A stretch of 54,223 nucleotides of DNA, counting the filler, from Jimgerdemannia flammicorona (lineage: Eukaryota), in assembly GCA_003990765.1 (NCBI GenBank). It is 3 parts of 3 records of this genome, joined end to end, with 100 filler letters (N's around TTAATTAATTAA, not from the genome) between each part and the next. Parts side by side here need not be neighbours in the genome. Positions count along the whole stretch, not along the records: positions 36,219 to 54,223 come from RBNJ01002334.1; 2 more parts are not named here. One strand, 5' to 3'. Numbering within the stretch: the first letter of the stretch is position 1; each line of letters begins with the position of its first letter. This document shows positions 1 to 54,223 of the stretch, one piece after another. Made by a program: the position numbers and the translations under genes. The notes under the pieces were generated by a model. The model was not told the origin of the DNA. It ran no database searches and saw only the letters and a list, made by a program, of their open reading frames with translations.

Positions 1-11
1 AAAAAAAAAAA

Positions 12-490
12 CTACTATAATTGGTTTGCTACTAGTTAGTAGCTTGGCTTATATAAGCTATCATATAGTACTACTGGTCAGATTCTTCTTAGACTAGAAC
101 TACTTTAAGACTATTTTTGAAAGTATTTATATATATATAAGATAAATGACTTCTATATATTAGACCATATAAGAATTAATACTGTAATTATATAGTGCTT
201 GAGTTCTTTGAAGGCTAGTTCTTATGGTTCTATCTATTTGTATAGTACTTCTTTCTGAGAAGAATTTAGATTAGAGTAGCAATTTGAGTAAAATTCTTAA
301 TAAATCTTCTATAGTAAAATACTAATATCAAAAATGATAGTATTTTCTTTAGAATCTTAGATACTGGTCAGTTATTGATCTTCTTAATTTCTTTGAATCT
401 GTATGGGTTCTTTCTTTTAAAATTATAAATCTAAGAAATTCAAGTTTCTATTTTTCAAAATAGTATTTTTTGATATTAAGCTTAGATAGT
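12..490 (-). mobile_element. Heavily decayed Ty3/Gypsy pol fragment (end of RT / start of RNase H), interrupted by the LTR at 491
   Basis: Minus strand at ~420-480 reads LNIKKYYFEK*KLEFLRFII, matching the Gypsy RT C-terminal motif LNxxKCxFxxxxLEFLGxxI after C>T/G>A changes. Confidence 0.7.
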
Positions 491-953
491 TATAACAATT
501 CTAATTTCTTTAAGAGAAAGTAGCTAAGTTTTAGTAATTCTGGTAGACCTAAAGTAGCTCAAAGAGATACTTATAAGTTCAAGTATTCTTAAAATAATTC
601 TGAGAGAAAATATTCTAAGTTTTATTCAAGCAGAGAATATAGATATTTATATAAGATCTAAAAGAAAGATCTGAAAGGATCTTAGAAAAGAATAGAAAAG
701 CCAAGTAGGTTCTTAGCAAAGATGACTAATAGAATTCTACAATATTCCAAAAGATTCTATAACTAGCTAAAACAAGAGACTTAATGCTGAGAAAAGACAA
801 AAATATTCTAATAGTATCTTGGTGCTAAGAGAAGATTTCTAGATATTTAGAAGGTATTGGAATATATTAGAATATATAAGAAAAGATAGAAAAAGACTAG
901 TAAAAAGATGCAAAAAAGTGCTAAGACTAAAATATGACTATGAAATTATTATA
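491..953 (-). repeat. 3' LTR of a family-A (chromovirus) copy
   Basis: Reverse complement aligns by eye with the LTRs at 45843-46306 and 51478-51951; polypurine tract (AAAGAGAGAGGGA on minus) lies just upstream at ~954-966. Confidence 0.9.
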
Positions 954-2825
954 TCCCTCTCTCTTTAAAAACTAATATTCTCATTGAGTTCTTAGGTAAT
1001 ATAAGACTAAATATACTTAACCAAAATTTCTCAAACTTATATCAGTATATTGATGAGGACTAGTCATCCTTATATAGGATAGAGAGCCTATTATCAGACT
1101 AATTAACTAAGAGAGGTTTAAACTTAGCTAGTAGTCTCATTTCAGTAGACTTCTTGTTTACTAGATATTCTACTAGTTCTGAGATCTCAAAGTAAACTTC
1201 TGATATATAAGGTACTAGTTACATATATATTATTATAAGTTATTGACAATCTAAGAGAGTCTTTATAGAAATTAGATAATATATATTTTACCTTAAAGTC
1301 TTAAACCAGATCTTGAGAGTTCTTGAGATTGACTAGTGATTCCTAGGTAGTATTATATTCAGAATAACCTATCTACTTGACCAGATATTTAGGATGACAG
1401 TAGTGGATTTACTTATTAAGGATTTTCTCAACTTTATACTTAATATGATCTTTAATAATTACTGAGATAGATATATAACTTGAGAATTTGACCAGAGTAG
1501 AGTAGTAACTAGTTCTAGATCTTGAAGTGTGATATAAAAGACTAGATATACTCTTATAGTTTCAGGTAGCTTGAGATGATAGGAGGATGCAGAGATTTAT
1601 TTAGTAATCTTGAAAAGTCTAATATACTTAAGTTGGAACTTGTTTGATAGATAGTTGACTTGAGATTATATCTTGAAATTTTTGATAGATAGTAAGACTT
1701 AATTACCAATAGTATAGATAACATCATAGTATTTCTTATCAGTATACTTAGCTTGATACTATTGGGTTTTCTGAAGATTTATAGTAGCAATCTTGAGTAG
1801 TTTGTCTATTTTATCTATAAGGTTCTTGGTAGTAGAGACTTGTATTTAACTGCTTTTCTTGAAAGAGACTAAACTTGCAGAGGTCTCAGAATCTTGACTA
1901 TAGAGTAGCTGAAAGAGAGAAAGGCCAGTAGATAATTAGATAGTATTGTTATATACAAATTCTACATAAGTCAGATAGTGGTCCCAATTATCTTATTTAT
2001 AAAAAATATAGTTTCTAAGCATTTGTTCTAGAGTTCTATTCATGTACTCAGTTTGTTCATTAGTTTGTAGATAAAAGATAGTAGATATAGTCAATTAGGT
2101 TCCCAGAGTCTTGAAGAGAGTTTGCCAAAAGTGATTGATGAACTTAGAGTTATAATTATTGATAATTACTTATAGTAGACCATAGTGATAGAAGATGGAC
2201 TTGAAGAAGATTCTTGTAATCTTTAGTATAGTAGCATTAGTAGTAGTTGGTTCAGGAACCATAGACTTAGTCAGGCAGTCAATAAATAAATAATAGTATC
2301 AGTACCAAATTGAGTTTATAGTAGTTAAGTTATAAAGTCTATTATAACTTATTTAAATTTCTTAATTAGAATTAGCAGTAGTTATAGTAAACTGACTGAT
2401 ACTTATTTTGTAGACTTATTGCACTAACAGAGGTTATAGCTAGTAACATAGTTTTTAATTTCCTTAACTATACTTGATCAATAGTAGAGAATTGAATATT
2501 TTTGACAGTTTTCTCAATTCCAAGATAACTGATAAAAGGGGAGTTATAGTGTTCTTGTAGTATCTTATAGTATAGGTTTATATTATCAGATAGGTAGACT
2601 TAGTCTTAATAATAGATCATATTGTCCTCAATAGTATACATATATATTTCTTAAGATAGATAATTATAACAAAAGTATATACTACTTTCTTGAGTACTTT
2701 CTTATACTATATTACTGATAGTATTGTAACTGAGGTCTTGTTTGCAGGCTTATCTATCTTGATAGTGATGTTGACTCTATTTTGAAATAGGTTTTTTTTA
2801 AGATCAAATTATAATCTCCTAGAGA
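491..2825 (-). mobile_element. Internally deleted family-A Ty3/Gypsy copy (protease end, integrase, chromodomain, 3' LTR; RT and RNase H missing)
   Basis: 954-2640 is colinear with ~49800-51477; 2645-2825 is colinear with ~48055-48285; the intervening ~1.5 kb is absent. Confidence 0.8.
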
Positions 2826-2829
2826 TACA

Positions 2830-4172
2830 TATCTGAGTTTCTGAGTAGATATTTATACTAATGGAAGACTATCTAGACTATGCTAAATATGAGTATAGTA
2901 CTTAGTATCTTACTGAGTCAATATATAGTCACATTATATAAAACTAATCTAACTATACTAATGACTACTAAGTTATTTATAAATTTAAATACTATCTGGG
3001 TAGTTTTCAATGAGATCACCATTAATGATATTATCTCTGATAAAGTCTAAGCAGTTTTCTGACTTCTAATATCATCAGTTTCAAAGATATTATTATATTT
3101 GCCCTTTGTAAAATTAGAGCTATTCTTGATAGAAATAGTTATATAGAAATAGTAGATCTTGGTTTTTTTTTTTTTTTTAAAACTATTAGTGTATTTGTAA
3201 GGACTGATCATTTTTGTCTAGAGCAAGGGCTCTCATTGTCATAGCTGAGAGTTCAAATCTCTTAAAAATGATATTTTTTATAATCTAAAGTAATTTCTAA
3301 TAGTAATATCTATTATATAAATAGACTTAAGATTAGTTTTAACAATACATATCAGCTTTCTTGAGTTTTAGATAAAGTATCTGTCATTCTTCAATAAAGG
3401 TGATACAGATAGAGTAAATAGAGTTGTTTAAATGTATTTTGCTTCTACTAAATAATAAGGTCTTATATAGTTATAGTATATCTTAGTCTTAAGTATAAGT
3501 GTGATTTATGAACCTTTGATAGATAAGATAGGGTTCTTCTTATTTTGGTTTGAGTTTAATATTTCAGTTTTCTTTTATAATAGTTCAGTACACTAAGACT
3601 AGTTGTCCAATAAGTAAAGATTCAAGGTCAGTCTTATAGTTATAGAACTTCTTCTGGTATTCTTATATCTTAGTAATAAATTCTCATACTTACTAGTATA
3701 CCTTGTATAACTAGGTGATCTCTTCAGTAACTCATTTTGTGATCCTGCATGTGGTTTCTGAATTTGTTCTGAGGGTGACATGTGATTTCAGTAACTTGGG
3801 GGTTGTGTACTTATAATTCTCTAGAAGGTAAAAGATATTCAGAGATATTTAAACAGTTTTTCTAAGATAAGAAAAGCTGTTTTCTGAATGTTCTTGAGAT
3901 CCATAGAGATTTCATGGAATCCTGTAAAAAGGTCCATACTGCTGAAGTACCTGGTATCTTGTAATTGGTCTAAGAGGTCATCAATTCTGAACAAAAGATA
4001 GATATTGTTTTCAGTGACTGAGTTGAGCTTTCTATAGTCTATGCAGAGTCTCCATCCTCCTTTCTTGGGTATAATAAGTATAGGGCTGACCCAGGGGCTG
4101 GTAGAGGGTCAGATGACTCCATTGTCTAAGAGTTCTTGAATATGTTCCTTCTCAAATATCTTTAGGTGATGG
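2830..4172 (-). mobile_element. Decayed Ty3/Gypsy RT-RNase H fragment related to family B, joined to a piece of its 3' accessory region
   Basis: Minus strand reads ELLDNGVI*PSTSPWVSP...KKGGWRLCIDYRKLNSVT...RIDDLLDQL, similar to 38301-38573; ~3050-3125 reads IALILQ, matching the MALILQ ORF at 41062. Confidence 0.75.
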
Positions 4173-4180
4173 GGTACCGA

Positions 4181-4306
4181 ACGAATCAAATCCGGATTCG
4201 ATTCGTCACGTGACAGTTTGACCCAAATCTCAAATCCGAATCAGCAGCAGGTCAGGTGGTAATTGCGTGCATGTCACGTGTTGTCAGTCATAGATTTTAT
4301 ATAAAA
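4181..4306 (+). promoter_or_regulatory. Putative promoter of the F-box gene: 26-bp near-perfect palindrome, two CACGTG E-boxes, TATA box
   Basis: ACGAATCAAATCCGGATTCGATTCGT at 4181-4206, GTCACGTGAC at 4205-4214, GTCACGTG at ~4273, TATATAAAA at ~4298, about 40 nt before the ATG. Confidence 0.45.
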
Positions 4307-4341
4307 GGTGTGCCCTGCCCTTTCTCTCTCCTATATACATA

Positions 4342-5637
4342 ATGTCCAACCAGGCGATCCGCCTTCCTCCCGAGATCCTTCTTCACATTTTCCGCTTTTT
4401 TGATCCTGGGGAGGACCCGAAAGATTTGTATGCTCTCTTTGCCTGCCTTCTTGTAGCCAAGGACTGGCACCCCGTCGCCCATATGGTCTTAAGGTACAAG
4501 ATGCTGAAACTCGACTCGCTGAAGCCTTTTCACATCCGTAAGCTTAACACCCTGTTGAATATGGCAAAGAGGCTCCGTATACCGTATCCGGATACGATTG
4601 GGTGCTTTATCCATGACATGGAAGAAATACGCCGGCAAGAACCTGCACCGATATTGAATCTCTTCCAAATCCTAACCGTTAAGCATCTATCTCTCGGACC
4701 CCCAAAGTTTCCCAACTTCACAACTTTGGAGTCCCGACCTATTCCATCGAACTCCGGACCTCAACTTGCCCTGTTTCTCACCAGAATATCGAAATACTGC
4801 GAACAACTGACGGACCTGTACATCACTGACCCCGCCCTGATCCATATGAACGTCAAGGCGGCGTGGATGTCAATTATAGTGCACGCTGCCCCAAACCTCA
4901 AAAAACTTGGCTTATCAGGAATCCTTCTTGACATCGACGATCTGCTTTCCCTCAGCCTTTGCAAACGGCTCACCCATCTTCATCTCGTGAGATCGCCGCA
5001 TTCCTCTCTCCTCGCCTCCACCATTGGGAATTACCCCACCTCACCGCGATCACGTTTGGCGATTTCGCTGTCAACGTCCTCCTTAGCCTCGCCAACTGGG
5101 AACCCCTCCCGGGCCAGGATCCATCCACACTCATCACCGTCCTCGCTCACTTCCTCTCCCGCTGCCAAAACATTACGGTCCTCACCATCCGCCGTAGTGA
5201 TTTTATTGGCTGCGGAGACGCCGTCGGCGACGTCATGTTTCTCTTCCTTGCCACCGCCGCACCAAAGCTTCAGAAACTCTCCCTCTCCTGCCACTTCTGG
5301 CTGACCGCGCGCCCGATCACGGACCCACTCTGGCTCAGCTTCCTCGTACGGAAGCGCAAGCAGCTCCCCCGACACGGTACTCGATGATGACGAAGATGAA
5401 GACGACCCGGCCGCCGTCTACTGGCCCGCGCTCACCACGCTCCATATCCACAAGTCTCCCAAGGTGAATCTGGAGGTAGTGCAGCGCGTACTTAACCGGT
5501 GCCCCGGCCTCAGGCAGCTAAGCCTGCCCTCTCAGGTGGATGCCGTCCCTGAGGTCAGTTTCGAGCTTCAGATAAGGGGGTTCGCGAAGTGTAAGGATGA
5601 ATATGGGTATATGGGATGGAGGCGGGCTGGCCGTTAA
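4342..5637 (+). CDS. F-box/LRR (RNI-like) protein, intronless, with two apparent frameshifts (pseudogene or assembly error)
   Basis: N-terminal LPPEILLHIFRFF...DLYALFACLLVAKDW F-box; LRR-like units (LKKLGL, LTHLHL, LQKLSL, LTTLHI, LRQLSL) continue in another frame from ~5000 and return to the first frame near ~5320; TAA at 5635-5637. Confidence 0.75.
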
Positions 5638-6774
5638 GTTTGTGGATCAGTGTCGGAGAAGTTGATGGTGGGGTAGCGGTGTATGTGCGTGTGAGGGATG
5701 TTTTTGAGGTTTGTACCATGCTTAGTTAGATTCATTGTTTCGGTACCTAAATATATTCATTTGCTATTTTGTATAGTCTTCGAGAATATATATATTTAAA
5801 AAAAGAAATGCTGTAGCCGCAATGAGTCCAGCTTCCTTTCTTCATTTCTATTTTTTCGTCCCTTGTCACTCATTTCCAGTATATATATTTTTTGCTCTTG
5901 TTGCTTTTAACCTTCCAGAGTCGAACCATAATTTCCGTGCTGTATTCTGTTTCTATAATAAATAAGATGCTATAATTTGAAGTTATTGTGGCCAGATGCG
6001 ACGCCACGCATTTTGCGACAGCTCGGGCCTGCATGGTTGTGCTGCATTTCTTGAAGATCTTTCCAAGAAAATTTCCAAAGCTGGAATCCGCTACGATTCC
6101 TGAGCATCTGGCCCCGCGGCGATGAAGTGAGACTTGGGGGGGTGGGAGAAGAAGGTTGACAATTGGATTGTTTGGGCGCGTGACGCATGTGGTTCGAGTT
6201 TAAAAAAAAAAAAAAAAAAGAAAAAAACTGCCGTGTATCACTCATGTCCGCGAATCTGTGATGGGTTGTTTGGATTTGGGGGCCATTCATGTCCTAATCT
6301 TTATATGTACAGTGGACAATGTTGGTAGCTGATAGATATCTTAACACGGCTGATACCTGAACAAGCGTCCGAGCTAATTTAGATAGCGTGGTTACGTTCC
6401 AGGAAACTCTGAAAACAATAAAGCGTGGATTTCCGAGAGAAATCGCTAGTCGTCATGTTTGCCCAGCTAATGTTTCATCGTTTGGAAACGCGCAGGCAGC
6501 GAAAGAGAACCCACGACATGCCGTTATATGCGAACAGCTATGGTGTCATTCGACCCTCCATTTTCTCTGGTATAACCTCTTATATATCAATCTTGGTAGC
6601 TCCCATGTCCTAAACGAACGCCTTCCCCCTTTCCATCATCACACACGGCCATGGCCATTCCATCAACTCCATCTTGTTTCCTCCCAACATGTACTGTTCC
6701 CTTCAAAAAAAAAAAAAAAAAAAAAAAAAAAACAGCATACAATTCTTAAAAACCTCCCCTATGACTCGAACATT

Positions 6775-6923
6775 GCCAGCTAGTCGCCCTGACGTACACC
6801 GGGACGAGCTTGCGCCAAACTAGTGAGCGAGACAACAGCTACCCAGATTGGTGCGGGTCAGGTGATGCTCGAAGGCGTGAGGAAGTCTGTGATGCGGGTC
6901 AGGATTTCAGGGAAGGGCAGTAG
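6775..6923 (-). pseudogene. Possible degenerate F-box remnant
   Basis: Minus strand reads LPFPEILTRITDFL, then after frameshifts TNLGSCCL and WRKLVPVY, in F-box order. Confidence 0.35.
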
Positions 6924-7606
6924 TGTGCGTAGTGGTGAGCAAGAAAGAACAAAGCTCTTTGAAGCTTTTCGATGATGGGTTTCTAATCTACGGCTTGTTA
7001 TTTACGGTCTATTCCTTTGTATTTACAGGCTGCGCTGTCTGTTAGATATGATATGGATCGACCAAACAAAAAGAAAAAGGAGAACGGACTAGAGAGGCAA
7101 AAAAAAAAAATCCTCCACAGCAAATAATGTACAAACACTCCCACGGCGATTATCGTATACGATGTTCGCTCCAAAAATCTCATTCACGAAAAATGTCGGC
7201 CCCGTATCTGTCCATGGCATTCAGCACTTTGAAGCCAGGTCAATAAGAAGGTCGATTGTTCCCCTTGGGCAAGGAACAATTTGTTATTGGTTTCAAAAAA
7301 TCTCTGGCAAAACCACCGCGCAGGAAGCTCACACACGTGTTTTTGGCTAGAAACCGTAGGGTGGTGGGTAGTGGGTTGGGGGCTTTTCTTCTATGAATTC
7401 ATTTACTGTCGCATCGACGAGCACAGCCAGCAGATGGTAGGCGACGAAGGGAGACAAGAGAGAGGATGTGCATGTGAAATAGTCAGCGTCGTCACACATC
7501 AAAAATCAGTGACACCCCATCCGTCCCTTTTGGGCCAGATCACAAGCCACAATATCTTCCCACACCCCATCTCTCCCTTCCCTCCTCCCTTCCCTCCCCC
7601 GCCATA

Positions 7607-9170
7607 ATGTCCACCAACGAACCTACCATTATTGATGAGTGGATTACCTCCTCTGATGGCCATTCAATCTTCACAAAGACCTGGAAGCCTGCTGGTGAAG
7701 TCCGCGCTACCCTCGTGTATGTTTTTTTTTTTTTTTCTCTCCCCTTTTCCGTTCTGGCGAGGTTCACTGACAGCCGTCTTTTCGAAAATCCTACTCTTCC
7801 CTCTCACAGCCTTATCCATGGATTTGGCGAGCACTGCGCCCGTTATCATCATGTGACATCGGAATTCGCAAAGATTGGCATCCTGACACACGCATTCGAC
7901 CAACGAGGGTTCGGCGAGACGGGACGCAAGAGCCAGTCCTTGGGTGTTACGACAGGGTAAGCAGAAGATTTTTTATATCATGTATGTATGCGGGGTCGCT
8001 AGGAGAGGAATTGGACTCCCATTGACAACAGGTTTTGCCTCGTAGATGGAAGAACGTCCTCCGCGACGTGGATGAAGCTCTCGTCCGGACGAAGCAGCCC
8101 GACATTCCGCAATACCTCTTCGGCCACAGCATGGTAGGAATGTCACGCGCCCCTCCGCTTTGTATCTCCACCTACACAATGAACACCCATCACCCCTCCA
8201 ACCACTACACTCTCCTCCCTCAATTCTTCTTTTAGGGCGGCATGATTGTGCTCCACTACGCGGCCTACGGCTCGCATCGCCTGGATCTTGTGGACGGGGT
8301 GATCGCTTCGGCGCCGCTCGTGACGGTCCTTGGGGGCCCGCCAGCGCCCGTAGTCTCACTGCTCAAGGTCGTTGCCGAGGTCGTGCCATCGTTCCAGATT
8401 AAGACCGATCTGCCGCCCACCTACATCAGCCGCTGCGAGGAACAGGTCGCCAAGTACGCGTCCGACCCGCTCGTGCATAATCTAGCAGGGTTGAAATCCG
8501 GTGTGTTTTGTGTGTGTGTAAGGAGAGGGTGCCTATTGTGATCGCATAGCGATCTTTACATTCCTCTTTTGCCACGACTAACTCCCTCTCGATATCACTT
8601 CTCAAAATAAATTAAATTAAAATAAAAATAGCCAAGGACATGCTACATAACGGCAAGGCTTTGCTCACCAAGAAATTAACCTGCACCATCACGCAGCCCC
8701 TCCTGCAGGCGCATGGCACTGACGACAAGATCAATTCGTTCGACGACTCTAAGAACGCCTTCGACCTGTACGCCTCCACTGACAAGACCTGGAAGACGTA
8801 TGACGGGTGTTACCATGAGCGTAAGTATTTGGTTTGTCGGATTTGAGGGAGGCGGGGTGGGTTGCGCCATGTATATGTGGGGGCGTGCACGTGTTTGATA
8901 CATAAAGGGAGGAGAGAGAGAGGGATGCCACAGATTTGGGAAAATGGATCGGGTCTACGATTTCAACGGCCGCGATTCACGGAGGGCCTCTGCTATAGAG
9001 ACATTAGGAATCCTTGAAAATTGCCCATTCGCTGACTTCCCACCCCACCCAACCAACCCCTTCCGCAAACAACAACAGTGCACAACGAGCCGGAGGTGGA
9101 CAGGAATGATGTGATCCGGATCTACGTTGAATGGCTCGACGGCCAGATCATTCAGAATGGCAAGAAATAA
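7607..9170 (+). CDS. Alpha/beta-hydrolase, monoglyceride lipase/lysophospholipase family (YJU3/MGLL-like), about 6 exons
   Basis: HGFGEHCARY, FDQRGFGET, GHSM|GG nucleophile elbow split by an intron, HGTDDKI, YHE|LHNEPE; GT-AG introns at about 7716-7810, 7957-8046, 8134-8236, 8501-8631, 8822-9078; TAA at 9168-9170. Confidence 0.92.
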
Positions 9171-9527
9171 GAATTACCCATTGTTCCCCGCCCATCGACT
9201 TTCTGACACGCTACCTTAGTATATACATAACACTATATAGGTTTAATATGAGAGGATTCGTTTGTCATGTGGGAGAATTTTGCTTGTGAATTTTTGAGGT
9301 TTCCTCGATGTCGCGGGTTTATTTTATTTATTTTACCCATTGGGAAAAGACGACAATAAAGGACTCCCAGGATTCGGACTCAGACGTGTGCGCCATAGCT
9401 AGGTTCAAGGGCTCGAGCCCACGCTTGCATATCAACTTTGGTATGCACAATAGGCAGATCTGAACACATTGGTCAAAACTTGCTAAAGTCTCGGCACGCA
9501 CCACAAGCCACGCGATCCATCCATTTA

Positions 9528-12181
9528 TCATGGGCCTCTCTCTCTTTTTTCCTCCGCCACCCGGACCCTGACCTTCCCACCCTCGCCCATCTCAGCTCTC
9601 AGCCCAATGTCCCGCAGCACGGGGTTTTGCGCAGCGTCCAGCGGGGTCATCTCGGCGATCAGCGCCTGGTTCTCTGCGTTGCCAGCGAGGAGGTTGCGGA
9701 GGGCAAATATTGCGTGCTCGCGGATGTCTGGGTAACAGAGGGGGATATTTCCAGGTGTGAGATAGGCGAGTATAGAGGGAGTTTATGAATGGCATAGGAG
9801 AGATAGAGTCACTAATCGCTTACATGGGTTGGCGTCGTCGATGTTGCATTGGTTTAGGACTAGTGAGATGCCGCCTAGTTGACGGATCTTTGGTGTGATG
9901 AAGAGAGGGAAAGGTATCACGAATAAGCTGGATAGCCTGAATGCTCTACAGTCCACGCCCTCCGCAAACCGCCAGGGCACCTTCATCACAACCCACCCAC
10001 GCAACAGAATCCCACTCACAAATACCAACCTCATCCTGTACCGCCTGATCTCCCGCCGCCAGATTCCCCAGCACCCGTACCACGTCCCGCTTGATGTACA
10101 TGACCCCTGCGGACCCGCGCGCGGTGCTGGTATCAGTGACGTATGTTGGCGTCGAGGGCGGGTTCATGGCGGACTTTGTAATGCGCGGAATCGTGACGTC
10201 GGCCTGGGCGAGAAGGGCTGTGGGCAGGGACGAGATATAAGTCTGACGACAAGACCAGAACCGAACCAAACGAGGCGAAACGGAGAGATGAGCATACCAC
10301 AACAACTCGCCAGAATCCCTTCTTCCACCAGCGCACTTCTCGCCTCCCCCGCTTCCTCCAGGCTCAGCACCCAGAAGCACTGCAGCTGCAGCACGAGCCC
10401 TGTATAGAGGTTGGCCGTGTCCTCGACCGAGATGGGCTCATCCGGTGGCACCTCGTCGTCCGGTTGCGGCGATGACAAGGGGATCGCTGGCGGTAGGCCC
10501 CGCATGAGAAGGGTGGCACGCGAGGAGGCCGCGTTAAAGCTCTGCGCGAGGGTGCGGACGGCAGGGAGAGGAAGCGGTGCGGGTGTAGGTACGATGGTGG
10601 TGGAGGCGGAGGCGTGAATCTTGGAGTCGAGGAGTTTGAGGAGGGTGATTTGGGCGAGGGTAAAGGATGCGCTGTGGGTGAATGATGTGGTCGGTAAGTT
10701 AGTCTTGTGCGTGCCTTTGGGAGTGACACCTTACAGAGATAGCATTTACCCTTCGACAGATTTTAGAGCGTCAAACAAGGATGAAAAGAGATCAAAATCG
10801 ATCAATCGTCGAGTGATTGCGTATCTAAATCGACAAGGAATTTTTTCAAAAAAAGTTGACGTCAAAAGGAGAGGAGGAAAAACAACCTAGCACCAAGCCC
10901 GAGGACATGCTATACCCACGATCCCAGCAACTTCTCTTACACATCCCTCCGAATGCCTGTTTGACACTCACATCAGCTCAAAGCTTCTGGAATCCTCGTT
11001 CTCGAGTAGCGGTTCGGCCTGCTGCAGCATCGCCGTGAATAGGCGTCGGCCCGATTCGGTCTGGTGGAGGCATTCACTGTGATGGGGGCGTTTAACGGTC
11101 AGATTTTGAGGGACGATGCGGATTCGAAGACAGATAATCATGTACAGAGAAGGAAAATAAACCTGCGCTCTCGGCTCTCGTGGATGCAGTTGTAGGTCAG
11201 CACAAGGGCACCGGTCAGTGTGGGATCGTCGTTGCAGGTGACGAGTGAGCTATAATTAATTTGGTTTGTTCAATGTGAATCGGATCAGTTGGTGTGGTAT
11301 ATATATATATATTTGGTGTTGCCAAAAAAAAAAAAGAAAAAAAAAAAAAAAATTGCGAGAATCCGGGATGAACATACGCACCTCAGGAAATCATCCCACA
11401 CACCCCGGCCCATGTAGTCAAGCCAGAGAACCTGCTGTACCATCGGATTGCCGGTCAGCATGTTCGACAGTGCCTGCGTACCCATTCTGATGACGGGGAA
11501 ATCTGTAAGAACGGGAAGACGAGAATGGGATCATTCGCGATATATATATATATAGGGTCTTAGTATGGCCCAGCCCAAAAGGGTACGTGCTACAAAAATC
11601 AAAAGATGGGCATACATTCAACGTTCTCGGCGGGCTGGTGAGAGACACAATAGGAGACGACGCGCTCGATTCGTTTGTGGATGAGGTGCTCCCTGTTCAC
11701 GGTGGGAGATATTTGGGCCCCGTCAATTTCTGGCATTATGGCACGCATTAAACGGAATTACATACGAAGTACGTACCTACAGCGCTCGATCTTGATTTGT
11801 CGTCACGTTGGCGAACATATTGCGCGTCAACTTCAGCAACGACAGCAGAATGTTGTTGGCGTAGGATAGTTCCTTCGGAATCTGTTGGTATAGCAGATCA
11901 TACAGGTTGGCCACGCCATCCCAGAATGCAACGCCTTGGCCAAGCCTCTGCCTTTTCGGAATTCGGAAAAATATCAGCGTGATACATGAAGTGAGCGAAC
12001 GAACGCAGTCAGATCGTTCGGTTCAGTCGAAGTAAAATCGGGCAATTTACCGGGAGCTCGTGTCCGTTTGTGTTTGTCTTATAGCGGAGGAAAGGGCAGC
12101 ATCGAGTTGTTGGGAAAGAGTGGGTAGGATGTCGCCGGATCGGATGTCATTTAGGAGAATAAGTAATGTTTGTGTTTCCAT
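9528..12181 (-). CDS. ATXN10: Ataxin-10 / Ctr86 homolog, multi-exon
   Basis: C-terminal motifs IKRDVVRVLGNL...VQDE|IRQLGGISLVLNQCNIDDANP|YIREHAIFALRNLLAGNAENQ; upstream exons LTRNMFANVTTNQ, QALSNMLTGN, QITLLKLLDSK; proposed ATG (METQTLL) at 12181, TGA at 9528. Confidence 0.85.
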
Positions 12182-12280
12182 TACGCCTAAGGGTGGCGAA
12201 GCGCGGAAATTTTTGTTGACTTTATGTGACTCGCAAGCACTATGGCAACCAGCAAGCTAATACATGTGTGATCAATACAT

Positions 12281-13989
12281 CTATACTCCTCCACTCCGCC
12301 GTTTGTACGGCACGTGTCTGTGCTCCTTGGCGGCATTGCGCTTGCGTTTCTTCTCCAAAATTTTGTCGAAATTCTTGGTCCCCTTGAGCGATTCGAATTT
12401 TTGGATGAGCTCGAGCTTCTTCTCATCGGCTTTTTTTTTTTTTTTTTTTTTTTGGGTGTGTGTATGTGTGTGCGTATGCATGTGTGGACGCAATAGAGCA
12501 TAACGATCGAGGGTAGAGCGTATTGTTCAAAGGGAAATCGTGCAAGTGTGTTTGATGGCGTAAGCGAACGGGGAATTTGAGACAAAAGCTGCCAAAGAAA
12601 AAGGCCAAAAAACGTACACTTCTTCAGAAAGAAAGGTTTTTTCCCCTTCTTGACGAACTCCATCTCCACTTTCTTCCGCTCGCGTTTGAGCTCGAGTTTA
12701 TGTTTCTGTATCTTGAGCGTCGAGTCTCTCGATTGCTGTTGTCAAGTCCACGGCAAATATTCAAAGTGAACAATGTGTCACCCAGTTCCGCAAAGTTGTG
12801 CAATCCATAGCCTTTCCCCAGAACAGCGAGGTATAGTAGCCTACCATCCTCGTCAATAACTCCTGCAGCTTCGTCTTCTCCTCCGCGTTTTTCTCTTTGC
12901 GGATCTGCTCGCGCAACATGCTGAGCTCGGAGCTCTTATACCCGTCGAGAAAGCTATATGACTTCTCGAACAGGTCCTGGTTCAGCTTCCCCGATAACTG
13001 GTCAAAGCGTGGATCGCGCCGTTTCTGGGTACGATTATAAGGTTGGTGCGATGTCTGGGGCTCATTATGACCGATATCAGTAAAGTGTCTACGAAAACGT
13101 CTTACCAGCCCAACGGCTCCCACCACCTCCCTGAACCGTCCGACGGGACGCTTGGATGTTTGTTCTACCGGTCTGCCAATTTGAACGTGGCGTATAAAGT
13201 TAGTCTTCCCTTCTGTCCCACGTATCCAATTTGATCTCCCCACTGCTTCTCATAACGTTATTCGCACACTCCCTCCCGAATAATTCAAACCCCAACGTCA
13301 ACCCAATGAATATCGTACGCACTTATTCTTGCTGCTGCGCTTCATCTCTTTCCTGTCCTTAGGTAGCCTCTGGACGTCCTTGGCCCTCTTGGCCCCGCCA
13401 TCCTCAGCCTCCCCTCCTGCCTTCCGTGTCGTCTTGCGTGGTGCGACCTCAAAATCGTCATCGCTCTTGTCCACCTCTTCCCTGCCATTTGCTTCCGCTT
13501 TTCGTCGGAAGCTTTTGTGAAACTCCTTCATACCGACTTTCTGTTGTATCTCGGCAAGCTTCTCGAAGGGGATGTGCGCCAGGCCTACGTATAGGGCAAT
13601 GAATATTAAATTACAAAGTTATACCGATGGCCGGGTGATGCAGGTAGATGAATGCGAGACATACTTCGTTGCAATTGCTTTAGCTTTTCGTTCTCTGCGC
13701 CGCCGCCGCCGCCGTCATCGTCGTCTCCATCTTCCTGTACAACCAGCAAATCATCAAACACACACACCAAAATTTCACCAAAGAGAACCATTGCAACGCT
13801 GACACATACCTCGCTCTCCTCCTCTCCGACTTCCTCACGACCGAACCTAAACTCCTCCGGCGCACCGTCGTCCTCACTCTCATCTTCGGAGTTCCGATCC
13901 ACCCGCCCGAACTTGTCGCTAGACTTACTGTCATCTCGGTGTTGTTTTCGTTTCAGCGCCACTTGTTTGTTGATGGGTTTGCGCGACAT
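12281..13989 (-). CDS. RRP36: rRNA biogenesis protein RRP36, multi-exon
   Basis: Motifs RPVEQTSKRPVGRFREVV, RRDPRFDQLSGKLNQDLFEKSYSFLDGYK, KKGKKPFFLKK, ILEKKRKRNAAKEHRHVP across GT-AG introns. Confidence 0.92.
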
Positions 13990-14630
13990 TGGCCTGGGTC
14001 GTTATGTTTTGTGCCAGTTGTATGTCGTAAAAAATAATGTTTTTCGAGACGGTCTTGTGGCTAAGGCAGACACGTGATTATGAATCTCGTAATCAAAATG
14101 TTGATATATCCATTTTATTAAGACTATGGTACAAGATTTTTGAAGTATGTCTCCATGGAATTACTGTAGGACCGCACAAACCAACCCGATATTGACATCC
14201 ACAACACATCACAAAACAATGGGGGCCATTCAATGAAAAGCAATAAATTTACACAAGCAGCTAGCAGGTCTCCAAAAAAAAAAAAAAGTGCTGCAATGAA
14301 GAAAGGAGAAAGTAATGCATGAATGAAAGATAATAAACATAGCATCTGGCAAAGATAACCACAGCATTGGCATGAATTGATACAACAAAAATTATATGCC
14401 CAGATGTGATGCAAAAGCCCAATGGCCCAATGACAAAAACCGCCCAAGTTTTCAAAGCTAAATTTGAAGCGCATCGCGCAACAATATATGTAAAATCATG
14501 CCCTCAAACCTCTCAGATGGATGCCCCCCCCCCTCCTTCCAAAAAAAAAAAAACCAGAGTCCATGAATGGCGTGGCCCCGCCCTCTCACCACGTATATAG
14601 TCCGGCAACTAAGCCAAAGGTACCATCCCT

Positions 14631-17600
14631 CTAATTAAGCGTGCCCTTGCAACCTTTGGACCCACACAGACAAGGAATCTTGTCCGCCTCGATCGGGAAC
14701 TTGTAATCGTAAGTGATCTCCTCGTCCTTGTCGATGTCACGGTTCGCGTAGATGACAATTTTCTTTTGTTTGTCAACGGTGATGATCTTGGCATTGCAGT
14801 TGGGCTGTGAAGAATGAAAGCCAACATATCAGGCCCACATCTAAACACAGAAGTAGCGTTCTACCCAACACACTCAGAGCCAGCGCAATGGGAAGAAACC
14901 ACTTACCGTGCAACAATGATTAATGAACCTTGCGATATTGCCCATCTTGGTCGCATCAATCACCGTATCATCATCCACTCGGAACAGGTACGAGCTCCCG
15001 ACGCCGGCTCTCTCGTACCTCTTCTCGCGGTGGTCGGCCACCTTCTGCCTAATGACCTCGCCCACGTACTCGATGACCATGTCGTTGGCGTCGATGCGTT
15101 CCTGGGCGAATAGGCCCCAGTCGTGGATGGGCGATTTGGCAAACCGCAGCTGCTTCTTGCGGCTCTTGAGCTGGTTGAACTTGAGGATGTCCGAGTCCGT
15201 GGCCGTGGTGCGCTTGTGTAGGTCCATGCCCACGAGGAGCCGTCGGTTATTGACGCGGTTCATGCGCGACGTCACGCTCGAGGACTTAATGACGTTATTG
15301 GAGCCGCCGTTGAAAACCGCCTTGTTCTTGGGGAGGTACGTAGCCTTGACCGAATCCGGGATTGGGTAGTAGCCCTCGGTGCGTGCGCACCCGGTCTTGT
15401 GTGGGGATGGGGTCATATCTTCTACAAAAAGGTTATCGTTACCTGAAAAACACAACGGACAATTGCCGTGGATGGTTAGTATTTGATCGGGATAGGATCT
15501 CCGTGTGAAGCATACCAAAAAAAAAAAAACATACACTCACCACCCCTTCTGACCACAATATGGTTATCCCCATACAATGAGGCCATATCGTCCATCACCC
15601 CACTGCCATTCTCGCTCTGCGCCTGCGCCTGCGCCTGCGCCTGCGCCTGCGCCCGCTCCTCGATCGCCATCTTCAAGTACTGGAAATCCTCGTCGTCCTC
15701 AACGAGTTCGAACGGATCGCAATCTTTCATCTCAATGTCCGAAGGTGTGTCAATATCGCTCGACTCCTCCGACGCTGGCGTCGCAATCTCCTCCTCCGTC
15801 TCCTCCTCCGTCTTCGCCACCACCAACTCCTCCCGTTTTAGCCCTATCACTCCGTCCTCTTCATCCACACCTGCGTGCCCCTCAACTTCCGACCCACTGG
15901 AGTGCCCCAGCTCTTTCGTGGGCCGGAAATGATCCTCCGTCTCGGAATTGGATCCGAATTCCGCCCTCGGCTTCCTCGACACCTTCTCGCTTGCACCCCT
16001 TCCTTTCTTCACCCCGGGCTGCGGTGGCACCAGCCGATTCTTTTTCGCCTGCGCCGACGCTCCCCGTCGCCTTGGCTTATACTCCTCGTACTCTGATCCG
16101 CTGTCGCCTCCATCCAAGATCGTCATCTCTGGCGCGAGCTCGGGCTCCGTGTCGGACTCAGAGTGACCGCTTCCCTCGCTACTCGTGAAGTCGATGTTGC
16201 GCCTTGAAGCCTTGGACCCGGTTGACTTCTTCCTTGGCCGCTTCTTCCCGCGCGAGTCGGGTTCCGAATCGCTCGATCTTCGCTTTGCCCCGCGGCCCTT
16301 CCTATGGCGCGGCTTGTCGTCGTCGCCGTCTTCGGCGTGACTCGCGTTCGACTCCTCGCGATCGCCCTCGTCGTCGTCGTAATCGTCTGCAACTATGAAG
16401 TTGTCTTTCACTTCCTCGTCGTCTCTCTCATCCTGCCGGTGCAGCTCGCGCAAAAAATCATCATGATCATCATCTTCGTTATCCTCCTCGCTCAAATAAT
16501 CCCGTAGCCGCGGCTGCCGCTGCTTCCGGCGTTTGTCGATGGGCGGTCGCGGCGGTGTTGGCGGGTGCAGCATCGGCGGCGGCTCCTGCACTGGAGACCG
16601 AGGCGGTGACGCCAGGGGAGGTGGCGCGTTCGGGTTGGCCTCATCGTCCGAGGTGGAAATCTCACCCTCCTCGGCGCTTGATTCCTCGACACGTTCCACC
16701 GCCGCCGGCTCCTCCTTCTTAATCTTGGGCTTGGCATGCCCATTCTGCCGCTTGTTGCGCGCGCGGCGTTGTTCTCGATCCCGATCCCTATCCCTATCCC
16801 GATCGTCGTACGAATCTGAGTCCGAGTAGTCGTACAACCGTTCCTTCCGCGAGCCACCGTCGCGGTCGCGGTAATGTCGTAAGTCGTCCGATTCGTATCG
16901 CAATCGTCGGTCCGAATCCCGCTCGCGCTCACGTGAGCGATCATGCTCCTCCTGCTTGATTTGCGATGTACGCTTCTTGAACCGCGGCAGTTTGCTGATG
17001 GTGAGGGCGGTCGGTTCGGCCATCACAATATCATTCTGCTCGGATTCCTTCGTCGGAACGGCGGCATCCGATGTCTTATCGTGCTGACTTTTGGACTCCA
17101 TAATCATAGACGCAGCGATCTCCTGCTTTCCATCGACAGTCTTGACCTGATCAGCCTCACGATCCTCCCCCTCGTTTTTACCATCCAGCCCCTTCTCGAA
17201 ACCCCTGAGAACCTTATTATCGTCCTGGGCAGTATTTTCTGCCCCCTCCACTTTAACAGCGGTTTGCTCCTCCTCCTTCACGACATCCCCCCCCTTCCCC
17301 TCCGTTCCCACTGGTCGATCCTTCTTCGACTTGGCCTCCCTCGCCTTCCGCAAGCTAGGATTCAAGAAATCGTGTACGTATGGAAGAACAACGCGACTCT
17401 TAATGTCCTTGAGAAATACCTCGGCCAGCTCCTGTATCAGTATGCTTTTAGTATGATGAGCCAGATCCGACGCGCTAAACAAGTTCTTCTGCGGTGGCGA
17501 CGATGAAGACGCGGTAGTAGCAGCCGTCGCCGCGGCCATGGCGGACGGCCGTCTAAGGTCAACTGAAGGCGACCTAGACCTCGGCCGCGACGCCCTATCC

Positions 17601-17968
17601 TTGCTTTCTAACGACAGCCTACGCACGTATCGCGGCGTCTCAATCGATGCTACCCCCGCCACCGTCGCAGACACGGACGCCCTTGGCCTCGACGCTGACT
17701 CTGCACCTGTACCGTTGGTGGTGGAGCTGAGGGTGATGATCATTTTGTAGCCCAGTAGGTTTGTCTTATCGGTAGCGGTGTATGCCTTCCTCGCCTGGCT
17801 CAGCGACGCGAAGACTATGTACCAGTCCTCGGTGTCGTGGTAGACGTCTCTGCACTCGAAGGCAGTGAAATGTTTGCGGAGCTCCTCCAACACGTCGCGG
17901 AGGAACGGCAAGCAGCTGCGCGAGATGATCAGGCACGGTTGCGATTCGTAATTGTAGAGCCGTCGTTC
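14631..17968 (-). CDS. SET1: Histone H3K4 methyltransferase Set1 (5'-truncated by the contig end)
   Basis: n-[39 protein letters not shown] motif ARFINHCC, post-[21 protein letters not shown]-like segment at ~17750-17950; introns at about 14805-14905 and 15420-15540. Confidence 0.95.
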
Positions 17969-18009
17969 CTATGTGGAGGAACATGGAATTAAATATTATG
18001 CACCGAAAA

Positions 18010-18109
18010 NNNNNNNNNNNNNNNNNNNNNNNNNNNNNNNNNNNNNNNNNNNNTTAATTAATTAANNNNNNNNNNNNNNNNNNNNNNNNNNNNNNNNNNN
18101 NNNNNNNNN
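18010..18109. other. Artificial contig linker (N44-TTAATTAATTAA-N44)
   Basis: 100 nt with stops in all six frames; identical to 36119-36218. Confidence 0.98.
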
Positions 18110-19432
18110 AAAAATAAAGATTCTGAATGTCTACTAGTTCTCTAAGCTGTAATATATTACCTATTACTTGGACTTTCCAGCTTGGGTGGTGAAGAGACTG
18201 ATGGAGCTGGCTAGGGATTGGATTTGAGCTTAGAGGCAATCCCAGATCAGTTGGGATACCCTTTCAATACTAGTAGTTTGAGGGGGGTTAGGACTGGTGG
18301 ACCTTCCTAAGAGGCTGCACTGTCTGAGAGCTTGGTGGTTGAAGTGGGTAGCAAAGCTAAGGGGAGGGGGATAGGTGCCATTGATGAAGAAGGTGTGGGA
18401 GATGAGATTCTCCCCAAGAGGGTCCTCAGGGGATTTGCTTTTCCTGGTAGATCTGGGTAGAAGCCAAAGGCTGCAGTATAAAGACTTCTGGTGGGGAGTA
18501 GCAGATAGAGTATACTATATAGGACTGTACTAGTATAGCAATGAAGGGAAGATGCTGTGGGGACCAGCTATATAGAAATGGGACAGATTGCTTCTGGGGG
18601 GTACTCTCTTTATTGAATTTGATATTAGTGATAAAGTGGAGTATCAGAGGGGTCTTGGTCAGGATCTTTGGTCTAGCAGTTGATAAGCAGTGAGGATCAG
18701 TGAGGGGGATTGGGTGGGAGTCTGGGAATAGAGTGCTGAGGTATGGAGGTGGCTTCCTCCCAAGTACTAGGTGGTATAGTAGTATATACTATGGAGGAAT
18801 ATTATGTTGAATTTCCACTCTAGGCATCTGATGAATGATAGTATACTGGAATGTTAGGCATACTATAATGTAGAATAAGTTGGGGGATTTGTGCAGATAC
18901 TGAAACATTGGCTAGAAGAGTGTGAGGTTCTGGGGGACTTTTGGATAGTAGTAGGAGACTGGCTGAGTATAAAGAGGAGACCAGATGGGGTGAGGGTTTA
19001 CTGGAAAGATCTGAGAACTAGGTTGGTGAGTGGGGTGGATAATGAATGGCTCACTATAGAGGGGTGTTAGCTGTATGGATAGGGCTGGCTGGACATTAGC
19101 TCTTTGTTTTTGAGGAGGAGTGACAGCTAAGCTTATAAGAGAGGTTGTTAAAATAGGAGAGATTGGTGGAAAATACATATACTGACAGAGTAGTGGGTTG
19201 GATGGCGCCCCCAGAGTAGATATTGCCACCATCTGGTAGAAGGGACTTGTAGACAGAGTGGTGGGCAAATAAAGGTGATTAATGACCTAATGGTCTTTAA
19301 TTGAGAGAGAGTAGGGGGGGGGGGGCCTAGGGGGATTGGATAGGAGTGGGCTTAGTTTATTATATATGGAATAGATAGCTATATTAATAAAGGAAAGAGT
19401 CTAAGAGAAAATAATAATAATAATAATAATAA
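18110..19432 (+). mobile_element. 3' part of an L1/Tx1-like LINE ORF2, with 3' UTR and (AAT)n tail
   Basis: Homologous to 33380-34132 (post-RT W...ISW.TL..P...GGLGL.D motif); G-run 3' UTR like 36290-36370; (AAT)n at ~19410-19432. Confidence 0.8.
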
Positions 19433-19599
19433 GTTATAATAAACTATAAACTAATAATCCTCTTTAGATTCTCTTATATATTACTGATCTTATCTATTAA
19501 ATACTATTTCAAAGTTTCTACAACTATCTCTCTAGTCTTTTAATTCTCTCTTTCTTAGTAATCTTCTAATACTTACTAGAAATCTTTTAATTTCTGATA

Positions 19600-21476
19600 T
19601 AACAAAATTACATTCTAACATCACAAAGGATGTTGTAATCAAGCTAACATTATTAGATTCATATCATCAGCAAGGTTACATGCTAGAAAAACCAAGAATA
19701 TTAGTGAGATTATAATGATTTTATACTAATTTCAACTCTTGTTAGCCAGTAACATCATAGTAGTCACACTAGCCTCTGTACTAGTTTAGTATATACTCAC
19801 ACTGACATCACTATGAATATATCTAAGAAATAGACTAAGGATACTAAAAATAGCATAAACTAAATTAGTCTTTAGCTATATTGATATTATAAACTAAAAT
19901 AGTCTATGATATTATAGAAACTAGAGTATATCAAAATTAGCCATTATATCATCAGTTCTCTGATATCAAAAACTAGTAAGATCTTTGAGACCAGTAACTT
20001 CATAGGCTAAACTAGACTATGACAAGCTATGAAATCATAGTTGTTATATACTAAAATAATTAAAATTACTATACAAACTTAAAGATACTCCTCAAAAATA
20101 AAACTAAATATAAACAAATTATACTCTCTCCTTCTGAATATATCTACTAAGTACTCTGGAATACCGTCTTTGATCATCAACACCAGTTCTCCTAAGAATA
20201 TATTGATATAGATACTTATAATCTTGAGTAATATCTATAAGCTGCTGATGAAGTTATATCTAGAATACAACAGGTCACCAGATACTTCATGATATTGAGA
20301 AACTATCAGATAGATAGACTCATTGTCAGAAGTAGTATAAATACTTTAGAGATATTAGATGAATATAATATCTCTATATTTAGATAGTATATTTTACTTC
20401 ATATCTATCAATTATTTAAGAAAATGTCCTTTACCATTAGTAATATATAAAAGATAGCTCCTGTCAACATTAGTAGCCTTAATGAAACCTACACAATATA
20501 AGTAGAGTTAGATCTTATAAATGATTTTAACCTTTAAGACTATTATAATAATAATGCTTAGCTATATAAGAATGAGATATTCAACTCTATTATTGATCTC
20601 TTCTAAGGACTAATTATATTAGTCTTCATCTTTATCAGTGCCTAACCATCTGACTTTTCTATTCTCTCAAATGTTAAACTAGTCTCTGACTGGTCTACTA
20701 TATCATCTGAGGCTATAAGATCAGAAGCTAGCTCAGAGGAGTTAACCTCTTCTTCATCTAAAATAGAGTCAGATAAAAGACCTCTAATCTCTTATATAGA
20801 AGTTCATTACTACTATACAATATAATGAAATACTACATCATAAGTCTCAGTCAAAATCTTGAATAATTACCTTATAGCTATTATATGAAAATAATATCAT
20901 TAAATAGCATCATTATGACTTCATGATAATATCATTATAGTATAACTTTTATATTATTTCTAGTAACCTTCTTACTTATATTTCTTAGCCAATAGTTAGT
21001 CAAAGTTAAGAGGCCTTCAAAATATATAAATATATTTAGAGAAACAACTTAAGAACTAGTAGAATTTATAGAATATTAAATAATAGAACAATTAATGACT
21101 TAAGTCTATAATATATAAATAAGTCTCAAAATAATCTCCAATAGAAAGACTATATCTAAAAATAGATATCCTGAACTCTATATATACTTGAACTCTGAAG
21201 AATCTAAATATAATTCTCAGAACTAGACTATATCTAAAAAGAATATACCAAAAGACTTAGAATTTAAATAATTAAAGTCTATGGTTGCCAAATTGTTATT
21301 CAAGTCTACCAAAAGGAGACTAGATCAATTAGAAGTATAATAGATAGTACTTAGACATTAAGACAGCCACTTCCTCAAGCTATAGATATCTGATATAAGT
21401 GTCTTTAAGTTATTGGTATCAAGAATCATTAACTTAAAGAATATAATTACTATAATAGTAAAGACATACTGTTACA
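19600..21476 (+). mobile_element. Very decayed 3' end of an LTR retrotransposon (element D) with accessory ORF relics and a probable LTR ending TGTTACA
   Basis: Stop-riddled frame at ~20085-20800 resembles the ORFs at 41295-42251 and 34919-35762 (EVISR...NYQI...HIYQLF...IIDLF*GLII). Confidence 0.5.
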
Positions 21477-21731
21477 TCTGATACTCTACCAAGATATACT
21501 CTGGTATTTACAGTCCAATCTCACACCTTTCCCTATTTTTAACTATTATCAAACCAGTCTTCTACCAGTTAATTGACTATCTCTCCAAAAGTCTCACCCT
21601 TATCTACTTTATTATCTCCTCTAAGAAAAATTGTCTATCTTCTTACTTTATATCTGAAAGATCTTTTCCTCTTATCACCTTCTTTCCTAATCCTCTCCCT
21701 CTACTATATCTACCCCCTGCAGCTCTAGAGC

Positions 21732-22155
21732 TAGTACTTTCAATGAATTAAATTGAATTAAATTTAGCCCAAATTTGATTTAATTTAATTGAATCAAAGA
21801 TCTAATTCAATTCGATTCAAAATTGAATCAAAGGTCCAATTTGATTCAAGATTCAATTTAAACTCTATTTTTTGAAATATAATAACTTAATGAAAATATA
21901 TCCAAATTTAACAAACTTTAGCTTATTAGATTCCTCTATATAAGAGAAATCCAACAAGCAAAAGATCATAAATTTAGATGTATTTTTGTCAAGTTATTAT
22001 ATTTCTAAAAATAGAGTTCAAATCAGACCCTCAATTTGATTTAAATTCAATTTGATTCAAACTTGATTCAAATTAAAAAATCCACAATTCAATTCAATTT
22101 GAATGACCCCCAATTCAATTTGATTTGAATTGATTTGATTCATTTGGAAGCAATA
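21732..22155. mobile_element. Non-autonomous foldback MITE, hAT-like, inserted in a minus-strand GA-rich (LINE-like) fragment
   Basis: Termini TAGTACTTTCAATGAAT / ATTCATTTGGAAGCAATA; long internal palindrome centred at ~21940; AATTCAATTTGA-type subterminal repeats; degraded 8-bp flanks TCTAGAGC / CCTATGGC. Confidence 0.7.
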
Positions 22156-24418
22156 CCTATGGCCAATCAAGCTTCCACTATCCCCTACCAAAAACCCTTA
22201 AACTATAATCTACTTACTCTCTCCACCCTAAGCAAACTCCTCACACTCAGGCTGTAAACCAAAAGTGATAATGAAAAAGTAAAGAAGCAAAGCATACCAG
22301 TTTTGCTATCCATTTAACAGAGTTGCACTGAAATTTCAATGCTTCTGTTAATCAAATAAAAATGAAAGTTTGCATAATATCCTTGTTTTTGAACATATCT
22401 TTGAGTATTATTATTTGTCTGCTTATTGATCAACACAGATTTTTTGCATGGCTCGCACCTTGCGGCGGCTTGCGCGGCTTGTGCTTGCGCGGCTATGCTT
22501 ACATGCACCTACCGCTTGCACACGAAATTAGCTAAGCCTGGTTGTTTTACCATCACTCGCATGTCAGGTTTAAATATACTGAAATTAGGGGAACTGGGTG
22601 CACTGGTTTCGTACATGCATATCGTGTCGCGGCCTATGACTTTTTCATCCCAGCTCTCGTCAAATATGCATATCTTTGTCAAATGCCTTGTTGGAAACTT
22701 TGCAAATTCATATGCCTATTAGCAAATGGGGCTCATAATTGAGTTAGTTTCAACCTTGAATATTGACCACCATCACTGGCGTCACACATGTGAAGTTAGG
22801 TCGTCAAATAAACACAAAACAAATGATTATCAAAAAGCATCAGTATATATACGACGATGAAGGTATACAGAGGAGACGTGATATTCAACAACTATGATCC
22901 GCAAACACTCAACACGAGAAAGCTTATTCGATAAGCAAAAGTTACTCCTTTTTACATTTTGCGCACACCCACCAAAGGTCACTTTTAGGTCGATCATGCC
23001 CACCCTCCTGGCTGGGTCGATCTCCTTGAGGAAGGCACCGACGGTCCTAAGGGACACGCTTCATCTCTATGACGATCTTCTTTTGCGACGGCGATGAAAG
23101 GTCGGTGATCTTGCCGCCCGTGTCGTGGACCGCCTCCCCGAAGGACTTGGTTCCGTCTTCTGAGAACTCCATGGTGACGCTTGGATCTCGTCCAGTAATG
23201 AAAGGCTTGTGTGTCGTAATATCCTATGATGTGAAGGATAATGACACTGATGAATAAGATTGATTTCAAAACAATATTTTGGTGAAATACGCAACCGCCA
23301 TAACGTGGTATATTTATCATACCAGATATCCTTGGGTGGGGCTTAACCAATTCAAGGATCTTCGGGCTGACCTTCGCACAGCAGATGGAGAACGAATATA
23401 TCCTTTACCATCTCTCCGGGTGCGAGAGGGTTTTCTGAATAAATTATTAATAGGGTAAGAGCGGGCCTGAGTCATGCATTATCGACCAAACTGTGCACGT
23501 CGTGGAAACTGAAGTCCATACATAACCAGCACAGGCTGTAGCACAGGGTTCGTCGACCGAACGTGCACGCCACCTATACCAACAGCCCGAGAGCGTAGCA
23601 TGGTGTGTAAGCACGGTGCTTGTCCACCAATATGTGCACGTCGCGGAAACTGAGGTTCGGACATGTTTCGATCTAATTCTCGCCAGTCGTCGCTGACTAT
23701 CTGCAGACGATGTTAAATACTTTGGGTTGATTACGACTCCAAGATTAACCATAAAAACCTAGAATGATGAATGACGCTTAACCGTAGAAGATTATCCGTA
23801 GAACAATTAACTGCCAAACGACGATGATGAACCGCGCAACCGCAAAATGGCGATGATTAACCATAGAACGATAACAATAGCCGATAATATCCACTGAACT
23901 CGACAAATCACAGAATGGCGACGAACCACAAAATGTCAACGAACGGCGACTATAGACGACGATAACCAATGAACGACAGTTAACCGAAGAATGCAAAAGG
24001 ACGTCCTGACCAAGACGTCCTGTTCGGAGCACTATGCTGGTGATTGCGATGAGTGGACCGAAATAAAATTGCTTCTACCACCTATCTGCGGTCAACGCAC
24101 CATATAGACCCGTACTCTTTCCAAAAGTCCTTAAAACTCCGCCGCCAAGCAATGACCCCAGGACTGATGCACCAAACACGACAACCCAATGGTCGCGATG
24201 TCACCAACGTCAGAAGAGTGAACGACGGAGAATCGGCATTATCGGTCAAGACGACAGAAGCGGTAGTATTGGCGGATTTGGAGATAGGAGTTGCAACAGA
24301 ATTATTAGCAGAAGCGAGTAGAATGCAGTGCTCACCAGGTAGGGAGTATGTGGGGAATGTTAGAGGAGAAACCAAGAAGCATAAAGTGGCGATAATGTAA
24401 TTAATACCGATGATTTTA

Positions 24419-24733
24419 CAATACGCTAAATCCTCCTTGAATATCGAAGTGTCTTTATTGGGGATATGTGTTGCATGAGGGAGCTCGAATGCGTGCAATC
24501 GGTCAGTTTGTAAGACGCCGGAGAATAGGGAATAATATAGGAAAAAGGGAGGTGGTTGGAAGCAAAGAAAGTGCCAATACGCTAAATCCTCCTTGAATAT
24601 CGAAGTGTCTTTATTGGGGATATGTGTTGCATGAGAGGGAGCTCGAATGTGTGTAATCGGTCAGTTTGTAAGACGCCGGAGAATAGGGGATAATATAGAA
24701 TAAAGGAGGTAGTTGGAAGCAAAGAAAGTGCCA
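24419..24733. repeat. Tandem duplication of a ~156-bp unit
   Basis: 24419-24574 and 24575-24733 are nearly identical. Confidence 0.95.
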
Positions 24734-24742
24734 AAAGCGAGG

Positions 24743-24858
24743 CCCAAACTATGAAGGATTCGAAGGGGAAAAGGAATGAGACGGGATAGTTCTACATGTC
24801 CCCAAACTATGAAGGATTCGAAGGGGAAAAGGAATGAGACGGGATAGTTCTACATGTC
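24743..24858. repeat. Exact tandem duplication of a 58-bp unit
   Basis: CCCAAACTATGAAGG...CTACATGTC at 24743-24800 and 24801-24858. Confidence 0.95.
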
Positions 24859-24919
24859 CCCGAGTCGTTAACGTGCTATCCCTTTCGGATCCCTTCACGT
24901 GCGAGAGAAGAACAAGACA

Positions 24920-25800
24920 TCATTGATGAACGGTGGTTACAAGGGAAAGGGAATTCACGTCGGAGATAAGAGATCTCATTGCAGGCTGACAGCAAATGTT
25001 TTTGCCATAGACATACAGAATTGCCGTCTTCTCTGCATTGTACATTGGCCTGATCACACCTAGGCTGATGGATGTGCCATTAATAAGTGCGACATGTACC
25101 TTGATCGTCGTCACCTCGTCCGGTGTGAGATGGTTTGCCATTTCTAAGATGCAGTTCAATTCGAAGGCCGCTTCGCAGGCGATAACAGCATATTCGGTAT
25201 AGATTTCAAATCCGCCTTGTTCGAGATCGGCAATAAAAAACACAATATGACTTCCGTTTTCGGCGAGAGTGATGGCTGCGAAGTCCGACTTCGCAGAGCC
25301 CTTCCCAGCATTACCGGGAACAAGGTGATATTCCCAAGATCTATGGATGGACGGGTCTTTTCCGAAAGCCTTTGTGATTATCGGCACCCAGAATTCCGAT
25401 TTGAGATGTGATTCGGATGGTTGACTACCAGGGCCACGACTTGGCAATGGGTTGTATTGTATGACTGCCAATAATACTTCTTCCAATGTCGATCGGCCAG
25501 AGCCACCGTTGCATCAGACTTCGTATTCCTGTAGCCACCACGTCGATATCCTCGTTTGCCGCCATTACCTCTAGTCTTCTTATGATGTATGCCATCTCGA
25601 CAATCACCACTTTCGGCCAGTACCAGAGATACATTGCCAAGGTTTATGGCGGGTTTGCGTATTTGCGGGATGGCGATCGTCATTCATTTCCGGAACTTTG
25701 ATAACGACTGAGCTTTCTTGCAAATTCTCCGATTCACCGTCTACAGAATCTTTCTCAGCGGGTATGGCCCATTACTTGGCTCCCCAGTCCGGCTCTGAAT
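24920..25800 (-). pseudogene. Frameshifted intronless gene with a possible PD-(D/E)xK-like nuclease fold
   Basis: 188-aa protein-like frame (SESHLKSEFWVPII...WEY...KSDFAAI...FFIADLEQGGF); upstream coding-like sequence is broken across frames. Confidence 0.45.
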
Positions 25801-26695
25801 AATATAGCATGTAGGACAATACGGGTTAGTTAAAATGCAGAAACAAATAGCTCTCCTCCACTGTAACAGCATATAGCACGCCGCTGGTCGATCGATATGC
25901 GTTCGACGCCAGTATATTCTACAACAGACGCTTCAACTGACCTGTATCTAGGCAGATCTCCTCGACATCCAGAGCACAGGAAGGATACAGTTTCTTTACT
26001 TTGTAGATGGTGGAGAGGCAAAAGGCTTATACACTATGAGAGCGTTGGGGAAGCGTGTAGAAGAAAAGCTTTGTGGGGTGGGCGAGTGAGTTTTTTATAC
26101 TCGTGTGCGTGCGTCACAAAATTCTAGTCCCATACATTTCATGTCATGTAATTATGTGATGTTTCATATACATCATGGGTGTCATATAACACACCTCACA
26201 TCATTGTCATGCCAATGTAACATGCAATGGTAAATGTCTCCATGGAGGACCAAGTATTTCAAATATGACAGCGATAAAGCTCTCGCTGACATCTGACATG
26301 CGATTACAATGTTGCAATGACAACATGGCAATTCTTGATGGCCACATGATTCTACCATAGCCATGAAACTTGAACAAAACATGTAAGCAATGCGCTGGCT
26401 CCAAGTTATGAAATATGCGTAGAGGAACTGTGTGAATATAGGAAGACAAATTTGACAGATAAACTTGCGCGACTAGATTTAACTTTCGTTTTCCCATTGA
26501 CATGCGATCCATAACGTGCAGACGCATAGTTGGTATGCCGAACATAGCGCAGATCACGTGCGATTGATACAATACCTTGGGTGTTTTGTCTACATTTTTT
26601 TTTTTTTTCCCGCAGACGCCTTTGACGCTGAAACATACGAGCAAGGTCAGCAGCGCAAGAATAGAAGTCCATCTACCTTAGCTCACCCCTTTACC

Positions 26696-27918
26696 CTACC
26701 AAGATGCTGCGCGGGCCTTTAACATTTCAAGTTGACCCCGATTCGTTCTTTCTGTTCTTTGCCTGCTTTTTATCCCTCCCCCTTTTCCAGCATTTATAAC
26801 ATTTGTGCGGGTATGCTCTTCACCAATAAAGTTATTGACGCTAACCTCTGAATCGCTAACGATCAACATATACAGATCAAACGTAGAAAACGCCGTACGA
26901 ATAGGTCCATATTTTACAAATTTCCCGGGCTCTAACGTCCTCGCCTTTACCATTATCTCCGCATTAAGATTCAACTAAATTCTACGAATATGATAGCATG
27001 CGAAAGGGTGATGTTACAAAGTCACGAATATTGCGACGTCTTGACGATTACGACAATTACGTCTAAAGTGTGCGCATGCATGAACTCTGCTCGCCATGAT
27101 ACTCCAAACAAAGCAAAAGCACTCGTCCATATCCCATAGATTTTTTCAAGTAGCATTACACCGAGACTTTATTCAAAGATGAGCTGCCAACAAAGCGATT
27201 CCATCTTTACATCTCCTGCATGGAGCGACTTTGTGCAACAAAAGGATGGTCGCCGCCGATTTTGGGTATATATTTTATATAAGATGACATTTTTCAATTC
27301 AGATAGGTCATAAGGTATTCTTTTTTTTTTTTTAATAAACTTTGCCTCATATCAATTTTGATTCTCCGTGTCTAAGGATGGCGTTTGCCTTTTTATTTTA
27401 TTTTATTTTGTTTTTTTAACGTGAATCCTATGTTTCGCAAGACTTGTCTTCTAAATTTTCCTGATCTAGGGATCTGAACGAGAATAATTTATATATAGTG
27501 TCGATTTTGTCCTTATTCCTTCGGAATGACGACGCCCGGCCTACAGCCTTGATACACGATAATCGCATTTTCCTTCAAATGGTGGAAATGCCGCCATGAA
27601 TAGGCGTGAGATGACCATGACTATTAGTCGTGTTCGGCTGTCCTGTTGTAATATATCGCCATCCAATAGATCGAGGAATGCCGAGCAGATCGTCTTTCCA
27701 ATTCCTTTGCTTTTAACGACAGTATCTTCCCACCAGGAGCAAAGTTCTTCTGTCAATGTTGTTCGCATTCCTTCAACAAAGGCCTCGTTATCGAACTTCA
27801 AACTCCGCTGGTTCTAATTGCAATTTGGGATTCGTGAATTAATTCAAGTCGATTATGCCCGAATTATACGACCTTACGCAAGAAGACAGAGTTATTACGT
27901 TGATACAATATTAAAGGG

Positions 27919-27951
<33 letters not shown>

Positions 27952-28327
27952 GTAAACCTCAACAATATTAAGATGTAAAAAAAAAACCTTACTTAAGAGA
28001 TAAAAACTTACTGTAACAACAACAACCGGATTATCAGGATCCGTAATAACCGTGCTCGCCGCAGCAACGGTACGACTAGTGACAGACCTCATTACCCTCA
28101 GGCTTGTCGGCGGTTGATTCATCCATCTATGATGCGGTGAGCAATAACCATATGAAAATAAATAAATAAAATAAGCATGGGGTAGAAGGGACACATACGA
28201 GCGACCTCTCCTTGGTCACGACAGATAAAAAGATACTTAATACGTCAGAAAATAAAAAACCTCATAAAATGCAATATATTGAGAATATACCTTCACGTTC
28301 TTCTGCTGTTTTTCCTAAAAGTGCCAT
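26696..28327 (-). pseudogene. Hypothetical spliced gene or gene relic, unknown product
   Basis: ATG at 28327 (MALLGKTAEERE|GT), short exon-like blocks bounded by GT/AG and poly-T introns, protein-like segments at 27541-27801 and 26696-26974. Confidence 0.3.
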
Positions 28328-29039
28328 TATGGAGAGAGGGGGTTAGCATATATATTGCCAAGTGAGAGGGAGTAACGTTTGTTCCCTATATGAACCGAGC
28401 GCCCGGTCCACATGAAATTCGCACGTCGGCCGAGGATGCCGAAATACGAACATTGTCTAAGTCAGGGGAACGTTGAAACTCCTCACATAATTCGCACGGC
28501 ACATGCAGAGCCAAAAAGCCACAGCCGCTTCTCACGTTCGTGAGATGACCCATCTCACAACCGGAGATGACACGTATGAAATCAGAAATACTGACCTTCA
28601 ATTGACGCGTTAACGCCGAAAATCTTCTTTATCAATGCATCTCCCCAGTTGAGTTGTTTCGGGTGCTCCAATTCCGACGTGAGGGCTTGATGCGTTAACG
28701 TCGATATCATTATCAATGCATCTCCCTAGTTCAAGTTTCCTAGGCGCTCCAAATCCGAAGCGAGAACTTCTGCACGGTATTGACCGTTGATTCGGGATGC
28801 CTGACATGGTAGAACCTCTCCCACGTTGTAACAGCCCCCATTGGAGAAAAGGCGTTATCAGCAATACCGCTACAAAATCATAGAGCGTGCCGGGCCAACC
28901 AAGGGAGGAAAGTTCTATAGTGATGGAGAAAGTTGGAAGAAAAACTAGTTGAGAGAAAAAAACTGGCTCTCCCAAGCAAGCAGGTTTCAGTCCCCAATTT
29001 CGAGTGCAGGTGAGATCAGTACTCTAAAAGCAATACCAT

Positions 29040-30880
29040 TACAACATCATAGAACATAGCGGGCCAAACCAGCGAGGAAAGATTCATGGATGGAAATTCG
29101 CGTTGGTGAAGGACTGAAGGTCATGTGATACTGAGAAATCCTGCTTGGCATGGCTCGCTGTCTGAGGTGGGACCCCAGGGTGGTCCAGCTACTGGTGAAA
29201 GGAGTACCCATGGTGATGACAGTCGAGACAAGGAGGAGGGTGGAGGAGGTTATGGCTGAGTATGGTGAGGTGGTCAATATTGGTTTCCAGGTCTGGAAGA
29301 GAACTTCATTTAAAATAGGAGATGTGGATATCAGGCTCTGGCTGACTGGGAAGGAGGCTACACAGAAGCTGCAGAACTGGCCCTCAGTGTTGATGTGGGG
29401 GGCATTTATCTGCAAGGTAGTGAGAGTGAAAGAGAGTATAAAAGAGGAGGAGGATCTGGTGGAGGCACTGGAGGAGCTCAGTAGGGCAGTAGAGTGATAG
29501 GCTAAGATATAGCAGGCTTATATGAACTTAACACACTTAGAGGTGGTAGATAGAAAGTACATTCAGATAGATAAGAGACAGTGGGAGAGGGCTCAGGGGT
29601 ATAAGAGGCAAAAGGAGTTGCTGGCTAGTTTGAAGGAGAAGGAGAAAGCATCAATCAGTTCAGATAAGGCTATCAGAAGTACTTGAGAGTAGTGCTCTAA
29701 ATGAGTTGATCTGGATCAGATTCGAATTCCATCCAGATCAACTTGGATGGAATTTGAATCCCATCTGGATGGATTCAAATCATCCATTGTTTTGATTTCC
29801 AAATTAGACAATAAAATGTTTACATCAATAACTCAATGAATAATCATCCAATTTTAATGATCTTGGTGTCATTTGAAAGCCCTTAATAAGGCCTTTCTAA
29901 TGATATCAAGAACATTGAAATTGGATCTTACATTGCTGAGTTATCAAGGAAAACATCTGACTTGCCGATTTTGGAAATTATTCAACTTGTGAATTTTGGA
30001 AATTTTATCAAAAGATCATTTTTCTTAATAACTCAGCAATATGTAATCCAATTTTAACATTATTGGTATCATTAGAAAGGCCTTATTAAGGGCTTTCTAA
30101 TGATATTAAGATTATCAAAATTGGATGATTATTTGTCAAGTTATTGATATAGACATTTAATTATCTAATTTAGAAATTAGATTTGAATCAATTGAGATGG
30201 GATTTGAATCTCATCTGAGTTGATCTGGATGAAATTCAATCTGAATCAATCCAAATTCAATCTAGATTAAATTGACTTGTTTAGAGCACTACTTGGGAGA
30301 GTATCTGAGCTAATGAAGAGGTAGGAAGAAGTACAAAGGCTGGAGCTTAGAGCCAGGAGGTGAGAGATCAGGCTCTCTATAATGATGGCATACTGGAGGT
30401 TTGGAAGAAGAGTGAGGATATGGAGAGGTAGACTGGAGGCATACAGCTGAAGGCTAGTGAGGATGTGGAGATATTGGGGACTCACTGCATTTAATTTGAA
30501 ATATCTGAGATAGTAAGTGGGGGGTAGGTGGTTGAGGTTGAGGAGGATGAGCTGGTAGATATTTCTGAGGAAATGTGAGATGAGTCTGTGAGTGCTAGAG
30601 TAGATACTATGATATTTGAGGCTAGTCAGCCAATAACCCCTAGGGGTAAGGAGATTGGAGACCTATAGTAGACCTATAGTGAATATATCAGATAATAAAC
30701 AACTTAACAGCTAAAAAGTTGGGGGATATGGACTTATGAGTTATCAGTGAGGAGTACTAGGCAAGAGTACTGTAGAGAGATAGTATTATAGAGGCTCTGG
30801 TGACAGAGGTGCTGGTAGTATATCTAGATAAGGAGTATTATATAGTAGATAAGACAAGGGAGATAGAGATGGTGGTGGAC
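29040..30880 (+). mobile_element. Decayed LINE ORF1 fragment, interrupted by a MITE
   Basis: RRM-like VQLLVKGVP...EEVMAEYGEVVNIGF; GA-rich coiled-coil-like sequence; paralogous to ~31740-31990. Confidence 0.6.
29690..30291. mobile_element. 602-bp hAT-type foldback MITE
   Basis: TIRs TAGTGCTCTAAA...TTTAGAGCACTA; 8-bp TSD CTTGAGAG (29682-29689) / CTTGGGAG (30292-30299); palindromic over almost its whole length. Confidence 0.88.
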
Positions 30881-30884
30881 TTCT

Positions 30885-33800
30885 TTTGCTCAAACCACTC
30901 AGAGTGAGCTAAGCTACATAGGTATCTTTTTGTGAAAAGCAATATATTTTCAAGTTCTCACTTTACCTACACCAGTATACTAGATACAGCAGGAGCCTGA
31001 CAATAATTTACAATAAGTTTTATCAAAATTCATTAAGTTTCCATATATATAATGATAATCTAAGATTCATTGAGCTCAGAGTGCTTGAAGAGGAGGAGGC
31101 CTGGCCTGGGTCTCCTTAAGAGTTTTATAGTGGCTGCTTGAGCTGGTGGTGTAGGAAGGCAGACTAGTGGTCAGAAGCTGGTAACTGGAGTGAATGGCTG
31201 GTGTACAGTAATAGAGAGTAGGTGGGTGGCCCCTAGGCCTACAGTGGGAGGGCAGGGGGAACATAGTATTGACAGAAGTGGGTATTATGTGACTGGTCAG
31301 CTGACTGGTCAGGGGCCCAGCAGGAGTCAGGGGTCCAGAGATAAGACTGCTGGGACTGGCTTTTCTGGAGCTAGGCTGGTGGCTGGAGGTATAACTACTG
31401 GTGGTATAGTAGTTCCTGAAGAGGTAGTGGCTGGTATTTCTAAGAGTAAGAGCAAGACAACTCTGACTACAGGAACTGGTGAGTTGGTAGTACATCTATT
31501 CTTTTATAAGTCAGTATCAATGTGTACAGTCTCTGCTAATTTCTTGGACCTTGGTTTATTAGTCAAGAAGGTTCTGTGACTGGTAGGTAAGGAGGTTGCA
31601 GGGGCAGAATTACTGTGATTTATTCATTTGGCAGAGGTGGTGGAGACTGGTTTTGTTGAGAAGGAGATCACGATAAAGGTCCTGAAGAAGGAGCTAATAA
31701 TCAAGAATGTCAAGGTGAGGATGACAAGATACTTAAGGTGAGACCTATGTATAGTGAGGCTGGTGGTTGAAGGATTGCTGATGCTGAGCAGATAGGAGAC
31801 TAAGATGGTTATAGCTGAAGCTCTGGAAGGTTTTGGTGAGATGGTAGATTTCAGATTCATGTTTTGGGAGAGTATGAAGTTGAGAAATGGTAATTATGAG
31901 ACAATAGTGTGGTTGGAAGAGAAGGAGGCAACTTGGTTGGAGCAGGACTGGCCTGAGATCATTTATATTAGGAGACAAGAGTATCAGATTTAGAGGAGAA
32001 AAGACTCAGAGCAGAAAGAGAAGAGTTGCTGATTGCCCTGAAGGAGTATGATGAAGTGAAGGCTTTACAGAAGAGGAAATAGGAGGAGTTTGTCAAGAAC
32101 TGAATCTGGATTGAGATAGATAGGAAGAGGAGACAATAGTGTAAGGAGAATTAGGAGTGGTTACAGATAGTATTGCAAGAGTCTGCCAAGGAGGAGGCTG
32201 AGAGAATTGTGACTGATAGGAATCAAATAGAAGGAGTAGAGGTAGCTGAAGTATCCTTCTCACAGCTAGGGAGAGTAGGAACCTCTGAGTATATATCTAT
32301 AAAGAAAAAGTGGGCTGATGGTGAGAAAGAGAGGAGAGCAGGCTTTAAGGAGGATGTTGAGGTAGTCTCTGAGACTCAGATAGAGGACATACATAACAAT
32401 AACCAGGTTGACAAATATATACTGGGAATTTCCTGAGGCTGGGAAGGTCATGCAGCTAAACAAAGTTTCAAAGGAGAATGATCTGGTAGAGATTGCTTCA
32501 GATGTATCTGTAGATAGATAATTGCTTTAGGAGCTGTGTAGGATCCCTAGATCTGCCACTCCAGGACTAATGGTAATGATAGTAGATGGTTGGTTCCAGG
32601 CTGTCCTGGAGGAGCTTGCAGAGAAAGACATTAAGGAAGTGGATGTATTTCAGAGTTCTCTGGAGGTATGAGAAGAGTTTCTTAAGGTAGCATTGCAAGG
32701 ACTGAAATTGGTAACCACTATGGTAGCAGTCCTCCTGAAGAATGAAGGGTATGAGATGGATGAAGCCTAGATGGCAGATATCAGAAAGGTAGCATCAGAA
32801 TGAGTGAACTTCTTCTGAGGCAGTATCAATGAAGAGTGAATTTGGAGAGTCATCTGTGAGGAGTATCAGAATATCATCAAGGGTAGAGCTGAGAAGGTGG
32901 TGACAGTAGCAGCAGATATCTAAACTCACTATCTATGATAAAGAACAACTTATGTCTTTTATCAATTAATGTCAATGATCTGTATAATAGGGTTAAGTGG
33001 TAGCATCTTTTTTGGTGGCTGAAGGTCCAGAGGTATGATGTGATATTTCTTCAGAGTATTTGGGCTTATGATATATAGGACTATGAGTTATAGAGTAAGG
33101 AATGGTTTGGAGGTGCTGGTTGGAATAAGTAAGTGAGTATTCTAGTTGGGGTTTGAAAGGATAAGCTAGTTGATATGGAAATCTTTAGTAGTTATCTGGT
33201 GTGTGGAAGACTGAAGGAAGATAATGGGGATGGACTTTTGGTGGGCTCAGTATATCTGCCAGTAGTTGGCAGAGAGTGAAAGCAATTGAGGGGAGGCTCT
33301 TAGAGATTGGGGGGTTGCCACATCTCCCTGGCAGGGTGGGTGTCGATTTTGAATATCTACTGGTTCCCCAAGCTATGGTATGTGGCCTATCACTTGGACT
33401 TTTCAGCTTGGGTGGTGAAGAGGCTAATGAAACTGACTAGAGATTGGATTTGAACAGAGAAGAGGTCCCAGATTAGTTGGTATACTCTTGCAATACCAGT
33501 GGTTAGGGGAGGACTAGGCCTTGTAGATTTCTCTAAGCAGCTGCACTGTCTGTGAGCTTGGTGGTTGAAAAGGGTAGTTGAACTGTAGGAAGGAGGATAG
33601 GTACCACTGATGCAGAAGGTGTGGGAGATGAGATTCTCTCCTTGGGGGTCCTTAGGAGATTTGCTCTCTCTAGTGGGTTTAAATGGAAGCTGATGGCTAT
33701 AGTATAAGAGATTCTGGTGGGGGGTGGTGGATAAAGTACACTGGATTGACCTGTATTGGCAAGGAGGTGCTGTGGGGTTTAGCTATGTGGTGATGGGACA

Positions 33801-34132
33801 GACTACTTCTGGGGGGGGTTCTGCTTACTAAGTTTGATATTGGTGATAGAGTGGAGTATCAGAGGGGACTTGGTCAGAATCTTTGACCAAGTAGTTGGCA
33901 GGTAGTGGAGATTGGTGAGGAGTGAGACTGGGTAGGAATCTGGTTCTAGAATGCTGAGGTGTGGAAGTGGCTTCCTCCCAGGTTCTGAGTGATATGGTAG
34001 TGGATGCTGAGGAGGAATATTATATTGAATTTCTGTGCTGGGCATCTGGTGGATAGTGGCCAATTAGATTGTGAGGAGTGTTATAATGTAGGGCAAGTTG
34101 GAGGATTTGTGCAAATGCCAGAATATTGGCTA
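30885..34132 (+). mobile_element. L1/Tx1-like LINE: 5' UTR, ORF1 (~31050-32923), ORF2 from 32935 with an internal deletion removing RT
   Basis: ORF2 begins MIKNNLCLLSINVNDL...LFWWLKVQRYDVIFLQ (APE endonuclease N-terminus); within ~400 nt it jumps to the post-RT motif DWI*TEKRSQISWYTLAIPVVRGGLGLVDF. Confidence 0.8.
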
Positions 34133-34907
34133 TGTAATAACTCTCACTTCTACTCCTCTCTTATCCTTTGGATAATTAGAGAAGTGAACTATTACTTAGG
34201 AACTTAGTACACAATGTGTACCAAGAAGCCTTCAGTTTGAGGAAGTGCTTGCTTAAAAGTAGTTAGAGTGGCAGTGCCTTTGGTTTCAAAGGTCTTTCTC
34301 TATTGCCCTATTTCAAGGGTCTTGTTCTTTGCTGTACACAGACTGAATTTGCCTTGGAATTCAGGTTCAATGGGTTTACTTAAGTCTTTGGAAATTTATA
34401 TACCAGTCTCAGTTCTAGCAGAAGTTAGCTAGGCTTCTGGAGTTTAGTCAGAAACACTAGAGTCACTTAGATGTCATTACTAAGACTCAGGGGAATGTGG
34501 GTGTGTGGGGGGGACTTGATTCTTGTATCAAGGACTGAACTAAAACTGCTTTATTTCGGATGGAAACTAGGGGGTATTTATACAAGTTGGTCTGTGATTT
34601 CTGACTAAGTATGAGTGACTAATTTGGTAACTATAATGAGGTTTGTGATCGCGATCTTTATCAGGTGGTTTTTGGTAAAGAATATCTTTGTGATCAGAAT
34701 CTCAATCACTAGGGAATAATCAGCAGCTGTGGCAACAGTTGCTGTGGCACCGATTGTTAGGATAAGCTAGATATTGTTTTCCACATCATTTCATATCATT
34801 CATCACTCACTATTCATATGTCACACTCGATCATTTGATGATGTCATCACTGGGTCACGTGATCATTTGTGATTGCTTGTCACATCTCATCTGTTTATTC
34901 TATTACA
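34133..34907 (-). repeat. 3' LTR of element C (775 bp), inserted in the LINE
   Basis: Termini TGTAATA...TATTACA; preceded on minus by PPT GGGGGGAAGGA (34908-34918) and a CAATGAGGACATTG hairpin; LINE homology with 18110-18912 stops exactly at 34132. Confidence 0.85.
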
Positions 34908-34918
34908 TCCTTCCCCCC

Positions 34919-35762
34919 TTAGAAATCAATGTCCTCATTGATTGAGAAATTGAGAACCAGAGGAGAGAAAGATAGAGAATCCTGCTCAGGATTGTTGGCA
35001 TCTTCTTCAGTAGCAGGGGGGGTGGTGGTTGCTGATAGCTCACTGTCCAGAATGGAGAAGTCAATGAGGTCTGCAAATGGTTCTTGCATTGAGATAGGTA
35101 CTGGTATAGGGGTTCTCCATCTGATGTGGTTGGGGCCATCCAAGTAGGGTTCTTGGTTCTCATATCTGGGAATATCCATTTGGATGGGCAGTCCTTCAAA
35201 GAGGTCAGAGAGGCCTTGGAGCCATTGGTCAGAGTTGTCATTCAGGAGGGGGCTCCAGTAGGGTTCACAGTCAGTAGACTTGAGAGTGATCCAGGAGTTG
35301 GCTTCTTGGGCTATCTTGATCTCTAGTTTGTCAACCTCAAAGAAGGAGAGGTTCTGGAAGTCCTTCAGTTGGACATAGTTGAGGTTGAGGATTACAAAGA
35401 GTGTATGGCATGATTTGATGGACCTTCTTGACAAGTCTTTGCTCGCTCTCATCCAGGTGGGTCCAATCAGAGACTTGGTTTATGGGCAGATCCTTTACCC
35501 AATGGAGGAGTTGATGGCCAATCTTGTATTTATACCAGATCTCTAGGTGACTAGTGGCAAGGTAGGCTCTTTCGATGACTTCATGGTAGTTGAGGACATA
35601 ATATCCTAGGTCCTGGCTGGAGAGGTCAAGGGCCTCTGAGTGACAGTTCCTTCCTTGGATAGCCACCTGGATGTGTCCAAAGAGGTGGTCAACCTGACTT
35701 GGGAGAGGCTGACTATAGCAGGCAGTTTGGCAGCAGATAGCTTGGTTGCAGATAGCAGGCAT
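34919..35762 (-). pseudogene. 3' accessory ORF of LTR element C (one frameshift), homolog of 41295-42251
   Basis: ORFs 35337-35762 and 34919-35452 join into one ~280-aa protein that ends at the PPT. Confidence 0.7.
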
Positions 35763-35789
35763 TCTTGTCTTGTCTTTTCTTTATGAGGA

Positions 35790-36118
35790 GAGGGGGATGA
35801 GAGTTGCAGGGTATTCTTGCCTAGGGGGTGGGGGATAGTTGGCTCACTGTAGGATAGGTGCTAGCAGTATGGGTGGGACTAGCGGGCCATTGGTTTTTTG
35901 TATTTGAAGAGAGGCAGTGGTTGGGGCTGCATGAGAAGATATTAAGGTGGGAGGAGCTGGTGGGGGATCTGCTGACCGGGTAGTGGGTGGGTTGGAGTCC
36001 TCAGGGAGGTCGACATCACGGTTTGGTGATGAAGATCTGTGAGCAGAGTGGTGGGAGGGTGGGGATGGTGTTCGACAAAGTGGTCTTTCACAGAGAAGGG
36101 GTAGGGGGGGGGGGGCCC
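35790..36118 (+). mobile_element. LINE 3' region, resuming after element C
   Basis: Similar to ~19020-19330 and nearly identical to 36219-36315. Confidence 0.7.
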
Positions 36119-36218
36119 NNNNNNNNNNNNNNNNNNNNNNNNNNNNNNNNNNNNNNNNNNNNTTAATTAATTAANNNNNNNNNNNNNNNNNNNNNNNNNN
36201 NNNNNNNNNNNNNNNNNN
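36119..36218. other. Artificial contig linker
   Basis: N44-TTAATTAATTAA-N44. Confidence 0.98.
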
Positions 36219-36389
36219 TTAGTGATGAAGATCTGTGAGCAGAGTGGTGGGAGGGTGGGCATAGTGTTCGACAAAGTGGTCTTTCACAGGGAAGGGATAG
36301 GGGGGGGGGGCCCCCCAAGGGGGATTGGATAGGGGGGGGGATCGTTGTAATTATAGAATAGATCGGTAATAAAGGGCAGTCCAAGTGAC

Positions 36390-36433
<44 letters not shown>
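36219..36433 (+). mobile_element. LINE 3' end with AATAAA and poly(A) tail, inserted into element B
   Basis: G-run 3' UTR, AATAAA at 36368, A-run at 36393-36433 abutting the element B reading frame. Confidence 0.85.
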
Positions 36434-36437
<4 letters not shown>

Positions 36438-37229
36438 CATATGTGAACACTTCATCAGCTTCCACTCACCAAGAGATGATTGTAGCAATTGCCGAATCCT
36501 AGATCTCAAGAAGATTCCAATGCTAGAAATTGATGACAAGGATGAATTGAAGTAAGCACCATCCCACAGCCGAATGCAATCTCCAACCCCGAAGACCTTC
36601 AAGAAGACCTATAAGGAAGGACAGAAGATCCTTGCCCGCCAAACATTCGAGTCCCTCACCATCAAAGGAGAAAGCAACAGTTCTTACACTATCACTCGGG
36701 CCCTCCAGATCACACAGCCCACCTATGATAAGTATCGGAAGAGATTTCCTACCAGTAGGGAGGTCAAACAGTGAAATGAAGACTTTGTCAAGAAGGGACA
36801 TTGTGATTGTGGAAAAACCTTTACCTGCTACTGGTGTGAACATCGAGATGTTCATCTCAGCGAAGATGTCTACAAGAGCCGAGTCAAGAGAAAGGATCCC
36901 ACCCTGTAAGAACCTTGAATTTGCTGGGCCTGTCAGAAGTGCAAAGAAATCAACCATGAAGGAGATTGTAAGTTCAAGAGCAAGACCTCTATCTGGGACC
37001 TACCATTGGAAGTTCTTGCCATTATTCACTGGTACTGTCGCCCTCATCAAGGAAAAGAAGGTGTCAACCTTGCCTTCATCCTTATGGAAGCTCTGGACCC
37101 TCTAGGAAAGACTGGATTCAATTACACAAGAAACTCAAAGACGGGAGCTCACTGGCCTTTCTTCAAACTGGAGCGCATGGACTTCTCACCTATAATGGCA
37201 ACAGCTGAAGCGCCATTTCTCAAAGCTCA

Positions 37230-37645
37230 ACCAATTATCCAGATCAAGCTGCTTTCCCCCTGGGCGCAGCCACCTCTTACACAAACAGAAGGATCAGTTG
37301 GTTATGACCTCTGCCTTCCCTACTAAGCAAGAATCCGACCCAGAAGTACCAGGACTTTTGACCTACAGATTGCACTTGCTATACCACCTGGGCATTATGG
37401 ACAGTTGGCCTCAAGATCCTCATTGGCAACCAAAGGAGTCACAGTAGAAGGAGGAGTCATCGATCAGGACTACCGAGGTCCCTTGAAGGTCATTATCCAC
37501 AATTCTAGTAAAACCAGCCGATTCTTCAGTCCTATGGAAGCCATCTGCCAAATCCTGTTTATCAAGACATCACAGCCAACCATCTAAGAGGTAGACCAAC
37601 TAGAAGATACCAACAGAGGACAAGGAGGCTTTGGAAGCACCAATA
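37230..37645 (+). pseudogene. Trimeric dUTPase domain in element B pol
   Basis: All five motifs: GSVGYDL, GQLASRSSLA, GGVIDQDYRG, ICQIL, RGQGGFGST; two nonsense changes. Confidence 0.93.
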
Positions 37646-39481
37646 GAAATCTATGGACACCACCTATCGAGGTTCATTTGGCAACAGTTGCTCAATTCTG
37701 ACAAATGAGACCCCATATCTGCCACCCAATCCGAGCAAGAGAAGACATCCTCCTGCAGCCCTACCAGCAAAAAGGCCTAGATGTGCACCTACCAGTAGAA
37801 GCAAACAACTTGATATTTGCACCATCACTGGAGCTTCAAAAGGAATACCACATCCTCCTGGCTGAAGAACGAATTCATGACCAGATGTCACCAATCCACA
37901 TCCCTATCAGAAACTCGGGCTTCGAAGTGATAACTATCCCTAAGGGAACAACACTGGGATATTTCGAACCACTGATAGACACCTACAAGGAAGAAGTCTT
38001 TGAATTCTTGGGAAATGGCAAGCTCTCTCCGGTGAGACTGATGGTACCAGGGAGGAAGACTCAGCAAATTCAGCGATCAAAGCCATCGATATCGAGACAA
38101 CTCTAACCAAAGACCAGCAACAACAAATACAGGAGTTGATAGAGGAGTACAAAGATATATTTACCACCACATACGATAACTTCTCACCATATCAATATGG
38201 AGAACACCCTATACATACTGGAGATGCAAGACCAATCTGACAACGACCCTACCGAACACCACATCATCTGATTGAATTCAAACAACAACACATAGACGAA
38301 ATGCTACGAAACAGAGTCATCAGACCATCATCAAGCCCCTGGGCCTCACCAGCAATCATAGTACCAAAGAAAGGAGGATGGAGATTAGTTGTGGATTTCA
38401 GAAAACTCAACAAAGTCACCACAGAAGATGCCTACCCACTGCCAAGAATTGATGACCTCATCAATGCCCTCGGAAAAGCCAAATACATGACCACTACTGA
38501 CCAGTTCCAAGGATTCCAAGTAATACCCATTGCCAAAGAAGATATCTGCAAGATGGCCTTCATCACCAGATGAGGACAGTATGAATACCTCCGAATGCCC
38601 TTTGGACTCTGCAATGCATCTGCCTTATTCCAACGAATGATGAACTATATCTACTAGGACCTCATTGGAAGAAATGTACTAGTGTACATAGATGATGTCA
38701 TCATCTACTCTAAGACATTCAAGCAGCATTTGCAAGACCTCCGTGAAGTATTCAATACCATTCAAAATTCAGGACTCAGACTCAATGCCAAGAAGTGCTT
38801 CTTCAGAAAACATCAAGTCGAATATCTGGGATATGTTGTCTCAGCTCAAGGAACACATGCCGACCCCCGCAAGGTAGAGAAAGTCAAGAACTATCCAACC
38901 CCGACCTTAGCAAAGGAGACCCTATCCTTTCTTATGCTGGCATCCTACTATCAACGATTCATCCCAAGGTTTTCAGATAAGGCAGCACATCTCTGAGATA
39001 TCTCCAAGAAGGACCAACCATTCTACTGAAAAGAAGAATAATAAAAGTCATTCGACCTACTCAAGAAGGCACTTACTGAAGCCCCTGTCCTGGTGTGACC
39101 AGACTTTGGCAAACCATTCATCCTGGCAACTGATGCCTCAGCCTTAGGACTTGGATCAATTCTGTCTCAGCAAGATGACCAGAAGAGGGAGCATATTATC
39201 GAATATGCTAGCAAGGCCACAAATGAAATACAAGCGAACTATGGAGCCACTAAGTTGGAATGCCTAGCAGTAGTTTGGGCTGTGGACCACTTCCGACACT
39301 ATCTCTTGGGAAAGAGATTTGCCCTCATTACTGACCATCAAGCTCTACAATGGTTATTCAACAAGCCGGAGCCCTCAGGAATCTTCGCTAGATGGATCAT
39401 GTCTCTGCAAGAATATCAGTTCACTATTGTCTACAAGAAAGGTGCTAAGAATTCCAACATCGATACCCTGTCAAGAATCCC

Positions 39482-40762
39482 ATGAAACCAATAAGAAGGG
39501 AAGGAGCCCCCACGAGAGAAGGCTGCTTCCCGCTCACCCAAATGAACCAAGAATTGCGCCTCGCCCTCACCTGGAGTCTACACCATAGAAGCTTCAAGAA
39601 AGGAATCCAACCAGCCCACAAGTTGTTTATCCAAAGGAATTTCAAGAAATTCCAAGAAGGCAATGGCGAACTTTGGAGAGTAGAAGGAGAGCAATACACC
39701 TGAGTTTCAAGAGAAGAAGAAATATTGAAGATCCTGACAACAAATCATAACCAAAATGCACACCGAGGAATTGGTGCCACAATCGCAAGAACCAAGAAGC
39801 GATACTGGTGGCCCAAGATGAGAAAACAAATTTCAACCCATATTCAACAATGTGATATCTGCCAAAGATACCGACAAAAACCTACTGACAGAGCACTATT
39901 AATACTGATTGCAGCACCAGCTGGAGCCTTTCAAAGACTGGGAATAGACATTATTGGACCCCTACCAGTAACCAGCCGAGGAAGATGCTACATCCTCACT
40001 ATTGAAGACCACCTGACAAAATGGCCCAAAGCCTTTGCCATCGAGACTGCCGATGCCCAGACAATTATTGGGATCCTGTATGATGAAATTTTCAGCTGCC
40101 ATAGTGTGCCCAAGGAAATCATTACAGACCAAGGCCAAGAATTCGTCAACCAAGCCATGAAGACCTTTGCAAGCAACTTCAAGATCAAGCTACGACCAAC
40201 AACAGCCTACCACCCACAGGTAAATAGACTCACTGAACAAATGAACCAGACCATCAAGCGAGGTCTCACTAGAACCAGAGATCAACTAAACTGGGATATC
40301 TATCTATCGGCAATTCTGTTTAGCATCCATACCTCTAAGGCAACCGCTACCCAACAGACCCCCTTCTATTTAGTGTATGGCCGAGAAGTACAAGATCCTA
40401 CTGAACCAGTCCAGCTAGATCTGTCAAAGCGAGTCACAGAAGAGATCACCCAGTTATACGATGTATGCCAGCAAGCACGAGGATTTATCACCAAGGCACA
40501 AAAACGACAAAAGAGGTACTACAACCACAAAGCCGACCTTGAACCCCTGCTCATTGGACAAAAGGTTCTGGTGTACCATACCATCATAGAAGGAAATTGG
40601 AGTGCCAAGCTTGAACCAAAATGGGAAGGCCCCTATCTCATACATTAAGTATTCTCGAACCATACTTATCAACTCAAGACCTTGGATGGAGTTATACTCA
40701 AGACCAAGATACATTGCAACTGCATAAGACTCTACTACTCAAGAGAAGCAAAATGCATTTGA
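39482..40762 (+). pseudogene. Integrase ORF of element B
   Basis: Zn-binding HHCC, DDE core and GPY motif; starts at an ATG overlapping the RNase H stop; internal stops at 39701 and 40646. Confidence 0.88.
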
Positions 40763-41294
40763 ACAATCCTGTTCACTCTGTCTGTGTCGTCTCCGCTGGA
40801 GATACAACGGATGTTTCACTCAGAACTCAAGAAAGCCAACAACGTTGGAACCAGACTCAAGCCCATCCACGTGACAGACATTGTTACTAAGAAATTGCCT
40901 CGGATTACAAGTAATACTATTTCTGATAGGTTCGAACCCCCAGCCGTGACTATGGGAGCCCTCACCCTAGACAAGGATGGCCAGTCCTCACAAATGCGCC
41001 AGCACTCCGCTCATCCCTGGAGTTAAGACCACCCAACTCTGTGTAACCCTCACCACCAAGGATGGCTCTAATTTTGCAAGAGACAGATGTGACGTACACA
41101 ATTGACAATGGAGTACCGGTGACTGCTAAGATCAGACGACATAATGGCATGACAATCAAATAGACAGCCTGACCCATTAGGTGATCATCCCAAAAGAAGA
41201 CAAGATGATCTGAGCCAAAATGAAGACCACGTTATTTAAGGAACCATACTCTGCCTCAAGGATCGGCACCAAAGAACCAAGTACCCACCACACA

Positions 41295-42251
41295 ATGCCT
41301 CCCATTCGCCGAACCAACCAGACCTCCCGCCGCTCTACCCCTTTGCCTGGCCCAAAGACCCTGATATTTGAAGCTATCAAGAAGGCCATCTGGTGCCCAG
41401 ATACTTCCAAACTCTTGAACTTCTATACTGAGGACCTTGGACACTTCATCAACTACCGGTATATAATGACCCAACAGCTCAAAAACACTACTGAACAAAT
41501 GACCCTCTGGCATGACTATGAAATCAGACACTGCCTTTGCAATGAGACTCAAGAAGGCGATTAGGAAGACCTTATTGCTGAAATGTTAACCACCAGCCGG
41601 CTAATCAAGAGAGCCCTCTGTGTCCATCAAATCTTCCGCTATATTCCCTGGGCTATAGCACACTTGCAAGGAGTAACAGCTGGCAGCCTCTCCTGCCTTT
41701 CAACTGAAGATGCTGACTGGATAGAATCTGAAGTAGCTAACGCTATTGGCAGCAACTGCATCGCTGTAGGAAGCCAACAAACCGAACCTACTCAGCCAGG
41801 TTTCCACACCACCCCACTCCGAGACAACCATCAAGGTCACCTAATGAGTCTTATGGAGATATTTGAAGGACCGCCCATCACTATAGAGACACCTGTTGGA
41901 GCTACCCCAACCACCCACCACCCTGTCAGCCACAATTCACACCTCATCATTTGGGAACCGAATCAAGAAGAAGCCCAAGAACTCCAAGACCCTGCCCCTG
42001 AAGAAACCCCCTCTGATACTGAAACTGACGAGCCTTCAGAAGAAGAAGAGGAGCAACAGAGAGTCTACCAGTCCTCTGTCTGCATTCAAGCTGTTCAAGG
42101 ATTGGAGAATGTTGTTGAAGATGACTGGCCACTTTTCTACCCCCTCACCTCTTGGCCGGTGCTTCCCCCCTTTGAGGAGAGATATGATGAAGAAGAAATC
42201 ACAACCCAGCAAGATTTGCCCACCACAGACGAAGGGTACTATTTCCTCTAG
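41295..42251 (+). pseudogene. 3' accessory ORF of element B (~318 aa, one internal TAG), unknown function
   Basis: MPPIRRTNQ...; ORFs 41220-41564 and 41583-42251 are in the same frame; acidic C-terminus runs into the proposed LTR. Confidence 0.75.
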
Positions 42252-43366
42252 AGTACCACCCATCAGCCATGAGAACCCAGCTTTTGTCAGCAAGTCCGTT
42301 TCCAGCGTTAATACCCAGTACCACCATTTTCAGCATTTTGTCAGCAGATCCAAATTCAGCATTACCACCCTCCACAACCATTTCTGGCAACAATCATCGT
42401 ATCATGTCAGCTCATCTGAATTCAGCATTGCTATCCAGTGCCGCCATTTTCAGCATTTTGTCAGCAAGTCCGAATCCAGCATTGCTATCCCCTATAACCC
42501 AATCCATAGTAAACAATAGCCTGCACCTCACATCGTGCAAACCAATAGCATAAGTTCACCACAACGTAGTATACCTTAGCCTTAGTCGTGCCCCCTCTCC
42601 TATAGCTAGCAAACTTGTATAAATAACCCATATTCTTAGAGTGAATAAACCTCAGTCAATTGGTTTTGAGAAATAACTACTGCCTCCAAGAGACTGGATA
42701 AATTCTAAGAACAAGATAACAACCTAGAGCAACAGATCACTCGGAAGTTTGAGTTAAAGAATTTTCTCTTGCCATGGAAAGAAAATGTTACCCGATGGCC
42801 ACCATTCGAGACCCAGCCAAGGATTCAAGACCAGACCGCCATTCGGACCACTGCCATTCAACTGCTATTCGAGATTCAAGATCTGGAAAACCAAGGAACC
42901 CAAGGATACCCAGCCAAACAAGACTGCAGCCTAAGACCTGCCAAAGGATACTAGACCGCCAAAGACCGACCCACTGCCAAAAGACCCGAATGACTGCCAG
43001 GAACCTAACAAGTTAAGACGGATGAGCGAGCCATCGACCGATTCCCAACCTACTGTACCATGGACTGCTTTAATTAACCGCATAAAGAGCAAGACCGTCA
43101 AGACTGTTGCCACATAAATTCAAGTTCGCTGCCAAGTTATTTGCCGCCCTTATCCACTAAACAGTTGAGCCACGATCGTTAAACAACCGAATGACCTCAC
43201 CATCGACGTCCTGAGCCAACGACAAACGATCTCCCGCTATTATTACTGTATGAACCGAACGACCTGTCATGTGACCATCGACCTGCGAACATCACCAATG
43301 CCTTCAGTTATACATTGTGCACTTCACCAAGTGGCACACATTGAGCCATGCAGTCAAAGTTCATTA
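42185..43366 (+). repeat. Probable 3' LTR of element B (~1.18 kb)
   Basis: Purine tract GAGGAGAGA then TGATGAAG...GTTCATTA (imperfect inverted termini); tandem CAGCATTTTGTCAGCAAGTCC repeats at 42278-42490; TATAAATA at 42618; AATAAA at 42644; no second LTR available to confirm. Confidence 0.55.
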
Positions 43367-44300
43367 TACATAAACCAATGCCACAATAGATAAAGTATGA
43401 GATAAAATCTAGCTATTATTATATATGTAACTTATAGATTATTTAGAAATTTCTCATCAAGAAGTATTAACTCAATTAAATATTGAGATAGAATGAGAAT
43501 ATTACTATCTTTAATATTCTCAAATTGATATAGCCAGAATATAGATCTTGGTCATTTAAGTTTATATTCTAGAGTTTCTAGTATAACTTATTCAGCATTA
43601 TTTAATTCCTCTATTAAATAAATATCTTTATAAAGCTATCTAATGAAACTTATAAGAATATTCTTATAGTATTTATATTTATAGATAATTTTGAAGTACT
43701 ATTATACTTAATATCTAAAGGTAATTCTTTAGAGTATTAATATTTAACAATGTGTGATCAATAGTATCTATATATATATAAATAGTACTTATAGAGGAAG
43801 TTGGGGATCTTAGTGAATAAAAATAATTTAATTTACAAGAATTTGGCAGTGGAATGAGCCAATATATATGTATGTATCTATATACTTAGGATCTAGATTA
43901 TATTTAATCTGATCATATTTTAAATATAAGTAATATAAATAAATAATCTAACTCAAAATATTGATTGATTTTGATGATAGAATTACTCATCTCTGATTCT
44001 TTCAAATACTTGTAATAATTCTTTAAGTCATTATTACTAACTAATACTAGGAATATAATTATATTAAAATGCAAATATATATACTAATCTATCAACTCTT
44101 ATATCTTAAGTAGAGATATACTATATCTGGTTTTAAATACATAAATCATTCTTCAAAACTAGATCTTATATTTCAGAATTATCCATTATCTATAGATAAT
44201 ATTCAGATAAAGATATCATTATTTGAAAGTATATATTAGATAGAAATCTGTTATATTAACTCAATTGGTAATATTATCAGAACATCTCTCTCATTTGAAG
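43367..44300 (-). pseudogene. Hypermutated cyclin gene (A/B-type cyclin box) with an upstream F-box-like motif
   Basis: Manual translation through stops: LIILPIELI*QISI*YILSNNDIF (F-box-like); LDPKYI...CQILVN*IIFIH*...VLF...TIDHTL...L*ILSIIVL..IIYKY...EELNNAE*VILETLEYKLK*PRSIFWL...LSQYLIELILLDEKFL (cyclin N and C domains). Confidence 0.75.
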
Positions 44301-44869
44301 TAAATAACTAGAAAAGTATAGTATATCTGCTATTTATACCTAATTTTATAGTAGGTATAATTAGTTACATTTTAATAGTGAATCTATTTTACTGTTAATT
44401 ACTTTTGAGATATTAAAATTACTTATGCAATTAGGGTATTATATTTAAATAGTAGTTTTGTATATAAGATCTGAGAAGTAGATAGAATATATAATAAGTG
44501 AAGAGTATACTCTATTATTGATAAAGTAATATTGAACTAAAATATAAAAAGATATTTATAAGTTATTAAATATGAGTACATATTGATTTACTATTAGTTA
44601 TCTGTATAATATTACTATTAAGCAACTAAAAGTCTCACAGAAGAGATAGAACCTCTTAATAGATCATGTGTAGTATTTGATCTAAACTATAATAATTATT
44701 TATAACTAAATATTAAATTATTTTAAATTTCTATTTTTCTATTAGAGATAAATGACTGAAATTAATAATTTAGCTATTTGTCAACCAATATATCATATCT
44801 GACTATTTATCTCAACTTTACTCCTTATTTTTTATATTATGTTTCTATTTATTTATTTATGAGTTATAT

Positions 44870-45470
44870 ATTATATCCGACTATTTGCCTCAGACCTCTT
44901 TATTTCAAACTAGATAATTCTAAGCTACTTATTGGAAAAGCCATTATACCTGTCTGAATATATTTATTTCTTAAATAATCAAATTAATATAGTTATCCTA
45001 AAGTAGTATAGACTATACTGGCTCTTTTACACTAATATAAAATCTTAGGTTTGGTGATTCACAATCTCTAAAGACTAGTTTATAGACTCATTCAATCTGT
45101 CTATAGAGATTTAGAAATAATATATATATATATTATATAGATCTCTTTTTCTTAGACCCATATATTACTCTGAGCTGATATTTTTATTTACTCACAACCT
45201 ACTAATATAAATACCATTATACTAAGATATAATAAGATATATACTATAGAGATACTTATACTATATAGAGTTGTCAATAGTCCTTCCTTCAGAGTAATTA
45301 GTAAGTTAATAATATATTTTTACTCACTTTATACAAATTATACAAATTGCATTAGCTCTTTATAGTTCTCTATAATATGAGTTTATTACTTAATAATGCT
45401 CTAGTTAAGAATAAATTACAAAGATTTAGTATATATTCTAAGAACTTTAAAAAGTTAAAGAAGATTAAGA
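44870..45470 (-). pseudogene. Hypermutated relic of a spliced gene, unknown product
   Basis: Two GTGAGT donors (~45325, ~45195) with matching AG acceptors flank exon-sized blocks in AT-rich DNA. Confidence 0.3.
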
Positions 45471-45842
45471 ATTTGAGATAAGAAAATCTGCTATACTTCT
45501 GAGATTAAGTATCTACTATATTATAATAAATATAGTATTTACTATATAACTTAAGATATAAGTTATTATAATTTATATAAATAACTAGTATTTTTAAGTA
45601 AATAAAGACCTTAGTTTTAAAATAAATAAATAATATAATAGTTTAAAACTCCTCTTATATATATATATTTTTTTAAACTCTATAACTCTGATTTTTTTTT
45701 ATAAGCTTTGTTATATCTTTATTACTTTCAATATTCTAATTATTATCAGATTAAATTAGACAATAACTAGAATAAATATATATGATAAAACTATAAATAA
45801 CTAACTTTAAAAGAGTTAGATTATTAATATAAAGAATAAGTT

Positions 45843-46306
45843 TATAATAATTTCATAGTCATATTTAGTCTTAGTACATTTTTGTATCTTTTAGTTAGTC
45901 TTTTCTTGTCATTTCTTAAACATTCTACTATGTTCTGCCACCTTTTACTTGCTTAGAAACCTTCTCTTGGTATCCAGACACCACTAGAATATTCTTGTCT
46001 TTCCTTAGTAATAAGTATCTTATCTTAGCTAGTCATAGAACCTTTCAGAACATTGTAGAATAGTATTAGTCAGCTTTATTGAGAACCTATTTCTTGGCAT
46101 TTCTCTTTCTTTCCAAGATCCTTCCAGATCTTTCTTTCAGATCATATATAAATATCCTTGTTCTCTGCTTAAATAAAGCTCGGAATATTTTCTCCCAGAA
46201 ATTCTTCAAGAATACTTGAATCTTTAAGTATCTCTCCAAGCTACTTTAGGTCAACTAGAACTTCCAGATTTAGCTACTTCCTCTTAAAGAAACTAGAACT
46301 GTTATA
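45843..46306 (+). repeat. 5' LTR of element A
   Basis: TATAATA...TGTTATA (mutated TG...CA termini); matches 51478-51951. Confidence 0.95.
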
Positions 46307-46308
46307 CT

Positions 46309-46320
46309 TGGTAGCAGTGG
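46309..46320 (+). promoter_or_regulatory. Primer-binding site, likely for initiator tRNA-Met
   Basis: TGGTAGCAGTGG 2 nt after the LTR; TGGTAGC is complementary to the 3' end of eukaryotic tRNA-iMet. Confidence 0.75.
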
Positions 46321-47374
46321 TGTCATTATATCTTGCCTTATTAAGAAACCTCACATGAATTTGGAAACTAGTCACAAATAGTCATACAAATCTGAAATAA
46401 GCTGCAAAGAGGCAGTCTATCAGCCAGACCCCTCTGCTATAGAAGAAGCAGGAAGATCACAGCTCAATATAGAGGATGTGATCAATACTATGATCTACCA
46501 AATCAAAGAACTTTAAGTATAACTAGAATAGTAGAAAACAAGAACTACAAGTATATCATATTCTGCTATAGCACCAGTTAGTTTCAAGCCACTCAAGCCA
46601 GATATCTTCAACAGCTATCAAGGAGGGCTATCTACAGATGCATGGACCTTCTAGTTGGACTAATACTTCAAGCTTACAAGAATGGAAGAAGATATACAAG
46701 TCCAATTTACCACTACACTTCTCTGAGAAAATACAACCATCTAGTAGTACAATTATATCATGGTTATCTCTGTACACTCATATGTATGAATCAGAGACTG
46801 AGAAGCCTTCAAGAGAGTTCTTCACAAGCAGTTCAAGTCCGCTAATGCTACCAAACTAGCTAGAGACAAGCTAGTGAACATTAAGCAACTCAAGTCTATG
46901 CAAAGCTATAATGTATAATTCTTGTCAATCCTACTTGAGTTACCAGTGATATCTGAGGACAAAAAGATAGACTGCTATATCTGAGGCCTGAAGAGAAACA
47001 CACAAGTCAAGGTCAAGCTAAAAGAGCCCAAAAATCTTAATAAAGCTATGAGAATTACTGATAGGTTTGATATCATCACCTTTGATAACTGTTTCAAACC
47101 AGAACACCATAAGAAGAATTACTTTGAGAACCACCATAAGAACCAATCAAAGACAGTTGGTCCAACACCAATGGACCTAGACACTATGAATAAAAAGAAC
47201 ACCAAGCTTACCCCTGAAAAAAAGGACCACCTGAAGAAATCTGAAGTTTGTTTCTTCTGTCACCAAATAGGACATATTGTAACCAAATGTCCTAAGAAGA
47301 CTAGCAAACCCTCAAGACCAGTCACTGTATTGTCCAAGAACATATCTGTCAATCTCACCACCAGTCAACCTGAG

Positions 47375-47775
47375 CTCAAGATCAAGAAGCTTCATCTGAA
47401 GACCCAGATTCCCTAATATTGAGCTATTGGTCTTAACCTATACTCAGTCAAACAAGTCACTATTCCAGTCAAGGGCTGAACTCTGGTGTCTACTGGAATT
47501 GCAGTTCAATACTCTGAAGGACATTATACTAGAATTGCACTGTGATCAGAACTCAGTATCAAACATCATTTAGATATAGGCACTAGTATCATTGATCTAG
47601 ACTTTCAAGGACAAGTTCAAGTTCTACTTATCAACCAGAAGGATCAAGACTACACAGTTAAGAAAGGAGACCAAGTCATGCAAATGATCCTAGAAAAAGC
47701 CAGTCAACTCAAGATTATAGAAGTCCAAGAACTCCCTGAAACTCAATGAGATCAAAAAGGTTTTGACAGTACTGA
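47375..47775 (+). pseudogene. dUTPase domain of element A, in frame between the gag zinc knuckle and protease
   Basis: LKIKKL...AIGLNLYS...VSTGIAV...RIAL*SELSIK...IIDLDFQGQVQVLLIN...KKGDQVMQMI...Q*DQKGFDST. Confidence 0.88.
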
Positions 47776-50700
47776 TTAAGTAGCAAGTCTTAGTGAAAAT
47801 CGAGCTCAAGCTATGCTCATTTTCAAAGGCCTAGTTAAAGGAAAAGAAGTTCAAGAACTTATAGACAGTGGAGCTATAGGGAACTTTATCAATCAGAATC
47901 TCATCAAAAGCCTCAAAATCCTTACCAAGCCTGCACCCAAGAATAATAGTATAGTCACTGCAGATGGTACTCTGTACCCCATTGAGTCAATTGCTGCCAA
48001 ACTACCCATTAAGATCCAGAAATATTAGGAACAAGTAGACTTTGAGGTTATACCACTAGGAGATCATGACCTGATCTTAGGAAAACTCTGGCTTATGAAA
48101 CACAACCCAGACATTGATTGGTATAAGAATAAAGTCACCCTACTTCAAGATGGAGTCAATATTACTATCAAGACAGACAAGACTATGAGCAAGACCCAGA
48201 TTGCAATACTGTCAGCTATACAGTACAAGAGAGTACTCAAGAAGGCAATATATGTCTTTATTGTAATAGTTTATTCTAAGAAACAAGACAAGAGACTATC
48301 AGTCAATAAAAGCATCAAGTTACTGCTAGAAGAATTCAAGGATATCTTTCCAGACAAGCTACCTGATCTATCACCTACATAAGAAGTTGATCATGAAATC
48401 AAACTGACTCCAAGATACCACCCAAGAAATATATATACTGCATATTACCACTTTAAATTGAAGTAGTCAAGAAAGAACTAGAAGAACTACTTATATGAGA
48501 AGCCATTCAGCCAAGCAAATCTCCTTATGGCTTACTAGTCTTATTCATCAAGAAGAAGGATAGTACTCTGCAAATGTGTATAAACTATCATGTACTCAAC
48601 AAACTCACTGTCAAGAACTGCTATCTACTACTCTTAATTGATCAAATCTTTGATACTCTTAAGAATGCCAAATACTTCACTAAGTTAGACCTTATGTCAG
48701 GATACTACCAGATTTGAATCAAGCCAGAAGACATTCCCAAGACTATATTCATGACCCCCTTTAGACTCTATGAATTCCTGGTCTTAGCATTTGGTCTCAC
48801 CAATTTACCCACCACATTCCAGACTCTGATGAATAAGATATTCAAGAACTAACTATTTATTTTTCTATTGATATATCTTGACAACATCCTGATCTTTAGT
48901 GTAATTAAAGAAGAATATCTCAAACATATTTGAATAGTCCTGGAGATTCTGTGAAAACACAAGCTTTATACTAAGCTCAAGAAGTGTGAATTCTTCAAGA
49001 AATAAGTCAAATACCTTGGTCACATTATCTCTGTACAAGGAATTCAAGTAGACCCATATAAGATAGAAGTAATTGAAGAATGGTCCATTCCATCAAACCT
49101 TATAGAACTCTGATCCTTCCTTGGTCTAGCTGGCTACTACCACTACTTTGTCAGAAACTTCTCTAGTATTGCCAAGCCACTGACTAACCTCATGAGGAAG
49201 GCTTTGCACTCAGACCACTACATACCCTACACCTGGGACCTCTTCTGTCAATAAGCCTTTCAAGAACTCAAGAACTGCTGACCCATGCTCTAGTCTTGCA
49301 TAATGCAGATCAAGGCCTAAAATTCATAATCACTACTGATATATCAAATTTTACCATTAGAGCAGTTCTGTTATAAGATAATGGTAAAGGACATCATTCT
49401 ATTACTTTCATATCCTGCAAGTTGGCCCTAGCTAAATAAAAGCTAGCCACTCATGAGAAGAAACTACTGGTAATAATATATACACTAGACCACTGGTAAT
49501 GTTATCTAGAAGGTATTGAGTTTAATATCATTACTGATTATCAATCTCTCAAGTACATCAATACCCAATCTACCCTGTCATATCTATAAGCCAAGTGGAG
49601 CCTCAAGCTTCAAATCTTCAATCTGACAATCATCTATAAGTCTGGCAAGACACTTTTAGTACCAGATGCCTTATCAAGATGTCCAGACCTTATCACAATT
49701 ATACAGGTTACCTTGGCATTAGAATTCCTAGACCAAATCAGGTAAGCTTATAAAGAGGACACAGTTGCTACTAGAGTTTTCTCAAACAAGCTCAAGGATA
49801 CATATACTATCAAGAACAACCTGATCTATTATTAAGATCAAGTCTATCTATCTAAAAACATGAACCTACACTATAAGGTTTTACAAGAACACTATGACTC
49901 CCCTCTTGCTGGTCATCTAGAAATTGAGAAGACTGTTAAGAACATTCAACACTACTACTATTAGTTAAGCATAGTCAAGGAAATTAAGAACTATATTGCC
50001 AGCTGTAATCTGTATTAGTACAACAAGTCTATCAACCAAGTACCAACCAGTTTGCTACAACTACTACCAATTCTTATCAAGAAATTTGAGTAAGTTACCA
50101 TAGACTTTATAACTTAACTACTACAAACTCAATCTGGTGCTAATGCTATCACCATATTTATTAACTATCTGACCAAGACTATGGTTGCTGAACTAACTAC
50201 TAACAATGCTACTATACCCAAGATTATAAGAATCTTCTTCAAGTCCATCTTCCATCACTATGACCTACTATGAGTAATTGTCAGCAATTATGACCCCAAG
50301 TTCACTAGTTACTTCTGGTAAACCCTCTTCAAGACCCTGAGAACCCAATTGGCTATATCTACCACCTTTTACCTACAAACTGATGGACAAACTGAGTGCA
50401 TGAACAGAACTCTAGAACAAATGCTTAGAAACTATGTTTCTTATAAGCAAGATGATTGAGACCACTACCTGACTTATGTGGAGTTTGTATATAACAATAC
50501 TATCCAATTATCTACTGATCTTTCCCCTTTTCAGTTACTCTATGGTCAAGATTCTAAGACCTCTGCAAGTCTATTTCCTTTTAAGAAAAGCAGTCAAATA
50601 TAAATTCCAACTACCAAGAATCTTATAGACAAAATAGACAAACTACTTAAGATTGCTACCATAAATCTTCAGAAGACTCAATAGCATCAAGCCAAGTATA

Positions 50701-51477
50701 CTGATAAGAAATGCCATGATATTACTTACACTGTTGGAGATCAAGTCCTACTGTCTACCAAGAACCTCAAGATATAATCTCAAGTCAACCACTCTTCAAA
50801 CAAATTCCAACTCAAGTATATTGGATCTTTTGAGATCATTGAATAAGTCTCTATATTCTCCTACTGCCTCAAGCTACCTGAAACCATGAGAGTATACCCA
50901 GTCTTTCATGTGTCACACCTCAAGACCTGAAACTAGTCACTGCCCTACCTTGGTCAAATTCCTAAGCCTTCTACTCCTGTAATTATTAAAGACTATATTG
51001 AGTATGAAGCTGAAAAAATCCTTGACAAATGAATCCACTACCACTATCCTAAATACCTAGTTAAGTAGATGTATTATTCTAAATATAATACTATCTGGGA
51101 ACCACTGATCAATCTCAAGAACTCTCAAGATCTAGTTTAAGACTTCGAGGTAAAATATATTGTCTAATCTCTGTAGTGACTTCCTTGAATTGTCAATGAC
51201 CTATAGTAATAATCAGTACTTTATATATCAGATGTTTACTTTGGGACCCCAGAACTAGTAGAATATTTAATAAATAAGAAGTCTACTAAAATAAAGCTAC
51301 TAGCTGAGTTCAAACTCCTTCTAGTTGGTTAGTCTGATAATAGACCCTCTGTCCTATATAAAGATGACCAATCTCTACCAATGTACCAATACAAGTTTGA
51401 GAAATTTTGATTAAATATATCTAGTCTTGTATTACCTAAGAACTCAATGAGGACATTGGTTCTTAAGGAGGGAGGGA

Positions 51478-51951
51478 TGTAACAATTTCATAATTATATT
51501 TAGTCTTAGTATATTTTTGTATCTTTTAGTTGGTCTTTTCTTGTCATTTCTTATCATTTCTTGAACATTCTACTATGTTCTGCTACCTTTTACTTACTTA
51601 GAAACCTTCTCTCAGTACCCAGATATTACTAGAACATTCTTGTCTTTTCTTAGTATTAAGTATCTTATTTTAGCTAGTCATAGAACCTTTTAGAACATTG
51701 TAGAATAGTATTAGTCAGCTTTGCTAAGAACTTATTTCTTGGCATTTCTCTTTCTTTCCAAGATTCTTCTGTATCTTTCTTTTAGATCATATATAAATAT
51801 CCTTATTCTCTATTTAAATAAAACTCAGAATATTTTCTTTCAGAAATCCTTCAAGAATATTTAAACCTTTAAGTATCTCTCTGAGCTACTTTAGATTAAC
51901 TAGAACTTCCAGATTTAGCTACTTTCTCTTAAAGAAACTAGAACTATTACA
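51478..51951 (+). repeat. 3' LTR of element A
   Basis: TGTAACA...TATTACA; carries a 10-bp internal duplication (TCATTTCTTA) relative to the 5' LTR. Confidence 0.95.
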
Positions 51952-53108
51952 AAGCTACTATAATTTAGAATTAATTATTATAATCTAGTAACTAACTTAA
52001 AAAAAGTTAAAACTGCATAATATGAAAATTATAATTCCGAATTGATAATTAATAACAAACTTAAACAGATCAGATCTTAATAAACAAAAGATATTATAAC
52101 TCTAAATATTTAGAATAAGATAAATATAATAAATAAATAAGAATATTATAATAAAAAAATATAATATATATGTATACTAAAAATATATTATACTTTAAAA
52201 AATTAATATTCTCTATATTATATATTACTAATTTTAAAATAATATATTATAGTAGTAAATTTAAACCAATTTAACTTTATATCTATTTTATTTATAACTA
52301 AATTATTTTAATTAGATCTATTAGCTAATATAAATATAATTCACTCATATTTTTAAAATTTATTAATAGTATAATAGAGTGATTATTAGTAGTTATGAGA
52401 GACTTAATTATAAAAACAAATTAATAGAATACTTAAAGATATCTATACTAAATAATATATACTTATATTATATTAGTATATAATATACTATAACTAAAAA
52501 TACTCAGTAATAAAAACAGATGTAAATCTGCTCACAGAAACTAAACATTTACTTGAAAACTCATAGAAATCTGATAATAAAGAAAGTCAACCAAAGAATA
52601 ATCAAAAAAAAAAAAGTTTGCTAATATCTAGCATAAGCTTAACCTCAAGAAAGCTCACAATATCAACTTTCTAACATATTGTACACCCATACACCTATAC
52701 AGTAATATCCATCTGACATATTCTAACTTATATTTAAATATATTTCAATATTAATAAAAAACTTATAAAATAATATTTTTTAATTAACAAATATAAAAGA
52801 TTATAAAATCCAATTTTTACACCTTTTGCAAATTCCCTACTTCTACTATACAAACTTGATAAACTATATATACAAATAGTTAAAATATATATATCTGCAA
52901 AAACTTCAATTACATTAAAGCACTACATTAAAACACATTATAACAATACCATCACCTTTACAAACTCACAACATACACCTAAATCGCATTATAACATAAT
53001 CATATTATATCTTTGCAACCAATATAAAACATAGAGATTAGAAAGTATTAACAACAATACATAAGTTAAAATAACTCAATGCGAAATCTGTACAAAGTAT
53101 ATATATAC

Positions 53109-54011
53109 CTAAGAATCCAGTGCAGCCTGTTGTATCCTCCACAAGTCTAAATCGTATCCATTGACAGCTGTAGCTAGGACGCCACCAGAAACTCCATTGT
53201 AAAGTTGAACTGCAGGGATGTTCAATTGATAAACTAGAATACCCAGACCATCGCAGGCAGGTACTCCATGCCTCCCGACACCGATGATGAGGGCATCCGG
53301 AACACCAAGCTGGTGGAGGAATGATACAGTGCGATTATGAATAGGAACCGTCCCAAAACTCATTGCTATAGTTGGAATTGTGGGTGTCGGCCTCGAGCGT
53401 TGATACATCAGAATGAGCATCGCCATGGTCCCGTTCTCACGAGGACGATAAAGTTTAATGCCGAGATAGACTTGAATCGTGGTCCTTGGAGAAAGGTAGC
53501 TCTCCGCCAGAGCGTGCAAGCAGCCGATGGATTGTATGTTCGCAATTTCAACGACCATTGTAGGGTATGCAGATCCTAACGAGTCAGATGCTAGTGCAGG
53601 TGGAGGTCGTTGACGTTGCCTTGGTCGTATTGTTAGGTCAGCGCAGCATACACTATTTGCACCTACAATGAGATCCACCTCGGCCGCAGTTCTAAAATTA
53701 AGGCCGCCCCATGTACTGAATCCACCGATAATCTCAGCCACTACCTGCCCGTGTGGTAGCAGAGGTATGTCATACACTACGACTTTTCCATTCATCAGAC
53801 CTATTTTCGCCGAAAGTTTTGGCTCACTGTCGACAAACTTGAGGTAGTTGTGTACAGTTACGTTGTCGACGATAACGATTTCTCTCTGTTCCTTATCCCT
53901 TGCTTCGACCTCGGTGCTTCCCTCGTCTCGTTCAAGTGCGAGCAAGCGGCTCCTGGCGGATTCAAGATCTCGGCTGGACACCAGAGGTTTGGTTTTGCGG
54001 GGCGGTGCCAT
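53109..54011 (-). CDS. Uma2/DUF820-like putative restriction-endonuclease-fold protein, intronless
   Basis: Intact ORF, likely start MAPPRKT at 54011 (frame open to 54095); LMNGKV...PLLPHGQ...CADLTIRP...YPTMVVEIANIQS...AESYLS follows the Uma2 (P)D...ExA pattern. Confidence 0.75.
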   Translation of the reverse strand: MAPPRKTKPLVSSRDLESARSRLLALERDEGSTEVEARDKEQREIVIVDNVTVHNYLKFVDSEPKLSAKIGLMNGKVVVYDIPLLPHGQVVAEIIGGFSTWGGLNFRTAAEVDLIVGANSVCCADLTIRPRQRQRPPPALASDSLGSAYPTMVVEIANIQSIGCLHALAESYLSPRTTIQVYLGIKLYRPRENGTMAMLILMYQRSRPTPTIPTIAMSFGTVPIHNRTVSFLHQLGVPDALIIGVGRHGVPACDGLGILVYQLNIPAVQLYNGVSGGVLATAVNGYDLDLWRIQQAALDS

Positions 54012-54223
54012 CTGACAAGACGAGTCCCATGAAGTTGACAGCATATTGTCAAGCAGGATTGCACGCGTAGACCTTGTCAATAAATAGGTGACCATTTAAA
54101 AACAAGTCTTAAACCTACTTACCTTACGACACGTAGGGGAGTATTTTTTTTTTTTTTTTTGGCCGTTTTATAATCCCCGTGCAATAATGACAATTTCCCC
54201 GATGGTTCCGTTTTTTTTTTTTT

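Follow-up and report, generated by a model that had tools for sequence, protein, structure and literature searches.

A putative accessory protein family encoded between pol and the PPT of divergent Ty3/gypsy retrotransposons

The stretch of DNA analyzed here in its entirety (hereafter, the window) encompasses 54,223 nucleotides from Jimgerdemannia flammicorona (assembly GCA_003990765.1). It consists of three pieces of ~18 kb each (1-18009, 18110-36118 and 36219-54223) that are separated by linkers of the form N44-TTAATTAATTAA-N44 (n=2); because the pieces were joined artificially, neighbors across the linkers are not physically adjacent. The genes identified in piece 1 by Pfam searches of the window ORFs are ordinary for a eukaryote and encode an F-box protein, an S33-type hydrolase, RRP36 and SET1 with the N-SET and SET domains. 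Retroelement relics are also present at the left end of this piece, and retroelement fragments are nested in pieces 2 and 3. Several blocks of the window combine a G+C content of 21-28% with the dinucleotide signature of repeat-induced C-to-T mutation, TpA/ApT in the AT-rich blocks being 1.2-1.3. Here, we describe an accessory ORF that is represented in these retroelements by copies B, C and D and is missing in a related element, E. The relevant features are listed below.

20097-20801, plus strand: copy D, an AT-rich relic (28% G+C) traced in a single frame whose 235 codons include 11 stops
34900-34920, minus strand: PPT followed by the LTR start, copy C; the PPT (34920-34908) overlaps the stop codon
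34919-35479, minus strand: C-terminal piece of copy C, in the other frame (HMM positions 98-290, E 1.2e-63)
35340-35762, minus strand: N-terminal piece of copy C, ATG at 35762 (HMM positions 1-120, E 1.5e-44)
37327-37584, plus strand: dUTPase domain in the polyprotein of element B (PF00692, E 1.6e-17)
38241-39482, plus strand: element B RT and RNase H, spread over several broken frames (Pfam matches)
39704-41023, plus strand: integrase frame of element B, with the zinc-binding domain and core at 39704-40645
41027-41294, plus strand: 268-nt spacer that separates the pol frame from the start of the ORF, element B
41295-42251, plus strand: accessory ORF, copy B; it has 318 codons, an MPP start of the family type and a terminal TAG
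41562-41564, plus strand: in-frame TAG that breaks copy B; relatives have R, W or Q at this position
45845-51949, plus strand: element E, a related Ty3/gypsy element without the accessory ORF; LTRs at 45845-46304 and 51480-51949, 88.5% identical

Element B is degraded, with stops and frameshifts in pol, and no repeat pair that would represent its LTRs was found in the window. Its RT (38241-38993) is recognized by two RVT_1 matches (E 3.7e-8 and 1.8e-13) and its RNase H (39099-39482) by RT_RNaseH (E 5.8e-38). The integrase frame continues through two stops and an SH3-like stretch into a conserved C-terminal block (40823-41004) and ends at 41023. The Pfam Chromo profile detects no chromodomain either in the read-through that follows the integrase or in the accessory ORF. 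Copy B is located on the same strand as the RT and the integrase, out of the pol frame and separated from it by stops and the 268-nt spacer, which contains a TATTTAA box ~55-60 nt upstream of the ORF ATG; a further in-frame ATG is present at 41220, upstream of the start. Thus, the ORF of ~318 amino acids (aa) that the initial annotation placed 3' of the integrase of element B is indeed there, with pol on its 5' side, although it is interrupted by one in-frame TAG. Copy B is 75-78% identical to the intact environmental proteins P0001, P0004 and P0008 and, relative to its metagenomic relatives, contains an excess of T and A. A soil-metagenome contig of 792 nt differs from copy B by an in-frame 30-nt insertion after position 41972, within the tail region, which corresponds to ten extra residues of the P0001-type proteins.

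The two pieces of copy C overlap, their frames being offset by a single frameshift near 35390-35410. The C-terminal piece is open at 34922-35479 and ends with a TAA stop codon (34921-34919), and the LTR start, TGTAATAG at 34907-34900, directly follows the PPT. Neither copy C, which is only 356 nt away from the end of piece 2, nor copy D has pol beside it within the window pieces. Copy D is far more decayed, but its core (20193-20531, plus strand) is matched by the family HMM with an i-E of 5.3e-7 and 22.2 bits, compared to -1.6 bits for the next best non-family match in the six frames of the window. The frame of copy D continues to a 'DLF*GL' box at 20595 and then to C-like tail motifs and, when read with X for the stops, is 23% identical over 141 aa to the intact C-type ORF of L001, a metagenomic contig (BLASTP E 4e-8). 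In a RIP-tolerant DNA alignment, copy D scored 58.5-101 against C, B and L001, with shuffle maxima of 64-95.5. Together, the HMM and BLASTP matches identify copy D as a relic of the family, as initially proposed.

At the protein level, the similarity between copies B and C is low but significant. The N-terminal parts are 28% identical over 72 aa (pairwise BLASTP E 1e-8), and the C-terminal parts are 28% identical over 105 aa (E 7e-7). When the damaged copies are replaced with intact proteins of the same types, the relationship becomes more prominent: P0001 (B-type) and the L001 ORF (C-type) are 36% identical over 203 aa (E 2e-31). In contrast, blastn yields nothing for B vs C. Each of these observations bears out the initial annotation, which had aligned B and C by eye, noted the low DNA similarity between the copies and listed a shared motif pattern that is now visible in the family alignments A3 and A5.

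Database searches yielded a family that is narrowly distributed in current data and tiny relative to the 15 billion proteins of the collection. A word-seeded search with copy B returned 458 candidates, three of which were clusters at ~75% identity, including intact proteins of 324-331 aa. When 1,835,955,588 representative proteins were searched with a profile, there were 11 matches at E<=0.001, of which 10 were accepted as members upon inspection of the alignment; the match that was excluded, P0018, is a 736-aa repeat protein (E 4.7e-4). Two further complete proteins, both small, were recovered by looking up the respective clusters: P0021 (205 aa) and P0022 (246 aa). The 22 proteins listed all originate from environmental assemblies (JGI/IMG or ENA), and NCBI or UniRef accessions are lacking for every one of them. 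When the search was repeated with the enriched profile A5, 4 of 2041 candidates were retrieved, none of them new, and a single-sequence search with the C-terminal piece of copy C gave none of 58 candidates at E<=0.01. In a scan of metagenomic loci with alignment A4, one of 223 stretches, L001, was confirmed, whereas the corresponding numbers were 0 of 80 for viral loci and 0 of 35 for prokaryote genomes. L001 is a contig of 1.5 kb, and the contigs of the other members span 0.6-4.8 kb and 19.4 kb.

The family splits into at least six subfamilies, namely, B-type, C-type, P0010, P0011/P0015/P0020, P0013/P0021 and P0016/P0022. Intact ORFs of 205-342 aa persist across subfamilies that are only 25-40% identical to one another, so that the conservation of the protein across element families, suggested from the three copies in the window, extends to intact, divergent members. 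These sequence relationships show that the accessory ORF family is real and resides in several divergent lineages of Ty3/gypsy elements.

The C-terminal block of the pol frame provides the landmark for the 5' side of the ORF. Element E (51335-51388), L001 (1-57) and a B-like relic on the minus strand of piece 1 (~3192-3300) also contain this block, and we read it as the C-terminal end of Pol because, in element E, the integrase SH3 domain (SH3_Tf2-1, E 2.9e-14) and a chromodomain-like stretch (Chromo E 0.0034, below the Pfam cutoff) share its frame. In L001, the block and the accessory ORF lie on one strand, and the ORF starts 287 nt past the end of the pol frame, as compared with 268 nt in B. 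On the 3' side, the stop codon of the L001 ORF abuts the PPT and TG (1249-1270), the same layout as in copy C. Element E retains the last ~40 nt of the ORF and the PPT (51444-51479), exactly up to the start of its 3' LTR, and the PPT/LTR boundary in C and L001 is supported because the same box is found at this boundary, which in E is defined by the LTR pair. The position between the integrase and the PPT that the initial annotation assigned to the ORF is accordingly split among the copies: the location 3' of the integrase holds for B only, and the abutment on the PPT holds for C and L001. The ORF thus fills, in the sense orientation, the space from the pol stop to the PPT, the full context being derived from the degraded element B only. 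The characteristics of an additional ORF are found in several copies, with the location between the end of pol and the PPT or 3' LTR seen in B, C and L001, and the strand shared with gag-pol in B and L001.

The accessory ORF is missing both from element E and from a second copy of this element (490-2638, minus strand): the distance from the end of pol to the PPT box is ~55 nt in each, leaving no room for it. Because these copies keep the LTRs, pol and the PPT box, the ORF must be dispensable in cis for some relatives. E-type elements have multiplied without the ORF, with two copies in the window; the RT of E is 36% identical to that of B.

The substitution pattern in the accessory ORF points to selection on the protein. 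For copy C vs L001, the only pair for which DNA is available on both sides, dN is 0.33, dS is 1.65 and dN/dS is 0.20 (Nei-Gojobori, 259 codons). Because dS is near saturation, this ratio is rough, but its direction is clear; a dN/dS below 1, which had been put forward as a check in the initial annotation, thus holds for this pair. The respective pN/pS is 0.40, with a bootstrap range of 0.33-0.48 over the same 259 codons. Taken with the persistence of intact frames, this ratio indicates that the ORF evolves under purifying selection in several divergent element lineages.

Several features also set the ORF apart from pol. The complete members all begin with M-P or M-D, and position -3 is A in B, C and L001. 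Among the profile matches from the 1,835,955,588 representatives, there is no protein fused to pol or otherwise present in a long form. Together with the distance from the end of the pol frame, these features show the accessory ORF to be a gene separate from pol. In B and L001, the ATG is preceded at 55-85 nt by TATA-like boxes, which, like the A at -3, are compatible with a putative internal promoter.

The encoded proteins consist of three parts. The N-terminus is short and moderately basic; it is followed by a conserved domain of ~190 aa that is entirely helical and, finally, by a tail that is disordered and strongly acidic. The helical domain is marked by the boxes DLGHF, W.EYEIGH.L, HQ(I/V)FRH.P and L..(L/M)FEGPPI. 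Two short hydrophobic motifs are found repeatedly in the tails of different subfamilies: one is DL(I/V).F, and in the other an acidic run precedes x-x-P-L-(V/I/F). In seven of the eight members examined, the tail has a net charge of -12 to -27, with 21-35% D+E and at most six basic residues; the eighth, P0021, lacks the anchor motif used for cutting the tail. The N-terminus is arginine-rich in B-type members, whereas the basic stretch is weak in the C-type and P0010-type members. With a net charge of -7 to +1, the helical domain ranges from nearly neutral to slightly acidic, which is untypical of a nucleic-acid binder. In all eight members examined, the first 25 residues are hydrophilic and the maximum of the 19-residue Kyte-Doolittle mean is between 0.46 and 1.09, so that hydropathy reveals neither a signal peptide nor a membrane segment, in accord with the original observation on the window copies.

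The AlphaFold2 models of P0010 and P0001 are based on a shallow family alignment (17 and 12 rows, respectively), and their pTM values are 0.50 and 0.45. The two models agree on the helix pattern, with the first ~20 residues disordered, a helix bundle at ~20-155 and a confidently disordered tail; in both, an additional helix bears the L..(L/M)FEGPPI box. In the P0010 model, residues 71-160 have pLDDT of 77-94 in 10-residue blocks, residues 222-342 are below 50, and there is a short hairpin. In the P0001 model, helices are predicted at 20-33, 48-86, 91-151 and 179-191, and the pLDDT of the tail is below 50.

Comparison with known proteins was uniformly negative. Pfam searches of 125 window ORFs detected nothing in the accessory ORF, and among 17 family members searched at E<=1, no two matched the same Pfam family. 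A sequence search against the PDB returned noise only (one match, cystatin F, E 0.59). With Foldseek, no match reached E<=0.001 either in the PDB, among at least 500 matches listed (best E 0.8), or in BFVD. VIA-align comparison of residues 23-181 with 48,161 chains gave 426 matches at Z>=2 and none at Z>=5; the best had a Z of 4.2 and an rmsd of 3.5 over 83 aligned residues, and a few DNA-binding helical domains at Z ~3 did not rise above the background. In the ESM Atlas, P0001 had no usable match, and the best matches of P0010 residues 1-225 (<=0.90, 136 shared features) were unrelated bacterial clusters of no use as leads. Full-text literature searching found no description of this accessory protein. 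The accessory protein is neither an env nor any described domain. The outcome of the Pfam, PDB sequence and fold searches, the position within retroelements, the intact members and the dN/dS are all consistent with the initial conjecture of an undescribed, non-env accessory family of LTR elements. Because it resembles no known protein, it is probably an undescribed helper of these elements. Judging from its sequence and location, the family would be a new protein family among the additional ORFs already known from LTR retrotransposons.

To our knowledge, additional ORFs of LTR retrotransposons have been recorded mostly in plants and in a few animals, have been assigned a function in almost no case, and have barely been noted in fungi. 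The plant ORFs, as described in PMC7264820, resemble the present family in position, orientation, conservation within families and the lack of clear database homologs, and splicing-based expression is reported there for some of them. Predicted membrane segments are frequent in the plant ORFs but missing from this family, the two groups are unrelated in sequence, and the host here is, judging from the types of elements, apparently a fungus. In Caenorhabditis elegans, Cer1 likewise carries, at the env position, an ORF that is not env-like and is confined to a narrow lineage, CERV, which is described as a trans-acting protein needed by Cer1 and whose role, the only one demonstrated among these ORFs, is in genomic RNA export; particular to CERV are a Cys loop, a phosphoserine switch and production from a spliced mRNA in which upstream coding sequence is joined to the ORF (PMC10309623). 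Among fungal elements, Novikova et al. (2010) indicated an 'add. ORF' without an assigned function in some Gypsy elements and described dUTPase-bearing elements (PMC2864245); these are also fungal Ty3/gypsy elements, some with dUTPase, with an unexplained extra ORF, the likeness to the present elements being by description only; the text of that paper specifies neither a sequence nor a position or family for this ORF. The Boty-like elements of Botrytis carry an antisense gene, brtn (Zhao et al. 2011, as cited in PMC8365987 and PMC7264820), in contrast to the sense orientation of the accessory ORF in B; here, too, the two are likened by description only.

The best explanation for these observations, and in our assessment a probable one, is that the accessory ORF is a sense-strand additional ORF of this Ty3/gypsy group that is located between the end of pol and the PPT and acts in trans. 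The protein would be translated from its own mRNA, either spliced or internally started; a separate mRNA would be needed because the ORF lies ~270-290 nt past the pol stop and in another frame. The product would then act in trans on the element life cycle: its helical domain would bind nucleic acid or a component of the element, and its acidic tail would recruit a host factor.

As to what the protein might do, known retroviral regulators offer a model. The genes of foamy-virus Tas (Bel1) and HTLV Tax are located 3' of the structural genes, beside the 3' LTR, and their products, trans-activators of ~300 aa, are folded in the N-terminal part and acidic in the C-terminal part. The accessory ORF resembles these genes in its 3' position, in the ~300-aa size of the product and in the predicted succession of a folded and an acidic part, and the internal promoter of foamy viruses would have a counterpart in the TATA-like box that precedes the ORF in B and L001. 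There is, however, no sequence or fold similarity to Tas or Tax in Pfam and BFVD, searches that a shared fold may escape. A predicted folded binding domain joined to an acidic, motif-bearing disordered tail is an adaptor or activator architecture that the composition of these proteins fits. By this analogy, a Tas/Tax-type transcriptional activator or adaptor would be our best single guess at the mechanism, one that we hold with low confidence.

A wider scenario can be entertained tentatively, with less than even confidence: these elements might be fungal 'complex' retrotransposons endowed with a regulatory gene that has its own mRNA and whose product switches on or escorts the element, like Tas, Tax, Rev or CERV. 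The protein would combine a novel helical fold with an acidic tail bearing two docking motifs, and the gene would be ancient, vertically kept, and lost in chromodomain-bearing relatives such as element E.

A more specific alternative is that the protein helps unspliced element RNA to exit the nucleus or to be packaged, as Rev and CERV of Cer1 do. The ORF is found at the position of the 3' ORF of CERV, which in the published account has no homologs beyond its genus and is required for genomic RNA export (PMC10309623); the present family is also small and lineage-specific, and the N-terminus of the B-type members is arginine-rich. We nevertheless consider this role unlikely, given the weakness of the N-terminal basic stretch in C-type and P0010-type members, the lack of a consistent export-signal pattern in the tails when inspected by eye, and the absence of similarity to CERV or Rev in the general searches, which included no direct pairwise comparison. 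When the tails were compared by eye with the export-signal, PIP-box, HP1-binding PxVxL and SUMO-interaction patterns, none of these fitted all subfamilies.

An antagonist of host defense, counteracting RNA silencing, heterochromatin or repeat-induced mutation and methylation, might be expected in a region with such strong repeat-directed transition mutation, as reflected in the TpA/ApT values, the 28% G+C and 11 stops of copy D and the T and A excess in copy B, and an acidic tail with short motifs would suit a decoy or an adaptor. This role, too, appears improbable: Pfam and fold searches reveal no similarity to known suppressors, and there is no sign of protection because the ORF-bearing copies, D and in part B, are mutated like the others.

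Still more doubtful is a tether that would attach the pre-integration complex to chromatin and replace the integrase chromodomain of related elements. This possibility is suggested by the contrast between the ORF-less element E, with its chromodomain-like stretch, and the ORF-bearing element B, which has none, and an acidic tail could bind histones. However, this is a comparison of one element with one, the Chromo match of element E is below the threshold, and VIA-align did not find a chromatin-reader fold.

The reading of the ORF as the C-terminal part of Pol, or as a conserved non-coding or cis-acting region that is open by chance, is largely refuted and very improbable. In its favor, copy B is degraded, with frames that are hard to trace, and DNA-level conservation of the final ~25-40 nt of the ORF extends to the ORF-less element E, for which reason part of the 3' end of the ORF is cis-acting. 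Against it, the pol frame ends in the conserved block and a stop 268-287 nt upstream, the Met-Pro start is conserved, there are no fused proteins among the 1.84 billion representatives, the 36% protein identity contrasts with the absence of B vs C DNA similarity, and dN/dS is 0.20. It is equally improbable that the ORF is a host gene that was captured or that it codes for an env-like or a movement protein: capture of host ORFs at this position does occur in retroelements (PMC5408684, on rotifers; plant aORFs in PMC7264820), but the 1.84-billion-protein profile search and Pfam retrieved no other kinds of homologs, and the signal peptide and membrane segment of an env-like protein are absent.

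With the additional ORF acting in trans as the preferred reading, the significance of the family is that the extra ORF here is a selected protein family, with ~30% identity across lineages, a two-part architecture and defined motifs. It becomes a concrete object for asking whether non-animal retrotransposons use retrovirus-like regulatory proteins. In fungal genomes, such ORFs are usually masked or labelled as hypothetical genes, and the family profile can be used to annotate the elements that carry them.

Beyond the ORF itself, a repeat in the window (18119-18914 and 33345-34132) is 75% identical between its two copies, and a G-rich segment with an A-run recurs at 19030-19432, 35815-36118 and 36219-36433. 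These sequences were considered as the 5' LTR of B and D, an assignment that we dropped given that the 3' flank of B has no similarity to them. The repeat pair and the recurrences of the G-rich segment and A-run show that the C and D loci have further structure in common.

Element B, the retroelement that carries copy B of the accessory ORF (the extra sense-strand gene between the end of pol and the 3' LTR), encodes a dUTPase within its polyprotein, and three features describe this domain and the two sides of the ORF.

37327-37584 (+): dUTPase domain, preceding the protease/RT region
40823-41004: short conserved block before the pol stop, also found at 51335-51388, at about 3192-3300 (-) and at positions 1-57 of L001, a metagenome locus with an intact C-type accessory ORF
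42285-42499 (+): tandem repeat, two copies of a ~95-120-nt unit, 76% identical

A dUTPase is reported in some basidiomycete and Tuber gypsy elements (PMC2864245). The short block lies directly ahead of the pol-frame stop, is retained in elements that are otherwise divergent and probably represents the C-terminal Pol peptide. Soil-metagenome contigs from four runs have this block in common until 41001-41004 and diverge beyond. On the other side, the tandem repeat directly follows the copy B stop, and joints in metagenome contigs fall within it. Further 3', at about 42616-42650, a TATAAATA box and AATAAA form a stretch that looks LTR-like.

The accessory ORF is absent from a related Ty3/gypsy element, element E, and from its second copy.

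45845-51949 (+): element E, gypsy, with an LTR pair 88.5% identical
490-2638 (-): second copy of element E, 80% identical, in inverted orientation at the left edge of piece 1

Element E encodes an SH3_Tf2-1 domain and a weak chromodomain-like stretch, is AT-rich and contains numerous stops. AT-rich blocks (21-28% G+C) recur across the window.

1-4000, 19400-22000, 43000-46000 and 50000-52000: AT-rich blocks

TpA/ApT is 1.2-1.3 and (CpA+TpG)/(ApC+GpT) 0.72-0.93 in 1-4000, 44001-46000 and 50001-52000, and the block around copy D, the relic of the ORF, gives borderline indices (1.09-1.16 and 0.99-1.11, respectively). The pattern of the AT-rich blocks looks like repeat-induced point mutation. Compared with its metagenome relatives, copy B has an excess of T and A, milder than in these blocks.

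Two repeats lie next to copies C and D and are found again ahead of the gag of element B.

18119-18914 and 33345-34132: ~800-nt repeat, 75% identical
19030-19432, 35815-36118 and 36219-36433: G-rich segment with an A-run of ~40 at its end

The A-run is the end point of the repeat unit in every case; this unit may be a long LTR or a non-autonomous element, or may have arisen by segmental duplication.

Two identical artificial linkers divide the window into three pieces (18,009, 18,009 and 18,005 bases).

18010-18109 and 36119-36218: linkers, N44-TTAATTAATTAA-N44

Sequences on either side of a linker are not physical neighbours; the final 96 nt of piece 2 and the opening 96 nt of piece 3 are 94% identical. 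Piece 1 also contains host genes, which span 4294-17968.

4294-5301 (+): F-box protein
7478-8538 (+): S33-type hydrolase, two exons
12190-13249 (-): RRP36
14877-17968 (-): SET1 with SET_assoc, N-SET and SET

Follow-up and report, generated by a model that had tools for sequence, protein, structure and literature searches.

A hypermutated relic of a divergent cyclin-like gene in an AT-rich block of a probable Mucoromycota genome

The minus strand of an AT-rich block carries what is very probably a pseudogene, the dead copy of a divergent B/A-type cyclin-like gene that belongs to a small family confined to one lineage. The relic extends from position 44232 to about 43387 of the window, i.e. the whole stretch of 54,223 nucleotides that was analysed. 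It is contained in a hypermutated block (43386–45856) with a GC content of 0.20, the left edge of which is a jump in base composition at 43340–43390. The known members of this family are only two proteins of Jimgerdemannia flammicorona and one environmental fragment. That a cyclin gene is buried here, and that it is missing from the open reading frame track, was the original prediction, and both points hold; none of the 122 stop-to-stop reading frames of at least 85 aa falls within 43014–46571.

The identity of the relic comes from an 84-residue read-through translation of the minus strand (43641–43390, with X at stops). An exhaustive phmmer search with this peptide among 1.84 billion protein representatives yields three matches at E ≤ 0.001. 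Two of these are proteins of J. flammicorona (Endogonales, Mucoromycota) annotated as ‘cyclin-like protein’, RUP46399.1 (E 1.1e-21, 65% identity) and RUP51339.1 (E 6.3e-14, 56% identity), and the third is an environmental fragment that carries no taxon (E 9e-6, 44% identity). RUP46399.1 is a fragment of 114 aa. RUP51339.1 is 338 aa in length, contains complete Cyclin_N and Cyclin_C domains (Pfam, 8.7e-28 and 3.8e-15, respectively), and is the sole full-length intact relative. When the three relatives are in turn compared with the 54-kb window by tblastn, they find the relic locus alone (RUP46399.1 at 6e-32 with 61% identity, RUP51339.1 at 3e-27 and the environmental fragment at 2e-11), and all other HSPs have E > 0.2. 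The agreement of the phmmer and tblastn searches at this locus therefore confirms the cyclin observation. The relic is collinear with RUP51339.1 over 254 codons, from residue 1 (44232) to residue ~270 (~43387), and spans all of Cyclin_N and approximately the first half of Cyclin_C. Its assignment to the cyclins is thus by homology to proteins that match Cyclin_N (PF00134) and Cyclin_C (PF02984), with both domains collinear.

The best PDB matches of RUP51339.1 are cyclin B1 (4e-27) and cyclin A2 (~2e-25), and the protein resembles these mitotic cyclins across both cyclin folds. It differs from them in having a very short N-terminus, with about 85 residues ahead of the cyclin box, and the family as a whole is very divergent, as seen in the mere three proteins that the 84-aa piece retrieves. 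A word-indexed protein search with the read-through produces 264 candidates, none at E ≤ 10, and the same type of search with RUP51339.1 returns nothing beyond itself. Among metagenome contigs, one set of peptide patterns gives 187 matches and 0 relatives, and another gives 40 matches, which include one distant cyclin with 28% identity.

Domain models applied directly to the relic, a check that had been proposed for the reconstructed peptide, give a partial and sub-threshold result. The whole 324-aa read-through matches 0 Pfam families and has no PDB match. When the minus strand is searched as 57 pieces of seventy residues each, the only Pfam families at E ≤ 0.1 are Cyclin_C (0.019, below the cut-off) and Forkhead (0.025 and 0.06, in two pieces that overlap); no piece matches Cyclin_N. 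Taken overall, the Cyclin_C matches have E values of 0.019–0.069 and 13.6–15.4 bits vs a cut-off of 22, and 111 control pieces give chance matches that are equally strong (LRR_5, 0.025; RRM_PARP14_2, 0.027). A purine/pyrimidine coding-potential test, which is RIP-invariant and of low power, detects no clear frame signal save a weak one at 43641–43390.

The ordered cyclin motifs that first drew attention to the minus strand are present as placed. The frame starting at 44340 holds QILVNxIIFIH at 43845–43813, AExVILETLEYKLKxPRSIFWL at 43596–43531 and LSQYLIELILLDEKFL at 43491–43444, but the ID(H/R) and LxILSIIVLQ motifs (43771–43691) lie in a different frame. The TATA-like box that had also been pointed out carries no weight, because the AT-rich block of 2471 bp has 60 matches to TATA[AT]A[AT].

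Alignment to RUP51339.1 provides a detailed anatomy of the relic. There are 14 in-frame stops in the 254 codons, three frame changes and one probable 82-nt intron; in addition, the relic has no C-terminus and no counterpart of residues 35–46. The N-terminal segment (44131–44232, residues 1–34) is in the frame of 44340, and the ATA at 44232–44230 aligns with Met1. Just upstream and in frame with this codon is LPIELIxQISIxY (44271–44233), a putative F-box-like string outside the annotated RUP51339.1 protein; unlikely by chance, it is left unexplained if the locus is a plain pseudogene. The N-terminal 34 residues were placed with an ungapped, C>T-aware log-odds score, a version with ad hoc penalties having been too permissive (background 60–87). 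They score 28.4 bits, compared with at most 18.5 in 23 other frames and blocks, and 60 simulated blocks have a mean maximum of 15.4 bits (sd 1.5, highest 19.9). The start of the cyclin box served as a positive control of this score, with 42.6 bits vs 16.7 for the next best.

Since residues 35–46 have no counterpart, a deletion and a frame change are placed at ~44131. The rest of exon 1 (43991–44131, residues 47–95) follows in the frame of 44698 with a local alignment score of 74, and tblastn matches residues 67–96 to 44080–43988 (E 0.006). Exon 1 ends in KESE at 43991 and the next exon begins with IKYNLDPKY at 43908; these hit adjacent residues of RUP51339.1 (95/96) with no gap. The 82 nt in between (43909–43990) probably represent an intron, judging from the gap-free alignment and the look of the splice sites; the sequence begins with ATGAGT, which would have been GTGAGT before a G>A change, and ends with GATCAG. 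A tandem duplication in place of an intron (44013–43909) was considered and rejected, as its DNA score is 12 vs a null of 10.4 ± 2.1. The start of the cyclin box (43774–43908, residues 96–139, score 79) includes the first helix QILVNxIIFIH. A TA run at 43773–43772 marks the first frameshift inside the cyclin box, and the middle of the box (43691–43771, residues 144–167, score 40) is again in the frame of 44698. The second frameshift results from an additional A at 43690. The end of Cyclin_N and the first half of Cyclin_C then occupy 43387–43689 and correspond to residues 168–268 of RUP51339.1 and 5–104 of RUP46399.1. The relic ends in a transition zone of weak similarity (43345–43386), and the last ~60–70 residues of the homologue are missing.

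The differences between the relic and its relatives are largely of one kind. Relative to RUP46399.1, the relic is identical at 62 of 100 positions, and 90 of 100 agree when changes reachable by C>T or G>A alone are counted; thus 28 of the 38 mismatches can be reached in this way, vs a mean of 6.8 (sd 2.3, maximum 16) in 10,000 permutations. With RUP51339.1, identity is 109/246 and rises to 165/246, with 56 of 137 mismatches reachable (permuted 19.1 ± 3.8, maximum 33). Most stops trace to Trp or Gln codons; 10 of the 14 aligned to RUP51339.1 face W or Q, and W is opposite three of four against RUP46399.1. The dinucleotide composition of the block, given as observed/expected ratios, is CpG 0.04, CpA 0.66, TpG 0.73, CpT 1.60, ApG 1.59 and TpA 1.22, and the CpG value compares with 1.05 in the gene-rich part of the window. 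The view that this is hypermutated AT-rich DNA is therefore borne out by both the direction of the mismatches and the near absence of CpG.

This raises the question of how the hypermutation compares with RIP. The relic resembles the RIP-mutated relics of ascomycete AT-rich isochores in having directional C>T/G>A transitions that affect both strands, a GC content down to 20%, stops at Trp and Gln codons and sharp GC borders. The classical RIP indices are TpA/ApT, with a threshold of > 0.89, and (CpA+TpG)/(ApC+GpT), with a threshold of < 1.03. Their values are 1.01 and 1.13 in the relic and 1.22 and 0.64 in the rest of the block, such that the second index of the relic is not RIP-like, in contrast to the ascomycete relics. 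The block also differs from classical Neurospora RIP in that CpG is preferred far above CpA and CpT is spared. A RIP-like process or the deamination of methylated cytosine may be the cause. A kingdom-wide screen reports RIP-like signatures only in ascomycetes and none for Mucoromycota (PMC12543289). The portions of the literature that were searched make no mention of RIP-like hypermutation in Endogonales, although reports of it may exist.

The 3′ truncation coincides with the composition jump; homology stops at 43387–43345, where GC climbs from ~0.2 to ~0.5. When the tail of RUP51339.1 (residues 262–338) is searched alone, the best E within 42000–43420 is 1.0–1.4, and the C-terminal residues 282–338 give no signal elsewhere in the window or in other AT blocks (20.7 vs 19.6 bits). 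Among sequencing runs, one soil-metagenome DNA run contains a small share of the sequence words, and no RNA run is listed as containing them. The DNA run gave five short contigs, one of which, of 225 nt, is identical over 43305–43529 and bridges the junction; stretches that lack cover carry no information.

Abutting the 3′ end of the relic is a Ty3/Gypsy-type retrotransposon on the plus strand, termed Element B (36300–43340, limits approximate). It encodes a dUTPase (37327–37584, 1.6e-17), an RVT_1 domain (38241–38993), an RNase H (39099–39482, 5.8e-38) and an integrase (39704–40645, 5e-16 and 4e-12), and has a GC content of 0.46 and a CpG observed/expected ratio of 0.41. A gap of N's lies at 36119–36220. 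Element B was thought to have inserted into the 3′ part of the gene. The relic is indeed cut off where the retrotransposon abuts, but no LTR pair of Element B was found and its tail (42300–43500) is unrepeated elsewhere in the window; since its ends and LTRs were not found, insertion, as opposed to deletion and juxtaposition, is what we infer. The opposite edge of the block adjoins an element, also on the plus strand (45856–51800; GC 0.35, CpG observed/expected 0.02), that is bounded by 300-nt direct repeats (45856–46155 and 51501–51800) with 86% identity. Its four open reading frames of at least 85 aa have no Pfam match. Both edges of the block are taken up by other retroelements. The window also encodes an 830-aa Set1-like open reading frame.

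Upstream of the relic, and in the frame of 44698, a candidate Forkhead-like half domain is found on the minus strand at 44339–44449. It matches positions 5–42 of the 88 of the Forkhead profile (PF00250) with E values of 0.025–0.1 and 13.1–15.1 bits vs a cut-off of 27, and thus is not a whole domain at the cut-off; chance Pfam matches as strong as this occur about once per 55 pieces. Its only PDB match is FOXG1 (E 0.56), and a word-indexed search among longer proteins gave four candidates and no relative.

Translation of DNA that is 80% A+T is rich in I, L, Y, K, N, E and F, and the motifs are built from such AT-rich codons; together with the control frames that match Pfam families as strongly as Cyclin_C is matched, this could suggest that the cyclin likeness is fortuitous. 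An E value of 1.1e-21 among 1.84 billion proteins, the tblastn value of 6e-32 and 254 collinear codons with mismatches explained by one direction of mutation already refute this, and we consider chance next to impossible. A different proposal concerns how the gene came to be mutated. It was suggested that a mobile element or a virus carried the cyclin in many copies, and that the gene was hypermutated because it was repeated. Its location in a nest of retroelements, mutated as those were, is consistent with this, as is a family with at least two J. flammicorona paralogues and an environmental fragment that looks partly decayed; the 114-aa RUP46399.1, moreover, begins close to the second frameshift of the relic. 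No positive evidence for cargo has emerged, however. None of the 168 read-through pieces of the 2.47-kb block reaches the cut-off of a Pfam family, and so no transposase, reverse transcriptase or capsid domain is seen. A transition-invariant 26-mer search detects no second copy of 43380–45856 in the window, only a local match with a spacing of 78 nt at 44788/44866, and tblastn finds no second copy of the cyclin there. Exact 7- or 8-residue peptide patterns, which constitute a weak test, give 28 and 209 matches in IMG/VR and 0 viral relatives. The probable spliceosomal intron has been kept, as would be expected of a DNA-level copy of a cellular gene and not of a retrocopy. It should be pointed out that in ascomycetes RIP can leak out of repeats into adjacent single-copy DNA; being mutated like a repeat therefore does not prove that the relic was repeated. 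Carriage by a mobile element or virus thus appears improbable.

The other part of the original prediction is that the ancestral gene was a fusion of an F-box and a cyclin, a fungal analogue of animal cyclin F (FBXO1), which has an F-box and a cyclin box. The LPIELI string would then be the first helix of the F-box, and the gene would start upstream of the start annotated for RUP51339.1. The LPIELIxQI sequence is in frame with the codon aligned to Met1 of RUP51339.1 and precedes it by just 13 codons. The pattern LP.E[LIV][LIV]..I occurs once in the relic block and not in three other AT blocks, with P=0.0015 per 2.47 kb in six frames (2000 Markov simulations). By eye, the distances between LP and the following Asp (18 residues) and between this Asp and the following Trp or stop (14, by reference to RUP51339.1) resemble those in an intact F-box-like open reading frame of the window at 4294–5301 (20 and 14). 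On the other hand, the motif was chosen post hoc, and although it shares the frame of 44340 with cyclin motifs, the argument from a common register is weakened by the three frame changes that the homology path makes between the motif and the cyclin box. The F-box and F-box-like models (PF00646 and PF12937) have no match at E ≤ 10 in the 57 pieces or in two further relic pieces that cover the site, and PDB gives 0 matches at E ≤ 10. RUP51339.1 has no F-box, whether searched whole (E ≤ 1) or as the first 86 residues alone (E ≤ 10), and the stretch that would have to form helices two and three is polar and glycine-rich. A C>T-aware probe made from the F-box of the window itself misses the LPIELI site, although a probe from a single sequence is a weak test. 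With respect to cyclin F, the cyclin box is in common, and a short LP.EL-type string is N-terminal to it in the relic; in the cyclin F chain 9cb3_A, however, the cyclin part begins at about residue 299, and in the relic the motif lies much nearer to the cyclin box. RUP51339.1 matches cyclin F at 2.4e-11, and its E values with cyclins B1 and A2 are some 15 orders of magnitude lower. A cyclin F-like architecture, i.e. an F-box N-terminal to a cyclin box closest to that of cyclin F, is therefore not seen in either respect, and an ancestral fusion is unlikely. A broader scenario is that of a gene for an F-box B-type cyclin, evolved independently of cyclin F, which died in a small, fast-evolving Endogonaceae-specific family whose extra copies meet with CpG/CpA-directed, RIP-like destruction in a phylum thought to be without such a defence. 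This we hold to be very doubtful.

The preferred reading remains that of a pseudogene of a divergent B/A-type cyclin-like family, and its decay may have proceeded as follows. A genomic copy of the gene would have resided in, or been copied into, repeat-rich DNA. Massive C>T change on both strands, chiefly at CpG and also at CpA, could then have lowered the GC content to 20% and turned Trp and Gln codons into stops. One-base slips (at the TA run and the A run) and a deletion of ~36 nt may have broken the frame, and a far less mutated Ty3/Gypsy retrotransposon, which now adjoins the 3′ end, would have truncated it.

Family models and word-indexed searches failed with this sequence, and it was through exhaustive profile searching, and then C>T-aware scoring, that the gene was recovered together with its frames and start. 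The relic provides codon-by-codon proof of C>T hypermutation to 20% GC in a probable Mucoromycota genome. If this taxon and a duplication-dependent mechanism both prove true, the hypermutation would merit a study of its own and may be a more interesting by-product than the cyclin. The cyclin relic itself is a fossil, and therefore is unable to act on the cell cycle. What it documents, for Endogonaceae, is a divergent, lineage-specific family of B-type cyclin-like genes, one or more copies of which have been destroyed.

The cyclin gene that the original prediction saw buried in the AT-rich block at 43386–45856 (GC 0.20) is real. All the motif strings quoted for it are present on the minus strand where they had been placed, and its absence from the ORF track is confirmed, as none of the 122 ORFs of at least 85 aa falls within 43014–46571. 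Family models alone would not have identified it. The 324-residue read-through, with 29 stops entered as X, has no match in Pfam or PDB. When the minus strand was scanned as 57 seventy-residue pieces in three frames, Pfam gave just two families at E≤0.1, Cyclin_C (E 0.019; 15.4 bits, below the cut-off of 22) and Forkhead (0.025 and 0.06, in overlapping pieces), and neither Cyclin_N nor F-box even at E≤10. A PDB search gave cyclin Y at E 0.4–0.8. Control pieces from the opposite strand and from both strands of neighbouring AT-rich DNA (n=111) reached 0.025 with LRR_5 and 0.027 with RRM_PARP14_2, and thus by this measure the cyclin signal does not rise above background. A coding-potential test on the purine/pyrimidine pattern, which transitions leave intact, was uninformative.

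The identification comes from protein comparisons. Run with phmmer exhaustively against 1.84 billion representative proteins, the 84-residue read-through of 43641–43390 matched three, and no more, at E≤0.001: P0003 (RUP46399.1; E 1.1e-21, 65% identity), P0004 (RUP51339.1, ‘cyclin-like protein’; E 6.3e-14, 56%) and P0005, encoded on a 1232-bp ENA contig (E 9e-6, 44%). The first two are from Jimgerdemannia flammicorona. P0004, of 338 aa, has Cyclin_N at residues 86–212 (8.7e-28), Cyclin_C at 214–311 (3.8e-15) and no other credible domain. Among solved structures, cyclin B1 (4e-27) and cyclin A2 (about 2e-25) come closest to it, with cyclin F (2.4e-11) and cyclin E (about 6e-9) far behind. In tblastn against the window, the three proteins find the relic locus only (6e-32, 3e-27 and 2e-11), all other HSPs having E>0.2. 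A more distant cyclin, with 28% identity to P0004 residues 115–187, is encoded at 2645–2857 of a 6206-bp soil metagenome contig.

Homology to P0004 and P0003 allows the relic to be read along the minus strand, with 14 stops in 254 codons. The N-terminal segment, 44232–44131, lies in the frame of 44340 and matches P0004 residues 1–34 without gaps; the codon opposite Met1 is ATA. By a log-odds score tolerating C>T/G>A this segment gives 28.4 bits; 23 other frames and AT blocks reach at most 18.5, and the maxima of 60 simulated blocks average 15.4 (sd 1.5) and do not exceed 19.9. P0004 residues 35–46 have no relic counterpart, and at about 44131 the reading changes to the frame of 44698, in which 44131–43991 corresponds to residues 47–95. 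The alignment is then interrupted, precisely at the boundary of residues 95 and 96, by an 82-nt insert (43990–43909) that opens with ATGAGT (GTGAGT after G>A) and closes with CAG; because of this position and these ends we read it as a putative retained intron. Tandem duplication as its source was unsupported when tested. The cyclin box begins at 43908–43774 (residues 96–139); there follow a frameshift in a TA run at 43773–43772, a segment at 43771–43691 (residues 144–167), an extra A at 43690 that shifts the frame again, and a last segment at 43689–43387, equivalent to P0004 168–268 and P0003 5–104.

The gene was also predicted to be cut at its 3′ end by Element B, a Ty3/Gypsy-type retrotransposon, and this stands: homology ends at about 43387–43345, where GC climbs within 50 nt from about 0.2 to about 0.5; beyond that point, neither the next 1.4 kb nor any other AT block shows similarity to the last 60–70 residues of P0004. 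A 225-nt soil-metagenome contig is identical over 43305–43529, across the junction, which argues against local misassembly, although its run may share the source of the window. Element B lies left of the block on the plus strand, with dUTPase (37327–37584, E 1.6e-17), RT (38241–38993), RNase H (39099–39482) and integrase (39704–40645); the dUTPase thus sits 5′ of RT. With GC 0.46 and a CpG O/E of 0.41, it has been mutated much less than the adjoining relic. An LTR pair was not found for it within the window. N runs at about 18010–18110 and 36119–36220 are read as scaffold gaps. The second is flanked by 96-nt stretches (36023–36118 and 36219–36314) that are 94% identical and adjoin G12-C3 runs and a TTAATTAATTAA linker, as if two overlapping ends had been placed in the scaffold without being merged; where the Gypsy element starts on its 5′ side is therefore uncertain.

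The window is fungal nuclear DNA, in which normal-GC genes, among them a Set1-type SET-domain gene (14.9–18.0 kb), RRP36 and an S33 hydrolase, alternate with retroelements and blocks of 19–29% GC. The element right of the relic's block is bounded by 300-nt direct repeats (45856–46155 and 51501–51800). A large nested element may have its LTRs in the direct repeats at 18119–18914 and 33345–34132, which are 75–79% identical and some 15.2 kb apart. Over 29000–36000 the GC skew is +0.18 to +0.47 for 7 kb, G far exceeding C on the plus strand, with a CpG O/E of 0.07 and ORFs without Pfam matches.

A fusion of F-box and cyclin, the architecture of cyclin F, had been proposed for the ancestor of the relic. 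The proposal rests on the string LPIELIxQISIxY (44271–44233), which shares a frame with the codon facing P0004 Met1 and lies 13 codons upstream of that codon. The pattern LP.E[LIV][LIV]..I occurs once in the block, in none of three other AT blocks and in 0.15% of 2000 simulated blocks, and the spacings from LPIELI to the next Asp and Trp, read by eye, are like those of the F-box-like ORF at 4294–5301 (plus strand; PF12937, E 3.4e-6, residues 23–62). That ORF is intact and its domain genuine; it is unrelated to the relic and serves as an example of a real F-box in this genome. However, the motif was selected post hoc, and F-box and F-box-like models do not match the pieces spanning LPIELI at E≤10, nor did PDB yield anything. 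P0004 has no F-box, whether the whole protein (E≤1) or just its residues 1–86 (E≤10) are searched, the residues expected to form the second and third F-box helices are polar or glycine-rich, and its cyclin box is of B/A type, not that of cyclin F. The fusion is thus unlikely. The string lies within the 5′ leader if the annotated start of the homologue is right, and could be coding if that gene model is truncated at its 5′ end. The TATA-like box once cited carries no weight, as the block has 60 such strings. A forkhead-like half domain lies 100–200 nt upstream of the cyclin relic (44449–44339, minus strand, frame of 44698). Its Pfam match (E 0.025–0.1) covers profile positions 5–42 of 88, its sole PDB match is FOXG1 (E 0.56), and a word-indexed protein search found no relative. 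This level of evidence equals that of the cyclin before verification, but chance matches as strong occur about once per 55 pieces.

Nothing positive speaks for the suggestion that the gene was multicopy cargo of a mobile element or virus. The relic has kept a probable intron; Pfam finds no element domains in read-through pieces of the block, transition-invariant words and tblastn find no second copy in the window, and viral contigs, a weak test, hold no relatives. J. flammicorona is the only named source of relatives among the 1.84 billion proteins, and the relic belongs, as a pseudogene, to a lineage-specific B-type cyclin-like family. P0003 is a fragment starting about where the relic carries a frameshift and P0005 looks partly decayed; as J. 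flammicorona has at least two members, this cyclin may plausibly have been duplicated and have decayed more than once.

The relic was rightly described as hypermutated. It is identical to P0003 at 62 of 100 aligned positions, and 28 of the 38 mismatches can be derived by C>T/G>A alone from a codon for the P0003 residue, compared with 6.8 ± 2.3 (maximum 16) when P0003 residues are shuffled among mismatch positions (10,000 shuffles). The C>T-corrected match is 90/100, which, with J. flammicorona as the one named source of relatives, makes Jimgerdemannia or a near relation in the Endogonaceae the probable origin of the window. With P0004, 109/246 positions are identical and 56 of 137 mismatches are reachable (shuffled 19.1 ± 3.8, maximum 33). 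A cruder reverse-direction control gave 2 and 3 reachable mismatches; it is biased by composition, and therefore the permutation is relied on. Stops stand opposite W or Q in 10 of 14 cases against P0004, and opposite W in three of four against P0003. Dinucleotide O/E values in the block (CpG 0.04, CpA 0.66, TpG 0.73, TpA 1.22, CpT 1.60, ApG 1.59) point to cytosine loss mostly at CpG and next at CpA, with CpT spared. CpG O/E is 0.00–0.41 in other repeats vs 1.05 in the gene-rich part.

The pattern resembles RIP in direction and scale but not in the classical CpA preference; the RIP substrate index of the relic is 1.13. It would be explained equally well if methylated cytosines had been deaminated in silenced, repeat-rich DNA, perhaps by a process that spread out of adjacent elements. 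Four blocks (1–3800, 19300–22300, 43386–45856 and 51800–53000; 19–27% GC, CpG O/E 0.00–0.21) share depletion of CpA/TpG and enrichment of CpT/ApG; in one of them, C>T/G>A as the direction of change is proven at the level of single codons. The first is probably a hypermutated retroelement, given the RVT_1 fragment at its edge (3842–4108, minus strand, E 7.8e-9). A kingdom-wide screen places RIP-like signatures in ascomycetes only (PMC12543289), and the excerpts returned by a literature search hold no report of RIP-like blocks in Endogonales, for which genome sizes of 96–240 Mb are cited (PMC7928374). The four blocks record RIP-like hypermutation, its CpG-then-CpA preference unlike classical RIP, and the genome that holds them probably belongs to the Endogonaceae (Mucoromycota). 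The pseudogene itself is less notable than the C>T hypermutation, which can be demonstrated here in a genome probably of the Mucoromycota.
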